Shown here: in pieces, positions 1 through 64,000 of the stretch | Position numbering within the stretch: position 1 is the stretch's first letter | How the letters are laid out: each line of letters starts with the position of its first letter | Source: Geopsychrobacteraceae bacterium | GTDB taxonomy: Bacteria; Desulfobacterota; Desulfuromonadia; Desulfuromonadales; Geopsychrobacteraceae | Direction: 5' to 3' | Length of the DNA stretch: 64,000 nt | NCBI GenBank assembly: GCA_963662315.1 | Contig: OY759353.1 | Coordinates: 992,001 to 1,056,000 of the forward strand | Notes under the pieces: generated by a model | The model's input: the letters and a program-made list of their open reading frames with translations, nothing else | Databases searched by the model: none | What the model was told of the DNA's origin: nothing | Program-made: the position numbers and the translations under genes

Positions 1-58
1 GAGCGGCTGCCAGCAGCAGGGTCAGCATGACCCTGCTGCGCGCTAAACCACTGATCAT
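1..58 (-). CDS. 5' end of a membrane protein running off the window, probably a DUF3488/transglutaminase (TgpA-like) protein
   Basis: ATG at 58 overlaps the DUF58 stop (ATGA) and reads MISGLARSRVMLTLLLAAA. The product is inferred only from the usual MoxR-DUF58-transglutaminase gene order. Confidence 0.5.
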   Translation of the reverse strand, partial: MISGLARSRVMLTLLLAAA

Positions 59-996
59 GACGCCCCTCCTTCAGCTTCAGCAAGGGCCTGCAGGCACTCC
101 TGTAAATGGCGATGACCCTGCCCCGGCGCAATCATCTGGCCAGGGAGTTCCAGGCCAAATTCACGTCCCTGAGCCTGACAGTCGAGCCCCCAACGACACA
201 GCTGCTGAAGCTTCTCTTCTGTTCCAGCCACAGCAACATCCTGCCAGCGCAACCAGCGTGCCGGTTCCCCCTGGGCGCCATCAAATTCCTTGGTATACAG
301 CTCATCAAAGCGAGCAAAAGCACGCCAGGAAATATGACTTAGAGGATCACCCGGTGCGTAACGCTTTAAATCTGCAAAATTATCGGATTCGCTGTGCAGG
401 TGGGCATCACTACCAAGCTTTTGATCCGGCAATGCTTCTGCACCCTGGGGTGTCGGATAGACCAGGCATTCAGGCAAATCATTAGTGCGTAGGCGGGCAA
501 CGAATAACCCTAGCGGAAAGGAACTGGTCAGCCATGCCCGGCCACCAGGAATCCGTCCCCTATTCAAAGCGGGCCGCCGCAGCACCATGTCCTGCCGTTC
601 CCCATTTTTTAGGAACAGCTCACCGTCACTATGTCCCCCCGCACCACGAACGCGCAAACCATGGCGCGGCCACCCTTTAGGCAGACTGACCGGCAGGCGA
701 TAATAAATCTTGTCCCCGGCAAAAACCGATTCACACGTCCACTTGCCACACTGAATGCCGCTCAGGTTCGCCCTGGTCTGATAACCACCAACCAGCAGAA
801 TCGCGATCAACAACATCACCATGGCAAAAATCAGATTGTTACTGAAATTGATAGCCAGCAGCATACCGACCACTATCAGCACCATAAACCCCCAACCGGC
901 GGCAGTCAGTCGCACCCGAATACGTCCTGGGCGTTGCTTTAACATGCGTATGGTCAACTGCGAACGCAGCTGATCACCAAAAGTACCTGTCGCCAT
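55..996 (-). CDS. DUF58 domain protein (MoxR partner)
   Basis: N-terminal TM pair (AINFSNNL), SSFPLGLF, and DNFADLKRYAPGDPLSHISWRAFAR...TKEF motifs; directly follows MoxR. Confidence 0.9.
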   Translation of the reverse strand: MATGTFGDQLRSQLTIRMLKQRPGRIRVRLTAAGWGFMVLIVVGMLLAINFSNNLIFAMVMLLIAILLVGGYQTRANLSGIQCGKWTCESVFAGDKIYYRLPVSLPKGWPRHGLRVRGAGGHSDGELFLKNGERQDMVLRRPALNRGRIPGGRAWLTSSFPLGLFVARLRTNDLPECLVYPTPQGAEALPDQKLGSDAHLHSESDNFADLKRYAPGDPLSHISWRAFARFDELYTKEFDGAQGEPARWLRWQDVAVAGTEEKLQQLCRWGLDCQAQGREFGLELPGQMIAPGQGHRHLQECLQALAEAEGGAS

Positions 997-998
997 AA

Positions 999-1949
999 TC
1001 AGTCAACATTCACTTGGCTGATAATTTCTTCAGCAACACGCATACCGTCCCGCTGACCACTGAGCAATTGCAGACGATGACCGGCAACAAAAGGCAGCAC
1101 GGCCTGAATATCGCCGGGTAAAAGAAGGTCCTGGCCATTAACCAGCGCCCACGACTGCGCTGCCCGCAACAGGGCTAACCCGGCCCGGGTTGACAAACCA
1201 ACCTGAAACTTACCGGAAGTGCGGGTAAAATCGAGCAGCCTTTGCAGATAATCAAGCACGGCAGGTGAGGTTTTTACCTTGATAACCTGCTGCTGCAGAG
1301 CCAGTAGTTGTTCCATTGTCAGCAAAGGATCAAGACCTTCCAGCATATGCCGCCGATCTTCACCGCTAAGCAAAGCCAGTTCTGCCTCGCGCTGCAGATA
1401 GCCCATGGAAATCCGCATCAAAAATCTATCCAGCTGAGATTCAGGCAATGGAAAGGTCCCCAGCTGTTCGGTAGGGTTCTGGGTTGCAATAACAAAAAAC
1501 GGCGCTGGCAACTGGCGCGTTTTGCCATCGGCACTGACCTGACGCTCTTCCATGGCTTCGAGCAGAGCACTCTGACATTTTGGGGTAGCACGATTAATTT
1601 CATCGGCCAGTAACAATTGGGTGAAGACCGGTCCTTCAGTAAAATGGAAGGCTCCTTTATCACGATCATAAACAGAACAACCGATGATATCCCCCGGCAG
1701 CAAATCGCTGGTAAACTGCACCCGCTGGTAACTTAAACCCAGGGTTTTACCCAAAGTATGAGCCAGTACCGTCTTCCCCAAGCCAGGAACATCCTCTATC
1801 AGCAAATGTCCCTGGGCCAACAGGCAGGTCAAAGCCAGTTTAAGCTGATGTTCTTTACCAAGCACCACCCGACCGAGTTGCTCCATAACCGGGATCAACA
1901 GGTCGTTGACTGCAGTTTCTGTGACGATCTTTTTTGCTGTGTTGTTCAT
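999..1949 (-). CDS. moxR: MoxR-family AAA+ ATPase
   Basis: HLLIEDVPGLGKT, RVQFTSDLLPGDI, LADEINRATPKCQSALLEAMEE, ATQNP, FPLPESQLDRF. Confidence 0.96.
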   Translation of the reverse strand: MNNTAKKIVTETAVNDLLIPVMEQLGRVVLGKEHQLKLALTCLLAQGHLLIEDVPGLGKTVLAHTLGKTLGLSYQRVQFTSDLLPGDIIGCSVYDRDKGAFHFTEGPVFTQLLLADEINRATPKCQSALLEAMEERQVSADGKTRQLPAPFFVIATQNPTEQLGTFPLPESQLDRFLMRISMGYLQREAELALLSGEDRRHMLEGLDPLLTMEQLLALQQQVIKVKTSPAVLDYLQRLLDFTRTSGKFQVGLSTRAGLALLRAAQSWALVNGQDLLLPGDIQAVLPFVAGHRLQLLSGQRDGMRVAEEIISQVNVD

Positions 1950-1967
1950 GATTGTTCCTTTAAATAG

Positions 1968-3158
1968 TTAAAAATTGACGCTCAAAGATAGTCCGGCCGA
2001 CCAGCTTTCCCAGATCACTTCATTTAATGGCGCAATTAGAGAAGTGCCGTCGGCAAAAAAGGTTTTGTCATAGCCGCTGTCCGTCTCCAGCTTGCGATAA
2101 TCCAGGTTCAATCCCAGCCAGGCATTGGAGAAACAGCGAAAACGATAACCGGTGCGGGCAATCAGGCCACGGCCGTTGGCTTCATGGCGGAAACTGACCG
2201 GATGATCAAAGTCAGACCGCAGGTTCCAATTCGCCTCAGCCTCGTAAGCCAACCAATGATATTCAAAACTCCAGGTCAACTCATGCCGGGTCCCCAGGGA
2301 AAGATCCAGATCCAGGCCGAGGAAACTACCGTCCCAACGTGTATCGTAACTGCTGTCAAGTCCTGAAAAATGACCCAGGTCAGCCTCATCTTCGGCAACA
2401 ACCTTAACTCCGTCGGCCATATTGAGGTTCTGCATATGCACTGAATAGCCATAGACAGGTGCAATTCCCAGACGAATAAAACCGGAAGAGGAAGGGATTT
2501 CAACCCGATAACCGATGGCGGCATTGACATCGATAAGTGAGCCGTCACTATCCGCATAAGAGCGAGAAAACTCCTCTGTTCGGTTATCGCCATAATAATC
2601 AGAGTCGCGACAGTCCCCGGACTGAATCCAGCCGTAATCGATGCCGCCGCGCAGGTAAAAGCCGGACTCAGGACGCCAGCGAAAAGCCAGGGAGAGCTCA
2701 GCAGCCTCAAGGTCGGTCCAGGTCAGTTCGGACAAAACATTTGGCGTGCCAAGCAAACCGGCAATATTAAATTTCAGCTTATCCACCCGGTATCCACTGG
2801 CCAGGCTCAAGGTCCAGGCATCATGGTCCTTAATTTCAACCGCTTCGGGGCTAGTTTGTTGCTCGACCTTCTCCGTAACCATTGCTTCAGAAGCTGGAAC
2901 TATCGGCGCGATAATAATCGTGCGCTGACGGATCGCGTTGTCATGGAGAAAATCATGACTTTCTCTATCTGGTGCTACTGAGCCTGACGGAACGGATGTT
3001 TTAGCGCCTGGTGCAGTCATTTCAATGGTGCGCGTGCTGCCATCCGGAGAAAAAATAATAATCTGCTGACTGGCAGGTACATCTTCAGCCCCTGCCCCGG
3101 CACACAATAAAATGCTGACCAGCAGGGTCAAAAACAGAGTGAATAGCCGTGGGTTCAT
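1968..3158 (-). CDS. Outer-membrane beta-barrel protein (omptin/Protochlamydia-OMP-like)
   Basis: Signal peptide, amphipathic strands, SELTW and RDSDY motifs, C-terminal Phe (LSVNF). Confidence 0.65.
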   Translation of the reverse strand: MNPRLFTLFLTLLVSILLCAGAGAEDVPASQQIIIFSPDGSTRTIEMTAPGAKTSVPSGSVAPDRESHDFLHDNAIRQRTIIIAPIVPASEAMVTEKVEQQTSPEAVEIKDHDAWTLSLASGYRVDKLKFNIAGLLGTPNVLSELTWTDLEAAELSLAFRWRPESGFYLRGGIDYGWIQSGDCRDSDYYGDNRTEEFSRSYADSDGSLIDVNAAIGYRVEIPSSSGFIRLGIAPVYGYSVHMQNLNMADGVKVVAEDEADLGHFSGLDSSYDTRWDGSFLGLDLDLSLGTRHELTWSFEYHWLAYEAEANWNLRSDFDHPVSFRHEANGRGLIARTGYRFRCFSNAWLGLNLDYRKLETDSGYDKTFFADGTSLIAPLNEVIWESWSAGLSLSVNF

Positions 3159-5338
3159 GGCACAAGCCCCTGCAATGCCGCCATAAAGTCACCATCAGAA
3201 ACCAGATAGATATAAGTTTCTGAATCCTTAGCAGAAGCAGGACCAAGAACCTGAGTTTCCATAGATACAGCGACCCAGTGGCCATGAATAAGTCCCGGAT
3301 CGACCGTCTTCTGATGAACACCCCGGTTCTTGAGCCGCAATGCCGTAACACTGTAATAGCCATTACTCCAGCAGCCCAGCGGTTGGGCAGATAAATCGGC
3401 ATCACCAAACAGATCAACCTGCTCCGGTGCTGTCATGCGGGCCGGAAAGACATGACCGTCACGGTGTCGGGATGTCACCGGCAAACGGGCCTGCTGAGTT
3501 GCCGTGCGGATCAGGTCGATGTAGCTCTGCTCCAGGGTCGAAACGATGGCAGAACTTTCGGCCACTTTAGCTGGAGCTGTCAGCAGAGAGGTCTGGCGTA
3601 CCTCTTCAATATTGGTCAGATCCCTGCGCAATTCCTGCAAACGTCTTTCGGTAATTTCTTCCCCATCACTCGGGGCGCTCAACACGTGGGGGGTAATCAG
3701 CAGCACCAGCTCGGTCTTGACCTCCGCTTTTTGCTTCTGCTTGAAAAAGAAACCGAGCAGTGGAATATCCCCGAGAACCGGCACCTTGCTCTCAACATCG
3801 GTGGTACTGGTACGCATCATCCCCCCAATAGCCACGGTCATGCCATCCTGGGCCAGCACGGTACCTGACAGGGTGGACGTGTTGACCATATCGATAGCAA
3901 CATTCTGAACCGAGCCCCCGACAATTAGTGCCAGATTGGAGCCTCCGGCTTCAACGGACGAATTTTCATGGATCAGCCGCATCACTACCGAACGGTCGGC
4001 ATTGATGGAGGGCAAAATGGTCAGGGTATTACCGATCTCCTGAATCTCGGTTTCAGGTACCGCGTTACTGAAGGAAACCGTGGTACCTGATGACGTGGTA
4101 TAACTGGAAGTGCTAACCTCGTAACCAGTGGTAATCAACCGCTCTTCCCCTATAAACAGCTTGGCCGGGTGATTGTTGGCTGCCAGCAACATCGGTGTCG
4201 CCAGGGAGGTGATGTTGTTATCTTCCTGGAGCAGCTGCAAGCGCATGCGCAGATCAGAGCTCAAAGCCTGAAAGGTCATGGCACTATCAGTCACCGAAGC
4301 CGAATTTCCCAGACCAAACAGGGTGCTGCTCACAGTACTGGCAGCGGCATTTAGAGGATTGATAGCCAAACCATCATCCACCCCGGAGGTGCTGCTGCCA
4401 GCCATAGAGGTAATGGTAAAGGCAGACTCAAAGGAGTCGGTCAACTGAATTTCCAATACCTTCATTTCCAACAGTACTTCAGGAACCTGACGGTCTGATT
4501 CCTTGATCAGCTTGGCAATCTCCTTGACCGCATCATCATCCGAGGTGCGCACAAACAGCATATTATGCAGGCGGTTGACAGTGACATAAATGGGGGCCTT
4601 GTCCCGTTCGACAACCTGACCGAGCATCTTGTCCGAAACCGCCCGCAACTGATCACTCATCTTCTGTTCCAGCAAGGCCAGTTGTTCCACACTCAACTCA
4701 GACTGCTCCGTCGCAGCAGTACTTTTACTGGTCTTACTGCTGTTTTTTCGGTTAGAAGAACTGGAGCTGTTGCTATCGTTGTTGCTGTCCTCGGTATCAT
4801 CATTGGTTATGTCATATTCACCATCCAACTCGTAATCATCACCACTATCACTGTCCCAGTTAGCACTCCCCCCCAGGGTGACCCGGTCACCGAACAGATC
4901 CTGTATCGAGCGTGCGGCAGTCGCCACATTCAGATACTTGAGCTGAAAGGAATGAATCGGTTCATCCCGGTAAATTTTGATGTCGCGGCTGTATTCTTTG
5001 GTGGTCATCACCACATACAGGTTGCTCTCTTCATGGAAGCGATACCACAACCCGGAAATCCGGCACAGGCTGTCAATGACGTGACTGACATTCATGTTAT
5101 GGATATAAAAATTGATGCGCTGCCTTCCTGCGTCCTGGGTCGCCACAATATTGACACCGCTCAGTTCAGCAATGATCCGTACCGCGTCCATGACCTGAGC
5201 ATCGCGAAATTCAACTTCTTCAACAACAGCATCTTTTGCCGTCGCTGCCTCGGCCTCGACACCCCCCACTGTTCCCCCACCAATGGGCACAGTGACAAAC
5301 ACCAGTGCCGCAACTAATGTCAAAACGACTCTTCCCAT
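3155..5338 (-). CDS. Secretin (GspD/PilQ family) with a C-terminal DUF3438-like extension
   Basis: VEFRDAQVMDAVRIIAELSGVNIV (N0), PEVLLEMKVLEI, ATPMLLAANNHPAKLFIGE, SKVPVLGDIPLLGFFF, TELVLLITPHV. Start moved to ATG 5338 (MGRVVLTLVAA signal peptide) because the longer ORF overlaps the upstream gene. Confidence 0.9.
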   Translation of the reverse strand: MGRVVLTLVAALVFVTVPIGGGTVGGVEAEAATAKDAVVEEVEFRDAQVMDAVRIIAELSGVNIVATQDAGRQRINFYIHNMNVSHVIDSLCRISGLWYRFHEESNLYVVMTTKEYSRDIKIYRDEPIHSFQLKYLNVATAARSIQDLFGDRVTLGGSANWDSDSGDDYELDGEYDITNDDTEDSNNDSNSSSSSNRKNSSKTSKSTAATEQSELSVEQLALLEQKMSDQLRAVSDKMLGQVVERDKAPIYVTVNRLHNMLFVRTSDDDAVKEIAKLIKESDRQVPEVLLEMKVLEIQLTDSFESAFTITSMAGSSTSGVDDGLAINPLNAAASTVSSTLFGLGNSASVTDSAMTFQALSSDLRMRLQLLQEDNNITSLATPMLLAANNHPAKLFIGEERLITTGYEVSTSSYTTSSGTTVSFSNAVPETEIQEIGNTLTILPSINADRSVVMRLIHENSSVEAGGSNLALIVGGSVQNVAIDMVNTSTLSGTVLAQDGMTVAIGGMMRTSTTDVESKVPVLGDIPLLGFFFKQKQKAEVKTELVLLITPHVLSAPSDGEEITERRLQELRRDLTNIEEVRQTSLLTAPAKVAESSAIVSTLEQSYIDLIRTATQQARLPVTSRHRDGHVFPARMTAPEQVDLFGDADLSAQPLGCWSNGYYSVTALRLKNRGVHQKTVDPGLIHGHWVAVSMETQVLGPASAKDSETYIYLVSDGDFMAALQGLVP

Positions 5339-5411
5339 GGCATTTCTTTCCAATTTGAAGGACTTTCTATACTGTCCGATTTGAAATCTCAGCAGCTCAA
5401 GGCGGCTGTGC

Positions 5412-5849
5412 TCAGCGCACAACAAGTTGTTCGTTAAGAGATCCTGACTCAATAACAATTTCCCGCCGACCAATGCTGACAATCTGCACCACGGCATCAA
5501 TGCCGATATCATACAGACCGATGTTGTCCCCTTCGTGAACAAGGTAAACATGCTTTTTAGCAACCTCGAGCAAGGCAACTGTTTCACCCTGGCCATTTTG
5601 CATCCGTCCCAGCATTTTCATCTCTGGTAAACTGGGTAATTTCTGGCGAGCAAAACGTTGGGTCGGTTTTGGCAACTCAGGTTCCGCTTTTACCGGCTCG
5701 GGTTCGGCTTGCGGAATTGTCATCTTTTCCGTAATAGCAAAGGGATTGCGCTGGACCTTTCCTGCGTCTTCCTCCGCTGCTACTGGCAAAACAGTAACCA
5801 CCAACAGGTAAATAACGACCGCTCCCCGGGTAAAAAACATCAACATCAC
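5412..5849 (-). CDS. PilP/GspC-like periplasmic alignment protein
   Basis: Signal peptide, RNPF motif, Pro-rich linker, and MLGRM...ALLE...VHEGDNIG...IVSI beta domain; lies between PilC and the secretin. Confidence 0.7.
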   Translation of the reverse strand: MMLMFFTRGAVVIYLLVVTVLPVAAEEDAGKVQRNPFAITEKMTIPQAEPEPVKAEPELPKPTQRFARQKLPSLPEMKMLGRMQNGQGETVALLEVAKKHVYLVHEGDNIGLYDIGIDAVVQIVSIGRREIVIESGSLNEQLVVR

Positions 5850-7078
5850 TACATACCTCCGGTAGATACGGCCAATACGGCTTTAAAAAATGCGTAATAG
5901 ACAAAAAACACCATGCCACCCACACACAGAATCAGCATCGGTTCAATAGCAACAGCTATCAGCTTGACCTTACTGCTCAGTTCGCGCTGGTAATAGACCC
6001 CAAGGCCATGCATGACAGTCTCAAGTTCGCCACTGTTTTCCCCCACCGCAGCCATGTGACGAACCAGTGCCGGGATCAAGCGCTGCTCAAAAGATTTCGA
6101 TAAACTCACCCCGTCAAGCAACTTTTCCGCCGAAGAGGCAACACAGGAACTGAGCGCCCCGTTATGAATAACCCGGCTGCCGATACGTAACGACTCAATA
6201 ACGGTCACCCCGCTGGCCAGCAGCATGGACAGGGTCCAGCACAACTGAGCCATGGCACCAAAAAGAATCGCTTTGCCCAGAATCGGAATAGTCAGCAGTC
6301 CCCGGTCGATAACCTGCTTGCCCTGTTTCGTCGTATAGGCCGCTAAAATACAAAACAGCAGGGTGCCCCCGACAATGCCGCCGGGGGCGGCATAAGTCAG
6401 GGCAAAATCGGAAATATCCAGCAGCAATTGGGTGGAGCCTGGGATGTCCGCCCCCTTGGCAGTCAGAAACTTTTCAAAGCGTGGAATGACTCCCATAACC
6501 AGGAAAATTACGACCCCGATAGTAACCAGCAAAACAAAAGTGGGATAGAACATGGCGGCCATCACCTGGCGCTTCAGATCCTTGGTGCGCTCCATGCTGT
6601 CCGCCAGACGTTCAAGGATCGCCTCAATGCTGCCACTCTGCTCACCGCTGGCCACCAGGTTGGCCACGACCGGTGAAAAAATCCCCTTCTCTTTGGCCAA
6701 CTGGCTGGAAAAGGTTTCACCACGGCGGATACCGTCTTCCATACGCCTTAACGCCCATTCCAGCCGGAACTTGCTGACCATATGGATGTTTGCCTCCAGG
6801 GTTGTCACAAGCGTGTAGCCGGAGCGCAGCATCAATGCGGTCTGGCGGAATAGCATGACCAGGTCATCTGTACCAACAGGCAGGTAACGTGACAGCCTCA
6901 GGTAACTGAGGACCAGAATGCCAAACTCACGCAGGTCACGTTTCTGCGGTTCCACCTTGAGAACAAAAACTCCCTGTTCCCGCAACTGCCGAACCGCGAC
7001 TTTTTCATCATCGCTGTCGATCTCCCCATTGATCTCCTGCCCCCGTTCATTAAGCCCGGTATAACTGAACACCCCCAT
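5849..7078 (-). CDS. pilC: PilC/GspF inner-membrane platform protein
   Basis: FRQTALMLRSG, SGEQSGSIEAILERLA, AMFYP, VGENSGELE, AIEP; three TM segments. Confidence 0.93.
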   Translation of the reverse strand: MGVFSYTGLNERGQEINGEIDSDDEKVAVRQLREQGVFVLKVEPQKRDLREFGILVLSYLRLSRYLPVGTDDLVMLFRQTALMLRSGYTLVTTLEANIHMVSKFRLEWALRRMEDGIRRGETFSSQLAKEKGIFSPVVANLVASGEQSGSIEAILERLADSMERTKDLKRQVMAAMFYPTFVLLVTIGVVIFLVMGVIPRFEKFLTAKGADIPGSTQLLLDISDFALTYAAPGGIVGGTLLFCILAAYTTKQGKQVIDRGLLTIPILGKAILFGAMAQLCWTLSMLLASGVTVIESLRIGSRVIHNGALSSCVASSAEKLLDGVSLSKSFEQRLIPALVRHMAAVGENSGELETVMHGLGVYYQRELSSKVKLIAVAIEPMLILCVGGMVFFVYYAFFKAVLAVSTGGM

Positions 7079-8712
7079 TACAGATACTCCTCGGGGCGCA
7101 GATGCAGAACAGCGTCAAGACAGGCATCGCCAGACAGCACCTTGGCCCGGCAGTCATCCCACAAAGTGGTATAGTTCAAAGCCTGGCTGGCAATGGTATC
7201 TTCATCCGCCCCCTGGGAGATGGTCCGGGCCAGAGCCTGATCGATCCACAGCGCCTCAAATATTCCCAAACGCCCCTTGTAACCACTCCCCAGGCAGAAG
7301 GAACAGCCCCGCGGTTCAAACAACGACACTGGATCCCGTGGCTCAGCAGTGCTGACACCCAGCATGCGTAGCTCCTCCGGTGTCGCCGGTCGGCTGCTGC
7401 GACAGTGTGGACACAGGCGCCGGACCAGGCGTTGGGCCAGCACGCCAACAACCGTTGCACCAACCAGAAAACGCTCAACACCGATATCGGCCAGGCGCGT
7501 AACCGCTCCGACAGCATCATTGGTATGCAGGGTCGACAGCACCAGGTGACCGGTCATAGCGGCGCGCATACTGATATCGGCGGTTTCCTGGTCACGGATC
7601 TCGCCGACCAGCACCACGTCCGGGTCGTGACGCAAAAAAGAGCGCAGCGCCTGGGCAAAGCTGACTTTAGTCCCGACCTGGACCTGGCTTACGCCAACAA
7701 TCGTCTGCTCCACAGGATCTTCGACGGTGAGAATGTTAAGATTGGCAATGTCCAATTCCCTGATGGCACTGTACAGGGTGGTTGATTTTCCGCTCCCCGT
7801 TGGCCCGGTGACCAGGATCATACCGTAGGGCAACTGGATCCGCTTGCGGAAGTTTTCCAGCATCTGCGGCCGCATGCCCAGCTGTTCCAGGCTCAAGCCT
7901 CCGGTTTCCTGGGCCAGAATCCGCAGGGTAGCCCGTTCTCCCCAGCGGGTTGGAATGGTCGCTACGCGGATATCGGTCTGAGGCAGATTCCAGTCACTGA
8001 TCTGGTATTTCATGGCCCCGTCCTGGGCCATGCGCGATTCGGTAATATCCAGCCCCGCCAGCACCTTAATCCGGTTCATCAGGGCGCTCTCTTCCTGATG
8101 GTCAAGCAAGCGCGGCAGCTCAACCATGCGGCCGTCCACCCGCAGCCGGATCTGCATGCCGCTTTCAAGCGCTTCAAAATGCACATCCGTAGCCCGGTGC
8201 AGGTAGACTTCCTTCATGATTTCATCGAGCAATGAGACCGGATCAGGACTGCCCCCCACAGCAACCGAAACGGCTCCCGGATTTTTTAAATACCGTCCCA
8301 AGGCAGCCTTGAGCGCTGCCGGTTCCGCCAGGGCCGCTTTACAACGACAGCCTGCACTGCGTTCCACCCGCTCAACACTGGCGCGATCATCCGGGTCCCC
8401 CACCGCCACCAGGAGCTGCCCATTGCTGTCCCGTACCGGCAACAGCGGACGCTGCTGAAAAATCGAACGCGGAAGCTTGGCCATCACATCCCGATCCGCT
8501 GTCAAATCGGCGACGGGGATAAACGGCAACTTGCGCTGACTGGCCAGGGCCTGATAAAAGGCCGAATCGGGAAAGCGACCATCACGGGCGACCACTTCCA
8601 GCAACCGCAGCCGTTCACGCTTGGCAACGAGTCGTAATTCACGCAAGCGCAATTCAGAGACCAGACCAACCGCCACGGCCGCATCGATCAATTGACTTTC
8701 ACTAACAGGCAT
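7078..8712 (-). CDS. pilB: PilB/GspE assembly ATPase
   Basis: ATDVHFE, GPTGSGKSTT, TVEDPVE, RHDPDVVLVGEIRD, TGHLVLSTLHTN, and CPHC...CSFC zinc motif. Confidence 0.95.
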   Translation of the reverse strand: MPVSESQLIDAAVAVGLVSELRLRELRLVAKRERLRLLEVVARDGRFPDSAFYQALASQRKLPFIPVADLTADRDVMAKLPRSIFQQRPLLPVRDSNGQLLVAVGDPDDRASVERVERSAGCRCKAALAEPAALKAALGRYLKNPGAVSVAVGGSPDPVSLLDEIMKEVYLHRATDVHFEALESGMQIRLRVDGRMVELPRLLDHQEESALMNRIKVLAGLDITESRMAQDGAMKYQISDWNLPQTDIRVATIPTRWGERATLRILAQETGGLSLEQLGMRPQMLENFRKRIQLPYGMILVTGPTGSGKSTTLYSAIRELDIANLNILTVEDPVEQTIVGVSQVQVGTKVSFAQALRSFLRHDPDVVLVGEIRDQETADISMRAAMTGHLVLSTLHTNDAVGAVTRLADIGVERFLVGATVVGVLAQRLVRRLCPHCRSSRPATPEELRMLGVSTAEPRDPVSLFEPRGCSFCLGSGYKGRLGIFEALWIDQALARTISQGADEDTIASQALNYTTLWDDCRAKVLSGDACLDAVLHLRPEEYL

Positions 8713-9820
8713 ATTGTTTCACTTCCGTCCGCTTGGCAGCGCCCTTCGCTGTCTTAAGAAAACGTTCAAATCCTTCACTGTTCTGGCATAACCCCAAAGC
8801 CGTCTGAAAACTGATTTTCTGATCAATGACCAGCTGGGCCAGCGCCTGATCCATGGTCCACATACCACTGCTGCCACCCGACTCCATCAAGGAATAAAGC
8901 TGCTGTGAGCGAGAAGTCCGAATCAGGTTAAGCGCTGCGGTATTGACCATCAACAGCTCGATGGCAGCAACCCGTCCCTCACCACTTAAATCGGGCACCA
9001 GGCGCTGGGCGACCACGGCTTTCAGGACCATGGCCATCCGGTGCCGCGCCACCCCCTGCTCCTCACCGGGGAAATAGCCGATAAAGCGCTCAATAGCGCC
9101 GATCGCCTCACCGGTATGCAGGGTCGAAAAGACCAGGTGCCCGGTTTCAGCCGCTGACAGCGACGCCTGCATGGTCTCCTTGTCACGCATCTCGCCCACC
9201 ATAATCACATCCGGGTCCTCGCGCATGGCAGCGCGCACGGCATCGGCATAACTATCCACGTCAGCATGGATTTCGCGGTGATGCACCAGACTGCGTTTAT
9301 TGCGGTGGACAAACTCCACCGGGTCCTCAATGGTCAGAATATGGCAATCGCGCTCGCGGTTGATTTCATCGAGCAGTACCGCCAGGGTTGATGACTTGCC
9401 ACTGCCCGTCGCTCCGGTCACCAGCACCAATCCTGACTTCAGATACGCCAGCTCACGTAACTGTGTCGGCAGACCAAGCTCTTCAAGGGTGCTGATATTC
9501 TGATTAAGATGACGGATCGCCATAGTGGTAGCCCCCATGGCCCGGTATATGTTGAGACGAAAGCGTTCCCCCTGCCCCAGGGAATAACCAAGATCCAGGT
9601 TCTTCTTTTTCTCGTACTCCGCCCATTGCGTATCGTTCATCAGTTCCCAGGCCATGTTTTCAAGCTCTTCAGCCGTGAAACAAAAAGCTTCCTGAACCTG
9701 CAGACGACCGTTGACGCGGTAGCTCACCGGCTGATCGGCGCTAAGGTGGATATCGGACCCACCACGAGCAATACAGTCACTCAAAATGTCATTAAAATGA
9801 TTTTTAGCCGGGCACATCAT
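8702..9820 (-). CDS. pilT: PilT/PilU retraction ATPase
   Basis: SDIHLS, GATGSGKSST, TIEDPVEF, MREDPDVIMVGEMRD, AETGHLVFSTLHT, GMWTMDQAL. Confidence 0.95.
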   Translation of the reverse strand: MMCPAKNHFNDILSDCIARGGSDIHLSADQPVSYRVNGRLQVQEAFCFTAEELENMAWELMNDTQWAEYEKKKNLDLGYSLGQGERFRLNIYRAMGATTMAIRHLNQNISTLEELGLPTQLRELAYLKSGLVLVTGATGSGKSSTLAVLLDEINRERDCHILTIEDPVEFVHRNKRSLVHHREIHADVDSYADAVRAAMREDPDVIMVGEMRDKETMQASLSAAETGHLVFSTLHTGEAIGAIERFIGYFPGEEQGVARHRMAMVLKAVVAQRLVPDLSGEGRVAAIELLMVNTAALNLIRTSRSQQLYSLMESGGSSGMWTMDQALAQLVIDQKISFQTALGLCQNSEGFERFLKTAKGAAKRTEVKQYAC

Positions 9821-10467
9821 CAGATCGACAACTCCAGAGACATATAGATAGCCCCGGACGGCAGATAACCGTCGCGCAGAGTGCGGCGTTCTTCGAGGAC
9901 GTGCCGCGAATAGACCCGTAAACGCATAACAGACACGTAATAGCTGAGATCTTTCAGCCCTGAAATAAATGAAATCATCTGGGCATAATCGCAGTTGGCG
10001 GTCACCTCAAGGAGCGGCCTCCCGATCTGCGGATCAAGCACCGCAGGGGTCATCTCACTCTCCGGGTTGTACCCCTTGCGCGCCACCAGCAGCAGATCGA
10101 CGCCGCTACGCTGAGCCAGTCGTGAAATTTCCAGCATCAGCAGCTGCCGTTCTTCATTGGAATCGATGGGGACAAACCCGCTGTCCAGTTCATTGAGACT
10201 GGCTTTTTCTGCAGCCAGCAACTCTTCAGATTTGGCAATCTTCTTTTCCAGCACTTCGGGGCTGAGACCACTCCCCTTGACCTTGCCCAGGTCGGCACGT
10301 TTGTCGATACGGTCCTGCCGACGATGCAGTAAAGACTCTGCTTCCCCCAGCTTTTTATGGCGGTACGGGTAAAACACCGAGCCATACAAACAAATGGATA
10401 GCAGACACAAGATAATCAGTGACCGCCCCCGCTCCTTCTGGGTCATGCGCTTCCAGCGTCCGATCAT
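9820..10467 (-). CDS. PilO/GspM-like protein
   Basis: Single N-terminal TM, coiled coil, ferredoxin-like C-terminus (CDYAQMISFISGL); ATG 10467 overlaps the upstream stop (ATGA). Confidence 0.7.
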   Translation of the reverse strand: MIGRWKRMTQKERGRSLIILCLLSICLYGSVFYPYRHKKLGEAESLLHRRQDRIDKRADLGKVKGSGLSPEVLEKKIAKSEELLAAEKASLNELDSGFVPIDSNEERQLLMLEISRLAQRSGVDLLLVARKGYNPESEMTPAVLDPQIGRPLLEVTANCDYAQMISFISGLKDLSYYVSVMRLRVYSRHVLEERRTLRDGYLPSGAIYMSLELSI

Positions 10468-12404
10468 GACTGCGGCTCCTGTGCTTTGTTCCCCTGCTGA
10501 TAGATCCACACCTTGAACACATAACCATTCAGGTTCAGGCGGTTGCGACCACGATTCAGTTTACTGTCACGCACTTCGTAGTCCCATTTTTCCAGCTCAT
10601 GGTTCAACTCACTGACAAAGCTCTGAGCCAGGGTATCCTGCAAGGCCCACCCTTCCAGGTAGAAACCATCGCGTTCCTTGGTTTCTTCAATCAGATCAAA
10701 AATGACGCCGTCATTCACCGCCCGAGCAAAAGCTTCGAGCACGGCGGGGATCAAGTCCTGACGATAACGGATCACCGTGTCAAGGACCTCCCCCAGACGT
10801 CGCTGCTCTGCCAGCTCAGCTTCTTTATCATCGAGCTGACGCTGCAACTTGCCGACTTCCGCAGACAACGCCTGCGATTCCTTGATAATCTTCATGCGTC
10901 GCTCATACTCGATATCGAGCAGATCCCGTTCAAAATTGACCGTTTCGATCTTGTTGCGCAGGTGCACATCCATGGCGTAGAGCCCCGCCACAACCAGGAC
11001 CAGCGCCACGAGGGGGTAGTATTGCTTGCGTTTCCACACCGGCGGCGGTGGAGTCTGGGCGCGGATAGCCACAGCCTGAAGAGGGCGGACCCCTTTCAGG
11101 GCGTGTCGCGCAGCAGCGCGCATAGCCACGAGGGCTTCTACCGGCCAAACCTTTTCATCACCCGGGAGCGGAGCACTGAGCACGGCAACCGGTATCTGCA
11201 AGCGCGCTTCGAGAGCAGCGCTGATCTCTTCAGCTATGCTTTGCGGAGCATTCAGAACAATCACCTCACGTGGACTGGCCAACATCTGATAGACCGCTTC
11301 AGCAATTTCTTCTCCGCCAGCAGACCCGTAACAAGGGGTCATCAGCAGGTTATCAATGCCCCGGGAGCCCCCGGTGACAAACACGTACTGTTCCTGGCGG
11401 ACATCAACCAACAGCCAGTCGCGTTGCTCTTCTCCCAGATGGACAGCTGCCAGCCCGGCCTGCGGATAGATCCACTGCAACCTTATTTTGTGACGCCGCA
11501 GAGCCTCCACATAGCGTCGCGCCAGGTCGGCCGAAACCGCGCCACCCAACCACGGGTAATAGCCATCATCTTCGTCACCGGCCTGACCGGACCAGCCGAT
11601 ACGCAGGCTTTCATCCTCAACCAGCAGCTGATCAAGCTGCTGCAGAACCGTGGCCATAGCTTCTGAGCCAACGGTCTGCTCACATAATTCAGAAACAGGC
11701 ATTTCAGCGTTGCGCGCCTGTTTTTCAAGGTGACAACGTTGCTCATAACTAAGGACTCCCCGTTCTTGGAGCAGAGCAACTGGTGTCACCAGGTCATTCC
11801 CGGCAACCACAGCTTCTTCCATTTCGTAACGGATCAATTCGGTCATCTGTTCGCGCGGGCGCGGACGGTCAGGAGCAACCGGCAAACTGAGCAACCGGGC
11901 CGCTGCCAATGGGGACACCAGCACCGCCTCGCGCGGCAAGCGCTTGGTCTGTTTCTTCAGTTCGGCAACGACTTCGCCAATGGCTTTATCAAAATCAGCA
12001 TTGTCAGAGCTGGCAGCAGCACCAAAGGTAATGGTTCCGTTAACCTGACGCCGGGCAATAAATGCGCTGACCGCTGCCGGGCTGGCATCGACAACCAGTA
12101 CCTGTTTAGCCGGGCGCGGCAGCCCTTTAATACCACCCTTTTGAGCACCTTTTTTGACCCCACCGTTACCGAGCAGCGGCAGCGGCAGTTTGCTCCGCCC
12201 GGCACCCGGAGCTGCCTCAATTTGCGCTCCGTTGGCACCCTTTTTTTTGCCGGCGCTTGCCTTACCACGACGCAGCCGTTTAAGCAGCCCGGATGGTTTC
12301 TCGGCCGCTCTGGTCGCGGTTACGGACCCGGCTTCGAGCCTATTTTCAGAAGCCTTCTCAGGTGCGGACTTGTCTTTGCGTTTGATTGAAAATTTCACCA
12401 GCAT
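10464..12404 (-). CDS. PilM-PilN (GspL-like) fusion protein
   Basis: Actin-like cytoplasmic region (ELIRYEMEE), one TM, coiled coil, PilN-like LEGWA...QSFVSEL; operon position. Confidence 0.7.
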   Translation of the reverse strand: MLVKFSIKRKDKSAPEKASENRLEAGSVTATRAAEKPSGLLKRLRRGKASAGKKKGANGAQIEAAPGAGRSKLPLPLLGNGGVKKGAQKGGIKGLPRPAKQVLVVDASPAAVSAFIARRQVNGTITFGAAASSDNADFDKAIGEVVAELKKQTKRLPREAVLVSPLAAARLLSLPVAPDRPRPREQMTELIRYEMEEAVVAGNDLVTPVALLQERGVLSYEQRCHLEKQARNAEMPVSELCEQTVGSEAMATVLQQLDQLLVEDESLRIGWSGQAGDEDDGYYPWLGGAVSADLARRYVEALRRHKIRLQWIYPQAGLAAVHLGEEQRDWLLVDVRQEQYVFVTGGSRGIDNLLMTPCYGSAGGEEIAEAVYQMLASPREVIVLNAPQSIAEEISAALEARLQIPVAVLSAPLPGDEKVWPVEALVAMRAAARHALKGVRPLQAVAIRAQTPPPPVWKRKQYYPLVALVLVVAGLYAMDVHLRNKIETVNFERDLLDIEYERRMKIIKESQALSAEVGKLQRQLDDKEAELAEQRRLGEVLDTVIRYRQDLIPAVLEAFARAVNDGVIFDLIEETKERDGFYLEGWALQDTLAQSFVSELNHELEKWDYEVRDSKLNRGRNRLNLNGYVFKVWIYQQGNKAQEPQS

Positions 12405-12418
12405 GCCAACTTTCTCAT

Positions 12419-13879
12419 TTAAAAATACTCTGCCATATTCCATTCAAGGGGCCCGAAGGGGCGACCGGGAAGGACAGTGTAGTTTCTCCAGTTTAATTGC
12501 GCTGGAGCAGCAGCAGAGGGTCCTGCCGCTGAAAATTCGGTCCCTGTGCAGCTGGCTCCATCATGAAGGTAAATTCCAAAGGCAATATTTCCCATATACA
12601 TATTTATTGGTGATGAAAATGAAAACTCGACACTTTTAGGCCGCCCATCCCAGTAATAAATGCCACTATTTGTTGAACCTTCTGCAACTACTCCGGCGAC
12701 ACTATGCTCGACCACGAGACAGAGGTTTTGAGGATATGAAATCACCCTCCACACAAATCCAGCCCCCTCACAAGTACCTTGACTGATGTAACTAGAATCA
12801 CTGCAGATAAAAGACGCTCCATTAAATACCTGACTCCAGTCGCCATCAATAACAGCATCAGCATTATAATCGGCAGCACTACAAGCAAGCTTAGCGCGAG
12901 TAAGATCAAAACAGCCTTCGTTTCCGCTAGAGGTATAATATTGCCAGCGCCCCAGGATTCCGTTGCCGTAGTCGGTTCCGGCGCAGGTTGCCTCATCGCC
13001 AACCGTAGTATCCCTGCAAGCCCAACCAACATCACCTGCTGGCAACCAGACACCTTCGGCATCACTGCAACTCCAGAAATCCTCATATCCGGGCAAAGCT
13101 ACCCACGAACCGGGAGTAGCAGCGCTGATACAGGCGTCCATATTGCGATTAGCCAAAGGATCCTCAGTGCAACGATAGCAATTGGCTGGAGCAGGAAAGG
13201 AGACCGTCACCCCATTGCTCGTTTCGATAGTCGTCACATAGCGATCAGCGTTAATAAGTGGCTGGCTGCTAGCTGGCGGATAATCGTTTTCGAAAACGTC
13301 CGTACCACTTGGGATACCATCACGCCCGTAGCTCTGCACCGTAACCCCACTTGTCTGACTGTAGTTCCAACCGAAATTATCCCCACTATCGTTATTCCCC
13401 CAACCATCCTGAAAGCGCGGGTAATCATTATGCTCAGCAGCCGTAAGATATGGGCCGTTCCAGCCCGCCTGGACCAACCAACCATTGCAATCACCCGAAG
13501 CGTTTTTACAATCGTAATCAGGCTGCGTCACCCACGTTCCACCCGCAGAAACACAATCGATCTCATCGGTCAGCACTTCCGGTGCGCCGGCACAATAATT
13601 CTGACGCAGCAGCGCATTCAGACTCGGTGGCACCTGCCCCATATCGGCGATATAGCCGCTGATTTCGGAGTGGCCGTTCAGTTTTCTGGAGGTATCGCCG
13701 ACAATGGCGTGGCGGATGGCGTTGATCCTTTGACGAGTGTCGTCAAAGTGTAATTGATCGGATCGGTTGCCAACCACCCCCAGGCTCATCCAGGCAACAG
13801 CAGAAAGTATGGTCACCACCAACAACAGCTCCAGCAGGGTCATGCCCCGGTTGTTGGCGATACGAGATTTCAGGCTCAC
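12419..13879 (-). CDS. Large minor pilin with Cys-rich repeats (candidate tip adhesin)
   Basis: Class III signal G|MTLLELLLVV; GYIADMG, GWNGPYL and DGWG pilin motifs; Cys-rich C-terminal half. Confidence 0.85.
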   Translation of the reverse strand: MSLKSRIANNRGMTLLELLLVVTILSAVAWMSLGVVGNRSDQLHFDDTRQRINAIRHAIVGDTSRKLNGHSEISGYIADMGQVPPSLNALLRQNYCAGAPEVLTDEIDCVSAGGTWVTQPDYDCKNASGDCNGWLVQAGWNGPYLTAAEHNDYPRFQDGWGNNDSGDNFGWNYSQTSGVTVQSYGRDGIPSGTDVFENDYPPASSQPLINADRYVTTIETSNGVTVSFPAPANCYRCTEDPLANRNMDACISAATPGSWVALPGYEDFWSCSDAEGVWLPAGDVGWACRDTTVGDEATCAGTDYGNGILGRWQYYTSSGNEGCFDLTRAKLACSAADYNADAVIDGDWSQVFNGASFICSDSSYISQGTCEGAGFVWRVISYPQNLCLVVEHSVAGVVAEGSTNSGIYYWDGRPKSVEFSFSSPINMYMGNIAFGIYLHDGASCTGTEFSAAGPSAAAPAQLNWRNYTVLPGRPFGPLEWNMAEYF

Positions 13880-13902
13880 AATCAGTACCTTGCGTGAAAA
13901 AA

Positions 13903-14412
13903 TCAGTGCAATTCAGGCCGCTGGTAATCAACCACCATAATGGCTGGGCCCTTAGCGTAGTTATACAGGTGGTACCCCAACAACCGCACATGCTCGTCAA
14001 CATGCAGGTTGGCGGCAAATTTTTCCGCAGCTGCGCTTTCCACATAGACGGGGAAAATACGCCCGGCGGTAGTCTCAATGAACATGCGATGCTCCACCTT
14101 GGGCATGGGCTGGACACCGGCCACTTCCAGAGCGGTGTAGACATAGCTCATGTCGCGCTGCTCGGGCAGACGCTTAACACTGGCCACAAAGCTGATCGGC
14201 TCGGCCATTTTGATCATCTTTTTCCCCTTGGGCACCTTCCCTTTTTCGGCAACGATAAAGGTATCGATATCCACAGCGACAAAATCGCCGGGAGCCTGTT
14301 TCACCATGGTCTGCGCCATTTCTCCCCCCCCTTCAGCCTGATTATCAACCGCCCCGGCACAGGTAGCGCTCAGCACCAGGCCCAACAGCAGCAACTTAAA
14401 AACCTTGTTCAT
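13903..14412 (-). CDS. Secreted hypothetical protein (possible OB-fold)
   Basis: Signal peptide; abuts the upstream pilin stop. Confidence 0.75.
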   Translation of the reverse strand: MNKVFKLLLLGLVLSATCAGAVDNQAEGGGEMAQTMVKQAPGDFVAVDIDTFIVAEKGKVPKGKKMIKMAEPISFVASVKRLPEQRDMSYVYTALEVAGVQPMPKVEHRMFIETTAGRIFPVYVESAAAEKFAANLHVDEHVRLLGYHLYNYAKGPAIMVVDYQRPELH

Positions 14413-15153
14413 TTATTCAATCTCCAGACGGATATTGTCATTCGATTCCACATAATCGCCATCCGGACCGGAGCTGACCAGCAACGGCCGGGAATTTAGG
14501 TTAAACAACAGATAGGGACGCCCCCAAGTATCGCGCTCGTCTCGACTACTGCCGGTTTTCAGACTCCAGCCGAGCAGATTATTATGCGGACGGTGCTCAA
14601 AGGGATCGGCCAAACCGTCGACATCGGTCAACACTACGGCAGATACGGTTTCCGTCGGGTCACCTGCGGTATTTCCCGCCGCCGTGCCATCATTGACGTT
14701 ATTACTGATATTGACGTAACCGTCAGCAAACCCTTTCAGGTAGGGCCCACGCCACCCGCGCCCGCTTTCCGCGTCCCAAGTCTCCAGTGGATGGCCACCG
14801 GGCAGCGGACTGTCAGAGGTGAGCAGCAGCCAGAAATTGGCTGGCGAATAGAACCAGACCTTCTTTTCTGCATCGTCCGCCCCTGCGTAGGCGGGCAGAT
14901 CGGCGTAGTCAATGACGCCACTCAAACCATCATCGTCCATACCGAAGGGCCCGGTCTTCGGGTAGTACCCCGTGTCCTGGCGAAACTGACGTATCGCCTG
15001 GGCGATCTCTTGCATCTCGGTACGCACCAGCTGATCGTTGGCGTGTTCGCTAATACCGATATAGTTGCCTGCGGCAACAAAAGCGACGGCGGCTAATATG
15101 GATACCGTCACCAGCAGCTCAATCAGGGTGAAGCCCCCCTGGCCCAGCTTCAC
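14413..15153 (-). CDS. GspG-like prepilin
   Basis: G|FTLIELLVTV, QFRQDTGYYP, GWRGPYL, DTWGRPY, SSGPDG; GTG 15153 follows GGGAGA. Confidence 0.88.
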   Translation of the reverse strand: MKLGQGGFTLIELLVTVSILAAVAFVAAGNYIGISEHANDQLVRTEMQEIAQAIRQFRQDTGYYPKTGPFGMDDDGLSGVIDYADLPAYAGADDAEKKVWFYSPANFWLLLTSDSPLPGGHPLETWDAESGRGWRGPYLKGFADGYVNISNNVNDGTAAGNTAGDPTETVSAVVLTDVDGLADPFEHRPHNNLLGWSLKTGSSRDERDTWGRPYLLFNLNSRPLLVSSGPDGDYVESNDNIRLEIE

Positions 15154-15164
15154 TTTCAGTCTCC

Positions 15165-15488
15165 CTAAAGTCCGCAGGCTTTGCGGGCGCTCTTGGCGGC
15201 GAGTTGCCATTCGGGGCCGAATTTACGTCGCGCTTTATTAAAGGCATCGCCCTGATCAGCACCACTGACCAGCAGCTCAGCGATATAGTTATAGGGGTCT
15301 TTATCTACCCCTTCAGCATCCATTTTTTCAGCGTAGCAGTCAGCCTGCTGCGGGGTTAAACCGGACTTACGCAGGCCTTCTTTCATCTTGTCAACATCTC
15401 CGCCGCACCCAGCCAGAAAAACCACCAGCACCAGCACCAGCAGCAGCCTCCCCTTGGTCCATACAGCTTTCATCATCAGTTCTCCCAT
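15165..15488 (-). CDS. Small lipoprotein (possible pilotin)
   Basis: Lipobox FLAGC; two further Cys; inside the pilus operon. Confidence 0.75.
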   Translation of the reverse strand: MGELMMKAVWTKGRLLLVLVLVVFLAGCGGDVDKMKEGLRKSGLTPQQADCYAEKMDAEGVDKDPYNYIAELLVSGADQGDAFNKARRKFGPEWQLAAKSARKACGL

Positions 15489-15540
15489 GTTCTGTTTGAC
15501 GAGTCATGTGCCCCTGGCGCCGCCCACCGGCGTCGGCACA

Positions 15541-15582
15541 AAAACCGGGCCACCTGCGACAGTCCTTGTCGCCTGTGGCCCG
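15541..15582 (-). terminator. Intrinsic terminator downstream of the major pilin
   Basis: Minus strand CGGGCCAC...GTGGCCCG stem (inner GCGACA/TGTCGC) followed by GTTTTT. Confidence 0.6.
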
Positions 15583-15670
15583 ATACGTGGCCGGAGCGGG
15601 TTCGTTTTGGTTACTTTCCCTGGGAAGGAATGGGCGGTCCGGCCAGCCGCCCGGTGAAGACTAACTGTTA

Positions 15671-16669
15671 TTAGATCGTGTTACGGGTACCATCCCATTC
15701 GCCCAATTCTTCTTCTTTGGTATCACCAGCGCCGTCAACGACACCGACGAATAGGACTTGGTCGACTGCGGTAGGAGCAACCCAAGCACCTGCAGTCACT
15801 TCAGCTTCAGCTACCTTGAACAATCCAATAAAACGATTATATTGATCGGCGTTTACATGTCGATAAACCGGTACGGAAGTCATTGCACCTAAGTTACCGG
15901 TATTAAAAAGACTTGAAGACGGCCCAAAACCAACAGCCATAAGAACAGGCGCCTTGGTTCCGTCGGCAGGAACCGTACCACCAGGACTGGTCATATTGGT
16001 ACCATCAAAGGTAGCATCGTCATACTCACCCGGGCCAAGAATCCGCTCTACAGCACCCGACCAATAAACAAGGTTTGCCATATCAGCAACAGCGACACTA
16101 GCGCCGCAACCGTTACCTGCTTCGCCGTTGAAAATATTACCGGCAACAACGGCATTGCCCCGATTAGAGATTGTGTCCTGAAGAGCAGTACTGGCGCAAT
16201 CAGCAGTCAAAACTGAACCGTCACCATAGTCAGGTGTAGCCTCATCAATAACGCGCAGAGACTCCATGCCGATTTCTCCCATAACTGTATCGACGTCTGT
16301 GATCAGGCCACCAACCACAACATCTCCGATTCCAAGGATGTCACCATCAGCATTTGGCAGAAGCGCAGTCGCCAAAGGAGCAGCAGCAGAAGCATCCGCT
16401 ACATACATCAGTGAGTCCAGATTGTTCGGGTAAACATTGTGCTGCAGAACACGGAAGGTATTAACTCCCTTGTTCAGCTCATCCATCATGGCTACGTGAG
16501 CAGCTGCAGCGGCGCGGGCGTCGGTGTCCTGCAGGGCCACGGTAGCGGTACCGGCGATTGCTGCCAGAATGGCGACAACGACCAGTAATTCGAGCAGGGT
16601 GAACCCGCGATTGTTGTTTTTGCTTTTCAGCTTTTTCAGACGTTTCAACAAAAATTCACGACCTAACAT
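15671..16669 (-). CDS. Unusually large probable major pilin
   Basis: G|FTLLELLVVVAIL; basic leader; first pilin of the operon and followed by a terminator. ATG 16669 has an AAGGA RBS; alternative start 16717. Confidence 0.85.
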   Translation of the reverse strand: MLGREFLLKRLKKLKSKNNNRGFTLLELLVVVAILAAIAGTATVALQDTDARAAAAAHVAMMDELNKGVNTFRVLQHNVYPNNLDSLMYVADASAAAPLATALLPNADGDILGIGDVVVGGLITDVDTVMGEIGMESLRVIDEATPDYGDGSVLTADCASTALQDTISNRGNAVVAGNIFNGEAGNGCGASVAVADMANLVYWSGAVERILGPGEYDDATFDGTNMTSPGGTVPADGTKAPVLMAVGFGPSSSLFNTGNLGAMTSVPVYRHVNADQYNRFIGLFKVAEAEVTAGAWVAPTAVDQVLFVGVVDGAGDTKEEELGEWDGTRNTI

Positions 16670-16719
16670 TTTTCCTTTTCCTTTCAGCTTTAGGTTGCAT
16701 TTACGCCTTACCATCATGT

Positions 16720-17010
16720 AAGGCAGGTTGATTAAAGCCGAAGTGCCTCACCCACAGAGACCGCCTTTCGGTGGCACCAGATGGTTGACATCTGGAAACA
16801 TGCGTACTCTTTTGTCGCCCGCCGCGCAGGAGGCTTAAGCCCACGCTTTTAAGCAACTTATCTTTTTCTTGACCTAGGAGATGTCACACCTGCCCCCCTC
16901 CTGCACCTTCGGGCATGACCGGCTGCGTGGCCCCCTGCCACCGCAGCCTTTGTTTGTTTCGCGTGCACGGCTGAAATTACCAGCCTGCTTAAGCATTGAG
17001 GGGCTTAAGC
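16720..17010 (-). promoter_or_regulatory. Highly structured intergenic leader before the major pilin
   Basis: Hairpins at 16743-16776, 16777-16795, 16921-16948, 16968-16985 and 16987-17010; repeated GCTTAAGC. Confidence 0.45.
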
Positions 17011-17223
17011 TTATTTTGCCGTGGCCGGTTTTGCAGCCACGGCCGGATTATGAAAGTCGAGAACATAACGATATTGTTTTCCACAATGCACGATGACCTC
17101 TTTTTGACCGCGTCGCAAAATCTTCATTTCGATACGGATTTCCCCGTAGCCGTCATGCCTGAACAACTCGTCGTAGAGCTGCTCGATCCGTTTCATCACT
17201 TGCCGATGGGTTCCTTCTTCCAT
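17011..17223 (-). CDS. 70-aa basic leader protein of the pilus operon (HemP/YezD-reminiscent)
   Basis: GAGGA RBS; HDGYGEIRIEMKILRRGQKEVIVHCGKQYRYVLD; first ORF after the CRP-type promoter. Confidence 0.75.
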   Translation of the reverse strand: MEEGTHRQVMKRIEQLYDELFRHDGYGEIRIEMKILRRGQKEVIVHCGKQYRYVLDFHNPAVAAKPATAK

Positions 17224-17392
17224 AACTATCTTACTGTCCTCTTATTGAACTGCTGCTTCCTGCTGATCCCTGCCCGCAAAAAACAATCTATTTGGCTTAC
17301 TTTTCATAACGATCTGCTGCCGCCTATTCCGTAAATTGCGACATTCACCCCGGCAGCATAATCTCGTTGGCCGTTGTGCCTGACGTGGACTG

Positions 17393-17435
17393 AATGTAAT
17401 TGAAAACGAATATCAAAACCGTGATCAGAAACACA
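17393..17435 (-). promoter_or_regulatory. CRP-type box plus -10 for the pilus operon
   Basis: Minus strand TGTGT-ttctga-TCACG, 21 nt, then TACATT. Confidence 0.6.
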
Positions 17436-17524
17436 CTTTGCATTTTTTTTGGTTATAATTTTCAAATATTTACTGAACGCCAATGATAATTTTATACCCA
17501 TAAAACCGTCGCTTTCTAAAGAAT

Positions 17525-17567
17525 CGTGATCAGCGTCACGGATTCAAATTTGCGCTTCAGCTATCCT
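17525..17567 (+). promoter_or_regulatory. CRP-type box plus -10 for the Rid/imelysin operon
   Basis: CGTGA-tcagcg-TCACG, 21 nt, then TATCCT. Confidence 0.65.
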
Positions 17568-17663
17568 TCTGCCTGCGACATTCATTCATAACTATTCCGC
17601 TATCGTCCTCCCCCCTACGGGAGATCTTTTTTCCTCCTTTACGATGCGGACTTAGTATTCATC

Positions 17664-18836
17664 ATGATCAATTACGAACACCTGTCATTTAACGACGTCA
17701 ATATCACCTGCTCACACTATTGCCGGAATTCCGTCAGCGAACGCCACCTGGCTATCTCCTGCCCTGCCCGGACAGGTTTTAAAGCCCAGCTTGAAGGGAT
17801 CGAAAGTGCGTTAAGCGCTTTTATCGCCGGCCATTTACTGCCCCCGGGCTGCGTCATTTTCGGCCGCCTTTTCGTTAGCGACCATGCCAATCAGCAACGG
17901 GAGATCAGCGCCTTCGCCATTCGCCTAGCCGATTGGTGTGGCGGCTGCGCGCTGTCGGTTATTCAGCAGCCACCCCTTTCTTCAGCAAAGGTTGAGGCCT
18001 GGTTTTATCTGGTTGATGACGCTGGTAAAGTCCAGGCAAAAACCAGGAACGGCGATGAACTGATCCTCCAGCGCAATGGCTACCGCCATTTATGGCACTG
18101 CTCACAAATGAACGGTTGCCGACCAGGCAACGCTGCAGCCCAGACCACCGCGGTGCTGAATGCTTACGCCAGCGAACTGCAACAGCATGGCGGCACGCTG
18201 AAGGATAACTGCATCCGCACCTGGTTGTATGTACGGGATGTTGATTTTCACTACCAGGGGGTGGTCGATGCGCGGCGGGAACTGTTTACGGAACACGACC
18301 TGACCAAGGAGACGCACTTTATCGCCAGTACAGGGATTGAGGGGCGTCATGGCCACACCGCTGCTAACCTGGTGATGGACAGCTATGCCCTGCTGGATAT
18401 TTCCCCCGGGCAGGTTCAGTTCCTGCAGGCACCGGAATTTCTTAACCCGACCCATGAATACGGGGTCACCTTTGAACGCGCCACCAGCGTCGACTTTGGC
18501 GATCGTCGTCATATCTATATCAGTGGTACAGCCAGCATCGATAAATATGGGGCGGTCGTACATCCGGAAAACATTGAGCTGCAGCTGGAACGCACGCTGG
18601 TCAATATTGAAGAACTGCTGAAAAGTGCCTCGGCAGGAATAACCGACCTGGCTCAGATCATTGTCTACCTGCGCGACCTGGCAGACGCAGAAACAGTGGA
18701 AAGGTTTCTGGCCCAGCACTATCCCAAGCTACCGCGAGTACTGGTGCTGGCACCGGTATGCAGGCCTGGCTGGCTGGTGGAGATCGAAGGGATTGCGATT
18801 TGTGATGTTTGTCAGGATGACTATAATAATTTTTAA
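17664..18836 (+). CDS. Multi-domain Rid/YjgF-family protein (FkbO/Hyg5-like)
   Basis: CIRTWLYVRD, FIASTGIEG, YGVTFERAT, IYISGTASID, APVCRPGWLVEIEG. Confidence 0.85.
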   Translation: MINYEHLSFNDVNITCSHYCRNSVSERHLAISCPARTGFKAQLEGIESALSAFIAGHLLPPGCVIFGRLFVSDHANQQREISAFAIRLADWCGGCALSVIQQPPLSSAKVEAWFYLVDDAGKVQAKTRNGDELILQRNGYRHLWHCSQMNGCRPGNAAAQTTAVLNAYASELQQHGGTLKDNCIRTWLYVRDVDFHYQGVVDARRELFTEHDLTKETHFIASTGIEGRHGHTAANLVMDSYALLDISPGQVQFLQAPEFLNPTHEYGVTFERATSVDFGDRRHIYISGTASIDKYGAVVHPENIELQLERTLVNIEELLKSASAGITDLAQIIVYLRDLADAETVERFLAQHYPKLPRVLVLAPVCRPGWLVEIEGIAICDVCQDDYNNF

Positions 18837-18856
18837 CCGGAAGGAGAACTTTTGCG

Positions 18857-19942
18857 ATGAAATTTTCGGCCTATGCTGTGCGCCGGCTGCTGGTAGCCGG
18901 GCTAGGTTGTACTTTAACCCTTTTAACATTGATTCCCGCGACCGCCCTGGCCGGGGAACAGGAACAGCTTGACACATTAGCCGCCATGGCTAATAGCTCG
19001 CTGAACGCTGAGCTTGAGGACCTTAAGCAAAGTACCGCTGAATTAAACACGGCAATTATGCAATTGTGCAGCAGGCCGGATACTGAGCATTTAGAGCAGG
19101 CCCGACAGAACTGGCGCAAGGCATTTCTGGCGTTACGCCGGGCTGAACCCCTGAGACTGACAAAGGAGCTGAAAAAAACCCGTGAACTGACCCGGATCAC
19201 CAATGCTATTGTTCTTGACGCCGCATTAGCTGATGCACAGCTGGATGACCTGCTGGCTCAGAAGGACAGCCGCGGATATCTGGCCATAGAACAGATGCTG
19301 TTCGCCCCGCAGGACGCCGCCGCAGCAGCCACACCCAGACGCTGCGCTCATTTGCAGAAGACGGCAGCAGAAATAAACGCCTGGGCGCAGCAGGTGCTTG
19401 AACAGTGGCAGAACGAACTGGCACCAGGCCTGCGCAATGCCGGCGATGGCCAGCCCTACCTTACCGCGAATGAACCGCTGAACCTGCTCATGGCCGGTCT
19501 GCTGAACAGTAGCGAGTGGATGCTGCGTGACCGGATCAGCGTACCAAGTGGTTTTTTTGAAACTGCGGCAAAACCGGAACTGCTGGAGGGGGGCGTGAGC
19601 CACAGTACGGTTGACGCTTACAGTGCAACCATCGATGGCATGACTGCCGTTCTTGGTACTCCAGACAACCAGGCCGGCCTGCTTTACCTGGTAGCCACCC
19701 AGGACGGGCTAATATCAGCCAAAGACCCGGGACTGGCCGCAGACATTGTCGATCAGAGCAATGACATCAGGGAAGTTCTTGCGCACCTGCAAGGGGCAAA
19801 ACTCCCCCTTGTCGAAAGTTTGGCCATCAATAACAAGGTGCTCAAAAAACTGTACAAAGAAACCAATCAGCTGCAGAAGTTGCTGATCAAGGCATCCCTG
19901 GTGCTGGAACTGAATGTCACCGAACCGGCCAAGTTTGAATAA
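18857..19942 (+). CDS. Imelysin-family (peptidase M75/IrpA-like) iron-regulated protein
   Basis: Signal peptide, LEQARQNWRKA, RGYLAIEQMLF (GxxxxE motif); all-helical. Confidence 0.75.
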   Translation: MKFSAYAVRRLLVAGLGCTLTLLTLIPATALAGEQEQLDTLAAMANSSLNAELEDLKQSTAELNTAIMQLCSRPDTEHLEQARQNWRKAFLALRRAEPLRLTKELKKTRELTRITNAIVLDAALADAQLDDLLAQKDSRGYLAIEQMLFAPQDAAAAATPRRCAHLQKTAAEINAWAQQVLEQWQNELAPGLRNAGDGQPYLTANEPLNLLMAGLLNSSEWMLRDRISVPSGFFETAAKPELLEGGVSHSTVDAYSATIDGMTAVLGTPDNQAGLLYLVATQDGLISAKDPGLAADIVDQSNDIREVLAHLQGAKLPLVESLAINNKVLKKLYKETNQLQKLLIKASLVLELNVTEPAKFE

Positions 19943-19988
19943 GTTAAGCCCCTGGCCCATCTGTTTGCAGATGGGCCAGGGGCTTAAC
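19943..19988. terminator. Perfect 21-bp hairpin between convergent genes
   Basis: GTTAAGCCCCTGGCCCATCTG-tttg-CAGATGGGCCAGGGGCTTAAC. Confidence 0.8.
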
Positions 19989-20080
19989 ATTCATTGTGGT
20001 GATCGCTGGTTCAGGATCCCGACGCCGTGAACCTGAACCAGCGATTCCCTCCTCGTTTTATGCCTTCCGTCACAGAAAAA

Positions 20081-20410
20081 TCAGTGGCACGAACAGGTGG
20101 CGCAGCGGCCACAACATTTATGCTTGTGAGCACCAAGGGCTTTCCCCACAGCATGTTCAATGTCCGGCCAGTCCCACCGGCAATAAACGGCCTTAAGCCC
20201 CCGCTGGTCGACTTTTTCCTTAAATGCTTTTCCGGCGTCTGACTCCAAGTACTCCTCCCGGAGCACCACCAGGCCAATTTTTTCAGGAATCTCATCACCC
20301 GCCAGCAGTTCCGATGTCCCGTTCCAGTAAATAGTGTCTGCAACTCCCAACTCGGCCAGTCGTGGAAAATGAGAATCAGCGAGACCTGCTCCAACAATGA
20401 GTGCTGTCAT
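20081..20410 (-). CDS. DUF2325-like protein with Cys/His tail
   Basis: MTALIVGAG...LAELG...YWNG...IPEKIGLVV...VYCRWDW; ATGA-coupled to flavodoxin; ends HKHKCCGRCATCSCH. Confidence 0.7.
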   Translation of the reverse strand: MTALIVGAGLADSHFPRLAELGVADTIYWNGTSELLAGDEIPEKIGLVVLREEYLESDAGKAFKEKVDQRGLKAVYCRWDWPDIEHAVGKALGAHKHKCCGRCATCSCH

Positions 20411-20913
20411 AAATGGCCCTCCGCCTCCTCGGACACCTGGCGGATCCATGCTTCAATCCGCCCGGCAGTCAAATGGGATTGATTTTCGAAATCGAGGGCC
20501 AGGCCAAGAAACTGGTCCCCTTCTACAGCAGCCGATGCGGCATGATCGTAACCTGCGGTTGACCACTTGCCGATAATTGTTGCCCCGGCGGCCTCTGCCG
20601 CGTCATGAATCGGCCTGATACCATCAACAAAGGTATCAGCGAAAAGGGCCTGATCCCCCAGACCGAACAGCGCAACTTTCTTCCCCTTCAGATTAGCCTC
20701 GCTCAAATTTTGAAGGCTGGCACTCCAATCGTCCTGAAGGTCACCAAGTCCCCAAGTGGATGTTCCCAGCAGCAGCAGATCATAGTTTTCATAGTCTGCT
20801 GTAGCGACAGTTTCGACCTCATGTACCGTTGACCCAGCCATCAACCCGCCAATTTGCCTGGCGACAGTTTCGGTATTTCCAGTTGTGGATCCATAAACAA
20901 TTCCTGTTTTCAT
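20407..20913 (-). CDS. fldA: Long-chain flavodoxin
   Basis: YGSTTGNT, GTSTWGLGDLQDDW, ALFGLGDQ, FLGLALD. Confidence 0.95.
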   Translation of the reverse strand: MKTGIVYGSTTGNTETVARQIGGLMAGSTVHEVETVATADYENYDLLLLGTSTWGLGDLQDDWSASLQNLSEANLKGKKVALFGLGDQALFADTFVDGIRPIHDAAEAAGATIIGKWSTAGYDHAASAAVEGDQFLGLALDFENQSHLTAGRIEAWIRQVSEEAEGHL

Positions 20914-20963
20914 GCGTTATTCTCCAGACTGTGCAAGTACGGTGATTAAAATTATTCCGGATA

Positions 20964-20982
20964 GATAATGAAAAGCATTATC
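20964..20982. promoter_or_regulatory. Fur box
   Basis: GATAATGAAAAGCATTATC versus consensus GATAATGATAATCATTATC; upstream of flavodoxin. Confidence 0.85.
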
Positions 20983-21025
20983 AATTTAAAAGAATTCCAT
21001 TTCTTCTGCTGTGACCACGGTCACA
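20983..21025 (-). promoter_or_regulatory. CRP-type box plus -10 for flavodoxin 1
   Basis: Perfect TGTGA-N6-TCACA (21010-21025), 21 nt, then TAAATT. Confidence 0.75.
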
Positions 21026-21336
21026 GTAAGGCTTTCCTACTGATTTTTTTACTATCCGGATCAATCAGCCCGTTGTCGAGGCCGATGCATATTGAGCAGA
21101 AGGGTTATCCACCGGTCAATCAGGAAGCTTCAACCACAAAGGGGAAGGACCGTAACGACTGGAGATGGGAATAACACACCGCTGTTTCTGCCAGCGGCCC
21201 CCCCCCTTTACCTTGATTGTGGCGGTCATGGCTTCGACCGGGGGTAAATACAGGCTTACTGAAATTTTTCTGAGCATAGCGCGTCCATAACTATATGTGA
21301 TAGATCGCTGACTGTGCAGCGCCTGATGCGTAACCG

Positions 21337-21648
21337 TTACTTTTTCTTGGCTGCCGCACGCTTGGATGCTTTGAGCGGATTGACTTTCTGCGCCTGGACC
21401 TGACTGATCCCCAGCCATTCCTGACTCAGTTGCCCCTGCTCCGCCAGGAACTTCTCTTTATTTTCAACGCGCTGAAAAGCAATAATCAGCTCCCAACTGC
21501 CGTACTTCATCTGATCCGGGCTGATGGCGACATAGGGGATGTCCTTTCCCTCGAAATCCTGAAGGATATCGGCGACAGGACGGGTGCCCCTGAAGATGGT
21601 TTTGCTTTCATACTTAATGGCAATTCCCAAAATTGATTGTTCCTGCAT
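21337..21648 (-). CDS. Hypothetical protein
   Basis: GAGGAG RBS and protein-like composition; no family recognised. Confidence 0.6.
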   Translation of the reverse strand: MQEQSILGIAIKYESKTIFRGTRPVADILQDFEGKDIPYVAISPDQMKYGSWELIIAFQRVENKEKFLAEQGQLSQEWLGISQVQAQKVNPLKASKRAAAKKK

Positions 21649-21916
21649 AGTGATAAGATCTCCTCGCTTGAAATTAGGTTTTTTCGGTGCAGTATGCCGA
21701 GATATAGACCGTTACACACCAGGGAATTGAATTTCGTTTTCAAGTGCAACGGTGTACGCCTCCGCACAAGCCCTTGATTTTCTTGCCACAACGAAAAACA
21801 TCTCGTTTCTAATCTGAAAACTTCATTATTGCCATCCAGAGTTTCTGGATGGTACCCAAATAGATGGGTTCTTTCCGGAAAGGACCCTTTAGTCGTTTTC
21901 GTAAGAAATAGCTCTT

Positions 21917-22657
21917 TTACAGACAGATTGATGCACTGTTTTTGACCTCCAGACAAGAGCAATCACAATCATGCTGACCAAACTCATCCATCAACTTGTA
22001 TAAATGACCTATTGCGGAAATACTGACACAGCCCTTATGATAAGGAATTCCGTAACTTTTTGATAACTTGGTCAAGCAACGAGACAACGTTTCCCTGGCC
22101 ACACCCAACTCCTGAGCGGTTAAACTGATGGGGCGAAAATCAACAACTCCGCAGTGGAGGTTATCACGTTTCAGTCGATAGATAAGATACCCGACAGTCA
22201 ACAGCTCAACCCGGCAGCAACGCACAAGGGTTCGCATATGGCGCTCCTGCTCAACCTCTATGGCCATCAGTCTGAAGATGTTATCCATAATCGTTTTCTG
22301 ACTGAGCGCAATTGATTGAAAATCAGTATAATGCCAATATAAAAGTGACGATTTTGAAGTTCCGACAAAAGAACTTTCACAATAATGTTCTGTCATCAAC
22401 GATGAAAAACAGAAGAAATCCCCCGGGAAAAGTCGCCTGACCAGCAGATCCTGACCATCCGGAGCCTGTTTATACATGCGCATCTCACCACCGATAACAC
22501 AATGTACTTTTCGCGTGAGGTCATCCCCCTCAAGACGTTGCCAGCGCCCTTTCATAACGTATTTTCGGCCACTGCGGATCAGAGCCTGAATCACTGTCTC
22601 TTCGGCATCCCTGAGTAACAGGGATTGTTGAAGAGCATCTCTAACTGTTGATAACAT
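21917..22657 (-). CDS. Crp/Fnr-family transcriptional regulator, Cys-rich
   Basis: cNMP-like barrel (GEMRMYKQAPDGQDLLVRRLFPGDFF) and HTH AQELGVARETLSR; CC and CDCSC clusters. Confidence 0.85.
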   Translation of the reverse strand: MLSTVRDALQQSLLLRDAEETVIQALIRSGRKYVMKGRWQRLEGDDLTRKVHCVIGGEMRMYKQAPDGQDLLVRRLFPGDFFCFSSLMTEHYCESSFVGTSKSSLLYWHYTDFQSIALSQKTIMDNIFRLMAIEVEQERHMRTLVRCCRVELLTVGYLIYRLKRDNLHCGVVDFRPISLTAQELGVARETLSRCLTKLSKSYGIPYHKGCVSISAIGHLYKLMDEFGQHDCDCSCLEVKNSASICL

Positions 22658-22707
22658 AAAGCAATTCTTTCTATTAAATGCTGATTATGGCAGTCGTGAG
22701 GATTTAT

Positions 22708-23313
22708 TCAAACCACACGAAGGTAGCCACGAGATGGTCGGTACTGCTGATACTGGCATGAAATACTTGTCGAACGGGTATATTCCTTTTTAATTTCAAG
22801 GCCTTTACCCCTAACTTGATGTTGCAAAACCAGCATCCAAAGCTGTAATCGATGTTGAGTTAATTTGCGTTGATTCACTTCGTCGATAGCCAGACCAACA
22901 AAGTTGTTCTTTTGCAAAGCGGCTGAAGACTGAAAGTGGTAGCCGGCGTTGGTCCAACTACCAATATGCCTAGCTCCTGTCTCCTGCGCAGCATCAAAAA
23001 GAGCTCTCATGCCATCCACAAAGGTAGCCCCGTGACCAATCTGGTCACCAAGACCAAACAACGCAAAATCCCGACCACGGAGATTGGCCTGACGCAGACA
23101 TTCGATAGAATCGAGCCAGTATTCATGTAAATCTCCGCTACCGACCGTAGGTGTTCCCATAATGAGAAGATCATGGGCCTCCAAATCAGCGCGGGTCACT
23201 TTTTGAGCTTCAAATAAGTGAACGTCAGTGATCATTGCCGCCATCTGTCGGGCAACGCGATAAGTAGTGCCATCCGGCAGAGAACTGCCCGCATATACAA
23301 TGGCCGTTTTCAT
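22708..23313 (-). CDS. Divergent second flavodoxin with C-terminal extension
   Basis: GTPTVGSGDL, ALFGLGDQ, FVGLAID; altered phosphate loop AGSSLPDGTT; ATG 23313 follows GGAGG. Confidence 0.85.
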   Translation of the reverse strand: MKTAIVYAGSSLPDGTTYRVARQMAAMITDVHLFEAQKVTRADLEAHDLLIMGTPTVGSGDLHEYWLDSIECLRQANLRGRDFALFGLGDQIGHGATFVDGMRALFDAAQETGARHIGSWTNAGYHFQSSAALQKNNFVGLAIDEVNQRKLTQHRLQLWMLVLQHQVRGKGLEIKKEYTRSTSISCQYQQYRPSRGYLRVV

Positions 23314-23342
23314 TGAGATTCCTCCTGACTCCAACCATTAAT

Positions 23343-23399
23343 GATAATGAGTTTCATTTTTACCATCAATATCACTCAAATTATGTGACTTCAGGCACA
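23343..23399 (-). promoter_or_regulatory. Fur-like box and CRP-type box upstream of the flavodoxin 2-crp operon
   Basis: GATAATGAGTTTCATTTTT (23343-23361) and TGTGA-cttcag-GCACA (23384-23399). Confidence 0.65.
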
Positions 23400-23463
23400 T
23401 TAACGAAATTTTTAATGAAATTTTGAAGATCTGACTATCTTCTGTCTCCCCCATAACCATTCG

Positions 23464-23655
23464 CTAAGCGGAGAAGAGACCGGGGATGGGAATATTGATC
23501 AGGGTCGACTTACCAATACCGTTCTTTCCCTATAGACCGAACACAGTCCCGGTCCGAACTTCAAGAGATCCCCTCTGGTAATTAGTTTTGCGCCCGTAAC
23601 TGTAGTAAAGATCTCGGATTGTAACGACCGCACCAGGATCAGGATTGGGACTCAT
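23464..23655 (-). pseudogene. ABC-transporter ATPase N-terminal remnant
   Basis: MSPNPD...VTIRDLYYSYG...GTVFGL*GKNGIGKSTLINI: Walker A directly after an in-frame TAG, then truncated. Confidence 0.75.
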
Positions 23656-23791
23656 CTTTGGAATCTTTTTGTTGTGTCGAAGACGCAGGGCAGCTTTTAG
23701 TTCCACAGCTGCAACCACGATTTTTAAACAGTTTGCGGTATAGGTAGAAAAGAGCAATAAAGAAAATAGCAGTGAGAAATAGTTCTTCCAT
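23639..23791 (-). CDS. FeoB-associated Cys-rich small membrane protein (50 aa, absent from ORF track)
   Basis: MEELFLTAIFFIALFYLYRKLFKNRGCSCGTKSCPASS...; TM helix plus GCSCG..SC. Confidence 0.8.
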   Translation of the reverse strand: MEELFLTAIFFIALFYLYRKLFKNRGCSCGTKSCPASSTQQKDSKDESQS

Positions 23792-23844
23792 AAGCAGCTT
23801 TCCAAAAACTCCGGACCGACTTGCGCCGGTCCGGAAGCAGTGAT

Positions 23845-24663
23845 CTATTTCATATCTTTGGCCTGAACCCAGATAACAGCATCCTGGCTCAGTTCCTTAC
23901 CTTTGTATTCGGTATCACTACCGGCACCAAGTGCGCAGAAGCCCCACCACCCAGCTTTAGGAATACCAAAGGTAAACTTGCCATCCTGATCAGCTTTAAT
24001 GCCCATGGTGATGAAGCTGTCCTGAGGGGCGTCAACATAGGAAGAACCTGTAGCATTAGCAGCCAGATCAACGTCGCGATTCAGGTACTCAACTTCCAAT
24101 TCAGCAAATGGTACGGGCTTACCGTTACTCATAACGATACCGGTAAAAGTGGAACCGGCCCAGATAGCATATGGCTTGGTCAATGGTACGATTTCAGCTT
24201 TTAACCCAAGAGTCGCATCCCAATCGGTGGGCGCACCGGCAACGTTAACGATCATCTTGGTAATCTGCTGAATGTAAGCATCTTCGTTAGCTTCAAAATA
24301 TGGAGCAGGTTGAAGAATAAACAGATGATCACCCATTTTTTGGGCTTTATATGTAGATGAGAAAGCAGCTCCGGAATTATGATGGCCTTTAAAAGTGATC
24401 GGTTTCAGAGTACTGAGCAGATCTTTTTTCTTCTCTTTGTTAATCACATAAAATTCTTCTACTGCTGCCAGCTTATCAGTATCGTGTTGTTTACCCATAT
24501 CCATGGTGTGCTCATCAGCAAAGGGATGGGTGAAGACTTCGCGCAGTTCGATCTTCTGGCCTTTATTCAGGGCCGATTCAGGGGTGTACAGCATCTGGAA
24601 GTGAGCAGACGCATTACCTGCGATAAGAGCTGCAGCCACAGTCAAAATTGCAATTTTTGTCAT
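23845..24663 (-). CDS. DUF4198 (NikM-like) periplasmic metal-binding protein
   Basis: ASA|HFQMLY, FTHPF, AEIVPLTKPY, NGKPVPFAELEVEY, GWWGF; ATG 24663 follows GGAGG. Confidence 0.9.
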   Translation of the reverse strand: MTKIAILTVAAALIAGNASAHFQMLYTPESALNKGQKIELREVFTHPFADEHTMDMGKQHDTDKLAAVEEFYVINKEKKKDLLSTLKPITFKGHHNSGAAFSSTYKAQKMGDHLFILQPAPYFEANEDAYIQQITKMIVNVAGAPTDWDATLGLKAEIVPLTKPYAIWAGSTFTGIVMSNGKPVPFAELEVEYLNRDVDLAANATGSSYVDAPQDSFITMGIKADQDGKFTFGIPKAGWWGFCALGAGSDTEYKGKELSQDAVIWVQAKDMK

Positions 24664-24694
24664 GTTTTTCTTTCCTCCCTGGAAATTTTTGGTT

Positions 24695-25003
24695 TTATTC
24701 AACAATATCCTTGCCATCAACGTAGACCTTGTGTCCTTCTCCGGCATCAAAGACGGCCTGGTAATCACCAGCCGGTTTTTTAAAATTTACTTCGCTGAAC
24801 TCACTCATTTTCGTTTCAACGATTTTGTTGCCATTGACTTCAACATAAAATTTGACACCGCTGGCGCTACTGCCATCACTGAACCCGCCTTCGCAGGTTA
24901 CAGTTCCGTCACCTTCGTCGAAACATGACATAAGCGCGCTATGAGCTGAAGCGTTGCTAACAACAAACAGACTGATAACAAGGCTTAATACTATCCTTTT
25001 CAT
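24695..25003 (-). CDS. Small secreted protein with N-terminal His (paralog of 28117-28425)
   Basis: ASA|HSALMSCFDEGDGTVTCEGGFSDGSSA...VFDAGEGH. Confidence 0.85.
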   Translation of the reverse strand: MKRIVLSLVISLFVVSNASAHSALMSCFDEGDGTVTCEGGFSDGSSASGVKFYVEVNGNKIVETKMSEFSEVNFKKPAGDYQAVFDAGEGHKVYVDGKDIVE

Positions 25004-25162
25004 AATGACCTCTTTTTTCTAGTAAGTTGGTTAGTTGCTATTCGATGATTCGAATTAACAACGAATATGTTTCTGATTTGGAAAGATGAAAAATTTTCCC
25101 CAGACTCAAGAAATCAAGCATTTACGCCGAGCTAGTGAAAATTGGCGCCTTTCGGACAGAAA

Positions 25163-27598
25163 CTAATTGGTGCGACTGGCCTGCCAGCCAAACTGCTTGG
25201 ATTTAATTATTCCCAGCACTAATGCCATTAAAACAGTGACCACGTAAAAGTTCCGCATCAGTTCCAGGCCGTTCCAGCCGAAGTTAACCGCCAGGGAAAA
25301 AAACAAGGCGGAAACAGCGATTCCTAAGGACATAGGGAAGCCGATGGCAAACAGCATCCAACGATAGGAATTGGCCTGTATCTTGACGACCACCATCGTG
25401 GCGATACAAGGTGGTGTCAGAATCATAAAAATAAGCATTGACGCCGCATGGATCGGAGTATAAGCACCGTCCTGAGCCATTGATTCTTCTGGCGTAAGTT
25501 CGGTTTTCCCCTGTTCATAAATAGAACCTAGAGTGGCAACGGCACTTTCACGGGCAGCAAAAGAACTCAGAAACGCCACATTGATCCGCCAATCGAAACC
25601 ACAGAATTGGCTGACTGGCTCCAGAGCCCGACCAAGCATGCCCAGGAACGAGTTGGTTATCTTTTCATTTTTGATATCCATCTGCAGCTGCTTGTTGGTT
25701 TTGGACAAACGCCGCAACTCACGATTAAGTTTTTCCGCTTCAGGATTATCCGGGCGAACAAGGGCAAACAATGTCGGAGAAGCCTGCTGGAATTTCTGGT
25801 CAAGGGCTGCGACAGCTTCTTTAGAACCAGCGAGCATGCGATGGGCTTTATAATCATCGTAGAGATTAACCAGTTGCCCTAACTCTGCAGGCTCATCAAT
25901 CGCATCCGCGTAACTGGTGCCACCAGCTTTTTTGGCAAAAGCGCTCATGGCGGCATCAGCACGGCTACTGAATTGTGTCATTTTTTCATCAGCAACACCT
26001 GGATACTGGAGCAGCACAAAAAGAATGACAGCGACAGCCATAACGACAGTGACAACTTTTTTAACGTAAACCCAAACCCGCTGAGTCGCCCTTAGAGCCA
26101 CACCCTTAAAAGTCGGCAGATGGTAGGTGGGCAGTTCCATAACAAAGGGAGCGGTCTCTCGATTGACCAGAACCGTAGCAGTCAGCAGCCGCGCAACGAT
26201 CAAAGCAATAAAGAGCGTTACCGTTGAGATGAAAAACATCATCAAAGCCATTTCTGTTTTAAAAAAAGCACCTAGTAACAAAGTATAAAAGGGAACCTTG
26301 GCAAGACAGTTCATGTAAGGAACTGTCAGGATGGTGGCCAGCCGGGCCCGGTCATCAGCTATGCCCTTAGTGGCCATAATTCCCGGCACTGCACAACCAC
26401 CCACAAAGGCACCACCAAGCACTAAAGGCAGGGTTGATTGCCCATGCAGACCGTAGCGCTTGAAAACGCGGTCAAGAATAAATGCCATGCGTGGCATGTA
26501 ACCGACATCTTCAAGAATGGCGATTAAGGCAAACAGAATAAAAAAGATCGGGACATAATTGAGTAGAGCAATAACACTGTTGGTCATCCAGATCCCAAAG
26601 TCGGTTACCAACGGAACATCGACAAAGGCTCCTGATGGAAGAAAGGAAAGGATCTTATTTTTCAATGCGGCAAGGAATGGCCAGGTATAGTCAGTAAGTT
26701 TGTAGCCCCAGACAATAGCCAGTTCATAAATCAGATAGATCACCAGCCCAAGAACTGGAAAAGCAAACCACCGATTAAGAAGCACGCGATCAATGCGAGC
26801 TGTAAAGGTATCCTGCTTGACACTCTTTTCATCGACCACTTTATGGTAAAGGATATGGGCGTTGTCATAGCGTAATCCGGCAATGGCCTGATCAATATCC
26901 AGATCATGAATAGCATGAATTCTTCGGGTCAGGTCTTTGATTGTTTCAGCACTAACTCCGGTGCGTTCAAGAACGCTCTGATCCCCTTCAAGGCATTTGA
27001 CTGCCAGCCAACGCTGACAAACTTCGGCATTAATGTCGATCTGATCGCCAAGCTCCTTGATATAGGGTTCGAGTTCACCGTAATTGAGCCGAAAAGGTTC
27101 AGTGATACGTTCTTTTGATGCGGAAATGACGGCATCAAGCAACTCGGCTTTGCCTAATTTTTTTGCCCCGACAGTTTTTACCGTACGAACATTGATGAGC
27201 TCCTGCAGACGCGTATCAGAAACAACCAAACCGCGACCTTCGGCAATATCCATCATATTAAGGACAACGATAACCGGCTTACCCAACTCTAGTAACTGGA
27301 GGGTCAGCAACAAGCTGCGACGTAGGCATGAGCTGTCGACAACATTGATAATGACATCAATTTCACTATCAATAAGAAAGTCTTTGGCAACCTTCTCTTC
27401 CAGAGAATAGGTACTAAAGGAATAGGTTCCGGGCAAATCCACCAGTTCGATAGACTGGCCCTTATACTTCAGGCTTGCTGTTTTCTTATCAACGGTGACG
27501 CCGGGATAGTTGGCGACGTGCTGGTTAACCCCCGCCAGCATATTAAAAATTGTTGATTTGCCACAATTTGGCTGCCCTGCCAGTGCTGCTCTTATCAT
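25163..27598 (-). CDS. feoB: Ferrous iron transporter FeoB
   Basis: GQPNCGKST, NYPGVTVD, DLPGTYS, NMMD, LEDVGYMPR, FVMELPTYHLP, PPC. Confidence 0.97.
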   Translation of the reverse strand: MIRAALAGQPNCGKSTIFNMLAGVNQHVANYPGVTVDKKTASLKYKGQSIELVDLPGTYSFSTYSLEEKVAKDFLIDSEIDVIINVVDSSCLRRSLLLTLQLLELGKPVIVVLNMMDIAEGRGLVVSDTRLQELINVRTVKTVGAKKLGKAELLDAVISASKERITEPFRLNYGELEPYIKELGDQIDINAEVCQRWLAVKCLEGDQSVLERTGVSAETIKDLTRRIHAIHDLDIDQAIAGLRYDNAHILYHKVVDEKSVKQDTFTARIDRVLLNRWFAFPVLGLVIYLIYELAIVWGYKLTDYTWPFLAALKNKILSFLPSGAFVDVPLVTDFGIWMTNSVIALLNYVPIFFILFALIAILEDVGYMPRMAFILDRVFKRYGLHGQSTLPLVLGGAFVGGCAVPGIMATKGIADDRARLATILTVPYMNCLAKVPFYTLLLGAFFKTEMALMMFFISTVTLFIALIVARLLTATVLVNRETAPFVMELPTYHLPTFKGVALRATQRVWVYVKKVVTVVMAVAVILFVLLQYPGVADEKMTQFSSRADAAMSAFAKKAGGTSYADAIDEPAELGQLVNLYDDYKAHRMLAGSKEAVAALDQKFQQASPTLFALVRPDNPEAEKLNRELRRLSKTNKQLQMDIKNEKITNSFLGMLGRALEPVSQFCGFDWRINVAFLSSFAARESAVATLGSIYEQGKTELTPEESMAQDGAYTPIHAASMLIFMILTPPCIATMVVVKIQANSYRWMLFAIGFPMSLGIAVSALFFSLAVNFGWNGLELMRNFYVVTVLMALVLGIIKSKQFGWQASRTN

Positions 27599-27855
27599 AC
27601 TGGGTCGACCTCAATCAGTGCAGCTTCGGCACGACGCAGGGAAATCAGATAATTGTGAATGGTTATTTCAAGAGGATCCTTCAATGGTGCACTTCTGACC
27701 ATCATGACCTCCACCCCAGGAACAAAGCCCATATTTATCAATTTGGCTTTCAACGGCCCCTTCGCCCGGCAAGCCCGGATAAAAGCCCGTTGATTTTTGC
27801 TCAGCTCAGATAAAGACATAACCTGCTGAGGTTGTTTTAATGCACACTCGTTCAT
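27595..27855 (-). CDS. feoA: Ferrous iron transport protein FeoA
   Basis: KLINMGFVPG, APLKDPLE, SLRRAEA; ATGA-coupled to feoB. Confidence 0.95.
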   Translation of the reverse strand: MNECALKQPQQVMSLSELSKNQRAFIRACRAKGPLKAKLINMGFVPGVEVMMVRSAPLKDPLEITIHNYLISLRRAEAALIEVDPV

Positions 27856-27900
27856 AAAGTGACCTTTCTTACTAAAAGAGATTTGCTGTGACAGAGGAGA

Positions 27901-27943
27901 ATTATGCAGAAGGAAAAGTTATAGTTCTGTGACTCAGATCACT
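27901..27943 (-). promoter_or_regulatory. CRP-type box plus -10 for feoAB
   Basis: Minus strand AGTGA-tctgag-TCACA, 21 nt, then CATAAT. Confidence 0.7.
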
Positions 27944-28116
27944 GATCTTGAAATTATTTTTAAAAATCAATTTCACTTAGCGCACGGGCGATTAATGAAT
28001 GGATTTCTTTACAGAAAATATATTCATAAAGATTGATTTTAAGAATGGACAAACAAAATCAGACAGGCTTACTTCTATGCCTTTATGTTAGAAGTAAACC
28101 TGCGATCAAAACAAAA

Positions 28117-28425
28117 TTACTCAAATATATCTTTCCCGAAAACTGTCACCTGGTGCCCCGGACCAGCATCAAAAACGACCTTGTAATCTCCATCGGGTTT
28201 GGAAAAGACGAACTCCCCTTCTTTAGATATTTTCCCACGGATAAGAGTTTTATCATCAAGTTGACGAACAAAAATCCGCACTCCAACTGCGGAGGATCCG
28301 TCGGAAAAACCACCCTCGCAAGACACAGTTCCATCGCCATTATCAAAGCAGGAACACAAGGCAGAATGGGCACTTGCCCACGACGGAATCAAGAGAAGAA
28401 AACACACAATAATGATCTTCTTCAT
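28117..28425 (-). CDS. Small secreted protein with N-terminal His (paralog of 24695-25003)
   Basis: ASA|HSALCSCFDNGDGTVSCEGGFSDGSSA...VFDAGPGH. Confidence 0.85.
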   Translation of the reverse strand: MKKIIIVCFLLLIPSWASAHSALCSCFDNGDGTVSCEGGFSDGSSAVGVRIFVRQLDDKTLIRGKISKEGEFVFSKPDGDYKVVFDAGPGHQVTVFGKDIFE

Positions 28426-28427
28426 GA

Positions 28428-29183
28428 CTATTTTGTCGTTTCAAAAGTCAGAGTAAAAACATGCCAGGCTATCTTTTTACCAGCCAAGGGCTTGTAATAA
28501 GCACCGGAAATAATTTGCAACCCCGGAGGCCCAACTTTAATCATCACGGGTTCCAGGTCAGTCCTTTCAGGCTGCTCTGGCTCCTCGATCGACGAATCGG
28601 AAGAAAGCGCCACCTTGGACCCCTTGACAGGCATAACCTGCCCTTCAAAGTAAAACTGAACCGGAAGCAGATCACCCTCTTTCAATTTGGTCGGATCCAT
28701 TAAGGGAACAGCTTCGGTACGCATTCCCAATGGCTTTGACAACCAAGGCTCCCAACGGCTAATGTGCTTCGAATATTTGTAAGAGACTCCCTCCTCGACA
28801 ATTGTCAGCCCCTTTTCCACACCTGCGGGTTGCTTAAGCTGTTTCCATCCATCCTCCTCGGTGTGATACCAATACCAGTTATCAAATACGATGCTTAAGG
28901 CCGGATAATCATCGGTCAGGTAGGCGAAGGCCTGATCATTCTTGCTTACAGGCTCAATTTCCGTCTTCCACCCGGTATCGGTATAGCCGATCAGACTGAC
29001 AATCCTCTCCGCAGGATAAGGATCAGTATGCCCCGGGTGTCCATAGAGAACGTGTACCTTGTCCTGTTCTTGCTCCATCCACAAGTTATGTGCCTGAACT
29101 GATGCGACCATAAAGGTCGATAGCAGGCACAACGCGAAAAAACATTTTAGAACCCTTTTTTGCATGGCTGACTCCTTCGTCAT
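28428..29183 (-). CDS. DUF4198-family periplasmic protein
   Basis: VQA|HNLWME, YGHP, KYSK, EAVPLMDP..LKEGD.LPVQ, TLTFE. Confidence 0.8.
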   Translation of the reverse strand: MTKESAMQKRVLKCFFALCLLSTFMVASVQAHNLWMEQEQDKVHVLYGHPGHTDPYPAERIVSLIGYTDTGWKTEIEPVSKNDQAFAYLTDDYPALSIVFDNWYWYHTEEDGWKQLKQPAGVEKGLTIVEEGVSYKYSKHISRWEPWLSKPLGMRTEAVPLMDPTKLKEGDLLPVQFYFEGQVMPVKGSKVALSSDSSIEEPEQPERTDLEPVMIKVGPPGLQIISGAYYKPLAGKKIAWHVFTLTFETTK

Positions 29184-29299
29184 TTTATTAGAGAGGGAAA
29201 TTCATTAGATGAGTACGCAGATCGCTTACAATTCCTTTTGCCATATAGGCACTGTGCGCTTACTGAGTACTCAAGCGAAAATGTACGTGATCGGGCGGG

Positions 29300-29342
29300 A
29301 TTATAGAGCAACAGAAAACCATAATCTGTGACGATTGTCATA
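29300..29342 (-). promoter_or_regulatory. CRP-type box plus -10 for the DUF4198 operon
   Basis: Minus strand TATGA-caatcg-TCACA, 21 nt, then TATAAT. Confidence 0.7.
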
Positions 29343-29495
29343 GATTATGAATTTCTTTTTCAATATTTTCATAGCACTATGTTTCATGAGCGGGCTCAAG
29401 TGATTTTATGTGAGACCCTTTTTTTATCTGCCAGAAAATTGCTCAACATCTGATATTCCTTAGTCGCAGCAGGATATCCTAGCCAGGATCTTAAA

Positions 29496-30761
29496 ATGAA
29501 TAAACAATCACGCTATAAAATGTACAAAAAGAGAAATCAACACCTACAGATTAAACAAGAAATACAGCAAATAACGCAATTTTCACCCACCTCGCATTGT
29601 GAGACAAAGAACAAGAACTTCCTCCAGGTTGATCTTGGGGACTATCGGATACATCACGTATTTGATGGCTTTCTGGATATCCTGCTCAATCTTCTGGCTC
29701 ACCGTGATTATTCAACTTATCTACATTCATTACGTGTGGCGGAGATCTCCCGCCGTATCGGCCGCAACCTTTTCCTGACCGAAGATGAAGTGATCTTATT
29801 GGAACATGGTGGGCTTATTCATGATATCGGTAAAATATCTATCCCGGATGACATATTACTCAAGCCTGGCCGTTTTTCGAATCAAGATCGCAATATTATG
29901 AATACTCACTCTGTGCTTGGCGCACAGCTATTCTACGGCAAAGGCATTGACGAACGCCTGGCAGAAATTGCCTTGAACCATCACGAACGACTTGATGGCA
30001 GCGGCTACCCTAACGGACTGCAAGGAGATCATATTTCCCTCTATGCACGAATTATTGCGGTCGCCGATGTTTATGAAGCGCTTATTGCCAAACGCCCCTA
30101 CAAGGAAAGCTTCAACCGTAAAACAGCTCTGGATAATCTGTGGCGCGATGTCGATGACGGTAAGCTGGAAGGCTCAATTGTCCTTGCACTTGAAAAGGTG
30201 ACCCTGTATTGGAATCCTTTAGAGATCAAGGGTCTATCTATTCCTGGACCTATTTTTCAGCTGGAGGACTTTCGCCGTTCAACCTATTTTCGTGAGCCGA
30301 TGAGCCCTTTCTATAACTACCGCTATCTCTTTACCCTTGAAAACAACCGAAAAATTCTCTTCAAACGTACATCCTACAGTTTACTGTCTATCTCATTTCT
30401 TCATCTTAAAATCCTAAACAGGGTAAAAGGCTACATTGAAACAGACCGGATTATAAACGCCTTTGGAGAACGGCTTCAGGAACATATCGATACTATTTGC
30501 GGCACACTATCATCACAGGGAGGCCAAACGCCCCTGCTGCTGAAAAAGGGGGCGGACTATGTCATCTACTGTCCTGACAACGGAAAATGCTGGCAACAAG
30601 TCCAACAAGCTATAGCGAATAGTATTAAAGAGGGTAAAGAGAAAAATCAGATCAGCTGTCTTTTGCATCACCGCAATTTTTCAGCAACTGTCCCCTTTGA
30701 GGACGCTTTGAATCAGCTTTTTGAAACGAGTGAATACAATGACCAAAAAATATGTTCGTGA
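29496..30761 (+). CDS. HD-GYP phosphodiesterase with degenerate C-terminal GGDEF-like domain
   Basis: HSLRVA, IHDIGKI, HHERLDGSGYP, VADVYEAL..RPYK; C-terminal EPMSPFYNYRY...KGADY. Confidence 0.9.
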   Translation: MNKQSRYKMYKKRNQHLQIKQEIQQITQFSPTSHCETKNKNFLQVDLGDYRIHHVFDGFLDILLNLLAHRDYSTYLHSLRVAEISRRIGRNLFLTEDEVILLEHGGLIHDIGKISIPDDILLKPGRFSNQDRNIMNTHSVLGAQLFYGKGIDERLAEIALNHHERLDGSGYPNGLQGDHISLYARIIAVADVYEALIAKRPYKESFNRKTALDNLWRDVDDGKLEGSIVLALEKVTLYWNPLEIKGLSIPGPIFQLEDFRRSTYFREPMSPFYNYRYLFTLENNRKILFKRTSYSLLSISFLHLKILNRVKGYIETDRIINAFGERLQEHIDTICGTLSSQGGQTPLLLKKGADYVIYCPDNGKCWQQVQQAIANSIKEGKEKNQISCLLHHRNFSATVPFEDALNQLFETSEYNDQKICS

Positions 30762-31695
30762 ACAGGGTAACCAGATACGACCTTTCCGGGTCTGGCCATT
30801 AGGTATAACAACACGGGTTGCGTTGTTTATAATGGTAATTGTTCTTATACCGATGATATTTACATCATGGCTCATTGAAAGTAGCCGCCTGCTGCCTGGT
30901 GACAACTATTATTTTGCGTTTCCTGCTGCTGTGGTCTTTTTGTTAACTCCTATATCACGGCTGGTTGCACATATTCTGATAAACCACGATATAAAAACCA
31001 TCAACCACTTCTGCGATGAAATTAAAAAGGGGAATTATCACAACTACTTTCAATTGGGAAACGAAGGTGAAAACGAGGACGAATTCCTCGTTCTGTTGCG
31101 TAATCTGACCTGGATGAGCCAAGGCTTGGCGCGCCGACAGGAAACTCTTGAATATCGCTACGAAAATGTTCAGCGCCAGTACATAGCTATGGAAGAACAG
31201 GCCTTCACCGATGCTCTGACCGGCTTATATAACCGTCACTACTTAGAGCACCTCTATAATAAAAAGACGCTGAAAAACAGTGAAACAACCTCCATTATCA
31301 GTGTTATATTTATCGACTGTGATGGCTTTAAACTGGTCAACGATAACCTTGGCCATCATATTGGGGATCAATTACTCAAAGATCTGGCCGCCGGGATACG
31401 CAAAGCTATCAGGCAAGGTACCGATATTCCCCTGCGCATGGGTGGTGACGAATTTGCTGTGCTGTTACCACAAACAGATGGTCGCCAGGCAGAAAAAATC
31501 GCTTATCGCATCCGCCTGCTATACAACAAGCTTAAAGTTCCTTTTACATCTTTGTCGATTGGTGTTGCCTCTTCACTATGTACGATAGAAAACTACCGCT
31601 TCCACCTCGAACAACTATTTCGCCAGGCAGATGAACAAGCCTACAGGATTAAACAAGAAGGTGGAAATGGAATTGCCCGAACTAAAGCCGCCTGA
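30739..31695 (+). CDS. Membrane-anchored diguanylate cyclase
   Basis: Two TM segments, HAMP-like linker, DALTGLYNR, DGFKLVNDNLGH, GGDEF. Confidence 0.92.
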   Translation: MTKKYVREQGNQIRPFRVWPLGITTRVALFIMVIVLIPMIFTSWLIESSRLLPGDNYYFAFPAAVVFLLTPISRLVAHILINHDIKTINHFCDEIKKGNYHNYFQLGNEGENEDEFLVLLRNLTWMSQGLARRQETLEYRYENVQRQYIAMEEQAFTDALTGLYNRHYLEHLYNKKTLKNSETTSIISVIFIDCDGFKLVNDNLGHHIGDQLLKDLAAGIRKAIRQGTDIPLRMGGDEFAVLLPQTDGRQAEKIAYRIRLLYNKLKVPFTSLSIGVASSLCTIENYRFHLEQLFRQADEQAYRIKQEGGNGIARTKAA

Positions 31696-31773
31696 CAGGA
31701 TTGGTCCAGGCACCTCCCCCATTATTCTGAGTCAGCTTCTGCCCGTCTGCGCTCATTGAGTATCATAAAAGTC

Positions 31774-31941
31774 ATAGAGTATCCAAGGGCCAGATATCAT
31801 GCTATGAACTGTGAACGAAAGCATTGTGATGCTTTTGAAGGTGAGGAGGATTTCCATCTCTTTATCGGCATTTTGAAAAGCCAGCGCCAGCGCAGCTATT
31901 TCAAGATTTGAGTCTATACTGGAGGGGAATGTTACTTTCAG
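31774..31941 (+). pseudogene. RAYT/Y1 (IS200-like) tyrosine transposase remnant, copy 1
   Basis: IEYPRARYHAMNC...AFEGEEDFHLFIGIL resembles the RAYT N-terminus (RIEYPGAxYHVMNRG...F..DF); homologous to 42913-43095. Confidence 0.6.
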
Positions 31942-31947
31942 CTCTCT

Positions 31948-31992
31948 AAAAAAAGCCGGTCCGGTAGTACTACAAGTGCCACCGGACCGACT
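31948..31992 (-). terminator. Intrinsic terminator after GH3
   Basis: Minus strand GTCGGTCCGGT...ACCGGACCGGC stem followed by a T run. Confidence 0.65.
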
Positions 31993-32100
31993 GGTTGATT
32001 TCTACTTAACAACCTGAACCCTCTTGCTCCACAGCTCGCGCATCACAGAAACAGACTCTTTAACAGCGTTGCGGAGCAAAACCTGATCGTCTTTGTTTAT

Positions 32101-34224
32101 TTACGGCATGGGATAAGACAAACCATACCCAAAGGGATAGAGGGTATCTGCACCAGGATATCCCGGTGCATCCTCATCCTGATCGATGACAGCCTGCAGA
32201 TTATTTGCTAAAGCAAAAGGAAGTTTCCCCTGAGGATTTTGAACTCCGGTCAGAACATCCATCAAGGCATTATCGCTGACACCAAAGGTGGCCAGCAAAG
32301 CTCCCGCATCGCGAACGCCCGAAGCGTCATCAATGACATAAGGTTGCCGGAAGTAAATGGAGATGACTGTATTTTCAGCGCCAACGGTAGCCATAACCGT
32401 ATTAATGTCAGCAAGAGACGGGGTCATCTTCCATGATGCTGCATCGGTCATGGAGGAGAAAGACAACTTACTCAGTTCATCCGGATTGGCACCACCATAA
32501 AACAGGTAAGGGAGATGGCCGCTGTTATCAACAGTGACGCGGATAACAGCGACGTCTGCACCGCTGGCAGCGGCAACGCCATCAGTATCGCCATCAATAA
32601 CCGCATAGCTGCCCCATTCAGCATCGCTGACAACATCCGGATTCATCCCCATGGTAAAGAGGGTGACCTTGTCCCCTGCCGTGCCATCCTCATTCAGATC
32701 GTCAGCCGGTGGCAAAGGCAAAACCGAGTCGTCGGTGTTTTTCAGCAAGACAACCGATTTCCTCTGCGCTTCCATGCCGAGTTCACGGAAAGCGGCTTTC
32801 CCAACGGTCGCCGTTGCCACAGCGGGATCAACATAAGGATTTTCAAAAAGACCCAATTCAAACTGAACCTTCAGCAAACGTTTTACAGACTCATCAACCC
32901 GACTTTCGGGCACCTGCCAATAGCCATTGCCTATGGCACTCATAATCTTCGCGTTGTCGTGGTAACCTGAAAGAACATCGACTCCGGCATCAATGGCGAT
33001 GAAAATCAGCTGTTCTTCTGTCAGGTCTTCCAGTCCCCAGGCCTGATTGACGATGATCCCAGTGTCGGAATTAACAACGCCTTCAAAACCTAGCTCCCCC
33101 CTCAACAGGTCGGTCACAATTCCCCTGGAAAAGGACATCCCGACATCATTCGGATAGTATGCTTGATTAACCGGAATACCGTAATAGGGCATTATGGCAG
33201 CGACACCGCTATCAATAGCCGTCCGGAATGGCTTGAGGTGGTAGGCAAAATTATTTGCAGGATAGGCCTGATTTTTTCCGAAGTCATAGTGGGGATCAGC
33301 ACCATCCAGCTGAGGACCACCACCAGGAAAATGCTTCATGGTCAGCATCACACTGCCAGCCCCCAGTTTGGCTCCCTGAATATTTTTCACCAGAGTCCCC
33401 ATAATATCAGCCGCCAGATCGGCATCTTCAGTAAAGGTCTCATGAACTCTGAACCAGCGTGGTTCCGTTGCCAGATCAGCCATGTACCCGTACATTCCCC
33501 TTAGCCCGATGGATGTCCATTCAGCAGCCATTGTCTGACCGAATTGAGCGATAAGATCCATATCCCGTGTGGCTGCAAGACCTGCTTCTTTAGGCCATTC
33601 TGAAAAAGACCCAGCCGCAACATTCACCCCCGCTCTGGCATCATGGGTGTAGTGATTACGTGCATTCGACTTAAAAAGAACCGGAATCCCCAGCCGTGTC
33701 GATTCGGCGAGTTGCTGCATAGAATTCATAAAAGCAGCTGCTTCCGCAGGAGAAACCTCCGCCGAGGCCCCCCATCCTCCTCCTGAAACCGTATCTGCCG
33801 GATCACCGGTAACGGTGTTCCTGAAAATAAACCGGGTCATGTGTTGGCTGTTGACATAGTCAGCAGCATTATTAGGCAGGGCTCCATCCAGATCTGAGCC
33901 GAGGGTGTCTATCATCATCATGCCAGCTTTTTCCTCAAGGGTCATCTGGCTGACGAGATCATCAATCCGCTCGTCGATGGGGGCGCGCCAATCCTCATAA
34001 GTGTCCAACTTGCCGTTATTATTAAGATCTTTAAACTCAAATGAATCCACGGTGATAACATCTTTTGAGCGCGCATCCAGAGAGGCCTGCACTATCGAAT
34101 CCGAATCTTTGTCGTCAGAGGAATCGGAGCATCCTGATATAAAACCGGTCATTACAAACAATACAGCACTCAGGAAGACAATCGAACTCCTGAAAGCCAC
34201 TCGCAAGCCACGTTCTTGTTTCAT
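32101..34224 (-). CDS. Glycoside hydrolase family 3 lipoprotein (beta-glucosidase/xylosidase)
   Basis: Lipobox ISGC, KDLNNNGKLDTYEDWR, MTLEEKAG, KHFPGGG, IMPYY, VNSD, GKLPF, PFGYGLSY. Confidence 0.93.
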   Translation of the reverse strand: MKQERGLRVAFRSSIVFLSAVLFVMTGFISGCSDSSDDKDSDSIVQASLDARSKDVITVDSFEFKDLNNNGKLDTYEDWRAPIDERIDDLVSQMTLEEKAGMMMIDTLGSDLDGALPNNAADYVNSQHMTRFIFRNTVTGDPADTVSGGGWGASAEVSPAEAAAFMNSMQQLAESTRLGIPVLFKSNARNHYTHDARAGVNVAAGSFSEWPKEAGLAATRDMDLIAQFGQTMAAEWTSIGLRGMYGYMADLATEPRWFRVHETFTEDADLAADIMGTLVKNIQGAKLGAGSVMLTMKHFPGGGPQLDGADPHYDFGKNQAYPANNFAYHLKPFRTAIDSGVAAIMPYYGIPVNQAYYPNDVGMSFSRGIVTDLLRGELGFEGVVNSDTGIIVNQAWGLEDLTEEQLIFIAIDAGVDVLSGYHDNAKIMSAIGNGYWQVPESRVDESVKRLLKVQFELGLFENPYVDPAVATATVGKAAFRELGMEAQRKSVVLLKNTDDSVLPLPPADDLNEDGTAGDKVTLFTMGMNPDVVSDAEWGSYAVIDGDTDGVAAASGADVAVIRVTVDNSGHLPYLFYGGANPDELSKLSFSSMTDAASWKMTPSLADINTVMATVGAENTVISIYFRQPYVIDDASGVRDAGALLATFGVSDNALMDVLTGVQNPQGKLPFALANNLQAVIDQDEDAPGYPGADTLYPFGYGLSYPMP

Positions 34225-34285
34225 AAATTCTCCTCTTGGATTTATGTTCACGACATAAAGAGGCAAAGACGTTGGACGGCCTCAA

Positions 34286-34320
34286 TTTCGACTTTGTATC
34301 CTCAAAATACAAAGTCGAAA
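34286..34320. promoter_or_regulatory. Palindromic operator, probably bound by the adjacent ROK repressor
   Basis: TTTCGACTTTGTAT-N7-ATACAAAGTCGAAA; second copy at 42761-42787. Confidence 0.75.
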
Positions 34321-34527
34321 TTAAACCCCTTTCTATTTTATGTCAACCGGTTTTTTGAAATGGTGAAAAGGCATGAAAATACGCACGAACATCCATATTT
34401 CCAAATAGTTGTTTTTTTATATTTCGCACTTTCCCAGGTAAAGGTAATATGCTAACTCTTAGCCATCTCGGGTAACGGTGAGAACGATTCAAGCCGAATC
34501 AATTCCTCAGAAAAGGATTTTACTGCC

Positions 34528-35754
34528 GTGTCATTAAACACAGTCACATCTTTAGACAAAACAACGATGCGTTCTATAAATCAGTACAAGGTGTTATATA
34601 TTATTCGTGATTGCCAACCGATTTCACGACCGGATATCGCCAAAAGAACGGGGTTGAGTCGGGGCGCTGTTTCAACGATTACCGGCCATTTGCTGGATAA
34701 AAACTTATTACTGGAAAAGGAAATTGGGGTTTCGATTGGTGGCCGTCGACCGGCGTTGCTGGCCTTGAATCCGGAGGGTGCTTACACGATAGGGGTTTTT
34801 CTTTCCGAGCAACGCATCAATGTAGTCATTATCAATCTTCAGGCCGATATCCTGGCAGAGCATTCGATGTTTTTTGAAGAAAAAGACACCTCTCCTGAGG
34901 TTGTTGCTGAAAAAATAGCCCAGGCGGTTCACCTCTGTATCAGCAACACGAAGCTGACATTAGAACAAATTTCCGGGATCGGACTCGCAGTTCCGGGCCT
35001 GATTGCCTCTCCCGACAGCCTCGTTAAATTTGTATTGAACTACCAATGGGAAAATATTCATTTCAAAGAAATTCTCAATAAAAAGCTCAGCATCCCCATC
35101 TATATCGAGAATAGCGTCAAGTGCGTATCCCTGGCTGAACAATGGTTTGGAGAGGGCAAGGATGTGGACAACTTCATTGTTGTCAATCTCGCTCAAGGGA
35201 TTGCGATTGGAATTGTCATCAACGGCCAACTTTACACTGGAACCTCCGGTATGGCTGGAGAGTTCGGCCACACAACAATTGATTCATCGGGACCTCTCTG
35301 CAGGTGTGGAAAAACGGGTTGTTTTGAAGCATTTACAGGGAATCACGCCATCCTCAACCGAGCCAGAGAACTCGCATTGGAAGGCCAATGGAAAACAGAT
35401 ATGGATTTGGATGAATTGACAATAGAAGATATTGTCCGTTCAGCTCACGATGGTGAAGAATCATTGATTGCATTGTATCAAGCAGCCGGCCGCGCCCTTG
35501 GAATCGGAGTCGCTAACCTCATGCAGATATTCAATCCTTCCAAAATCATCATCACGGGAAGGGGCACTATTGCTGGAAACCTGTTGTTTGACAGCATGTA
35601 TGAGACAATTCCGCAATTCCTGCCCGGAAATGGAGACAACCGTGCTGAGGTTGTTGTGCCGAAGTGGAAACATACTGATGCGGCCAGAGGCGCAGGGGTC
35701 AAGGTTTTACAGGAAATCTATCAAGTCACGCATGACAGGAAAGTGTCAAAATAA
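34528..35754 (+). CDS. ROK-family transcriptional repressor (XylR/NagC-like)
   Basis: HTH ISRPDIAKRTGLSRGAVS, GGRRP, AGEFGH, CRCGKTGCFE. Confidence 0.93.
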   Translation: MSLNTVTSLDKTTMRSINQYKVLYIIRDCQPISRPDIAKRTGLSRGAVSTITGHLLDKNLLLEKEIGVSIGGRRPALLALNPEGAYTIGVFLSEQRINVVIINLQADILAEHSMFFEEKDTSPEVVAEKIAQAVHLCISNTKLTLEQISGIGLAVPGLIASPDSLVKFVLNYQWENIHFKEILNKKLSIPIYIENSVKCVSLAEQWFGEGKDVDNFIVVNLAQGIAIGIVINGQLYTGTSGMAGEFGHTTIDSSGPLCRCGKTGCFEAFTGNHAILNRARELALEGQWKTDMDLDELTIEDIVRSAHDGEESLIALYQAAGRALGIGVANLMQIFNPSKIIITGRGTIAGNLLFDSMYETIPQFLPGNGDNRAEVVVPKWKHTDAARGAGVKVLQEIYQVTHDRKVSK

Positions 35755-35863
35755 CGGGGAGAAAATAACTCGCACTTTTTACGCCCCACAACAGCGTCAA
35801 CCTCCCCCTTCCATGATCTAAGATCATACCTTTGTCGCTTGTCCAGCGTCTCTATTTTTAAAT

Positions 35864-36043
35864 GGTTGTCATCTGGAAACTCTGAAGAGCAACGGTTAAG
35901 TTTTCAGATTAGAAACAAGCATTTTTTTGTTATAGCGATGAATTCAATGGGTTGCGCTAAGGCGTAGCACCTTACGCCGCACAAGAAAACCCGCAGATTG
36001 ATACCGCCACAGCGGAAAAAGTCCGCTTCCGGATGAAAACTAA
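35864..36043. repeat. Possible degenerate MITE-like element
   Basis: Imperfect terminal inverted repeats GTTGTCATCTGGAAAC / GCTTCCGGATGAAAAC; internal GGCGTA-GCACCT-TACGCC hairpin. Confidence 0.35.
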
Positions 36044-36144
36044 TCAACAATCAACTTAGCTGCATTTATCCAGAGATGTTTCCTCTTTACTACATAGTAC
36101 GGTATAGCATAGTATGACAACAAAACCAACATAAGGAGGATTTC

Positions 36145-36984
36145 ATGGGATTGGATCTGTCAGGAAAGGTTGCCGTTGTTACCGGAGGCGGCGGTGTTTT
36201 GGGAGCATCATTTGCTGAGGCGTTGGCCTCCAAAGGCGCATCTTTAGCGGTCCTGGACTTGAATGAAGAGGCCGCAACCAAGGTTGCTGATGAAATATCC
36301 TCAAAAGGAAATAAGGCCATTGCTATCCAGACTGATGTGCTTAACAGAGAGAGTCTGGAAAAAGCGGAAAAAATCGTTCGAGAAAAACTGGGGATTTGCA
36401 GTATCCTGGTAAATGGGGCTGGTGGCAATCATCCGAAGGGAACCACAGACAATGAATTCCTGACCCCAGAAGACCTGGAAAAGGAAGGTCTGAAAACCTT
36501 TTTTGACCTGGATGAAAATGGAATCCGCTTTGTTTTTGATCTGAATTTTCTGGGCTCCCTGCTGACATCTCAGGTTTTTTGCAGGGCGATGGTTGGTCAA
36601 GAGGACAATTGTGTCATCAACATCTCTTCAATGAATGCTTTTACGCCGTTAACAAAAATTCCGGCCTATAGCGGTGCTAAAGCCGCCGTCAGCAACTTCA
36701 CCCAGTGGCTGGCGGTGCATATGTCAAAAGTCGGCATCCGGGTGAATGCCATCGCACCAGGTTTTTTCCTGACCAACCAGAACAGATCCCTTCTGGTCAA
36801 CGAAGATGGCAGTTTTAAACCGCGAGCGGAAAAAATCTTGGGGCAAACCCCCATGGCCCGCTTTGGTGAACCGGAAGAGCTTCTCGGGACCCTGCTCTGG
36901 CTGGTGGATTCACGCTCTTCCGGATTTGTTAACGGCGTCGTTATTCCTGTGGACGGCGGATTCTCCGCATATTCCGGAGTTTAG
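36145..36984 (+). CDS. uxuB: SDR-type D-mannonate oxidoreductase
   Basis: TGGGGVLG, NGAGGNHP, PLTKIPAYSGAK, VDGGFSAYSGV; adjacent to uxuA. Confidence 0.88.
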   Translation: MGLDLSGKVAVVTGGGGVLGASFAEALASKGASLAVLDLNEEAATKVADEISSKGNKAIAIQTDVLNRESLEKAEKIVREKLGICSILVNGAGGNHPKGTTDNEFLTPEDLEKEGLKTFFDLDENGIRFVFDLNFLGSLLTSQVFCRAMVGQEDNCVINISSMNAFTPLTKIPAYSGAKAAVSNFTQWLAVHMSKVGIRVNAIAPGFFLTNQNRSLLVNEDGSFKPRAEKILGQTPMARFGEPEELLGTLLWLVDSRSSGFVNGVVIPVDGGFSAYSGV

Positions 36985-36996
36985 GAGGATTACATC

Positions 36997-38208
36997 ATGG
37001 CATTAGAAGAATCTTTTCGCTGGTACGGACCGAATGACACGGTCTCGTTGGAATACATCAAACAGACCGGCGCGACAGCGGTCATTACCAGTTTGCACCA
37101 GATCCCATACGGTGAAGCTTGGTCTTATGAGAGCATTATAGAACGTAAGACCATGGTTGAAGCCGCAGGCCTCCGCTGGGCTGCCGTGGAATCGGTTCCG
37201 GTCCACGAGGATATTAAAACACGAACCGGAAACTACCAGCAGTATATTGAAAATTACAAAATCAGCCTTGCAAACCTGGGAAAAGCAGGCGTGGATGTTG
37301 TTATTTACAACTTCATGCCGGTCCTGGATTGGGTGCGGACCGATCTGGCCCACAAACTGGAAGACGGAACGGAATGCCTTTATTTTGATCCCGTTCAATT
37401 CGCTGCTTTTGAAATCTATCTACTGAAGCGGGAAGGTGCCGAGGCAGATTATTCCGCCGAACAGCTGGATAAGGCCAAACAATTTATCAACAGCCTCTCG
37501 GATGAGGAAAAGAAAACCTTTGAACGAAACCTGATCGATGTCTTCCCCGGGACCAAGATGGGATTGGATATCCAGGATGTCCGGGATATGCTGGCAAAAT
37601 ACAAGAACATCAACCGGGAAAAGTTGAAAGAACATTTCAAGCTTTTTCTGGAAGAGGTCATTCCCGTTGCGTCACAGTCCGGAGTACGGCTTGCCGTGCA
37701 TCCTGATGATCCACCATGGAACATCATGGGGCTTCCGCGTATTGTCAGTTGCGAGGAAGATATTCGTGATCTGTTGGCGATGGTCGATGATCCTGCCAAC
37801 GGTCTGGCCTTCTGCACGGGAAGTTACAGCCCCCGGGCGGATAACAATTTACCCGAGATGATCAGGAAATTCGGACACCGGATTAATGTTGCCCACCTGC
37901 GCAGTACCCAGCGCAACCCCGATGGCAGTTTTTATGAGGCAAATCACCTGGAAGGGTCTGTCGATATGTATAGCGTCGTCAAGGCTCTGCTGGAAGAGAT
38001 GGCAGTTAGAAAAAAGGCAGGGCGGAAGGATTGGCGACTGACATATCGTCCTGATCATGGGCACACGATGATGGATGATCTGGCCAAACCCCCGATTGAC
38101 AATCCCGGATACACAGCCATCGGACGAATGAGAGGGCTTGCCGAGATCCGAGGCTTGGAGCTTGGAATTCTTCGCTCAACTCCCAGTTTGGCAGATTTGG
38201 ACGATTAA
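36997..38208 (+). CDS. uxuA: Mannonate dehydratase
   Basis: FRWYGPND, VESVPVHEDIK, YNFMPVLDW, HPDDPP, RPDHGH, PGYTAIGR. Confidence 0.97.
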   Translation: MALEESFRWYGPNDTVSLEYIKQTGATAVITSLHQIPYGEAWSYESIIERKTMVEAAGLRWAAVESVPVHEDIKTRTGNYQQYIENYKISLANLGKAGVDVVIYNFMPVLDWVRTDLAHKLEDGTECLYFDPVQFAAFEIYLLKREGAEADYSAEQLDKAKQFINSLSDEEKKTFERNLIDVFPGTKMGLDIQDVRDMLAKYKNINREKLKEHFKLFLEEVIPVASQSGVRLAVHPDDPPWNIMGLPRIVSCEEDIRDLLAMVDDPANGLAFCTGSYSPRADNNLPEMIRKFGHRINVAHLRSTQRNPDGSFYEANHLEGSVDMYSVVKALLEEMAVRKKAGRKDWRLTYRPDHGHTMMDDLAKPPIDNPGYTAIGRMRGLAEIRGLELGILRSTPSLADLDD

Positions 38209-38240
38209 CAATCTATTGCAAAAAACAACCCGAACCGTAT

Positions 38241-38278
38241 TATGTTCAACCGGGATATCAATATCCCGGTTGAACATA
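38241..38278. terminator. Perfect 18-bp inverted repeat after uxuA
   Basis: TATGTTCAACCGGGATAT-ca-ATATCCCGGTTGAACATA. Confidence 0.6.
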
Positions 38279-38303
38279 AACTCCGCAACAAAGGAGCTCT
38301 CCC

Positions 38304-39287
38304 CTGAAGCAGAACATTAACCCTAAATATCAGCTCATTATTGCTGATATTCACGAACAGATTTCCACAAAAAAAATCCTTCCCGGTAATGCGCTGCCAT
38401 CAATTTCAGAGCTAAGCCGTAGCTATGGAGTCGCACGGGAAACGGTGGTCAAAGTCTATCGTATTTTAAAGCAATCCGGGCTTATCGATTCTGTTCCAGG
38501 AAAAGGTTTCTTCCTCATTTCCGATCAGTTGAATGAAGCACCCCGCGTATTTCTTGTTCTGAACAGTTTTAATCCCTATATGCAGGTTCTCTACAACTCC
38601 TTTTCCAAAGCGCTGGATCCTGGAGTTCGCGTAGATATCTATTTCCATCATCACAATATCGATGTTTTTCACAACCTTATTCAATCTTATAGCGGCCGCT
38701 ATTCGCACTACATTATCAAGCCTTTTGTTCATAGTGAAGTTCCCGGACTCTTGCAAGAGCTTGATCCATCAAAATTGCTGCTGCTGGACAGAAGTGAATA
38801 TAACGACCTGGCCAAAAATTATCTTTGCCAGGACTTTAGAAACGGGTTTGTTGCTTCTTTAGCAGAAGCCCTCCCCCGCCTCCGCACTTACCGTGGATTC
38901 GAGCTTATCAGGTCTGATAAGAACCTCCATCCAGCAGCGTCATTTGAGGCTTTTCGCAATTTCCTGGACAGAGAAGATCTTTCAGGAGGTATTCTCGATA
39001 GATTTTCATCTAAAGATATCCGCAAAAAACATGCGTATCTGGTTATGACCGATGAAGATTTGGTCAATCTCCTGACCTTGGCCAGACAGAGGTCCTGGGT
39101 TCCGGGAAGGGATATCGGCATCATTTCGTATAATGATTCTCCGCTTCTGGAATTTATTGCCGGAGGGATCACCAGCCTCTCTGTCAATTTCATGCGCATG
39201 GGAGAATTAGCTGCGGATTTCATACAGTCGGGCACACCCCGCCAAACGATCATGCAACCCGATCTGCTTATCCGCAGCAGCCTCTAA
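38304..39287 (+). CDS. GntR-family regulator (wHTH plus periplasmic-binding-like domain), probable CTG start
   Basis: Frame extends 47 codons upstream of the track ORF (PKYQLII...LPGNALPSISELSRSYGVARETVVKVY); C-terminal DIGIISYND. Confidence 0.88.
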   Translation: MKQNINPKYQLIIADIHEQISTKKILPGNALPSISELSRSYGVARETVVKVYRILKQSGLIDSVPGKGFFLISDQLNEAPRVFLVLNSFNPYMQVLYNSFSKALDPGVRVDIYFHHHNIDVFHNLIQSYSGRYSHYIIKPFVHSEVPGLLQELDPSKLLLLDRSEYNDLAKNYLCQDFRNGFVASLAEALPRLRTYRGFELIRSDKNLHPAASFEAFRNFLDREDLSGGILDRFSSKDIRKKHAYLVMTDEDLVNLLTLARQRSWVPGRDIGIISYNDSPLLEFIAGGITSLSVNFMRMGELAADFIQSGTPRQTIMQPDLLIRSSL

Positions 39288-39555
39288 CTTCGAATTGAGT
39301 CTCTCCTTTTTCCACATTTGCCGCCCTACACTTAAAATGATCGGTGTTCATTCGCTCACTTAAGGGCAACCTGTTGCGGGTGGGTCGGAGATGAAAATCA
39401 ATCAACCTTAGACATGCCCCTTCCCGCTTGGCTGTTATTAAGCAATTGCCTAAACAGCTTTTGAGGAGTCTAATCAGTACAACAATTAAGCAACAGCACC
39501 GCATATCGCTGTGCTGTTGCTTTTCTCATTGCTTCAGGCAGAAGAATTACTCTGC

Positions 39556-42378
39556 CTATTGTTTAACCACGGCAATATTCGACACGATCGCTTTGCCGGT
39601 GGTACCGACGAAGTTCAGAGTCAGTACCCCATTCGAAACCGTTGCATCGAAAGTACGAGCCATAGCCGTTTGGATAGCCCCTGCTTCGGCAACAATATCC
39701 AGATCAGTGATGACCGTGCTGCCATTCGCACTTACGCTGAATACACGCGCCCCCACGGGGGTGTTTCGAGTCGGCTCAAGGAAGCCTAAAGTGACCCGAT
39801 AACTACCATTTGCAACTGGAATTTTATAGCTGAAGTTACTTCCTTCACGCCACATATCCCAAACACGGCCGGTTTCAGGAATTTCCTCACTATCCAGGCC
39901 ATGAATCACTGTATTTCCGCTCAGTCCGATTGCGCCCCATCCTGCAGCAGCTGGCAGTTCACCACCGACAAAGAAGTTGTCAGAACCATACTTATGATTA
40001 CCGAGCAAGGTGCTGTTTGATTCAAAACCGGTCGTTAACTGGCCTGCGGCAATGTAGACATTATTAGCATGATCTTCAGACAGATCCCAGGTAACCGTAT
40101 CTGTCACATCTTCACCATCCACATATGAACCTACGGCCGTTAAGACGTTACTGCCTTCCACCAGCTGTACACCTTCAAATATACAGACATTCATCTGACA
40201 GTCACTCGCATACAGGGTTCCTGCACTTACACCATTCACGTCCAATGTGACTGAGTATGCGTTGCTATACAGTTTAACGTCGGTGATGGTGTATGCGCGA
40301 TCCGTATAACGGCGACTAGCGATATAGGTTACGGGTTCCGTGCTCAGGTTAGCCTGGTAAAAATAGTAGCCATCTTTTCGGATCTGACGGTCAAAAGTCA
40401 CTAAGCCCTTGGTATTGGTTGCACCGACATCGCCTTCATGCCGAATACCAGAGCCAAAATCGAAACTATTCCAGACATATGAACCGTAAACAAAATCCCT
40501 TTTCACCACAGCAGCAAAATTTTTCTCATGAACATAGGCTGCATATTCTTCAGGTTGATAACAGATACGGGCCATGCCAGTACTATCTCGGGCACATACG
40601 CGACCACCCAGAACATTATCGGTATGGTGGGTAATGGCTGCGCCGGCACCGTATTCAGTCAGGCCAATGGGCTGATCAGGATTATCATAATGCAATTGAT
40701 CCAGATGTTCTCCCAGCTGTGTTTCGGATGTTCCGTAGTACCATTGGAAATATCGATTCACGCTGTATGTGTCAGTAATGCCTGCTACTGAAATGTTATC
40801 AGGCAAGACTTCGTCGCCACTACGGGTTACCTGAGAAGCCAGGGTCGTTACACGTGAAGGATCTTCGTTCTTGGCAAGCGCATTGAGACTGTGCAGCAGA
40901 GGAGTGACATTGTTATTTTGCTGCGTCTGACCACGGGCGGTTGTGGTCGTTTCATTGCCGATAGACCAAAGGCCGATGGATGCGTGGTTGTATTGCTGGC
41001 GAATAAGCTCCTGTAGCTGCAGACGAACATTAGCTGCAAATCCGGTCGTTTCCGGGTCTGTAGAATCGAGAGCACTCTGATTGACAAATGGTATTTCGCC
41101 CATCACAACAAAGCCCAATTTATCGGCCTGCTCGAAAGTATAAGAGGAGTGAGGATAGTGCGCCAGCCGGATGGTGTTTGCCCCCATTTCTTTAATGATG
41201 GCCAGAGATTCGTCAGTATCCGCCGTGCTGATGGCCCAGCCTTTGTGCAAATAATCCTGATGCAGGTTGACACCATACAACGGCATATGGATACCGTTCA
41301 GGGCAAATCCGTTGTCTGGGTCGAAAGTCATCTGACGTATGCCAAAATCCTGTACAGACTTATCAATAACATCACCCAGATCGTCCTTGAGTTCAACCAC
41401 CAGCTTATAAAGATAAGGATCAGACATTCCCTGCCATAGGTGAGCCTGGTCAACGGTCAATTCAACTGCCTGTTCTGCTGATGAGTTTGCTTCGATGTCA
41501 AAAGACTGAGACACTTTAGATGCTTTTATCGTTACTCCATCTGGTTCCATCAGAAAAGCACTGACAGTATAAGTCCCAGCGAAGTCGGAATCGTTATTGA
41601 GACGCGTCACACAGTCAATCACAGCCATCCCATCTTCAATGGTTCGCGTTGTCGCATATACTCCTGCACCTGCGACCACCGCGGTAATTTCGTTCCCGCT
41701 GCTGTCTTGTGAAATGACTGATTCATTAAGAGCGAAATGTGCCGCATCGGGTGTTGAAATCAGTGATACCCCACGATACAGGCCTCCAGACATATTAAAA
41801 TCACCACCAAGCGGGGCTATCGCGGTTAAAGAATCGTTAGACTGTGCTTTTGAGTTGTCAGTCCGAACAAGCAAAACATTGCTTTCACTGTTTAATTTGC
41901 CGGTGACATCAAAACGGAAAGCCGTAAACGCGCCTTTATGCTGGCCCAGTTTTTCTCCATTAAGCCACACATCAGCAACAATACTTGCACCATCAAACTG
42001 CAACCACTGTGTTCCTTCACTCTCTATTCCCGAAAATTCAAGACGGTACCAGCCTTGGCCCCGCTTATAACCAGGAGTAGCCGGCGTGGTTTGCTCTGTT
42101 GTCGCAGCGTCTTCAGCATTCCAGGTGTGCGGCAAATCAACTGTCGTCCAACTATCACCAGAGTCTAAAAGTGCTTCTGCTTCAGTTAATGAGTCTTCCT
42201 GGATGAACTGCCAACTACTGTTCAATGGTGTTACTGAGCGAAGTGAGCTGGCATCAACAACCTCAGTCTCTGTTTTGTGTGAGCTGCTGCCCCCATCACA
42301 GCCCGCCAACGCAAGCGCGAGTACACAAACTATTGCAATCGCTATTGTTGTTTTTTTTACATTGGATGTACACTGCAT
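39556..42378 (-). CDS. Glycoside hydrolase family 2 lipoprotein with C-terminal malectin domain (beta-glucuronidase/galactosidase)
   Basis: Lipobox LAGC, LPHTWN, GGLYRGV, GVNLHQD, IRLAHYPH, WSIGNE, TEYGAG, NTKGLVTFDR; malectin GARVFSV...LDIVAEAG. Confidence 0.93.
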   Translation of the reverse strand: MQCTSNVKKTTIAIAIVCVLALALAGCDGGSSSHKTETEVVDASSLRSVTPLNSSWQFIQEDSLTEAEALLDSGDSWTTVDLPHTWNAEDAATTEQTTPATPGYKRGQGWYRLEFSGIESEGTQWLQFDGASIVADVWLNGEKLGQHKGAFTAFRFDVTGKLNSESNVLLVRTDNSKAQSNDSLTAIAPLGGDFNMSGGLYRGVSLISTPDAAHFALNESVISQDSSGNEITAVVAGAGVYATTRTIEDGMAVIDCVTRLNNDSDFAGTYTVSAFLMEPDGVTIKASKVSQSFDIEANSSAEQAVELTVDQAHLWQGMSDPYLYKLVVELKDDLGDVIDKSVQDFGIRQMTFDPDNGFALNGIHMPLYGVNLHQDYLHKGWAISTADTDESLAIIKEMGANTIRLAHYPHSSYTFEQADKLGFVVMGEIPFVNQSALDSTDPETTGFAANVRLQLQELIRQQYNHASIGLWSIGNETTTTARGQTQQNNNVTPLLHSLNALAKNEDPSRVTTLASQVTRSGDEVLPDNISVAGITDTYSVNRYFQWYYGTSETQLGEHLDQLHYDNPDQPIGLTEYGAGAAITHHTDNVLGGRVCARDSTGMARICYQPEEYAAYVHEKNFAAVVKRDFVYGSYVWNSFDFGSGIRHEGDVGATNTKGLVTFDRQIRKDGYYFYQANLSTEPVTYIASRRYTDRAYTITDVKLYSNAYSVTLDVNGVSAGTLYASDCQMNVCIFEGVQLVEGSNVLTAVGSYVDGEDVTDTVTWDLSEDHANNVYIAAGQLTTGFESNSTLLGNHKYGSDNFFVGGELPAAAGWGAIGLSGNTVIHGLDSEEIPETGRVWDMWREGSNFSYKIPVANGSYRVTLGFLEPTRNTPVGARVFSVSANGSTVITDLDIVAEAGAIQTAMARTFDATVSNGVLTLNFVGTTGKAIVSNIAVVKQ

Positions 42379-42760
42379 AGACAAGTCCTCCAATCGCTAA
42401 TAGAAATTACTTGGAAGGGGAAAATCGCGCCTGCGGCGCTGTCAACCACCCATCCCTGCTGATTCTAGTTCAAAAACCGACCTGTTTTTCCCTGTGCTTC
42501 TTCTCCTGCAGAACGATTTCCTGGACAAGATCTCCAGTTGTTAATAGCTCACTTCAACACCTCCTTTTCTTCAGGATATTTAACCTCCCAGTCTTCAATA
42601 TTTGGGCTATGCCAATAAAGTTCTGCCGCTCTTAAAAGGACCCTCAGGCAAACTTCCCATTAGTGAACCTTCATTACCAAAGGTGCAGCTTTAGCAAAAC
42701 CAATCACTCATATATGAAATATGGTTCTAAGAGATATAGGTTTAATATGTCAGGGAAAAC

Positions 42761-42787
42761 GACTTTGTATTTTCGAATTACAAAGTC
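42761..42787. promoter_or_regulatory. Second copy of the ROK-type operator, upstream of GH2
   Basis: GACTTTGTA-N9-TACAAAGTC, same spacing as at 34290-34316. Confidence 0.7.
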
Positions 42788-42912
42788 AAGATTAAACTGT
42801 TTTTTGAATTTCAAGTCAATGAAAACTAAAAAATATTTCCAGAAGAACTAGGGTTACAAAAAGGGATCAAGCTTATGGTTGGTATATTATCCTGATTTGG
42901 AAGTCTAAATTC

Positions 42913-43095
42913 ATGCCATGACCACTTCGCATAGAGTATAGGGCCTGATCTCATATTACGAACTGCGATCCAAGGCATTATGATGCTTTTGAAGGTGAGA
43001 AGGATTTCCACCTTTTTATCGCCATTAATAAAAACCACCGTCAGCACAGCTATTTCTAGATTTGAGTCTATGATGGAGAGGAACGTTACTGTCCA
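42913..43095 (+). pseudogene. RAYT/Y1 transposase remnant, copy 2
   Basis: MP*PLRIEYRA*SHITNC...AFEGEKDFHLFIAI with internal stops; homologous to 31774-31941. Confidence 0.65.
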
Positions 43096-43435
43096 GGAAA
43101 TGTATGTCCGCATGTGTCGAAAGATAATGAGTAGATGCCAGCAAAACCGAGAGCGTCACCAGAACTATTTTTAAAACCCGCCGCGATGTTTGCAAAAAAC
43201 AGACTTCTGATCTGTTGTCAAGCATGTTCCGTCCCTACCACTTATACATGCTGGCACATCGCGATCAACTCATCGACAATGCCTTCATTCGCAATAGTAA
43301 GATGCACGAAGGATGCTTCGTTTTCGTGTTACAGAAAAATTTTCAATTAACATTTGAGCCGGTGTGATTCCTGACATTCAGCTTTTTCAAAAAGCGCTGA
43401 TGTGGCTCAGCGAACATTGATTTACTCTTGGCAAG

Positions 43436-43473
43436 CATCAAACAACTCGCAAGAATGCGAGTTGTTTGATGTT
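43436..43473. terminator. Hairpin downstream of the MCP gene
   Basis: CATCAAACAACTCGC-aagaat-GCGAGTTGTTTGATG. Confidence 0.5.
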
Positions 43474-43592
43474 GTATTAGAAAAGAAACTAAAACCGTGC
43501 GTAGTGAGGTCGAAATTCTTGCTTGCTGGCCTTGACCCCACTTGTGCTTCATTCAATCTTTATGTGCTGCATCAGAAGGATGCTCGGTACTC

Positions 43593-44936
43593 TCAAGCTT
43601 CCAGAAGCGGCTGAGACCCTGATTGTGAGGATCCGCTGTTGTTATCTGAGGAGTCCAATAACCCTTCAATTGCCCGGATTGATTCCAGCTCCTTCTGAAG
43701 TTCCTGCGCAAGACTTGAAAGCTCAGAAGATGCCGCAGAGGTTTCTTCCGAAGACGCAGCGGACGATTGAACAACTTTATCAATCTGCGACATCCCTTCA
43801 TTGATCTGACGCAAGCCCTGAGTTTGCTGAACGGAACCTTGATCAATGGCATTGGCAACATTGACAATCTGATGGATCTTATCAACTATTCCGTTCAAAG
43901 AGTCCGCACAGCTTTTTGCAATGGTGCCCCCAGATTTCACATTTGCCATTGATTCTTCGATGATCGTCGAGGTTTCTTTTGCCGCCGTGGCACTGCGACC
44001 GGCAAGATTTCTGACCTCTTCCGCAACAACTGCAAAACCTTTTCCGTGCTGTCCCGCACGTGCGGCTTCCACTGCAGCATTCAGAGCCAACAGATTAGTC
44101 TGGAAAGCAATTTCATCGATAACCTTGATAATTTTATTGATCGCTTCACTCGATTTATTGATTTCGCTCATGGCAGAGACCATCTGTTCCATTTGATTTG
44201 ATGCGTCGCTTGCGGCATTTTCAGCTTCAGCGGCAAGATTTTTGGCTTCAGCGGCTTGCTGAGCATTTTGATTGGCCTGTGACAGAATTTCTGAAGTAGA
44301 GCTGCCTATTTCTTCCATTGATGCAGCCTGTTCTGTTGACCCTGCTGCAAGGGATACACTCGACTCGTTAAGTTGGACTGAACCGCGCGTTACCTGCTCG
44401 CTGATTCTTTGAACTTCGTGATAGATATTTTTTAGAGCAACCTTTTCCGAAATTTCCGTTACGATCTCGACGTGACCGATTTTTTCCCCTTTTAAGCCGT
44501 GGATATATTTCGTATCAACCCTGAAATTTTTGCCCCATTGTGCGAAAAAGGTCTGGGGTCTGTTTTCACGCAAAGAATGAACACCGCAGTTTTTTGTATT
44601 ACATATTTCTGCACCCCAGTTTGAACAGTGTTTTCCTAGAACATCCTTTCGCTCTACACCGAGGGGATCGGTTGCCGCCTTATTGACAAAAGTCCACTGC
44701 ATGTCAAGATCGGTAACGGACATGGGATTGGGAAACGAGTCTATGATCTGTTCATAAAAATTATAGCGTTCCCGAATGCTTTGGTTGATGGCCAAAAGAA
44801 GGGGTATAAGAGCAATAGTAGTGATTAAGCACGTGATAGAAATCACCCTTGTATTTAGCCCGCTGACAATCAAGAGGGCCAGGACCAATTGAATGAGTAT
44901 AAGAGCCGATACAACATATTTATACCATTTTGACAT
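43593..44936 (-). CDS. Methyl-accepting chemotaxis protein with PAS domain
   Basis: Two TM segments, PAS ([15 protein letters not shown]...GKHC..W...C...C), [34 protein letters not shown]. Confidence 0.95.
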
Positions 44937-45307
44937 AGACGATTCCTTCTAAAATAAAGAGTATGTTCGGTTTATAGTTTAACGTCTCCTCCTCAGAACG
45001 GGTGGGTGAAGTCCTGAGAAAATGAGATCATTGCGGTCCCTAGCGAGGAGTAAGATGAGTTTGCGGGAACACCAAACCCGTTAAAAATTAGACGGTGTTA
45101 ATGTTAACTTTACCGAACAAAAAGAAACTATTCAAGTGTTTTTTTATAACGCATATCCGTATCATGCTGACGAACGGTTTGGTAGCTCTGGTCATTGATA
45201 TTAAAGCTCGTCGCAACAGTCACTGGGAAATACCTTTCTGAGAGAGTTTTTTCTACATACTCGTTAAATAAACGAAAGGAAATATTCATGTTTGACCATT
45301 TAAGTAC

Positions 45308-46265
45308 GCATTGCACCGTCGGCCGGCTGGTCAGATGCTGGCTGTTCCCTTGGAGAAGCGAAGCCCGAGTACGGGTTCTTTAAAAAAGGGCGTTTTGTGC
45401 TTACTATTTGTCGCCCGCCTGGGACAAATAGTAAGGCGTCGTGCGGGGCGCAACACCGCGACCTTGCTTGTTTCATTTAAGGCATAAAAGATAAAACCGG
45501 CGGGTCCCGGCCCGGCAGCCGGATTCATTTTTTCCAGCGATGAAAAAACGAATCAAAAAAATCTTTTAAAGTCAAACACACTGACGATAATAGATTCGGT
45601 CTACGTTTTATTGTTGCTACCAGCAGTTAACAGACCGCCCAACGATGCTGTTGCATCCATGGGCAGAACCGAATTGGTGTGAACACATAAAATTACGGTT
45701 CTGGCCATCAGGCGCGCATTGCGCCGTCGGCCGGCGGGTTAGATGCTGGATGTTTTCTTGGAGAACCGACGCCCGAGTACGGACCCTTTAAAGAAGGGCG
45801 TTTTGTGCTTACTATTTGTCGCCCACCTGGGACAAATAGTAAGGCGTCGTGCGGGACGCAACACCGCGATCTTGCTTGTTTCATTTCAATCATAAAAGAC
45901 AACACACCGGGTCCCGGCCCGGCAGCCGTTACCAGATGCCGCGCCGGAACAAAAGAAACCGACAAGCGAGACAGGTCTCCCCGGATAAAAACGTAATCTG
46001 TCACTGCTTGGGCCGCAGTATTTACCAAAGTATCCTGAATCCGTGGGACTTCGTCATGGTGTGCTGACTTGCCCGGATACCCGGCCTTATATACTGTTTC
46101 TGTTCGTCGGCTCACAGCTTTTCACTCGGGCTTCCTCCAGACCTCTCCTCACGGAGACGCCCTTGCCGTCGGCTAGTACTTTAATGACATCACATAGTTG
46201 TGATGCTAGGATTCTACGTACAGGGGACTTACGCCCCCATAAGATCACGCCCATGCCGGGCGTAC
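45308..46265 (-). mobile_element. Group IIC-attC intron shell 1 (5' ribozyme domains plus repeats; 3' end missing)
   Basis: Minus strand starts TTGT|GTACGCCCGGCATGGGCGTG, with class C-like domain I-III sequence; near-identical to 48095-48429. Confidence 0.85.
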
Positions 46266-46369
46266 ACAAAGTCGTTCAAGCAGACTCTGGTAGCGGCAGT
46301 CGAAGCCAGAAAACCATTGGCTACAAGCCAACGCAGCATACCGACGCTGCTTAACTCCACCCGTTATAC
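46266..46369 (+). other. attC site 1 (remainder after intron insertion)
   Basis: AC-AAAGTC-GTTCAAGC...GCTTAAC-TCCACCC-GTTATAC. Confidence 0.8.
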
Positions 46370-46377
46370 CTAAGAAA

Positions 46378-46986
46378 ATGACTGAATCAGAAAAATTATT
46401 CGAAGAAATATTTAGTGAAAAAGAAATCTACTTTAGGAGAGTTCCAACGTCATCACCACGTACCCCTGATTATCAGGTAATTGTGAATGATTCTTACTCC
46501 TACTGGGAAGTGAAAGAACTGGAAAAGAATGATGATGAAGCAAAAATTTTGAATCAGCAAAAACCTGAAATTTATAGCGTAGATTCAACTCGTGTCGAAA
46601 ATAGCATCAAGAGTGCATGTGGCCAATTCAAGGACTACAAAGTAACCAATTACCCTTGCGTTGTTGTGCTATACGATTCACGAGAATTTGAGATAATGGA
46701 TGTCCTTTTTCATCAATTCGTCCAGACCGCAATGCTTGGCAAAGCTGAATATATGCATCAAAAGGATGGGTCTCTTGTTGAAATTAAACGTAACCACGGT
46801 CTGCTTACAAAGCGGAAACGGTACATTAGCGCTGTAGCAGTAATGCACCAAAAAACAAGAAAAATGGTCTTTTATCACAATCCAAATGCAAACATTCCTC
46901 TTGTGTCATCCGACTTGTTGAAAAAGTTTGAGGACCAGTTTCAAGCCGTATTTAAAGAAAAAAGGCTGGAGTGGATAAGGGTATAA
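46378..46986 (+). CDS. Gene cassette: PD-(D/E)XK-like nuclease-fold protein
   Basis: TPDYQV...YWEVKEL; AT-rich; bounded by GTTATAC and GTATA[AC]. Confidence 0.7.
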   Translation: MTESEKLFEEIFSEKEIYFRRVPTSSPRTPDYQVIVNDSYSYWEVKELEKNDDEAKILNQQKPEIYSVDSTRVENSIKSACGQFKDYKVTNYPCVVVLYDSREFEIMDVLFHQFVQTAMLGKAEYMHQKDGSLVEIKRNHGLLTKRKRYISAVAVMHQKTRKMVFYHNPNANIPLVSSDLLKKFEDQFQAVFKEKRLEWIRV

Positions 46987-48429
46987 TCGGGTAGCCGGGG
47001 GTTTTGCTCCCCCAGCCCCCACACCACCCGGCATGCGGGTCGCTACCCAAGCGCTTCGATGAAATTACCGGGCCGTAGCCGGGTAATGTCGCTTCACCCA
47101 CAGGTCTTTGACAGAAACTAAACCTTGATCCTTCAGCCACTGGTTAGTCATGCCGGAATGAGCCGCCAATCTGCGGGACATGGCCCACGGTCCGTTGCGG
47201 TTCGGACCGGCCCGAATGGCGGTAAAACGTTCGGTTCCAAGAGCTAGCAGCTTCCGAACCTTGGTCCGGCACCAGCGCCATTGTTTCCAGTAGCACAGCC
47301 GCACTCGCCGACGAATCCAGCCATCGACCTCCGGGTAACCCTCGGCGATGCCGAAGTACCCCATCCAGCCCCGGATATAGGTGGACAGCTTGGCGAGACG
47401 ATAGTCCATGGTAACAAACAAGCTGCGTCTGTTTTGCGGTTCTGGCCATTAGGCGCGCATTGCGCCGTAGGCCGGCCGGTTAGATGCTGGATGTTCCTTT
47501 GGAGAGACGAAGCCCGAGTACGGACCCTTTAAAAAAGGGCGTTTTGTGCTTACTATTTGTCGCCCGCTTGGGACAAATAGTAAGGCGTCGTGCGGGGCGC
47601 AACACCGCGACCTTGTTGGTTTCATTTCAATCATAAAAGACGAAACCGGCGGGTCCCGGCCCGCCAGCCGGATTCATTTTTTCCAGCGATGAAAAAACGA
47701 ATCAAAAAAATCTTTGAAGGTCAAACACACTGACGAGAATAGATTCGGTCTACGTTTTATTGTTGCTACCAGCAGTTAACAGACCGCCCAACGATGCTAT
47801 CGCATCTACGGGCAGAATCGAATTGAAGTGAATACAGGAAAATGCCAACGGCATTTTTGCGGTTCTGGCCATCAGGCGCGCATTGCGCCGTAGGCCGGCC
47901 GGTTAGATGCTGGATGTTCCTTTGGAGAGACAAAGCCCGAGTACGGACCCTTTAAAGAAGGGCGCTTTGTGCTTACTATTTGTCGCCCGCCTGGGACAAA
48001 TAGTAAGGCGTCGTGCGGGACGCAACACCGCGATCTTGCTTGTTTCATTTCAATCATAAAAGACAACACCACCGGGTCCCGGCCCGGCAGCCGTTACCAG
48101 ATGCCGCGCCGGAACAAAAGAAACCGACAAGCGAGACAGGTCTCCCCGGATAAGAACGTAATCTGTCACTGCTTGGGCCGCAGTATTTACCAAAGTATCC
48201 TGAATCCGTGGGACTTCGTCATGGTGTGCTGACTTGCCCGGATACCCGGACTTATATACTGTTTCTGTTCGTCGGCTCACAGCTTTTCACTCGGGCTTCC
48301 TCCAGACCTCTCCTCACGGAGACGCCCTTGCCGTCGGCTAGTACTTTAATGACATCACACACGTGTGATGCTAGGATTCTACGTATAGGGGACTTTCACC
48401 CCATAAGATCACGCCCGTGCCGGGCGTAC
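46986..48429 (-). mobile_element. Group IIC-attC intron shell 2, both ends intact, RT domain replaced by tandem repeats
   Basis: 5' GTACGCCCGG; 3' DV/DVI ...CCGGGTGGTGTGGGGGCTGGGGGAGCAAAACCCCCGGCTACCCGAT; splits R'' GTATA|AC. Confidence 0.88.
47065..47410 (-). pseudogene. C-terminal maturase fragment of a group II intron-encoded protein
   Basis: LSTYIRGWMGYF...DGWIRRRVRLCYWKQW...LKDQGLVSVKDLW; no RT motifs. Confidence 0.88.
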
Positions 48430-48498
48430 ACACAAGCGCATGTTGTCGGACTGGTTTTCCGCTGCGCTCCAAACCAGCCGCAAATGCGGGCGTTATAA
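48430..48498 (+). other. attC site 2
   Basis: ACAAGCGCATGTTGTCGGACTGGTTT...AAACCAGCCGCAAATGCGGGC-GTTATAA. Confidence 0.88.
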
Positions 48499-48513
48499 CT
48501 TTATGGAGAGAAT

Positions 48514-49323
48514 GTGACCGACTGGATATTCAGGGGCAATAGAGAAGACTTTGATATAGATACATATCTTAATGACTTCGCCTATATCTACTGGGCTGTT
48601 AAGCAACCAAAGCATCAAGCTGAAATGCAAGTTGGTGATAGGGTTTTCATATGGCGCTCTAAAGGTAAATCTAAAGATCCATATGGGCTAGTTGCGTACG
48701 GAAAAATAGCTGAAGCTCCAATAGATAAGAACAAAGTACTTTATCCTAAATTCTTACTTGAAGGTTACTGGGAGAAAAGAGAAGTTTCTGAGATAAAGGT
48801 CGGAGTAAAGCTTGAGGAAACTCGGCTTGATCTTAAGAGCGGGTTGGTCGAGTCGAGCCTGCTGCTCAGAGATGCTGATCTATCAAAAATGCAGTTACTA
48901 ACTGCAAGGCAAGGTACGAACTTCAAGTTAGCAGCAAGCGAATTTAGCAAAATTTGGGCGTTGTGGTGCAGCGAAACACTAGACTTTGAAGATGATGAGT
49001 ATGAAACAGATGAAAGTAAAATGCGTCTTAGGATTCACAAGGTAAGGGAGCGAGATAATCAGTTAGTAAAAAAAGCAAAAGAGAGATTCGTTAAGGATAA
49101 TGGATCTTTATTTTGCGAGGTATGCGGGTATGATTTTCTGCCCAAGTATGGTTTTAGTTATGCAGAAGCACACCATAAAAAACCATTGAATGAAATAAAG
49201 GCTGGAGAAAAAACTAAGGAATCTGACCTTGCTATCGTATGTGCAAACTGTCACCGAGCAGTGCATCGTATAGAGACAGAAGACCCATGGAATGAACTTT
49301 TGAGTATTCATGGCAAGTTATAA
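48514..49323 (+). CDS. Gene cassette: EVE-domain plus HNH endonuclease
   Basis: WIFRGN...YW...MQVGDRVFIWRS (EVE/PUA-like); RERD...CEVCG...EAHHKKPL...CANCHRAVH (HNH); bounded by GTTATAA and TTATA[AC]. Confidence 0.88.
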   Translation: MTDWIFRGNREDFDIDTYLNDFAYIYWAVKQPKHQAEMQVGDRVFIWRSKGKSKDPYGLVAYGKIAEAPIDKNKVLYPKFLLEGYWEKREVSEIKVGVKLEETRLDLKSGLVESSLLLRDADLSKMQLLTARQGTNFKLAASEFSKIWALWCSETLDFEDDEYETDESKMRLRIHKVRERDNQLVKKAKERFVKDNGSLFCEVCGYDFLPKYGFSYAEAHHKKPLNEIKAGEKTKESDLAIVCANCHRAVHRIETEDPWNELLSIHGKL

Positions 49324-50556
49324 TCGGATAGCCGGGGGTTTTGCTCCCCCAGCCCCCACACCACCCGGCATGCGGGTCGCTACCCAAGCGCTTCGATGAA
49401 ACTACCGGGCCGTAGCCGGGTCATGTCGCTTCACCCACAGGTCTTTGACAGAAACTAAACCCTGATCCTTCAGCCATTGGTTGGTCAAGCCGGAATGTGC
49501 CGCCAGTCTGCGGGACATGGCCCATGGACCGTTGCGGTTCAGACCGGCCCGAATGGCGGTAAACCGTTCGGTTCCAAGAGCTAGCAGCTTCCGAACCTTG
49601 GTCCAGCACCAGCGCCATTGTTTCCAGTAGCACAGCCGCACTCGCCGACGAATCCAGCCGTCGACCTCCGGGATATCGTGGTAACCCTCGGCGATGCCGA
49701 AGTACCCCATCCAGCTCCGGATATAGGTGGACAGCTTGGCGAGACGATAGTCCATGGTAACAAACAAGCTGCGTCTGTTTTGCGGTTCTGGCCATCAGGC
49801 GCGCATTGCGCCGTCGGCCGGCTGGTCAGATGCTGGATGTTCCTTTGGAGAGACAAAGCCCGAATCCGGACCCTTTAAAAAAGGGCGTTTTGTGCTTACT
49901 ATTTGTCGCCCGCCTGGGACAAATAGTAAGGCGTCGTGCGGGACGCAATCCCGCGACCTTGCTGTTTTATTTTAATCATAAAAGATAAAACCGGCGGGTC
50001 CCGGCCCGCCAGCCGGATTCATTTTTTCCAGCGATGAAAAAACGAATCAAAAAAATCTTTGAAGGTCAAACACACTGACGAGAATAGATTCGATCAACGT
50101 TTCATCGTTGCTACCAGTAGTTAACAAACCGCCCAACGATGCTGTCGCATCCATGGGCAGAACCGAATTGGTGTGAACACATAAAATTGCGGTTCTGGCC
50201 ATTAGGCGCGCATTGCGCCGTCGGCCGGCTGGTTAGATGCTGGAGGTTCCTTTGGAGAGACGAAGCCCGAGTACGGACCCTTTAAAGAAGGGCGTTTTGT
50301 GCTTATTATTTGTCGCCCGCTTGGGACAAATAGTAAGGCGTCGTGCGGGGCGCAATACCGCGACCTTGCTTGTTTTATTTATATACTGTTTCTGTTCGTC
50401 GGCTCACAGCTTTGCACTCGGGCTTCCTCCAGACTTCTCCTCACGGAGACGCCCTTGCCGTCGGCTAGTACTTTAATGACATCACATAGTTGTGATGCTA
50501 GGATTCTACGTACAGGAGACTTACACCCCATAAGATCACGCCCATGCCGGGCGTAC
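49323..50556 (-). mobile_element. Group IIC-attC intron shell 3, with a further internal deletion near 50380
   Basis: Same ends and same maturase-repeat junction as shell 2; splits TTATA|AC. Confidence 0.88.
49402..49756 (-). pseudogene. C-terminal maturase fragment, copy 2
   Basis: Near-identical to 47065-47410 with a 3-aa insertion (HDI). Confidence 0.88.
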
Positions 50557-50614
50557 ACAAATCATTTCACTGGATTTCGCAAACAGCGCGAAACCAGTGA
50601 ATTCCACGTTAGGC
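50557..50614 (+). other. attC site 3
   Basis: AC-AAATC-ATTTCACTGGATTTCGC...GCGAAACCAGTGAAT-TCCAC-GTTAGGC. Confidence 0.88.
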
Positions 50615-50629
50615 GTAAAAAGAATCAAT

Positions 50630-51052
50630 ATGAGCCCTAATTCCAAATTTCAAAATAAAGAAATTATTGAAAATGGTAACATTACCTCAGTAATGAATAA
50701 CACGAGGTGGAATTCACTTTTTTCTGACCTTTCAAACGTAACAGAAATGATTACCTACAAAGTACGTTACGTCGACGGTTCAACATGGCCGGAAGAGTTT
50801 TCAGGACATGAATACACGTCGGAAATTGAACAAATTTGGGGCAACTTTATAGCCTTCGAATGGGTAGACATAAAAACAAAAATTGAAAAACCAAAAGGTG
50901 CTCTACTCCCCCCTGAAATATTAGATGTAACAGAAAAAATAATTGAAATTTGCCTTCGAAATAAATGCAAAATATCCGTTCACGAAAAAGGGGTTATTGT
51001 ATGGGGGTATTCTCACCAGGGGCAAATACCGGCGTCACAAAAAAACGCCTAA
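50630..51052 (+). CDS. Gene cassette: DUF6678-like hypothetical protein
   Basis: SVMNNTRW...EWVDI...VWGY; bounded by GTTAGGC and GCCTAAC (51047-51053). Confidence 0.7.
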   Translation: MSPNSKFQNKEIIENGNITSVMNNTRWNSLFSDLSNVTEMITYKVRYVDGSTWPEEFSGHEYTSEIEQIWGNFIAFEWVDIKTKIEKPKGALLPPEILDVTEKIIEICLRNKCKISVHEKGVIVWGYSHQGQIPASQKNA

Positions 51053-51639
51053 CACTTATCAGGCCCCCGGCCGTCAAGGGTAAAGAATAGCGTTAACGCA
51101 AAAGATTCACCTTTTCGTTCTTTGACAAGCGACTGATCTACTAAACAGCCATCCGGTTTTTGACTTGGGCTTTCACACGGGCTGTAGTGACGATACTGCT
51201 CCCAAACACTTATCGAGGCTCTTTACACGGGGCCCGGACCTTTGGTTGCATCCTATTGCCCTGCCACCTGGAAACACGTACGAACCCTGATGCTGTTCCA
51301 GTCAATAGTAGTGGGCTTTATCTATTGTGCCGATGATCCCAGTTCGTTACGGAATCGGGTCAAGGAGCTTCAGCTGACGACAAGACCATCACGGTAAGGC
51401 TTGATCAGTCGCAAGAAAGATTTTGGTTTGATCGGGATGTTATTATGAACAACAATGTCACCGACTGAATTCAGAATGCAGACATACATGGCATCGGCAT
51501 GCAGATCGATACCACAGTAAAACTGATGCTGTTTCGTGTAAAATCTCATGGTGCAGGCTCCTTTCTTTGAGGGTTAGGTATATTCTCAAAGGATAGCGGA
51601 TGGTCCGCTATCTATGGAGGGGGCCTGCACTAGTATCAA
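51053..51639 (-). mobile_element. Internally deleted IS110-family (IS1111-type, attC-targeting) element
   Basis: Truncated transposase 51370-51549 (MRFYTKQHQFYCGIDLHADAMYVCILNS); subterminal IRs CAGGCCCCC/GGGGGCCTG; AA core on both sides; inserted in GCCTAA|C. Confidence 0.85.
51070..51369 (-). ncRNA. Candidate seekRNA/bridge RNA region of the IS1111-type element
   Basis: Non-coding region downstream of tnp; contains matches to both element ends (51192-51197, 51205-51214). Confidence 0.55.
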
Positions 51640-51666
51640 CTAACAAAACGAGAGGAACGACCTACT

Positions 51667-52011
51667 TTGAAAAAAACACTACTAGCACTTCTTTTACTCC
51701 TGTGTAGTTGCGTCAATTCAAACATTGGCTATCTATCTTTTATAGCTACAAACGATATGACGCTTGAAGATTTTTCCAATTATCAAAAAACGGACATAGA
51801 AGTCACTGGAATTGATAAAGAACACATTTTCATTTTCTTTCCTACCGGACTTCCGGAATTCGACAAAGTCGTAAATGACGCTATTTCGAAAAATCCTGAA
51901 GCGGTTGCTCTTGCTGATGCTCAGATAAAGTATAAATATTGGTATATCCCGTACGTTTATGGGCAAGAATACTATGAAATTACAGGAAAATTGGTAACCA
52001 AGAAGCACTAA
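51667..52011 (+). CDS. Cassette-like small lipoprotein
   Basis: GAGAGG RBS, TTG start, lipobox-like LCSC; followed by a degenerate attC ending GTTGGGA (52111). Confidence 0.7.
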   Translation: MKKTLLALLLLLCSCVNSNIGYLSFIATNDMTLEDFSNYQKTDIEVTGIDKEHIFIFFPTGLPEFDKVVNDAISKNPEAVALADAQIKYKYWYIPYVYGQEYYEITGKLVTKKH

Positions 52012-52123
52012 TTTTTCAAACGAGATAATCACCCAAACAGGACTAAGTGATCCGACTTTCGCAAGGAGCCTACTTGACTGTAACCGCGCTTCGTCACCGG
52101 TTCTTTTACCGTTGGGAGCACAA

Positions 52124-52513
52124 GTGAAGATTAAAAATGTTAAAATCCATAGTATTTACTTAACTGTTATTGTTGCTCTCGTCGTAGCTCTTTTTGTGAC
52201 GAATATCCCAATTTTATTCCGGTGGTACCTTTATCGCGGTGGTATAGCGTATATGGAAATTAAACAGGACGTAGATATATCCAATCCAGAAACAGGCGAT
52301 ATTATTGGTAAACTTTATAGTGGAGCAATCCTCAAAGGACCATCATTTGAAGATTTAGATGATACCGATTTAGGGGATAATGATCGCTGGAAAATCCTAG
52401 TGGATGCAGACATCGTCAAAGGTGAAAATCGAAATTATATCGATTCCCAAAATACAGATAAACTAAAAGCCCCTTTCCGTTACAAATTGAAGGACACTGC
52501 ACAAACGTATTAA
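52124..52513 (+). CDS. Cassette-like membrane-anchored hypothetical protein
   Basis: GTG after GGGAG; one TM; followed by attC-like ...GCTTAAC-TTTATTC-GTTATGT. Confidence 0.65.
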   Translation: MKIKNVKIHSIYLTVIVALVVALFVTNIPILFRWYLYRGGIAYMEIKQDVDISNPETGDIIGKLYSGAILKGPSFEDLDDTDLGDNDRWKILVDADIVKGENRNYIDSQNTDKLKAPFRYKLKDTAQTY

Positions 52514-52605
52514 CCAGACGGAACGGTGCTAGGCAAATTTCGCAAGAGTTATCTCGTCAATAATAGAAACAGCGTGTCGTCGCTGCTTAACTTTATTCGT
52601 TATGT
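52508..52605 (+). other. Degenerate attC site
   Basis: TATTAAC...CTGCTTAAC-N7-GTTATGT; right arm resembles attC 1. Confidence 0.55.
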
Positions 52606-53378
52606 CAGGAAAAATTATGAATGGTGACGAACAATTTGTGATTGATCTGCTTAAAGATTTTAACCTGAATATTGAGAAGTTACCTAGGTCTGACGGAAAA
52701 TCCCCTGATTTTCTAGCTATTCACAACGGCAAAAGAATCTTAATCGAATTAAAAACTAAGTATGACTCAAGGAATTTCGTAGAAAGTATAGAAAGGGAAT
52801 TATCCTCTTCCGGAACATGTCTGAACATCAATATATTGCAGCGCTCAAACACAATGTCGGGAATTGTGAAAGAAGCATATGAACAGCTTAAAGAGAGTAA
52901 AAATAAATACAAAGCAGATGAATGTTATGTATTTTTACTTGCTTCTGAACCATATGCCCATGACAAATATGAACAGTTTTATCACACCCTTTATGGCTCG
53001 AAACTCATAATTCCTCTCGGCAACAATGCACCTACTGCGAGAGATTGTTTTTACTACGAATTTAGTGATTTTTTCAGGTACAGCGACATTATCGATGGTG
53101 CATTGATTTCAAATGGCTCAAAAATGAAATGTTGCTTGAATAATTTCTCCGAAGCTTACAAGTCAATAAAAGATAACGTTTTTGTAGATATTTTCAAAGG
53201 GCAAGTTGTAGACCCTGTTCTGCTTGAAAAAGAAGGAAAAGCGTATTTACTAGACAGCAACATAGATCGAAGAGACACAGAAAATTTGAATAATTATTTA
53301 ATAAAAAAATATGGCCTTGAAAAATTAACTCAAGCGAGCTTCCCAAGTTACACTATTATATCAAAAACAGACCTGTAG
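52602..53378 (+). CDS. Gene cassette: PD-(D/E)XK-like nuclease-fold protein
   Basis: KSPDFLA...ILIELKTK...AYEQL; bounded by GTTATGT and ACATAAC (53387-53393). Confidence 0.72.
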   Translation: MSGKIMNGDEQFVIDLLKDFNLNIEKLPRSDGKSPDFLAIHNGKRILIELKTKYDSRNFVESIERELSSSGTCLNINILQRSNTMSGIVKEAYEQLKESKNKYKADECYVFLLASEPYAHDKYEQFYHTLYGSKLIIPLGNNAPTARDCFYYEFSDFFRYSDIIDGALISNGSKMKCCLNNFSEAYKSIKDNVFVDIFKGQVVDPVLLEKEGKAYLLDSNIDRRDTENLNNYLIKKYGLEKLTQASFPSYTIISKTDL

Positions 53379-53392
53379 CAGTCTTGACATAA

Positions 53393-53560
53393 CACTTATC
53401 AGGCCCCGGCCAAGAATAGCGTTAACGCAAAAGATTCACCTTTTCGTTCTTTAACAAGCGACTGATCTACTGTGCAACCATCCGGTTTCTGACTTGGGCT
53501 TTCAAACGGGCTGCAGTCACGATCCTGCTCTCAAAAACATATCCAGGATCGGACCAAGCT
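53393..53560 (-). mobile_element. Second remnant of the IS1111-type element (non-coding end only)
   Basis: ACATAA|CACTTATCAGGCCCC...; homologous to 51053-51250; same position in R''. Confidence 0.8.
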
Positions 53561-54388
53561 AACATAATGAAATTAGAAAATAAAATTGTAAATTTTGGTT
53601 CTAATTTTAAACTTAGAGTCCTTCTGTTGAAGCTAAAATCGCATTTATAGCGCTACCAGTCAAAACCGCCGGGTCGCGGTAAGAGCACAGACAGCTCACG
53701 ATGCTACGCTTCTAACGGGCAAGCGACATTTGTTGATACTTGTCATCAAAATGCCAAAGGCATTTTTGCGGTTCTGGCCATCAGGCGCGCATTGCGCCGT
53801 CGGCCGGCTGGTCAGATACTGGTTGTCTCCTCGGAGAAACGAAGCCCGAGTACGGACCCTTTAAAGAAGGGCGTTTTGTGCTTACTATTTGTCGCCCGCC
53901 TGGGACAAATAGTAAGGCGTCGTGCGGGGCGCAATCCCGCAACCTTGCTTGTTTCATATCAATCATAAAAGACGAAACCGGCGGGTCCCGACCCGCCAGC
54001 CGGATTCATTTTTTCCAGCGATGAAAAAACGAATCAAAAAAATCTTTGAAAGTCAAACACACTGACGATAATTGATTCGGCCTACGTTTCATCGTTGCCA
54101 CCAGCAGTGAACAAACCGCCCAACGATGCTGCCGCATCCATGGGCAGAACCGAATTGGAGTGGCCAAGGACCAATGCAAATGCCAATGGTATTATTGCGG
54201 TTCTAGCCATCAAGCACACACAGAGGTAGCCCCAGTTGACTGAACAGGTCAGGATCGGTTGACGGTCAAGCACATGGGATTCCGTTTATTTTCATCGTTC
54301 GACCGTTCGGCTAGCTTGTCGTTCTGCGCTGACTGCAAAAGAGCTTTTGACTTAATCGAACCGACAAAATGTAGAGAAGAGTGAAGTA

Positions 54389-54976
54389 ATGCACAATGTC
54401 ATAGAACAATCTGAACAAATCCAGAAGCAAGCATGGAAAGTCATTGATGAAACCGGTGTGATTAAACATTGGACGTCTATCGGAGCAACCATCAATTTGG
54501 TTGGTTCATTGAAAACAGGTTTACTCATTAAAAATAGAGATATAGATTTTCATATTTACACAAATCCCTTTAGTCTATGTGACAGTTTTCTGGCTGTATC
54601 TAAATTGGCCGAAAATAATCGAATTACAGAAATCAGTTACAAAAATTTAATCGAGGAAGAAGACAAATGTATTGAATGGCATGCGTCTTATGTAGATCTG
54701 CATGGTGTTAAATGGAACATCGATATGATACATATTCAAAATGAATCACAGTTTGCAGGCTATTTTGAAAATGTAGCCGATCGTATCTCTGCAGTTTTAA
54801 CAGATGAAACTCGCGAGGCAATTCTAAGAATTAAGAGTTCTATTCCGGAAGATAAAAAAGTCATGTCTATCCAAGTATATCAAGCTGTAATCAAGGATGG
54901 TGTTCGAGACATCGCAGAATTTTGGTTATGGAAAAAAGAAAATCTGAAAGAAGGCATAGTAACTTGGATTCCGTGA
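54389..54976 (+). CDS. Pol-beta-type nucleotidyltransferase-like protein
   Basis: LVGSLKTGLL...RDIDFH...WNID (GS, DxD, third D). Confidence 0.75.
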   Translation: MHNVIEQSEQIQKQAWKVIDETGVIKHWTSIGATINLVGSLKTGLLIKNRDIDFHIYTNPFSLCDSFLAVSKLAENNRITEISYKNLIEEEDKCIEWHASYVDLHGVKWNIDMIHIQNESQFAGYFENVADRISAVLTDETREAILRIKSSIPEDKKVMSIQVYQAVIKDGVRDIAEFWLWKKENLKEGIVTWIP

Positions 54977-55126
54977 CGGAATAAAGATAAAGCATTATAA
55001 GTTTGTCCTATCCCGCACAGAATCGGGTAGCCGAGGGAGGCCATTTCATCAAAATTTTTTACAGGCCCTGTGGGATAATTTTCTGAACAAAGTTTTTTAT
55101 TCTCTTGTCTGGCGCCAGAATTATAT

Positions 55127-55882
55127 ATGACTGAAACATTCACACTCATCATTATCTCAGCAACGTTCTTATTGGCTGGTAGCGTCAAAGGCGTTATCGG
55201 GCTGGGGCTTCCCACTGTTAGCCTGGGGCTTTTGGCGGCAACGCTTGATTTAACAACCGCTATGGCACTCCTGCTTATCCCTTCATTCATTACAAACATT
55301 TGGCAAGCGGCTGTTGGCGGTAATGCAAAAATTATATTTAAGCGTATCTGGCCTTTTTTATGTTTAGCAACAGTCACAATCTGGCTCGGCTCTAGTGCTT
55401 TGACAATCATAAATCCCCTATATTTATCGGCCCTACTCGGTTTTCTGCTGCTTGCTTATGCGTCCCTAAACCTTCTGGGCTTTCGACTTTCGATATCGTC
55501 ACCTTCCGAAAAATGGCTAGGCCCACTGCTGGGGACTGCAAATGGCATACTTACCGGCATGACAGGCTCATTCGTCGTCCCTGGCGTTATGTTTTTACAG
55601 GCAATCGGCCTTCCCAGAGACATGCTTGTGCAAGCAATGGGTATGCTGTTCTCTCTTTCTACGATTGGCCTCGCCTTTTCTCTCCAAAAGCACAATCTTC
55701 TGACGCCTGAACTTGCTTCTATTTCAGCATTTGCCGTCATACCATCGCTGATTGGAATGGTGCTTGGTCAAAAAATTAGAAAGTCTCTTTCGGAAAGTCG
55801 CTTCAAACGAATATTTTTTATTTCAATATTCGTTTTAGGTTTATTTATCATCGGCAAAGCCACATTCACTCTGACGCTTTGA
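55127..55882 (+). CDS. TauE/SafE (TSUP) family permease
   Basis: LAGSVKGVIGLG, GILTGMTG; about eight TM segments. Confidence 0.9.
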   Translation: MTETFTLIIISATFLLAGSVKGVIGLGLPTVSLGLLAATLDLTTAMALLLIPSFITNIWQAAVGGNAKIIFKRIWPFLCLATVTIWLGSSALTIINPLYLSALLGFLLLAYASLNLLGFRLSISSPSEKWLGPLLGTANGILTGMTGSFVVPGVMFLQAIGLPRDMLVQAMGMLFSLSTIGLAFSLQKHNLLTPELASISAFAVIPSLIGMVLGQKIRKSLSESRFKRIFFISIFVLGLFIIGKATFTLTL

Positions 55883-55987
55883 ATGCTGTTTTTCTGGTGT
55901 GTAAGTTTTTCCTACACTCACGCTAGTTACAAGAAAGGTAAACATTTACAGGAGGTTATGAATGAAGATTGAAAAGAAGGACAAACC

Positions 55988-56446
55988 GTGACAGATGAAA
56001 CAGCCAGACGAGAAGCCTCACAGGCATTCCCCTTCGAGGTAGATTTTGGAGAAGAACTTAAAGGAGCTTTTTTTCTGGAAGCCTCAGGGATGGACGACGA
56101 AGCCCCGGTCATTGAGTATCGCAGCGGTATTTCCCCCGTTTTCTCCACCATTAAAATGCCGGGAATCGCCAACTACAGAAATATAACCCTGAAATGGGGC
56201 AGAGTGACCAATTGCAGCGGTTTCTGGAAGTGGATAGGCGAGATCAAGATGAATACGGTCAAACGCCGAAATATATTAATCACACTGCGGGATATAGACA
56301 ACGGATCAGTGCGTAGACAATGGTTGCTGCATAACGCCTGGCCAACCAAAATCGTTCATACTGAGTTGCAAGCCGATGGACAAGCTGTCACGATCGAAAC
56401 GTTGGAATTAGCCTGTGAAAACTTGAGCATAAATATGAGTTCCTAA
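55988..56446 (+). CDS. Orphan phage tail tube protein (T4 gp19/Afp-like)
   Basis: F.EASG...VIEYRSG...KMPG...NITLKWG...W...RRNILITLRD...W.L.NAWPTK...IETLELACE. Confidence 0.88.
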   Translation: MTDETARREASQAFPFEVDFGEELKGAFFLEASGMDDEAPVIEYRSGISPVFSTIKMPGIANYRNITLKWGRVTNCSGFWKWIGEIKMNTVKRRNILITLRDIDNGSVRRQWLLHNAWPTKIVHTELQADGQAVTIETLELACENLSINMSS

Positions 56447-56557
56447 GTTACCCGGCGGCTTCGCCTGGTGGCTGATCGGCTAATGCAGCCACCCGCTATT
56501 TTGACTTAGGCTTTTTATCGGCTTGCAGTGACATTTTTATCCCCAAAAGGTGTACAG

Positions 56558-57004
56558 ATGAAAATATCCCGAATCACAATGGTCTCTCTGGGTGTAAATA
56601 ATTTAATTCAGGCAACTGAGTTTTACAGACAGGTATTGAATACCTCTCCCAACACATCATCAGAGGCTATAACCTTTGTTGAACTTCCTGGTGCATGGTT
56701 GTCACTTTACCCACTGGAGAAACTTGCCCAAGACATTTCTCCGGATGTCCCCATTACACGCAACGCGTTCAGCGGCATGACGCTGGCTTACAACGCCCGA
56801 AGCAAGGACGAAGTCGTTGCCATCATGAAACGTGTTAAGGAAGCTGGAGGCCAGATTGTCAAAGAAGCTCAAGACACCTTCTGGGGTGGTTTCAGTGGTT
56901 ATTTTTCTGATCTTGATGGTTATTATTGGGAAGTTGCCTGGGGACCAATGTTTGAATTTGACGCCAATGGAAATATGAAGCTGTCAGAGGGCTCTTCCGA
57001 TTGA
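56558..57004 (+). CDS. VOC/glyoxalase family protein
   Basis: ITMVSLGV, TLAYN, FWGGFSGYFSDLDGYYWEVAW. Confidence 0.9.
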   Translation: MKISRITMVSLGVNNLIQATEFYRQVLNTSPNTSSEAITFVELPGAWLSLYPLEKLAQDISPDVPITRNAFSGMTLAYNARSKDEVVAIMKRVKEAGGQIVKEAQDTFWGGFSGYFSDLDGYYWEVAWGPMFEFDANGNMKLSEGSSD

Positions 57005-57095
57005 CGAATGAAAATGGGATGATACATTCAAATTCTTGGCGCTGTAGTGGCTCCTCGTGGAAAGAGCTGATATTTAGATCGCGGGGTTTGGTTAT

Positions 57096-57668
57096 ATGAA
57101 ATTAATTGTCATAAGCGATATTTTTGGCCGAACTCTGCAACTGGTAGACCTTATTCGTGAGTTTTCTGATGTGTACTGCGAAACAGTCATCATCGATCCA
57201 TACGAAGGTTTATCGCGCCATTTCAAATCGGAAGAACAGGCATATCACCAATTTCAAAGAGAATCGGGACTGAAGAATCTGCTTGAAAAGGCGGCACAAG
57301 AAATTCGACGTTCAGACACTCAGGTCGACATTCTTGGCTTCAGCATAGGCGGAACCTGTGCATGGAACCTTGCGTCACAGGGTGATTACAAGCAGATCCG
57401 GCTATGTCTTTGTTTTTACGGATCTAGAATCAGGGATTACATAGAGTCCGTTCCTCAAGTCCGGACAACAATAATTTTCCCCCGTCTTGAAGCTGCTTTT
57501 GACATTGAGCCGGTGATTCGACAACTATCCAAGAAGAACAACACGGAAGTCATACAAACCCCGTACTTGCATGGTTTTATGAATAAAGCATCGAATAATT
57601 ATTCGGAAGCTGCGTATCAATATTTTATCCCATGGTTGCGCCATAAAGCCGTATCGACTTCCAGTTAA
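57096..57668 (+). CDS. Dienelactone hydrolase-family alpha/beta hydrolase
   Basis: SDIFG, GFSIGG, FYGSRIR, HGFMN. Confidence 0.85.
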   Translation: MKLIVISDIFGRTLQLVDLIREFSDVYCETVIIDPYEGLSRHFKSEEQAYHQFQRESGLKNLLEKAAQEIRRSDTQVDILGFSIGGTCAWNLASQGDYKQIRLCLCFYGSRIRDYIESVPQVRTTIIFPRLEAAFDIEPVIRQLSKKNNTEVIQTPYLHGFMNKASNNYSEAAYQYFIPWLRHKAVSTSS

Positions 57669-57781
57669 TATATGGCTGTCAATGTTACTATTATCGTATG
57701 CGCTGCCAGGAACAACATCTATACACAGAACCACAGTTTATCAATACAGCCTTTTGACCGACTTCATAAGGAGCTATAACC

Positions 57782-58186
57782 ATGAGTAAAAGATCAGGAT
57801 CATGCCTTTGCGGTGAGGTAACTTTTGAACTGGATGGCGACTTTGATCATTTTTACCTCTGCCACTGCAGCCTGTGCCGAAAAGATTCCGGCTCTGCCCA
57901 TGGCGCCAACCTTTTCTCATCTTCTGCGACGCTTACCTGGCTGTCCGGCGAAGAGAAGATAACGCATTTTACGCTGCCAGGAACCCGCCATCACAAATCT
58001 TTTTGCTCGCTTTGCGGATCTGCCCTGCCCAACATGCAGATGGATGGTAAATTGCTGGTCGTCCCTGCGGGATCCCTCGATTGTGATTTCGACATGCGCC
58101 CAACAGCCCATATTTTTGTTGCCAGCAAAGCGCATTGGGATAAAGATCTTGACGACATCCCTCAAATAGACACGTTTCCGTCATAG
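57782..58186 (+). CDS. GFA/CENP-V family protein
   Basis: GSCLCG, CHCSLCRK, FCSLCGS, HIFVASKAHW. Confidence 0.92.
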   Translation: MSKRSGSCLCGEVTFELDGDFDHFYLCHCSLCRKDSGSAHGANLFSSSATLTWLSGEEKITHFTLPGTRHHKSFCSLCGSALPNMQMDGKLLVVPAGSLDCDFDMRPTAHIFVASKAHWDKDLDDIPQIDTFPS

Positions 58187-58215
58187 GCCACAGCGTCAAA
58201 ACAACCGGATATCTA

Positions 58216-61200
58216 TCAGAATTCAAACTGATAGATCAAATCAACGGCACTGCTCAAACCGGAAACGGCTTCAAGATATAAATTTTTCACCAGACGGTAA
58301 CGCAAGGTAAATTCACCAACGGAATTGAAAAGACCGACACCATACTTTACCTTCAGACCGGGCAGGACATAACCACTGACCGTGACCTGAGAATCATCGC
58401 CAGAACCGGCGGTATCCAACTCGAGGTCCTGTATACCAACAGCCTGTCCGATATCGCTGACAATGCGACCAGTTTGCGACAGGCTTAAACCGATCAATGT
58501 CATTGTCATCGAATTGTCGCCACCATCGGCACCAAGATCCTTCCCGCGCAAAAGATAAGACAGAGCATTGGCCTGAGCCATGGCCGGGTCAGAAAACACA
58601 GCTATTCGCGGGTTGTCCGCAGGGCCGCTCACCCGGAGTCCTGCAGTAACTTCATTTTCAATGTTTTCAGGATTGCGGATTGCGGTAATGGCAACACTGG
58701 GTTTTGAAAGCGGACCATTGAACATAACATTTCCCTGCTGGATAATAAGATCCTGTCCAAGGGAACGGTAGGTTCCGTCGAGTATAGCGACATCACCGGT
58801 AACAAATGGGGCATTGTCCTTTTGTACAATTTTCAACAGACCTTGTAATCGCCCTTTGAGTCCAAAGGCGGAAAGACGAAGTTCATCGCCAATCTGTACT
58901 TCTATATTGGTATCCACATTAAAGGGCATTGAACGATTCTGAACAGGTGTGCCGGTCGCATCAACAATCACCTGGTCTTTTGATACGGTAACAGCAGATT
59001 CAGGCAGGTCTTCAATCTCGATTAATCCGCTAGGGATTTTTACTCGGCCAACAATCCTCGCGCTACCTGGCCTGAAGTGCAAATCAAGATCAGGAACAAC
59101 CTTCATCTTTACGATGGGGGGCACATTGACATTCAGCCCCTGGGCTGTGACATGACTGTTTACTGTCCATTGTGATAAATCCTGCCAATCCGCATCACCA
59201 CTGAGGTTAAGATCGCCATCCGGGGTTTGAATATAACCGAACAGGTCGATTGCGTAACCGTTAAATACGAGCTTCATCTCCCCCTTATTGATCGCTACAG
59301 GTAACATTTCTCCGGAGGCATTCATGTCTTTGACCGTGAGAATACCGATAACCTGAGGTTGCAATACGTGCCCGCTTAGCTGCAGGTCACCGTCGATTAC
59401 AGCATGCACCTGCGCATTTTCGCCAAGTAATGGTTTAAGAAAATCGATATTGATCTGATCAAGCGTTAGTGCCCCTTGCAGCTGTTTGTCCTTTGCTTTG
59501 ACATCTGCAATTTCGGCTTGCAGCACGACCTGACCATTATCTGCCAGGTCTACGGCAAGCTGGCTGCTCAACTGCCCGTCTTTCAACCGTCCCTGGACAC
59601 TGATATTGTCCCAACCGACAGCCATTGGCTCCTTTTGCTGGATAGTCACCTGCCCTTTGGCAACCGTAAAAGCTCCTGAAGCAGAAAGTTCCTGGCCTGT
59701 ATGCCAATCAATTTGTGCGCTCCCTGTGATGCCCCCTTCAGCGCTGACATTCTCATCGGGTAACCACTTTTCCACGGTTTTGAGGTTTAGATTTTTTAGT
59801 GAAAAGGACGCAGAAACACCCTGCGCCGATATAGAGGTGAGCTGGTTCAAACAGAGAGATGCATCGGCAAGCGCCCAACAATGACTGCCTAAATCGACCT
59901 TAGCGCTTGCAACATCAGCGTTTATGCTGACATGGTCCAGAAGCACCAGGGTTTCATTGTCATGGACCAATTGCATGTCTGTCAGCGTGCCTGACCACTG
60001 AGAAAAGGCATCACTGAAACCACCACGCATTCTGAGTTGGCCGGTCCCCTCTGGCACCACAGCAGACAGGATCACTGAATGATCATCAACGCTGCCAGAA
60101 ATATCTAGCTGCAAGGAATCAATGCCCTGCCCCTGTACAATAGCAGACCCAACAGTTGCCTGTAACTTACCCTTAGGATGAATGATAGACGCAATAGAAC
60201 CACTCAATGTTACAGTCTCGGCCTGGAAAACATCCTGCCATTTGAAATAAGCTGCGGACAGGTCCAGATCGGCGAAGGGAGAATCAGGTTTTCCTGTCAG
60301 TTGAATGTGCCCTTTAACTCGCCCCTCAGCTTGATCAAAGGACTTGGCCAGATCAACAATATCGACATCAAGCGTCAAATCTAAGCTATCGGTAACATTA
60401 CCGGCCACCGATACCTGGTTGGGCCCATGCTGAATAACTAACTTCTGAGTTGAAGCAGCAAATCCCATCTCAGTAGGCTCAGAATGAGCACGTATCTGCC
60501 CTTTAGCAATCAGCGGATAGTTTTCGATTTTGCCGCTGATGTCCAGCTGCCCCACCTCAACGGCCCAACGCCCGTCCCGGTAAATATTCGCATTGCCCGC
60601 GACCTCGCCACTGAGCGTCCCCTCGGCCTCGGGGAAAAAGAGTCCGGGCCAGAAGTTATCCAGGGCCAATTGAGCGGTCAGTGTCACGTCATGCCGCCAA
60701 TCGGCATGGAGATCCCCCCTCACATAGCTGGAAGAGGATTCCAGTTCCATACGGGTCAGATTGACTGAATTCAGGGTGCCTTCACCAAGCATTGAGACAG
60801 ACAGATCCGGGAATTTGTCCCCTTTCAATAGACCTTTAAAATCAAAGGAATAATTTTGCAAATCCCCATGTGCTTGTAGGGTATCGCTATTCAGATAATA
60901 TTGGGCTTCGCCAATGAAAGGCCAACGCCCACTGCTAGCATGCGCTTTGACCTCAAAAGGAAGATTATCCTGGGTCAGAGAAATATGGGATTTAAGATTG
61001 GTTTTAAAGACGCCGTCAGCGACGCCAGTGAGATGGAGGTCGGCCAGGCTTCCGACCACACTGACGCGAACAGTTTGACCTTTGAGCGGCGCCTTCAGGT
61101 AGCGAGCATCCAAAACCAAAGATAGTGGATAAACGCCCTGCAGTGAAACGCGACCATGAGCAGAGACTTCTGCTTCTGATGTAGACACATGGAAACGCTG

Positions 61201-61983
61201 CAGGTCGATATCACTGTTACGGGCTGTTCCTTCCATAGCTATATGGGCAACTGAGTAGTCAGTAGAGCCCTGAATAATCCGGACATCCGTAAAAGATAAA
61301 TCAGCGACGCCAAGATCAAGCGGTAGCTGAATTTCGGGTAATGACAGTCCACTGAAAACAGGTTTTTGATCATCAGTAGGTCCTGCCACCGGGGACAGCC
61401 GAGCAGATTGATCTTTGCTCACCGGTAGATTAAGCGTCAGTCCTTGCCACTTAGTTGGCAATAAAAGCAATTCACTGTTCGTCCAGCTTAAGCCGCCTGC
61501 AAAAGATTGCCAGCTAAGGGAGTTATCATCATCAACGCTGACAGAGATATCATTCAGGCCCAGTCGGTTAACCTTGAGCGGCACAGGGATAGACAGGCGT
61601 TCACCGTTCGAGGGCGTATCCTTATTGCCTCCAGCACTGCCGTGCAGCTCAAAAACCACACCGTCGACCTGCAATTCGTCAATACAGATGGCGGGCTGCA
61701 ACAGACACCCAAGATCAGGGTTAACAGATAAAAACCTAACCTCAACCTTGAGTTGCTTTTGCTCATCGCTATAAGCAACTTCCTGCAGGGTAATGCCAGT
61801 GCCCACGGTACCTTCGATTTTTCCGACCGAAAGTTTTGGTAAAATCCTTTGTACTCCCCAGACCATTAATTTCGGGCCGACCGGGGAATACAACAGAGCG
61901 GCTGTAGTGAGCAGAACGACAGCCATCACCGCGATAAGGCTTAGGAATAGCCATTTACCCCATGCTGAAAGACAAGCCTTCAT
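58216..61983 (-). CDS. tamB: Translocation and assembly module TamB
   Basis: N-terminal TM; DUF490 C-terminus (ALSYLLRG...VKYGVG...LRYRL...LYLEAVSG...DLIYQFEF). Confidence 0.95.
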   Translation of the reverse strand: MKACLSAWGKWLFLSLIAVMAVVLLTTAALLYSPVGPKLMVWGVQRILPKLSVGKIEGTVGTGITLQEVAYSDEQKQLKVEVRFLSVNPDLGCLLQPAICIDELQVDGVVFELHGSAGGNKDTPSNGERLSIPVPLKVNRLGLNDISVSVDDDNSLSWQSFAGGLSWTNSELLLLPTKWQGLTLNLPVSKDQSARLSPVAGPTDDQKPVFSGLSLPEIQLPLDLGVADLSFTDVRIIQGSTDYSVAHIAMEGTARNSDIDLQRFHVSTSEAEVSAHGRVSLQGVYPLSLVLDARYLKAPLKGQTVRVSVVGSLADLHLTGVADGVFKTNLKSHISLTQDNLPFEVKAHASSGRWPFIGEAQYYLNSDTLQAHGDLQNYSFDFKGLLKGDKFPDLSVSMLGEGTLNSVNLTRMELESSSSYVRGDLHADWRHDVTLTAQLALDNFWPGLFFPEAEGTLSGEVAGNANIYRDGRWAVEVGQLDISGKIENYPLIAKGQIRAHSEPTEMGFAASTQKLVIQHGPNQVSVAGNVTDSLDLTLDVDIVDLAKSFDQAEGRVKGHIQLTGKPDSPFADLDLSAAYFKWQDVFQAETVTLSGSIASIIHPKGKLQATVGSAIVQGQGIDSLQLDISGSVDDHSVILSAVVPEGTGQLRMRGGFSDAFSQWSGTLTDMQLVHDNETLVLLDHVSINADVASAKVDLGSHCWALADASLCLNQLTSISAQGVSASFSLKNLNLKTVEKWLPDENVSAEGGITGSAQIDWHTGQELSASGAFTVAKGQVTIQQKEPMAVGWDNISVQGRLKDGQLSSQLAVDLADNGQVVLQAEIADVKAKDKQLQGALTLDQINIDFLKPLLGENAQVHAVIDGDLQLSGHVLQPQVIGILTVKDMNASGEMLPVAINKGEMKLVFNGYAIDLFGYIQTPDGDLNLSGDADWQDLSQWTVNSHVTAQGLNVNVPPIVKMKVVPDLDLHFRPGSARIVGRVKIPSGLIEIEDLPESAVTVSKDQVIVDATGTPVQNRSMPFNVDTNIEVQIGDELRLSAFGLKGRLQGLLKIVQKDNAPFVTGDVAILDGTYRSLGQDLIIQQGNVMFNGPLSKPSVAITAIRNPENIENEVTAGLRVSGPADNPRIAVFSDPAMAQANALSYLLRGKDLGADGGDNSMTMTLIGLSLSQTGRIVSDIGQAVGIQDLELDTAGSGDDSQVTVSGYVLPGLKVKYGVGLFNSVGEFTLRYRLVKNLYLEAVSGLSSAVDLIYQFEF

Positions 61984-63689
61984 AATTCAGGCCCCAGGGT
62001 AAAGTGGATTTTAAACTGATCTCCAGGGTCTGAATCGAGACCCCAGGCAAAATCGAGGCGTAGCGGCCCCAAGGGCGATATCCATCGCAACCCAAAACCG
62101 ACGCCACGCTTCCATTCGGGCCGATCGTTGAAAGCGTCGCCGTAATCATAAAAAATAGCCCCCCACCATTTACCATAGATTCGATATTGGTATTCAAGAC
62201 TTGAGGTTGCCAGATACTTGGCTCCGGTTAATGCTCCGGACGAATCTCTCGGGGAGATGGATTCATAATCGTAACCACGAATGCTGTTGTCTCCACCGGC
62301 AAAAAAACGTAAAGACGGAGAGACCCGGCTAAACTCAGCGGCGAAATCAGCTCCACCGGCCAAACGCAAAATTCCGCGATGATTCTCACCATAAGAACGG
62401 ATCCACGAGGTCCCGGCCTGAAGACGCAACAAGTCCGTTTCGGAAAAAAGCGTTTCATTCCCATATTCCAGGGTAATCGTTTGTTCATCCCCCCAGGTTA
62501 TGAGTTGATTCTGTCCTGTTCGGACCCGGGTCCGGGACAAAGTTCCACCAAGAAGAACAAACTGGCCAACATCATCTAAAACCCCCTGTTCGTAATTTTC
62601 AATCAGGTAACGGATAAAAAGGGTTTTATTCCAGCCTTTATCCTGCAACCAGTGGCGCTCCAAAGACAGATTTGACGCCAGGCTCTGGGTATCAAGATTA
62701 TCGACCTTCTGCAAGCCATATTGAACCTGATAGTATTCATGCAAGCTATCGTCCAGGGGAATCTTGTAGCCAGCGGTAATCGATTGTTTTGGATAAGACA
62801 GGGAAAAATCACTGGTAAAGCTATGTCCCTGGGCATTCAGCCAGGGTTTGGTCCACGCCAATGAACCACGAATACCTTCATCCGTGGAATATCCGATCCC
62901 CGTTTCGAGCAGATTTTTTGCTTGGGGGGTAACAGTAACCTCGATGGGCAGTTGGGTGTCTTGATCCAGTTGGGAAAAATCGGGTTCGACAAGAACAGAA
63001 GAGAACCAGTTTGAAGATGACAGATTCTGGCTAAAATCACTCACCTTACTCATACGGTAGGGTTCACCGGCTTTGAAGCGTTGCATAGACAACACCCTGT
63101 CGGCATCAATCTGACTCCCGTGCAGGGTCGTTTGCCCAAACTGGTAACGCTTGTTGCTATTGTAGTGAAGTGAAATTCTTGCCTGATTTGTTTCTGGCGA
63201 GACTTCAATCCTGTTCAGTTCAAATTTGCCGTTGAAATACCCCTTTTCCAGTGCGAGTGTTTGCACTTTCGACTTAAACTCATCATAATCCTGATGACTC
63301 AGCCGTACTCCTTGCTTTAGACGACTCTCTTTAAAGAGGTTAATAAAGTCACTGTCTGTTTTCGCAGCACCAGTCAGGTTCAAATCTAGCATGGTGATTA
63401 TCATAGGAGGGCCGGGCTGAACATGAACTGTCAGTTTGTCAGCTTCGGTGACAAATTGAATGTCAGGGTTATAATAGCCAAGCGCATTGAGAGCGCTGGT
63501 AATTTTCCTTTCCAGTCGCGCCTGAAAGTTTAGTTGGGTGGAATAGTCAGATTCGGGAATGGATTCAAGGTAAAGATTGACATTTTTTTTCAACTCTCCA
63601 TTCAAACCGGTAATCTTGAGAGGTGTTGCAGCAAAGCCTGCCAGTGTGGTCAAAAGCAGCGTCATGCAGATGAGAAGAGTAATTTTCAT
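61980..63689 (-). CDS. tamA: Translocation and assembly module TamA (Omp85)
   Basis: POTRA domains, RFFAGGDNSIRGY, RWISPLGPLRLDFA, LGPEL; alternative start 63746. Confidence 0.95.
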   Translation of the reverse strand: MKITLLICMTLLLTTLAGFAATPLKITGLNGELKKNVNLYLESIPESDYSTQLNFQARLERKITSALNALGYYNPDIQFVTEADKLTVHVQPGPPMIITMLDLNLTGAAKTDSDFINLFKESRLKQGVRLSHQDYDEFKSKVQTLALEKGYFNGKFELNRIEVSPETNQARISLHYNSNKRYQFGQTTLHGSQIDADRVLSMQRFKAGEPYRMSKVSDFSQNLSSSNWFSSVLVEPDFSQLDQDTQLPIEVTVTPQAKNLLETGIGYSTDEGIRGSLAWTKPWLNAQGHSFTSDFSLSYPKQSITAGYKIPLDDSLHEYYQVQYGLQKVDNLDTQSLASNLSLERHWLQDKGWNKTLFIRYLIENYEQGVLDDVGQFVLLGGTLSRTRVRTGQNQLITWGDEQTITLEYGNETLFSETDLLRLQAGTSWIRSYGENHRGILRLAGGADFAAEFSRVSPSLRFFAGGDNSIRGYDYESISPRDSSGALTGAKYLATSSLEYQYRIYGKWWGAIFYDYGDAFNDRPEWKRGVGFGLRWISPLGPLRLDFAWGLDSDPGDQFKIHFTLGPEL

Positions 63690-63854
63690 AAACAGTGGCC
63701 GGCTCAAAATCAAGTGGCTGCGAGTTAGGTACGAATACAGTAACATTATTCGAGTATTTAAAAAAGTTCCGGTTCAATTATGCCTGAATGCAAAAATATG
63801 TAGGCAAGGATGATAAGATACTTTTAAATCTGACCGATAACAAAGGGAAAGCAC

Positions 63855-64000
63855 ATGGCACAATTTATAAAAAATCCAACTATCGTCCCGGCGGCGGGTC
63901 ATCCGCCCAAAACAATCGAAGAATACATCGGCCGCGTCAACAGCAACACAAACAGTGTCAGCATTGCCCGAATGCAAAGTCCAGGCGGCTGGGTAGAGCC
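63855..64000 (+). CDS. Cupin-domain protein, partial
   Basis: MAQFIKNPTIVPAAGHPPKTIEEYIGRVNS...SIARMQSPGGWVE runs off the window. Confidence 0.7.
   Translation, partial: MAQFIKNPTIVPAAGHPPKTIEEYIGRVNSNTNSVSIARMQSPGGWVE

Follow-up and report, generated by a model that had tools for sequence, protein, structure and literature searches.

In E. coli, residues R180, E181 and R185 of CRP have roles in site recognition, and at class II promoters the CRP site is centred at -41.5. FNR carries an N-terminal cysteine cluster and reads TTGAT-N4-ATCAA, and Bacillus-type Fnr is a regulator of the Crp/Fnr fold with a C-terminal [4Fe-4S] cluster. The E. coli feoABC operon is said to be controlled by FNR and Fur, reportedly in work by Kammler et al. 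in 1993. In the delta-proteobacteria, HcpR of Desulfovibrio has been predicted by comparative genomics as a Crp/Fnr-family regulator with the consensus TTGTGA-N6-TCACAA and with hcp-frdX and sulfate-reduction genes as its targets (Rodionov et al. 2004, PMC545781, available text). The same text mentions Arg180 of CRP and describes an HcpR orthologue in Desulfuromonas that has Ser/Pro in place of this residue and a TTGAC-type site. It also assigns feoAB, hypothetical porins and fur to the Fur regulon of Geobacter and Desulfuromonas, and flavodoxin, GGDEF and HD-domain genes in addition to that of Desulfovibrio.

The locus described here lies in a stretch of 64,000 nucleotides (the window). The genome is assigned to the Geopsychrobacteraceae (Desulfuromonadales). 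An initial annotation had placed six TGTGA-N6-TCACA-like boxes at 17420, 17525, 21010, 23384, 27928 and 29327, each 21 nt from a -10-like hexamer. All six 16-mers are present, and in the gene-ward direction a gap of exactly 21 nt separates each from TACATT, TATCCT, TAAATT, TAAAAA, CATAAT or TATAAT, respectively, two of which (TAAAAA and CATAAT) do not conform to TANNNT. The box at 21010 is free of mismatches, those at 23384, 27928 and 29327 have one each and those at 17420 and 17525 two each.

The weak box CGTGATCAGAAACACA (17420..17435, minus strand, PWM score 10.0) forms a minus-strand promoter with TACATT at 17393-17398, and its first downstream gene is a 70-aa ORF (17011..17223, minus strand) that is 98.6% identical in G001 and gave no Pfam or NCBIfam match. 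Its half-sites and TACATT are kept in G001 and G002, with a variable spacer. On the plus strand, the weak box CGTGATCAGCGTCACG with a GATT flank (17525..17540, PWM 11.6) and TATCCT at 17562-17567 precede an FkbO/RidA-like gene (17664-18836; Pfam Ribonuc_L-PSP, 7e-16), which reached only 47 bits against TIGR04444 with its cut-off of 325, and an imelysin gene (18857-19942; Pfam Peptidase_M75, 1.3e-29).

Four further boxes precede the remaining units. Behind the perfect box TGTGACCACGGTCACA (21010..21025, PWM 19.1; -10 at 20983-20988) lies a flavodoxin gene (20407-20913; Pfam Flavodoxin_1, 9.9e-21) in a unit with the gene of a DUF2325 homologue whose tail is rich in Cys (20081-20449); this homologue and the DUF2325 protein of a Desulfuromusa kysingii locus are 36% identical (E 9e-24). 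Box TGTGACTTCAGGCACA (23384..23399, PWM 15.0; TAAAAA at 23357-23362), with orthologous boxes in G001 and G002, is followed by a second flavodoxin gene (22708-23334) and, in one apparent operon with it, a regulator gene (21917-22657). Box TGTGACTCAGATCACT (27928..27943; CATAAT at 27901-27906), with orthologous boxes in G002 and G004, precedes feoA (27595-27855) and feoB (25163-27598), with which the genes for a small secreted protein resembling the NikL N-terminus (24695-25003) and a DUF4198 protein (23845-24768), both on the minus strand, may be co-transcribed. Finally, box TGTGACGATTGTCATA (29327..29342), the core of which is conserved in G002 and G004, is common to divergent promoters. On the minus side (TATAAT, 29300-29305) it is followed by a DUF4198 gene (28428-29183) in a unit with a NikL-N-like small protein (28117-28425), and on the plus side (TATTTT, 29364-29369) by an HD-GYP gene (29496-30761) and a GGDEF gene (30721-31695). 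The PWM scores of boxes 27928 (21.1) and 29327 (21.4) are not independent of the matrix, which was derived from boxes picked for their perfect core, orthologous promoters from sister genomes among them.

The bare number of boxes is only modestly in excess of chance, with five sites of at most one mismatch in the window versus 1.78 expected and at least five reached in 4 of 100 shuffles. Chance does not come close to explaining where they lie and how well they are conserved. Among 49 distinct perfect boxes, TANNNT stood at exactly gap 21 in 32 of 98 orientations and in 0-4 at each of the remaining gaps between 10 and 34. When 41 genomes of the family were scanned for a box, 21 nt and TANNNT, 28 matches in 16 genomes emerged, versus none in the backwards control. 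Chance palindromes, or repressor operators without fixed promoter geometry, would agree with the window count, which is just marginally over the shuffles, but the sharp gap-21 peak, the empty control and the conservation of the half-sites of both weak boxes in two sister genomes, where the spacers between them vary, make such an origin highly implausible.

In the whole genome (4.71 Mb), 89 sites with at most one mismatch were found, of which 19 were intergenic according to a crude longest-ORF caller that mis-called two top sites; four of these 19 are located in an 8.3-kb part of the window. Sites with a PWM score of at least 8 number 72, and only six of them have TANNNT at gap 21, four being the window boxes 17420, 17525, 21010 and 29327. 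When the best non-coding sites were ranked with the PWM from relatives, 6 of 11 fell within 17420-29342. Further top sites precede a second feoAB (2425593), a porin-like/DUF3793/paralogue operon (2469100) and the flavodoxin gene of this paralogue (2466208); the highest-scoring one, at the second feoAB, has CAAGAT at gap 21 and not TANNNT.

Homologues of the regulator in relatives adjoin flavodoxin, feoAB, porin-like/fur and DUF3793 genes with perfect TGTGAY-N4-RTCACA boxes. Seventeen homologue loci (16 from relatives and the paralogue locus of the same genome; 34-86% identity) were compared. Boxes with at most one mismatch occur in all 17 and a perfect box in 12; flavodoxin adjoins the regulator in 12 loci, in 11 of which a box is situated just upstream of it, and in six loci a box lies upstream of feoA. 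The 43 oriented sites adjoining the regulator include 11 at flavodoxin, 15 at porin-like genes (several with fur), seven at DUF3793-regulator units and four at feoAB. Downstream of the 28 scan sites, genes for flavodoxin, porin-like, DUF3793, feoAB, HD-GYP/DUF4198 and HMA_2 proteins, a P-type ATPase and a few others were present.

The regulator encoded at 21917-22657 is a Cys-rich Crp/Fnr-family protein and contains the motif ARETLSR, in agreement with the RExxxR recognition helix noted initially. In an alignment of 15 sequences, no variation is seen at R188, E189, T190 and R193 or at C83, C147 and C233, and at least 90% of the sequences share C93, C148 and C231. A Crp/Fnr fold is predicted (TM 0.72-0.76 to GlxR, Mtb CRP and Clr), with the C-terminal Cys tail modelled at pLDDT below 50. 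The HTH_Crp_2 match of 16.5 bits is under the Pfam cut-off of 27, and the Fnr model gave 25.7 bits versus a cut-off of 228. The clade is tiny, with eight representatives at E <=1e-30 among 1.84 billion sequences. In Thermus CRP the residue aligned with C93 is the Arg of ERSAS, so that a conserved cysteine takes the position of the phosphate-binding arginine; the other five are located at the hinge and in a CxCxC at the C-terminus. Judged from this alignment, the protein is not a cAMP-CRP because Cys replaces this arginine. An ordinary global cAMP-CRP regulon of the enterobacterial style would account for the TGTGA-N6-TCACA consensus, the RExxxR helix and the class II spacing. Nevertheless, the cysteine at the phosphate-binding position, a score of 16.3 bits against the NCBIfam CRP equivalog (cut-off 266), the small intergenic fraction of near-consensus sites and the confinement of good sites to iron genes leave it very little probability.

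Taking the sites, their geometry and conservation, the gene content and the Cys pattern together, we consider it probable that the six boxes represent conserved operator sites of a cysteine-rich Crp/Fnr-type activator belonging to a small, Desulfuromonadales-restricted branch of the family. This regulator retains the CRP DNA-reading residues (R188, E189, R193). It would recognise an extended palindrome, AATCTGTGAY-N4-RTCACAGATT, with its centre some 41.5 bp upstream of the start site, and would therefore act as a class II activator of promoters without a -35 element. Its signal would not be cAMP; the conserved hinge Cys and the C-terminal CxCxC suggest a sensor of the Fe-S, metal, haem or thiol-redox type. 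The core regulon kept in relatives would consist of flavodoxin-DUF2325, feoAB, porin-like(-fur) and DUF3793 with the regulator's own gene. In the window it would comprise two flavodoxin units (one with the regulator gene), feoAB, two DUF4198/NikL-like units, the FkbO-like/imelysin pair and the 70-aa ORF, and probably, via the plus-side promoter of box 29327, the divergent HD-GYP/GGDEF pair. The class II Crp-type regulon proposed in the initial annotation, with feoAB, both flavodoxins, both DUF4198 units and the FkbO-like/imelysin unit, is supported by sites, gap-21 geometry and conservation.

Fur boxes, scored against the delta-proteobacterial consensus WTGAAAATNATTTTCAW given in the available text of PMC545781, accompany these promoters. 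The two already proposed were found, each with two mismatches: ATGAAAAGCATTATCAA (20968-20984) overlaps the -10/+1 region of the flavodoxin promoter of box 21010, and ATGATAATGAGTTTCAT (23341-23357) that of the flavodoxin-regulator promoter of box 23384. Fur-like boxes with three mismatches are located in the spacer of the box 17420 promoter (17400-17416) and upstream of box 27928 (27948 and 27960), a weaker one is present at 17449, and another occupies the plus-side spacer of box 29327 (29347-29363), where it is conserved and its G002 counterpart is one mismatch from the consensus. At the second feoAB, the Crp box is flanked by Fur boxes. Interplay of Fur and the Crp-type regulator is supported by this arrangement; since Fur boxes overlap -10/+1 or lie in or beside the spacer, expression would require loss of Fur-Fe(II) repression plus the activator. 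Of the Fur-to-Crp cascade suggested earlier, co-control by Fur stands, and a Fur-gated, auto-activated cascade is plausible because the regulator's own operon carries both a Fur box and a Crp box. Its one-way direction needs amending, as in relatives fur itself is downstream of a Crp-type box and the relation runs both ways. In a group of anaerobic metal reducers, activator and Fur would jointly turn on the genes for iron uptake and flavodoxin.

RETxxR occurs in just two proteins of the genome, the local regulator and a paralogue at 2466407-2467126, which have the helix ARET(L/F)(S/T)R in common. The paralogue has Phe at the position of C83, and a Cys there is therefore not essential to every member. 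With its matching helix, it could bind the same boxes. This paralogue, of the ancestral type and adjacent to DUF3793 and flavodoxin genes, might even be their main ligand, with the local regulator a diverged copy of narrower or different role. In relatives that possess only the ancestral type, these boxes likewise stand ahead of feoAB, flavodoxin, the porin-like gene and fur, and the top-scoring sites of the genome are at the paralogue's own locus and the second feoAB. On the other hand, the window-type feoAB/DUF4198 island and the local regulator occur together: G002 and G004, both with the local type, have a DUF4198 orthologue, and none was found in G003, G005 and G006, where the local type is missing. 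The box of its own operon is, moreover, conserved in G001 and G002. We regard the paralogue as a possible but rather unlikely main ligand.

The initial annotation had also included the type IV pilus operon. In full, this model would have Fur release the local Crp, and read-through from the box 17420 promoter via the 70-aa ORF into the pilin gene would co-activate a filament for metal acquisition together with the iron genes. Box 17420 and its -10 do face the pilus operon, which is on the same strand, no canonical intrinsic terminator was found in the minus direction between 17011 and 16717, and the block of pilus operon, 70-aa ORF, boxes, FkbO-like and imelysin genes is syntenic in G000, G001 and G002. 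However, the box points at the separate 70-aa ORF. From the predicted start site it is about 670 nt to the start codon of pilin (16717), which is preceded by a 290-nt conserved spacer with conserved blocks of its own. In G048, from another genus, a homologue of the 70-aa ORF is preceded by CGTGACCCCGGTCACA, 21 nt and TATAAA, with no pilus gene on the 2 kb covered. Pilus genes follow none of the 28 sites in the 41 family genomes and none of the 43 oriented sites near regulators. The pilus operon was detected in only three of seven genus genomes searched and was not found in G003-G006, although G004 has the regulator, feoAB and DUF4198. The link of the pilus operon to the regulon is weak, and the full model appears improbable.

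The cysteine-rich activator proposed here resembles E. coli CRP at class II promoters in fold, RE...R residues, TGTGA-N6-TCACA core and the 21 nt between box and -10 (centre about -41.5), but differs in lacking the cAMP phosphate-binding Arg, in its six conserved cysteines, in failing the NCBIfam CRP model, in its extended flanks AATC...GATT and in a small regulon confined to iron/metal genes. Unlike FNR, it has no N-terminal Cys, reads TGTGA and remains far below the Fnr cut-off. It is similar to Bacillus-type Fnr, by description, in that its candidate cluster ligands are C-terminal and near the hinge, but has extra Cys in the effector pocket (C83, C93). With HcpR, as described in the available text of PMC545781, it shares its nature as a delta-proteobacterial Crp/Fnr-family regulator with a CRP-like consensus predicted by comparative genomics, whereas its targets are feoAB, flavodoxin, porin-like/fur and DUF3793 genes; the SETLSR protein of the genome (622405-623097) is likelier to be of HcpR type than the Cys-rich regulator. 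The gene kinds that carry Fur boxes here are those of the delta-proteobacterial Fur regulon, for which that text describes no Crp-type activator site at these promoters. As in the control of E. coli feoABC, a Crp/Fnr-family activator and the Fur repressor would converge on a ferrous-iron transporter promoter, which would therefore be expressed only when iron is low and the condition of the activator is met.

The genome is a single contig of 4.71 Mb (48.9% G+C), in which the window corresponds to G000:C1:992001-1056000. All six 16-mers that the initial annotation had proposed as Crp-type boxes were found in the window sequence. Box 21010 (TGTGACCACGGTCACA) shows no mismatch to TGTGA-N6-TCACA, boxes 23384, 27928 and 29327 carry one mismatch each, and boxes 17420 and 17525, which are of the CGTGA type, carry two each. 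Read toward the gene, exactly 21 nt separate the box from a −10-like hexamer in all six cases (TACATT, TATCCT, TAAATT, TAAAAA, CATAAT and TATAAT), as had been claimed. With 21 nt between its end and the −10 hexamer, a 16-bp box is centred at approximately −41.5, which is class II geometry. The −35 position is occupied by CAGATT, identical to TTGACA at two of six positions, and activator dependence of the predicted class II promoters fits with this hexamer.

The window contains a complete type IV pilus operon on the minus strand (3155-16717) encoding a secretin, a PilC-like protein, an MshEN-domain ATPase, a PilT-like ATPase, PilMNO-like proteins, pseudopilins and a 348-aa pilin. It is followed by a 70-aa ORF (17011-17223, minus), an FkbO/RidA-like gene with imelysin (17664-19942, plus), a flavodoxin gene with a DUF2325 homologue (20081-20913, minus), a flavodoxin gene with the Crp/Fnr regulator (21917-23334, minus), feoA, feoB, a NikL-N-like small protein and DUF4198 (23845-27855, minus), DUF4198 with a NikL-N-like protein (28117-29183, minus) and an HD-GYP plus GGDEF pair (29496-31695, plus). 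Only in this genome are imelysin and the regulator separated by a flavodoxin-DUF2325 unit with the perfect box 21010 and a 103-aa ORF (21337-21648), spanning 20011-21650; in the sister genome G001 the regulator directly follows imelysin, with no such unit in between. A copy of the ancestral unit seems to have been inserted here. An Rfam search of the whole window at gathering thresholds yielded only three group II intron domains (RF02001), far from the locus. These lie downstream on the minus strand at 45990-46158, 48155-48323 and 50343-50450 (116, 110 and 43 bits), approximately 2.2 kb apart, and represent repeated intron copies.

The bare number of sites in the window is mildly above chance, with five sites of at most one mismatch compared to 1.78 expected and at least five in 4 of 100 shuffles. 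In the genome as a whole the motif is rare, with 89 such sites (6 perfect and 83 with one mismatch), 19 of which are intergenic by crude longest-ORF gene calls; four of the 19 are gathered in an 8.3-kb part of the window, and the distance from each to the next start codon is 57-151 nt. A position weight matrix (PWM) was built from 49 distinct perfect boxes of related loci, none of them from this genome, and its consensus is the extended palindrome AATCTGTGAY-N4-RTCACAGATT. With a score of 30.6, 2425593 is the top site of the genome and lies ahead of a second feoAB, and further sites precede a porin-like/DUF3793/paralogous-regulator operon (2469100) and the flavodoxin-DUF2325 pair of the paralogue (2466208), followed in score by 29327, 27928, 21010 and 23384. 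Boxes 17525 (11.6) and 17420 (10.0) take the 9th and 11th places in the ranking of non-coding sites; the crude ORF caller wrongly assigned 2425593 and 2469100 to over-extended ORFs. Altogether, six of the 11 best non-coding sites of the 4.7-Mb genome fall in one 12-kb stretch of the window. The −10 pattern TANNNT at a gap of 21 nt accompanies only 6 of the 72 genome sites scoring at least 8, namely 2469100, 29327 (in both directions), 21010, 17525, 17420 and one site within a CDS; in the background the pattern occurs at a rate of 1.1% per position and strand. Among hypothetical genes, a small ORF region contains a seventh near-consensus box (TGTGACGAATATCCCA, 52195-52210, PWM 16.1), which has no −10 hexamer at gap 21 and a near-identical counterpart at 4246777 in the genome; this box probably belongs to a repeat and is not an operator.

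The class II spacing, with the site centred near −41.5, recurs in relatives. Of the 98 orientations of 49 perfect boxes, 32 have TANNNT at gap 21, compared to 0-4 at each of the remaining gaps between 10 and 34. When 41 family genomes were scanned for TGTGAY-N4-RTCACA with TANNNT 21 nt behind it, 28 matches turned up in 16 of them, and the backwards control of the same pattern gave none. The genes behind these matches encode flavodoxin, porin-like proteins, DUF3793, FeoAB, HD-GYP/DUF4198, HMA_2 metal-binding proteins and a P-type ATPase, along with a single Usp, a single AraC-type gene and a few unknown genes.

Orthologues of the regulator (83-86% identity) are present in three genomes of the genus, and the wider type (34-41% identity) occurs family-wide, with this genome carrying it at 2466407-2467126 as a paralogue. 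Seventeen loci with a regulator homologue were examined, 16 from relatives and the paralogue locus; the related loci stem from Geopsychrobacteraceae, Desulfuromusa, Desulfuromonadaceae, some Geobacteraceae MAGs and Desulfuromusa kysingii DSM 7343. Boxes with at most one mismatch were found at all 17 and a perfect box at 12. A flavodoxin gene adjoins the regulator in 12 loci, with a box just upstream of it in 11, and boxes stand upstream of feoA at six. Pfam and BLAST assignments define four canonical units in relatives, in which a box precedes a porin-like gene (300-370 aa, no Pfam match) and fur, DUF3793 and the regulator, flavodoxin and DUF2325, or feoA and feoB. The 74 distinct boxes include 43 oriented sites with at most one mismatch and TANNNT at gap 21, and the next gene encodes flavodoxin at 11 of these oriented sites, a porin-like protein at 15 (several then followed by fur), DUF3793 with the regulator at 7, FeoAB at 4 and HD-GYP at 1, the others being unknown genes. 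In G004, another genome of the genus, the orthologue of the 251-aa DUF4198 gene (L022:16488-16632) matches residues 1-28 and 230-251 only and appears to carry a large internal deletion, while its upstream box is perfect. A DUF4198 paralogue of G001 (42% identity) was rejected as a regulon member, as it has no box and adjoins a CbiM-like gene, and for these reasons it is taken as a true Ni/Co system outside the regulon.

The regulator itself (21917-22657, minus strand) contains the RExxxR helix noted in the initial annotation, in the form ARETLSR, which together with boxes of the type TGTGAY-N4-RTCACA corresponds to the DNA code of CRP. Its N-terminal cNMP-binding-type beta-roll (PF00027, 34.3 bits, cut-off 27.5) places it in the Crp/Fnr superfamily. 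HTH_Crp_2 reaches 16.5 bits in the window protein (cut-off 27) and 45.3 and 27.7 bits in homologues, and the AlphaFold2 model (pLDDT 79.9) matches GlxR, M. tuberculosis CRP and Clr with Foldseek TM scores of 0.72-0.76; homologue scores and model point to a Crp-type helix-turn-helix and the two-domain Crp/Fnr fold. The closest PDB sequence match is a weak one to Thermus CRP (E 1.9e-6). In a 15-member alignment R188, E189, T190 and R193 of the recognition helix are invariant, as are C83, C147 and C233, with C93, C148 and C231 kept in at least 90%. Two cysteines are located in the pocket, a CC pair ends the dimerisation helix and a CxCxC motif forms the C-terminus, a tail that is disordered or of low confidence in the model. 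In the alignment with Thermus thermophilus CRP (4ev0), C93 falls on the Arg of ERSAS. The Arg of this phosphate-binding cassette binds cAMP, and because Cys takes its place, cAMP is an unlikely ligand of the regulator. The arrangement of the cysteines points to an Fe-S cluster, a metal, haem or a thiol switch as candidates.

Curated NCBIfam models for neither CRP (NF008732, 16.3 bits, cut-off 266) nor Fnr (NF008365, 25.7 bits, cut-off 228) recognise the protein; it also has no Cys before residue 53, and its sites are TGTGA-type and not TTGAT-N4-ATCAA. The regulator belongs to a small clade: a word-indexed search gave 19 matches at E ≤1e-10, and of 1.84 billion representatives covered by a profile search, 8 matched at E ≤1e-30 with a sharp fall in score after the fifth; more distant relatives have TAQE-G-ARET-R and the hinge cysteines in common with the regulator. 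In this genome only the local regulator and its paralogue contain RETxxR, a third Crp/Fnr protein reading SETLSR. The paralogue (35% identity) resides in the ancestral context porin-like/DUF3793/regulator/flavodoxin/DUF2325 and carries Phe in place of C83, which is otherwise invariant.

Iron control in metal-reducing Desulfuromonadales is described, in the available part of PMC545781, as Fur repression, and the same part gives the delta-proteobacterial Fur box as the 17-bp palindrome WTGAAAATNATTTTCAW. Against this consensus the whole genome has 39 sites with at most two mismatches. Two of the boxes in the window (20968 and 23341, two mismatches each) overlap the −10/+1 region of both flavodoxin promoters, bearing out the Fur boxes reported at two promoters. 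Sites with three mismatches are found at 17400, within the spacer of the 17420 promoter, at 17449, at 27948 and 27960, a short way ahead of the feoA box, and at 29347, within the spacer of the plus-strand promoter using box 29327; the latter is conserved in G002 and G004, with the copy in G002, a sister genome, one mismatch from the consensus. At the second feoAB the Crp box is flanked by Fur boxes by the same consensus, and a Fur box precedes DUF3793 at the paralogue locus. Since Fur boxes overlap or adjoin the box promoters, Fur and the activator meet at shared promoters, and a dedicated, conserved activator appears to act at the Fur promoters of feoAB, flavodoxin, the porin-like gene and fur itself. 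The regulator's own operon bears both signals, and in relatives fur is downstream of a box. Of the Fur-to-Crp cascade formerly proposed, co-control at shared promoters holds and the one-way direction does not; judged from the placement of sites, the predicted wiring is reciprocal.

Inclusion of the pilus operon in the regulon was not borne out. Box 17420 and TACATT are oriented toward the 70-aa ORF, which is 98.6% identical in G001, and the pilin start codon (16717) is located approximately 670 nt from the predicted start site. In a genome of another genus, G048, the homologue of this ORF is preceded by CGTGACCCCGGTCACA, 21 nt and TATAAA, with no pilus gene within the available 2 kb. None of the 28 scan matches in the 41 family genomes is followed by pilus genes, and among the seven genomes of the genus searched only this one, G001 and G002 contain the operon; G004 also has the regulator and the feoAB/DUF4198 island. 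Read-through from the 17420 promoter across the 70-aa ORF into pilin is unsupported: scanning 16600-17700 and folding the spacer revealed no canonical terminator between the two, which would permit it, but a spacer of approximately 290 nt with its own conserved blocks intervenes. Folded as RNA, the 301-nt spacer gave z = −2.3 without a terminator. The sigma-70 and terminator scan of 16600-17700 yielded three promoter-like sites compared to 1.6 expected, none useful for pilin. A fully conserved, sigma-54-like block upstream of the pilin gene (~16905-16945, minus strand) reads TGGCAGGGGGCCACGCA; its TGGCAG...CGCA (~16910-16945) was not taken as a sigma-54 promoter, the GG-to-GC spacing being 11 and not 10. 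An indirect route from iron via c-di-GMP to the pilus is conceivable, as the HD-GYP/GGDEF pair (29496-31695) stands at a divergent promoter that apparently shares box 29327, and the pilus extension ATPase (7078-8712) has an MshEN c-di-GMP-binding domain.

The two weak boxes lie in the region 16718-17663, which was aligned with G001 (92% identity) and G002 (71%). The half-sites of 17420 and 17525 are kept and the spacers differ in G002 (CGTGATCAAGAGCACA and CGTGACATATATCACG); TACATT and TAT..T are likewise kept in the alignment. Because half-sites are kept while spacers vary, both boxes are very likely functional. An Rfam E-value search of 16650-17700 gave no match, and therefore the long leaders contain no known riboswitch. 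Both divergent leaders, of the 70-aa ORF and the FkbO-like gene, share an 11-mer (TGCGACATTCA, 17337-17347 and 17574-17584) and an 8-mer (CTATTCCG, ~17324 and ~17592) in the same plus-strand orientation and swapped order, and G001 and G002 conserve both. Six copies of the 11-mer are present in the genome, all on the plus strand, compared to ~1.1 expected per strand; it may be bound by another regulator or act as an RNA element. The FkbO-like gene also has, within its 5′ leader, a terminator-like hairpin (CTCCCCCCTACGGGAG, 17608-17633) followed by a T-run, which is conserved with changes in G002 and has no Rfam match; it may be an attenuator.

Taken together, our reading of the sequences upholds the regulon, its class II geometry and Fur co-control; the pilus link is wrong or unsupported, and what had been said of sensor and paralogue was incomplete. 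It is possible, if doubtful, that the regulator represents an undescribed sensory branch of the Crp/Fnr superfamily, a sensor of iron or Fe-S status that kept the DNA code of CRP and rebuilt the cAMP pocket, acting as a positive arm with Fur and passing iron status into c-di-GMP. With Cys replacing the phosphate-binding Arg, the hinge CC and C-terminal CxCxC could hold the cluster or metal. In Desulfuromonadales the protein would make up the positive side of iron homeostasis, reciprocal with Fur in that Fur boxes lie on its operon and porin-fur of relatives is preceded by its box. Iron status would be conveyed to c-di-GMP signalling by way of box 29327 and its divergent HD-GYP/GGDEF promoter, and the signal might reach the neighbouring type IV pilus through the MshEN domain of the extension ATPase, an indirect version of the filament idea.

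A search of open full-text literature, with RegPrecise and subscription journals outside its scope, found no description, for Desulfuromonadales or Geobacter, of feoAB and flavodoxin being controlled by a Crp/Fnr regulator, and no work on the function of DUF3793 or DUF2325 in such a setting; PMC4344238 is unrelated in its available part. The site grammar is strict enough for base-exact prediction of start sites, and DUF3793, DUF2325, DUF4198 with its NikL-like partners and the 70-aa ORF gain a regulatory context. A Crp/Fnr protein with the DNA code of CRP and cysteines for an effector pocket is a clean case and a testable candidate for a new iron, Fe-S or redox sensor. Experiments are feasible because the cultured relative Desulfuromusa kysingii DSM 7343 has the canonical locus.

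Among known systems, E. coli CRP at class II promoters resembles the way the regulator would work, although the protein falls outside CRP sensu stricto. E. coli feoABC is under the control of FNR plus Fur. The likeness there is in an activator and Fur acting together, whereas the regulator is not FNR itself. It is probably also distinct from the HcpR group as described in the available part of PMC545781: feoAB, flavodoxin, porin-like, DUF4198 and similar genes follow the high-scoring non-coding sites examined, in comparison to hcp/frdX for HcpR.

Follow-up and report, generated by a model that had tools for sequence, protein, structure and literature searches.

RT-less group IIC-attC intron shells joined to host tandem repeats: probably decayed introns whose interiors may have been exchanged among attC sites

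The ends of group IIC-attC introns follow a simple rule, TTGT/intron/T. Described members of this class include S.ma.I2, G.s.I1 of Geobacter sulfurreducens and an intron of Geobacter sp. FRC-32, and an outward promoter, Pout, has been described in domain I of IIC-attC introns (PMC3001079). Some bacterial group II introns without an ORF share a genome with intact relatives (Simon et al. 2008, cited from the summary in PMC4424553). In Geobacter, moreover, multicopy intergenic nucleotide sequences have been reported that are palindrome-based and of unknown function (Aklujkar et al., PMC2700814, PMC2996986 and PMC3543383).

The stretch of DNA that was analysed (64,000 nucleotides; hereafter, the window) contains three shells of a group IIC-attC intron, all of them on the minus strand and none of them with a reverse transcriptase (RT), as the first-pass annotation had recognised. 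That annotation had counted three occurrences of the composite, which is correct for shells in the window; it had overlooked a fourth relic nearby and the fact that the repeats belong to a genome-wide family. The shells were mapped by BLAST, with the intact intron of the same genome (FL, 1902 nt) and a reference repeat unit (U, 423 nt) as queries:

45307-46265, minus strand: shell 1, FL1-344 / U185-421 / U19-399, without the intron 3' end; its parts are FL1-344 at 45920-46265, U185-421 at 45693-45928 and U19-399 at 45307-45687
46986-48429, minus strand: shell 2, 1444 nt, FL1-344 / U185-423 / U1-423 / FL1451-1902; its parts are FL1451-1902 at 46986-47429, units at 47432-47854 and 47855-48093, and FL1-344 at 48085-48429
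47032-47057, minus strand: degenerate domain V (DV) of shell 2
47065-47421, minus strand: maturase remnant of shell 2
49323-50556, minus strand: shell 3, 1234 nt, FL1-178 / U228-421 / U10-423 / FL1451-1902; its parts are FL1451-1902 at 49323-49775, units at 49778-50190 and 50187-50380, and FL1-178 at 50379-50556
53764-54310, minus strand: fourth relic (BLAST), a degenerate RT-start region, FL449-513 (54247-54310), and one unit (53764-54162)

The fourth relic has lost both intron ends, its unit terminates in a terminator-like hairpin, and it has a junction in common with a locus at genome position 3423853. The maturase remnants of the shells are 118-121 aa long and match Pfam GIIM (E values of 2.8e-10 and 1.2e-9).

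Each shell lies directly behind an attC site, which forms its 5' exon, and the cassette ORFs between the shells are encoded on the opposite strand:

46266-46372, plus strand: attC site, 5' exon of shell 1; the bottom strand ends in ...TTTGT before the intron and its fold is weak (z -1.30)
46378-46986, plus strand: cassette ORF of 202 aa without a Pfam match; the 3' end of shell 2 directly adjoins the stop codon
48430-48512, plus strand: attC site, 5' exon of shell 2; imperfect bottom-strand hairpin (z -2.05), exon end ...TGTGT
48514-49323, plus strand: cassette ORF of 269 aa with EVE and HNH domains (Pfam); the 3' end of shell 3 directly adjoins the stop codon
50557-50622, plus strand: attC site, 5' exon of shell 3; imperfect bottom-strand hairpin (z -5.66, an equal fold in 0 of 200 shuffles), exon end ...TTTGT

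The attC site of shell 1 is longer than those of shells 2 and 3, and its hairpin is less clear. In all three shells the intron starts with GTACGCC directly after the 5' exon; behind shells 2 and 3 the 3' exon begins with T. The TTGT/intron/T rule that had been claimed for all ends is thus borne out by the 5' exons of shells 1 and 3 and by the T that follows shells 2 and 3, but not by the 5' exon of shell 2. Genome-wide, ten distinct 5' exons all end in GT (nine in TGT and one in GGT) and the 3' exons start with T(A/G), and these precise bottom-strand GT/T ends rebuild GTT-purine-rich boxes. The insertions are of the group IIC-attC kind: they occupy the attC bottom strand, run against the cassettes and lie at a fixed spot in the 5'-side box. 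In strand and orientation, and in an outward promoter-like site within domain I, the copies resemble the introns described in PMC3001079.

That the three attC sites are unrelated holds as originally stated, with precise ends and different flanking sequence at every shell, the flanks consisting of unique cassette genes and attC sites. The same flanks bear on another explanation for the shells, an assembly artefact or a plain segmental duplication. Repeats of 1.2-1.4 kb can mislead assemblers; the genome, however, was assembled into one contig of 4.7 Mb with a completeness rating of 99.88%, the copies diverge from each other by 2-8% and differ in structure, and all of them have unique flanks, which makes this explanation extremely unlikely.

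A search of the genome for an RT donor, as the first-pass annotation had proposed, found one intact intron of 1902 nt. Its RT of 446 aa contains RVT_1 and GIIM but no endonuclease domain, scores 413 bits against TIGR04416 (cut-off 300), and is 79-80% identical to the RTs of its nearest named relatives in Geobacter and Geotalea; the lack of an endonuclease domain and the host group are shared with the IIC-attC introns of PMC3001079. The ribozyme of this donor matches three Rfam group II models (RF02001, RF01998 and RF00029), and the donor has recently re-invaded a site that was already occupied. The further shells that it had proposed to look for elsewhere in the genome also exist. When the 27 intron BLAST segments were grouped by hand, they gave a census of 20 intron-derived elements, namely the intact intron, 15 repeat-joined elements and 4 bare fragments. 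A repeat unit is located no more than 100 nt away from 21 of the 27 segments. Two relics, termed type C, keep FL449/474-513 but no intron ends, and in these the repeat array is joined only 30 nt past the RT start codon. A repeat-free shell made by plain deletion, with FL1-286 joined to about FL1503-1902, is present in a sister genome. The window copies thus differ from IIC-attC introns in lacking the RT and parts of the ribozyme and in carrying a foreign tandem repeat, and the genome differs in holding 15 repeat-joined copies against one intact intron.

What remains of the ribozyme in the shells is matched by RF02001 (group II D1-D4-3) alone, on the minus strand, at 45990-46158 (116 bits) and 48155-48323 (110 bits) and, with an internal deletion, at 50343-50450 in shell 3 (42.6 bits), in which 178 nt of domain I are left. 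RF01998 and the DV/DVI model RF00029 gave no match in the shells, even at E <= 5. In the donor, RF01998 covers FL321-457, a region missing from the shells; FL345-1450 is gone from shells 1 and 2 and FL179-1450 from shell 3, the RT-start region included. By analogy with the domain II positions that PMC3001079 gives for related introns, and from the absent RF01998 match, on both of which the assignment rests, domain III would be lost from shells 1 and 2. (Domain borders obtained by MFE folding of the intron proved untrustworthy and were discarded.) The folding energy of DV is -23.2 kcal/mol for the donor vs -12.6 kcal/mol for shells 2 and 3, where the 2-nt bulge is gone. None of the shells, then, has a complete ribozyme of domains I-VI.

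These losses weigh on the idea that the present composites still move, reverse-splicing into attC sites as retro-MITEs with the RT of an intact copy. In favour of such movement, the introns have precise ends at ten attC sites that differ from each other; an intact RT donor with a recent record of re-invasion resides in the genome; the intron-borne repeat units form one star-like clade, 25 of whose 31 rows are in clusters that also contain intron pieces; and PMC4424553 describes bacterial introns that have no ORF in the company of related intact ones. Here, as there, RT-less copies occur in one genome with an intact relative, the RT of which might in principle serve them in trans. The ORF-less introns, however, are described there as keeping a working ribozyme, whereas the window shells have neither the RF01998 region nor a sound DV, and their ORF has been replaced by host repeats rather than merely deleted. 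Although a related RT is encoded in the genome, the window shells do not combine an intact ribozyme with an RT-binding region, as a trans-mobilisable intron would: the donor matches RF01998 and RF00029 and the shells match neither, their DV is weakened to -12.6 kcal/mol, and the RT-start region that two type C relics retain is absent from them. In shell 3 and its three junction-mates, which nonetheless occupy four sites, only FL1-178 is left, and the polymorphisms among copies are mosaic (see below). Trans-mobilised retrohoming of the present shells is accordingly unlikely, and would be possible only for a ribozyme-complete ancestor, which we infer.

The hairpin repeats are copies of a multi-hairpin unit of approximately 380-456 nt, of which BLAST found 73 segments at 30 loci in the genome, mostly in head-to-tail intergenic tandem arrays between unrelated genes. 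Although the RT is indeed gone from the shells, the repeats that stand in its place are not intron-specific cargo, as the first-pass wording of a swap suggests, since 19 of the 30 unit-bearing clusters contain no intron piece at all; one array that stands by itself lies at genome positions 284655-286854. The unit is matched in 43 of 61 related genomes, and more distant ones contain solitary smaller modules, each about 75 nt long and composed of two hairpins plus a T-run. Its eight conserved helices are maintained by compensatory changes. In the unit alignment G-U cells outnumber A-C cells by 73 vs 12, a count biased by the use of the same strand for the structure prediction. Rfam 15 gave no match to the units in the window region at E <= 5 and, in three arrays from three genomes, none within units at E <= 1, with two chance-level matches outside them. 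A coding role was rejected, as short ORFs vary between copies and no frame is open through a unit. REP/BIME and BOX elements are intergenic and built of hairpin modules. The unit resembles them in both respects but greatly exceeds them in length and is arranged in regular head-to-tail arrays, and no REP-type transposase flanked by the modules was found. It resembles the Geobacter multicopy intergenic sequences in being palindromic, multicopy, intergenic and from the same bacterial group. In the available portions of PMC2700814, PMC2996986 and PMC3543383 we found no description of a 380-456-nt multi-hairpin tandem unit or of a link to introns; the word "intron" does not occur in their main texts, and 13 of the 19 supplement files of PMC2700814 contain none of the unit motifs.

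The architecture of the unit raises the question of whether it derives from a DNA transposon, either a MITE or a hairpin element of the Y1/IS200 type, that inserted into the intron. It is bounded by 13-nt inverted repeats with a single mismatch, its compensatory helix changes are those expected of hairpins read as single-stranded DNA, and Y1 transposase genes lie approximately 100-400 nt from units at several loci. These genes, however, belong to a discrete 687-bp IS with borders of its own (four copies, 98-99% identical) that sits beside the units and is not bounded by them, and a role of the Y1 transposase as mobiliser of the unit is not supported. The units are moreover arranged head-to-tail, they meet the intron at arbitrary phases rather than at unit ends, no target-site duplication was seen in the flanks inspected, and the hairpin pattern that we tested is confined to units (86 of 86 matches). 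A transposon origin is therefore very unlikely.

As had been reported, the maturase-to-repeat junction string is shared by shells 2 and 3 (47406-47427 and 49752-49773), the repeat-to-ribozyme junction string by shells 1 and 2 (45921-45938 and 48086-48103), and the atypical DV string by shells 2 and 3 (minus strand, 47032-47057 and 49369-49394); each matches exactly, occurs exactly twice in the window and is absent from 100 shuffles. Each shared junction thus implies common descent of that junction. Genome-wide, the B junction (36 nt), which leaves only FL1-178, occurs at 4 attC sites with 0-2 mismatches, and the A junction (34 nt) at 4 sites with 0-3 mismatches. Outside this genome, exact scans for the X and A junction strings gave no match in a collection of genome contigs or in one of metagenome contigs, and a BLAST search with shell 2 against 121 relatives found, among the best three candidates per genome, none that spans a junction. 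The earlier proposal of a single formation event is too simple: the 5' side has at least three kinds of junction and the 3' side at least five.

All of these junctions lie at microhomologies of approximately 2-10 nt. This is what one would expect if the composites had arisen at the RNA level, the RT switching template from intron RNA to a repeat-array transcript and back, perhaps independently for several kinds of junction. In addition, four of the five 3' junctions lie within about 40 nt of the unit end, beside the terminator-like hairpin where such a transcript would end, those on the 5' side are concentrated at U185-228, in the vicinity of another terminator-like hairpin, and unit and intron are co-oriented in 11 of 11 mixed clusters. 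But replication slippage or illegitimate DNA recombination would be equally expected to produce microhomology and clustering at hairpins, co-orientation carries no weight if capture occurred a single time, and the two strands of the unit fold similarly (alifold -50.3 vs -46.6 kcal/mol, with equal mean single-sequence energies). We regard template switching as rather unlikely.

Sequence variation among the copies points to exchange between resident introns, one of the two mechanisms that the first-pass annotation had offered. In the RT remnant, four gametes are present in 22 of 36 informative site pairs (Rm >= 4) in a test that comprises only nine informative sites in six related copies, and it is because these variable sites are mosaic that exchange among resident introns fits best. 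Seven of the nine sites are at third codon positions and pN/pS between copies is 0.08-0.5; much of the variation therefore arose in working RT genes and was shuffled later. Of the changes private to one shell, approximately 45% by hand count are at third codon positions, which is near neutral. (That the maturase remnant is a working mini-protein under purifying selection was rejected as unproven; two of six remnants contain stop codons.) In the composite at genome positions 2915931-2916959, the ends of which are complete, donor-type bases at FL1707-1719 occur together with a DV of the shell type. The same DV variant is present in 7 of 7 repeat-joined 3' ends that still have a DV, and in the bare fragment at 3989444; an eighth repeat-joined 3' end, at 4383152, has lost DV. 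A difference from the donor 10 nt inside the 5' end is common to all A- and B-type copies. This identity of the lineage over its whole length, in DV variant and 5' difference, would also fit movement of whole elements, and the combinations of junctions, taken alone, also fit a simple tree of nested deletions that needs no recombination. Because the unit tree is mostly unresolved within the intron-borne clade and the identity matrices are star-like, neither gives the order of events.

On balance, we favour the reading that the shells are decayed, immobile IIC-attC introns in which repeats replaced the RT and whose interiors spread among attC sites mainly by homologous exchange. In this scenario many attC sites would first have received introns by ordinary retrohoming, inserted in the bottom strand and thus opposed to the cassettes; the RT gene of one lineage would then have given way to a piece of the host tandem repeat, which occurs in intergenic arrays throughout the genus; further parts of the ribozyme would then have been deleted at short microhomologies; and the repeat-bearing interior would have moved between attC sites, together with its deletion junctions, mainly by gene conversion or recombination among resident introns rather than because the shells reverse-spliced. 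The anatomy of the shells, the census, the junctions, the missing ribozyme parts and the mosaicism are observed; the sequence of steps, the mechanism of capture and exchange at the DNA level are what we infer here. With the RT and parts of the ribozyme lost to a repeat block that is common in the genome, the shells therefore look like decayed relics that swapped segments with sister copies and not like a new jumping element. A more speculative possibility, which we hold only tentatively, is that the first composite still had its whole ribozyme and RT-binding region, of which the two type C relics would be a trace, and was a true non-autonomous retroelement. It would have multiplied a structured non-coding passenger from attC to attC by means of a sibling's RT, in line with the 25 of 31 copies of that subfamily that are now clustered with intron pieces, and the passenger would represent an undescribed class of structured element.

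The decayed introns may nevertheless still affect the cassettes around them. A consensus scan found an outward promoter-like site in the intron 5' end of each shell (two hexamers 17 nt apart, with TG before the second):

46184-46212, plus strand: promoter-like site in shell 1, directed toward the next cassette
48349-48377, plus strand: copy of this site
50476-50504, plus strand: copy of this site

The position is similar to that of Pout in domain I of IIC-attC introns (PMC3001079). Promoter-like sites are not enriched overall in the same scan (5 found vs 6.1 expected). The many terminator-like hairpins of the shells likely block read-through, and the retained promoter-like site may restart transcription of the next cassette.

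The case shows the decay of a population of integron-homing introns in which the RT was lost to a host repeat, the ribozyme was trimmed at microhomologies and the copies were homogenised by mutual exchange. The decayed shells still occupy attC sites, where they probably block and restart the transcription of cassettes. It also draws attention to a tandem repeat of Geobacter-like bacteria that is conserved and highly structured and has no counterpart among described RNA families.

Gene cassettes occupy a promoter-less array on the plus strand, from approximately 46.3 to 58.2 kb of the window, and include genes for an EVE + HNH fusion (48514-49323), a DUF6678 protein (50597-51052) and, as a lone cassette, a T4 gp19-like tail-tube protein (55988-56446). 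No integrase was found in the window, and the sole integron integrase in the genome above the family cut-off (480.7 bits vs 265) lies 1.8 Mb away. On the minus strand, RF02001, an Rfam model of a group II intron domain, matched three times (45990-46158, 48155-48323 and 50343-50450). The first-pass annotation had described three intron copies here that lack the reverse transcriptase (RT) and are joined to repeats ("shells"), each in its own attC site; the three diagnostic strings it put forward each occur exactly twice in the window, where it had placed them, and not at all in shuffled sequences. The observation of three shells thus stands.

As references for mapping by BLAST we used an intact genomic copy of the intron, which we call FL, and a 423-nt repeat unit, U (window 47432-47854, minus strand). 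FL (genome 2849939-2851840, minus strand; the genome is assembled as a single 4.7-Mb contig) spans 1902 nt, starts GTACGCC and ends CCCGAT. It encodes an open 446-aa RT/maturase (RVT_1 + GIIM; TIGR04416, 413 bits) in which an endonuclease domain is absent and whose closest named relatives, at 78-80% identity, are from Geobacter, Geotalea, Trichloromonas and Desulfuromonadaceae. Of the Rfam group II models, three match it: RF02001 at FL107-274, RF01998 at FL321-457 and, for domains V and VI (DV/DVI), RF00029 at FL1833-1902 (43.5 bits vs a gathering score of 40). FL, referred to below as the donor, is of the ordinary IIC-attC type. It was inserted into a resident intron copy that is truncated at the 3' end, 2 nt within that copy's 5' end and at the same attC hairpin, forming a head-to-tail pair (genome 2849674-2851840); occupied attC sites can therefore be re-invaded and remain targets. 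The window's elements, including a fourth relic that the first-pass annotation had overlooked, are as follows.

Intron-derived elements of the window, in FL and U coordinates
45307-46265, minus strand: shell 1; FL1-344, U185-421, U19-399; without a 3' end
46986-48429, minus strand: shell 2; FL1-344, U185-423, U1-423, FL1451-1902
49323-50556, minus strand: shell 3; FL1-178, U228-421, U10-423, FL1451-1902
53764-54310, minus strand: fourth relic; FL449-513, a short junction segment, one unit

Shells 2 and 3 keep the RT tail, where a GIIM match persists. The 5' exons of shells 1, 2 and 3 are three distinct attC sites ending ...TTTGT, ...TGTGT and ...TTTGT, respectively. On the 3' side, the exon of shell 2 and that of shell 3 begin with T, and each is the end of a cassette gene unrelated to the other. 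On folding, the bottom strand of the attC forms an imperfect hairpin for shell 2 and for shell 3; the attC of shell 1 is less clear.

Genome-wide, BLAST recovered 27 segments of the intron and 73 of the unit, which fall into 31 clusters, 11 with both kinds, 19 with units only and 1 with an intron piece only. Intron pieces and units share one strand in all 11 mixed clusters; irrespective of position, 62 of the 73 unit segments lie on the contig minus strand. Manual grouping of the intron segments gave 20 intron-derived elements, of which one is intact, 15 are joined to units and four are bare fragments. Among the ten 3' ends and ten different 5' exons examined, every 5' exon ends in GT (TGT in 9 of 10), and the 3' exons begin with T followed by A or G, restoring the attC box. 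Three composites (intron joined to units) have both ends in one attC: shell 2, shell 3 and a copy at genome 2915931-2916959.

The repeats are not an intron feature. Units form head-to-tail arrays between unrelated genes, as at genome 284655-286854, where five units with a period of ~456 nt end in a strong terminator-like hairpin; the 75-nt inter-unit spacer of this array alternates two variants of a 32-nt stretch, giving a higher-order period of ~910 nt. The unit or its core was matched in 43 of the 61 genomes searched, this one included. Within the family, whole units are present in this genus and in a second one; more distant genomes have only ~75-nt modules, each of two hairpins and a T-run. 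In a set of 20 units drawn from 7 genomes, the 50 pairs of eight helices were 96.9% paired, with changes on both sides at 17 pairs; none of 500 shuffles reached any of five measures, and slid controls were 34-47% paired. The two ends of the unit match as a 13-nt inverted repeat, and we found neither an Rfam family matching the unit nor an ORF conserved across its copies. Tree building with 48 unit segments placed every intron-borne unit within the clade (31 rows, support 99/99) of W, a shorter-period subfamily (423 nt) in which a small terminator-like hairpin closes each unit. Clusters that also hold intron pieces contain 25 of the 31 W rows, 0 of 13 from the other subfamily and 0 of 4 from the outgroup.

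Other elements lie beside these sequences. Four copies, 98-99% identical, of a 687-bp IS200-like element that carries a Y1 transposase gene (genome 3420169-3420855, 3853031-3853716, 3855987-3856673 and 3859633-3860319) each lie next to a repeat unit or to a fragment of the intron. Downstream of truncated repeat arrays at approximately eight loci is a ~900-nt segment (genome 3858077-3858986 and about seven more copies, e.g. 4205954, 4210214, 4212586, 3991717 and 348528-349929) that codes for a protein of 338 aa without a match in Pfam or NCBIfam; beside it are one ORF with a bacterial CdiA-CT RNase A domain and, close by, IS110- and IS256-type transposases.

Intron and unit are joined in several ways. 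On the 5' side we distinguished at least three kinds of junction: A (FL344/U185, 9-nt microhomology), B (FL178/U228, 3-4 nt) and C, which runs from FL513, 30 nt beyond the RT start codon, to a unit end. At least five kinds exist on the 3' side, with breakpoints at FL1449/1451 (X), FL1542 (Y), FL1560, FL1686 (Z, 9-nt microhomology) and FL1849. The A junction (34 nt) occurs at four sites with 0-3 mismatches and the B junction (36 nt) at four with 0-2; the 35-nt X string is confined to shells 2 and 3, a third copy having the same breakpoint without the flanking changes. One B-type copy carries an extra internal deletion that joins FL1-18 directly to ~FL97 (genome 2848522-2848530 region). The pairings observed (A+X, A+Y, B+X, B+Z and B+FL1560) are compatible with a tree of nested deletions, every step of which requires a shortened form to reach new attC sites.

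The shells have no match to RF01998 or RF00029, both found in the donor, even at E <= 5. For the DV of shells 2 and 3 the predicted fold has a symmetric internal loop and a triloop (-12.6 kcal/mol), and for that of the donor the usual bulge and a tetraloop (-23.2 kcal/mol); shell 3 and its three junction-mates retain only FL1-178 on the 5' side. Reverse splicing by the shell RNAs is therefore very unlikely. The first-pass annotation had proposed either trans-mobilised retrohoming, as a retro-MITE, or gene conversion among resident introns. Donor-type and shell-type stretches are combined within one copy, and in an alignment of the RT remnant and DV/DVI from six copies (352 columns, 50 variable) 22 of 36 pairs of informative sites show all four gametes (Rm >= 4), a signal based on few sites (9 informative) in related copies. 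Seven of these nine are third codon positions, and pN/pS between RT-remnant copies is 0.08-0.5, so much of the variation that the copies share goes back to working RT genes and was later shuffled among them. This mosaicism favours the second proposal, exchange among resident introns, whether by DNA gene conversion or by template switching in reverse transcription. Lineage marks that run the whole length would also fit whole elements having moved earlier, while the ribozyme was still complete: position 10, and a single DV variant common to all seven repeat-joined 3' ends that retain DV (it is missing from an eighth, at genome 4383152).

The shells are new as a large family of ORF-less, ribozyme-truncated introns bearing a host tandem repeat. 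A sister genome (C1:3439168-3439843) has an ORF-less copy of the same intron, but one made by plain internal deletion (FL1-286 joined to ~FL1503-1902) and repeat-free. The junction strings had no match in two public sequence collections, and no junction-spanning match was found among the best three candidates per genome in 121 relatives. Full-text literature searches returned no bacterial case of ORF-less IIC/attC introns or of tandem repeats in domain IV, and the word "intron" is missing from the main text of three Geobacter genome papers cataloguing multicopy sequences, the supplements of which are partly searchable.

The region holds 28 terminator-like hairpins vs 7.2 expected. Promoter-like sites overall are not enriched; one outward-facing site, in FL54-82, is kept in each shell and faces the next cassette. 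According to PMC3001079, a IIC-attC intron stops the transcription that comes from the integron promoter and starts it anew at an internal outward promoter. By likeness to that intron, the shells may at present influence the transcription of the cassettes among which they lie.
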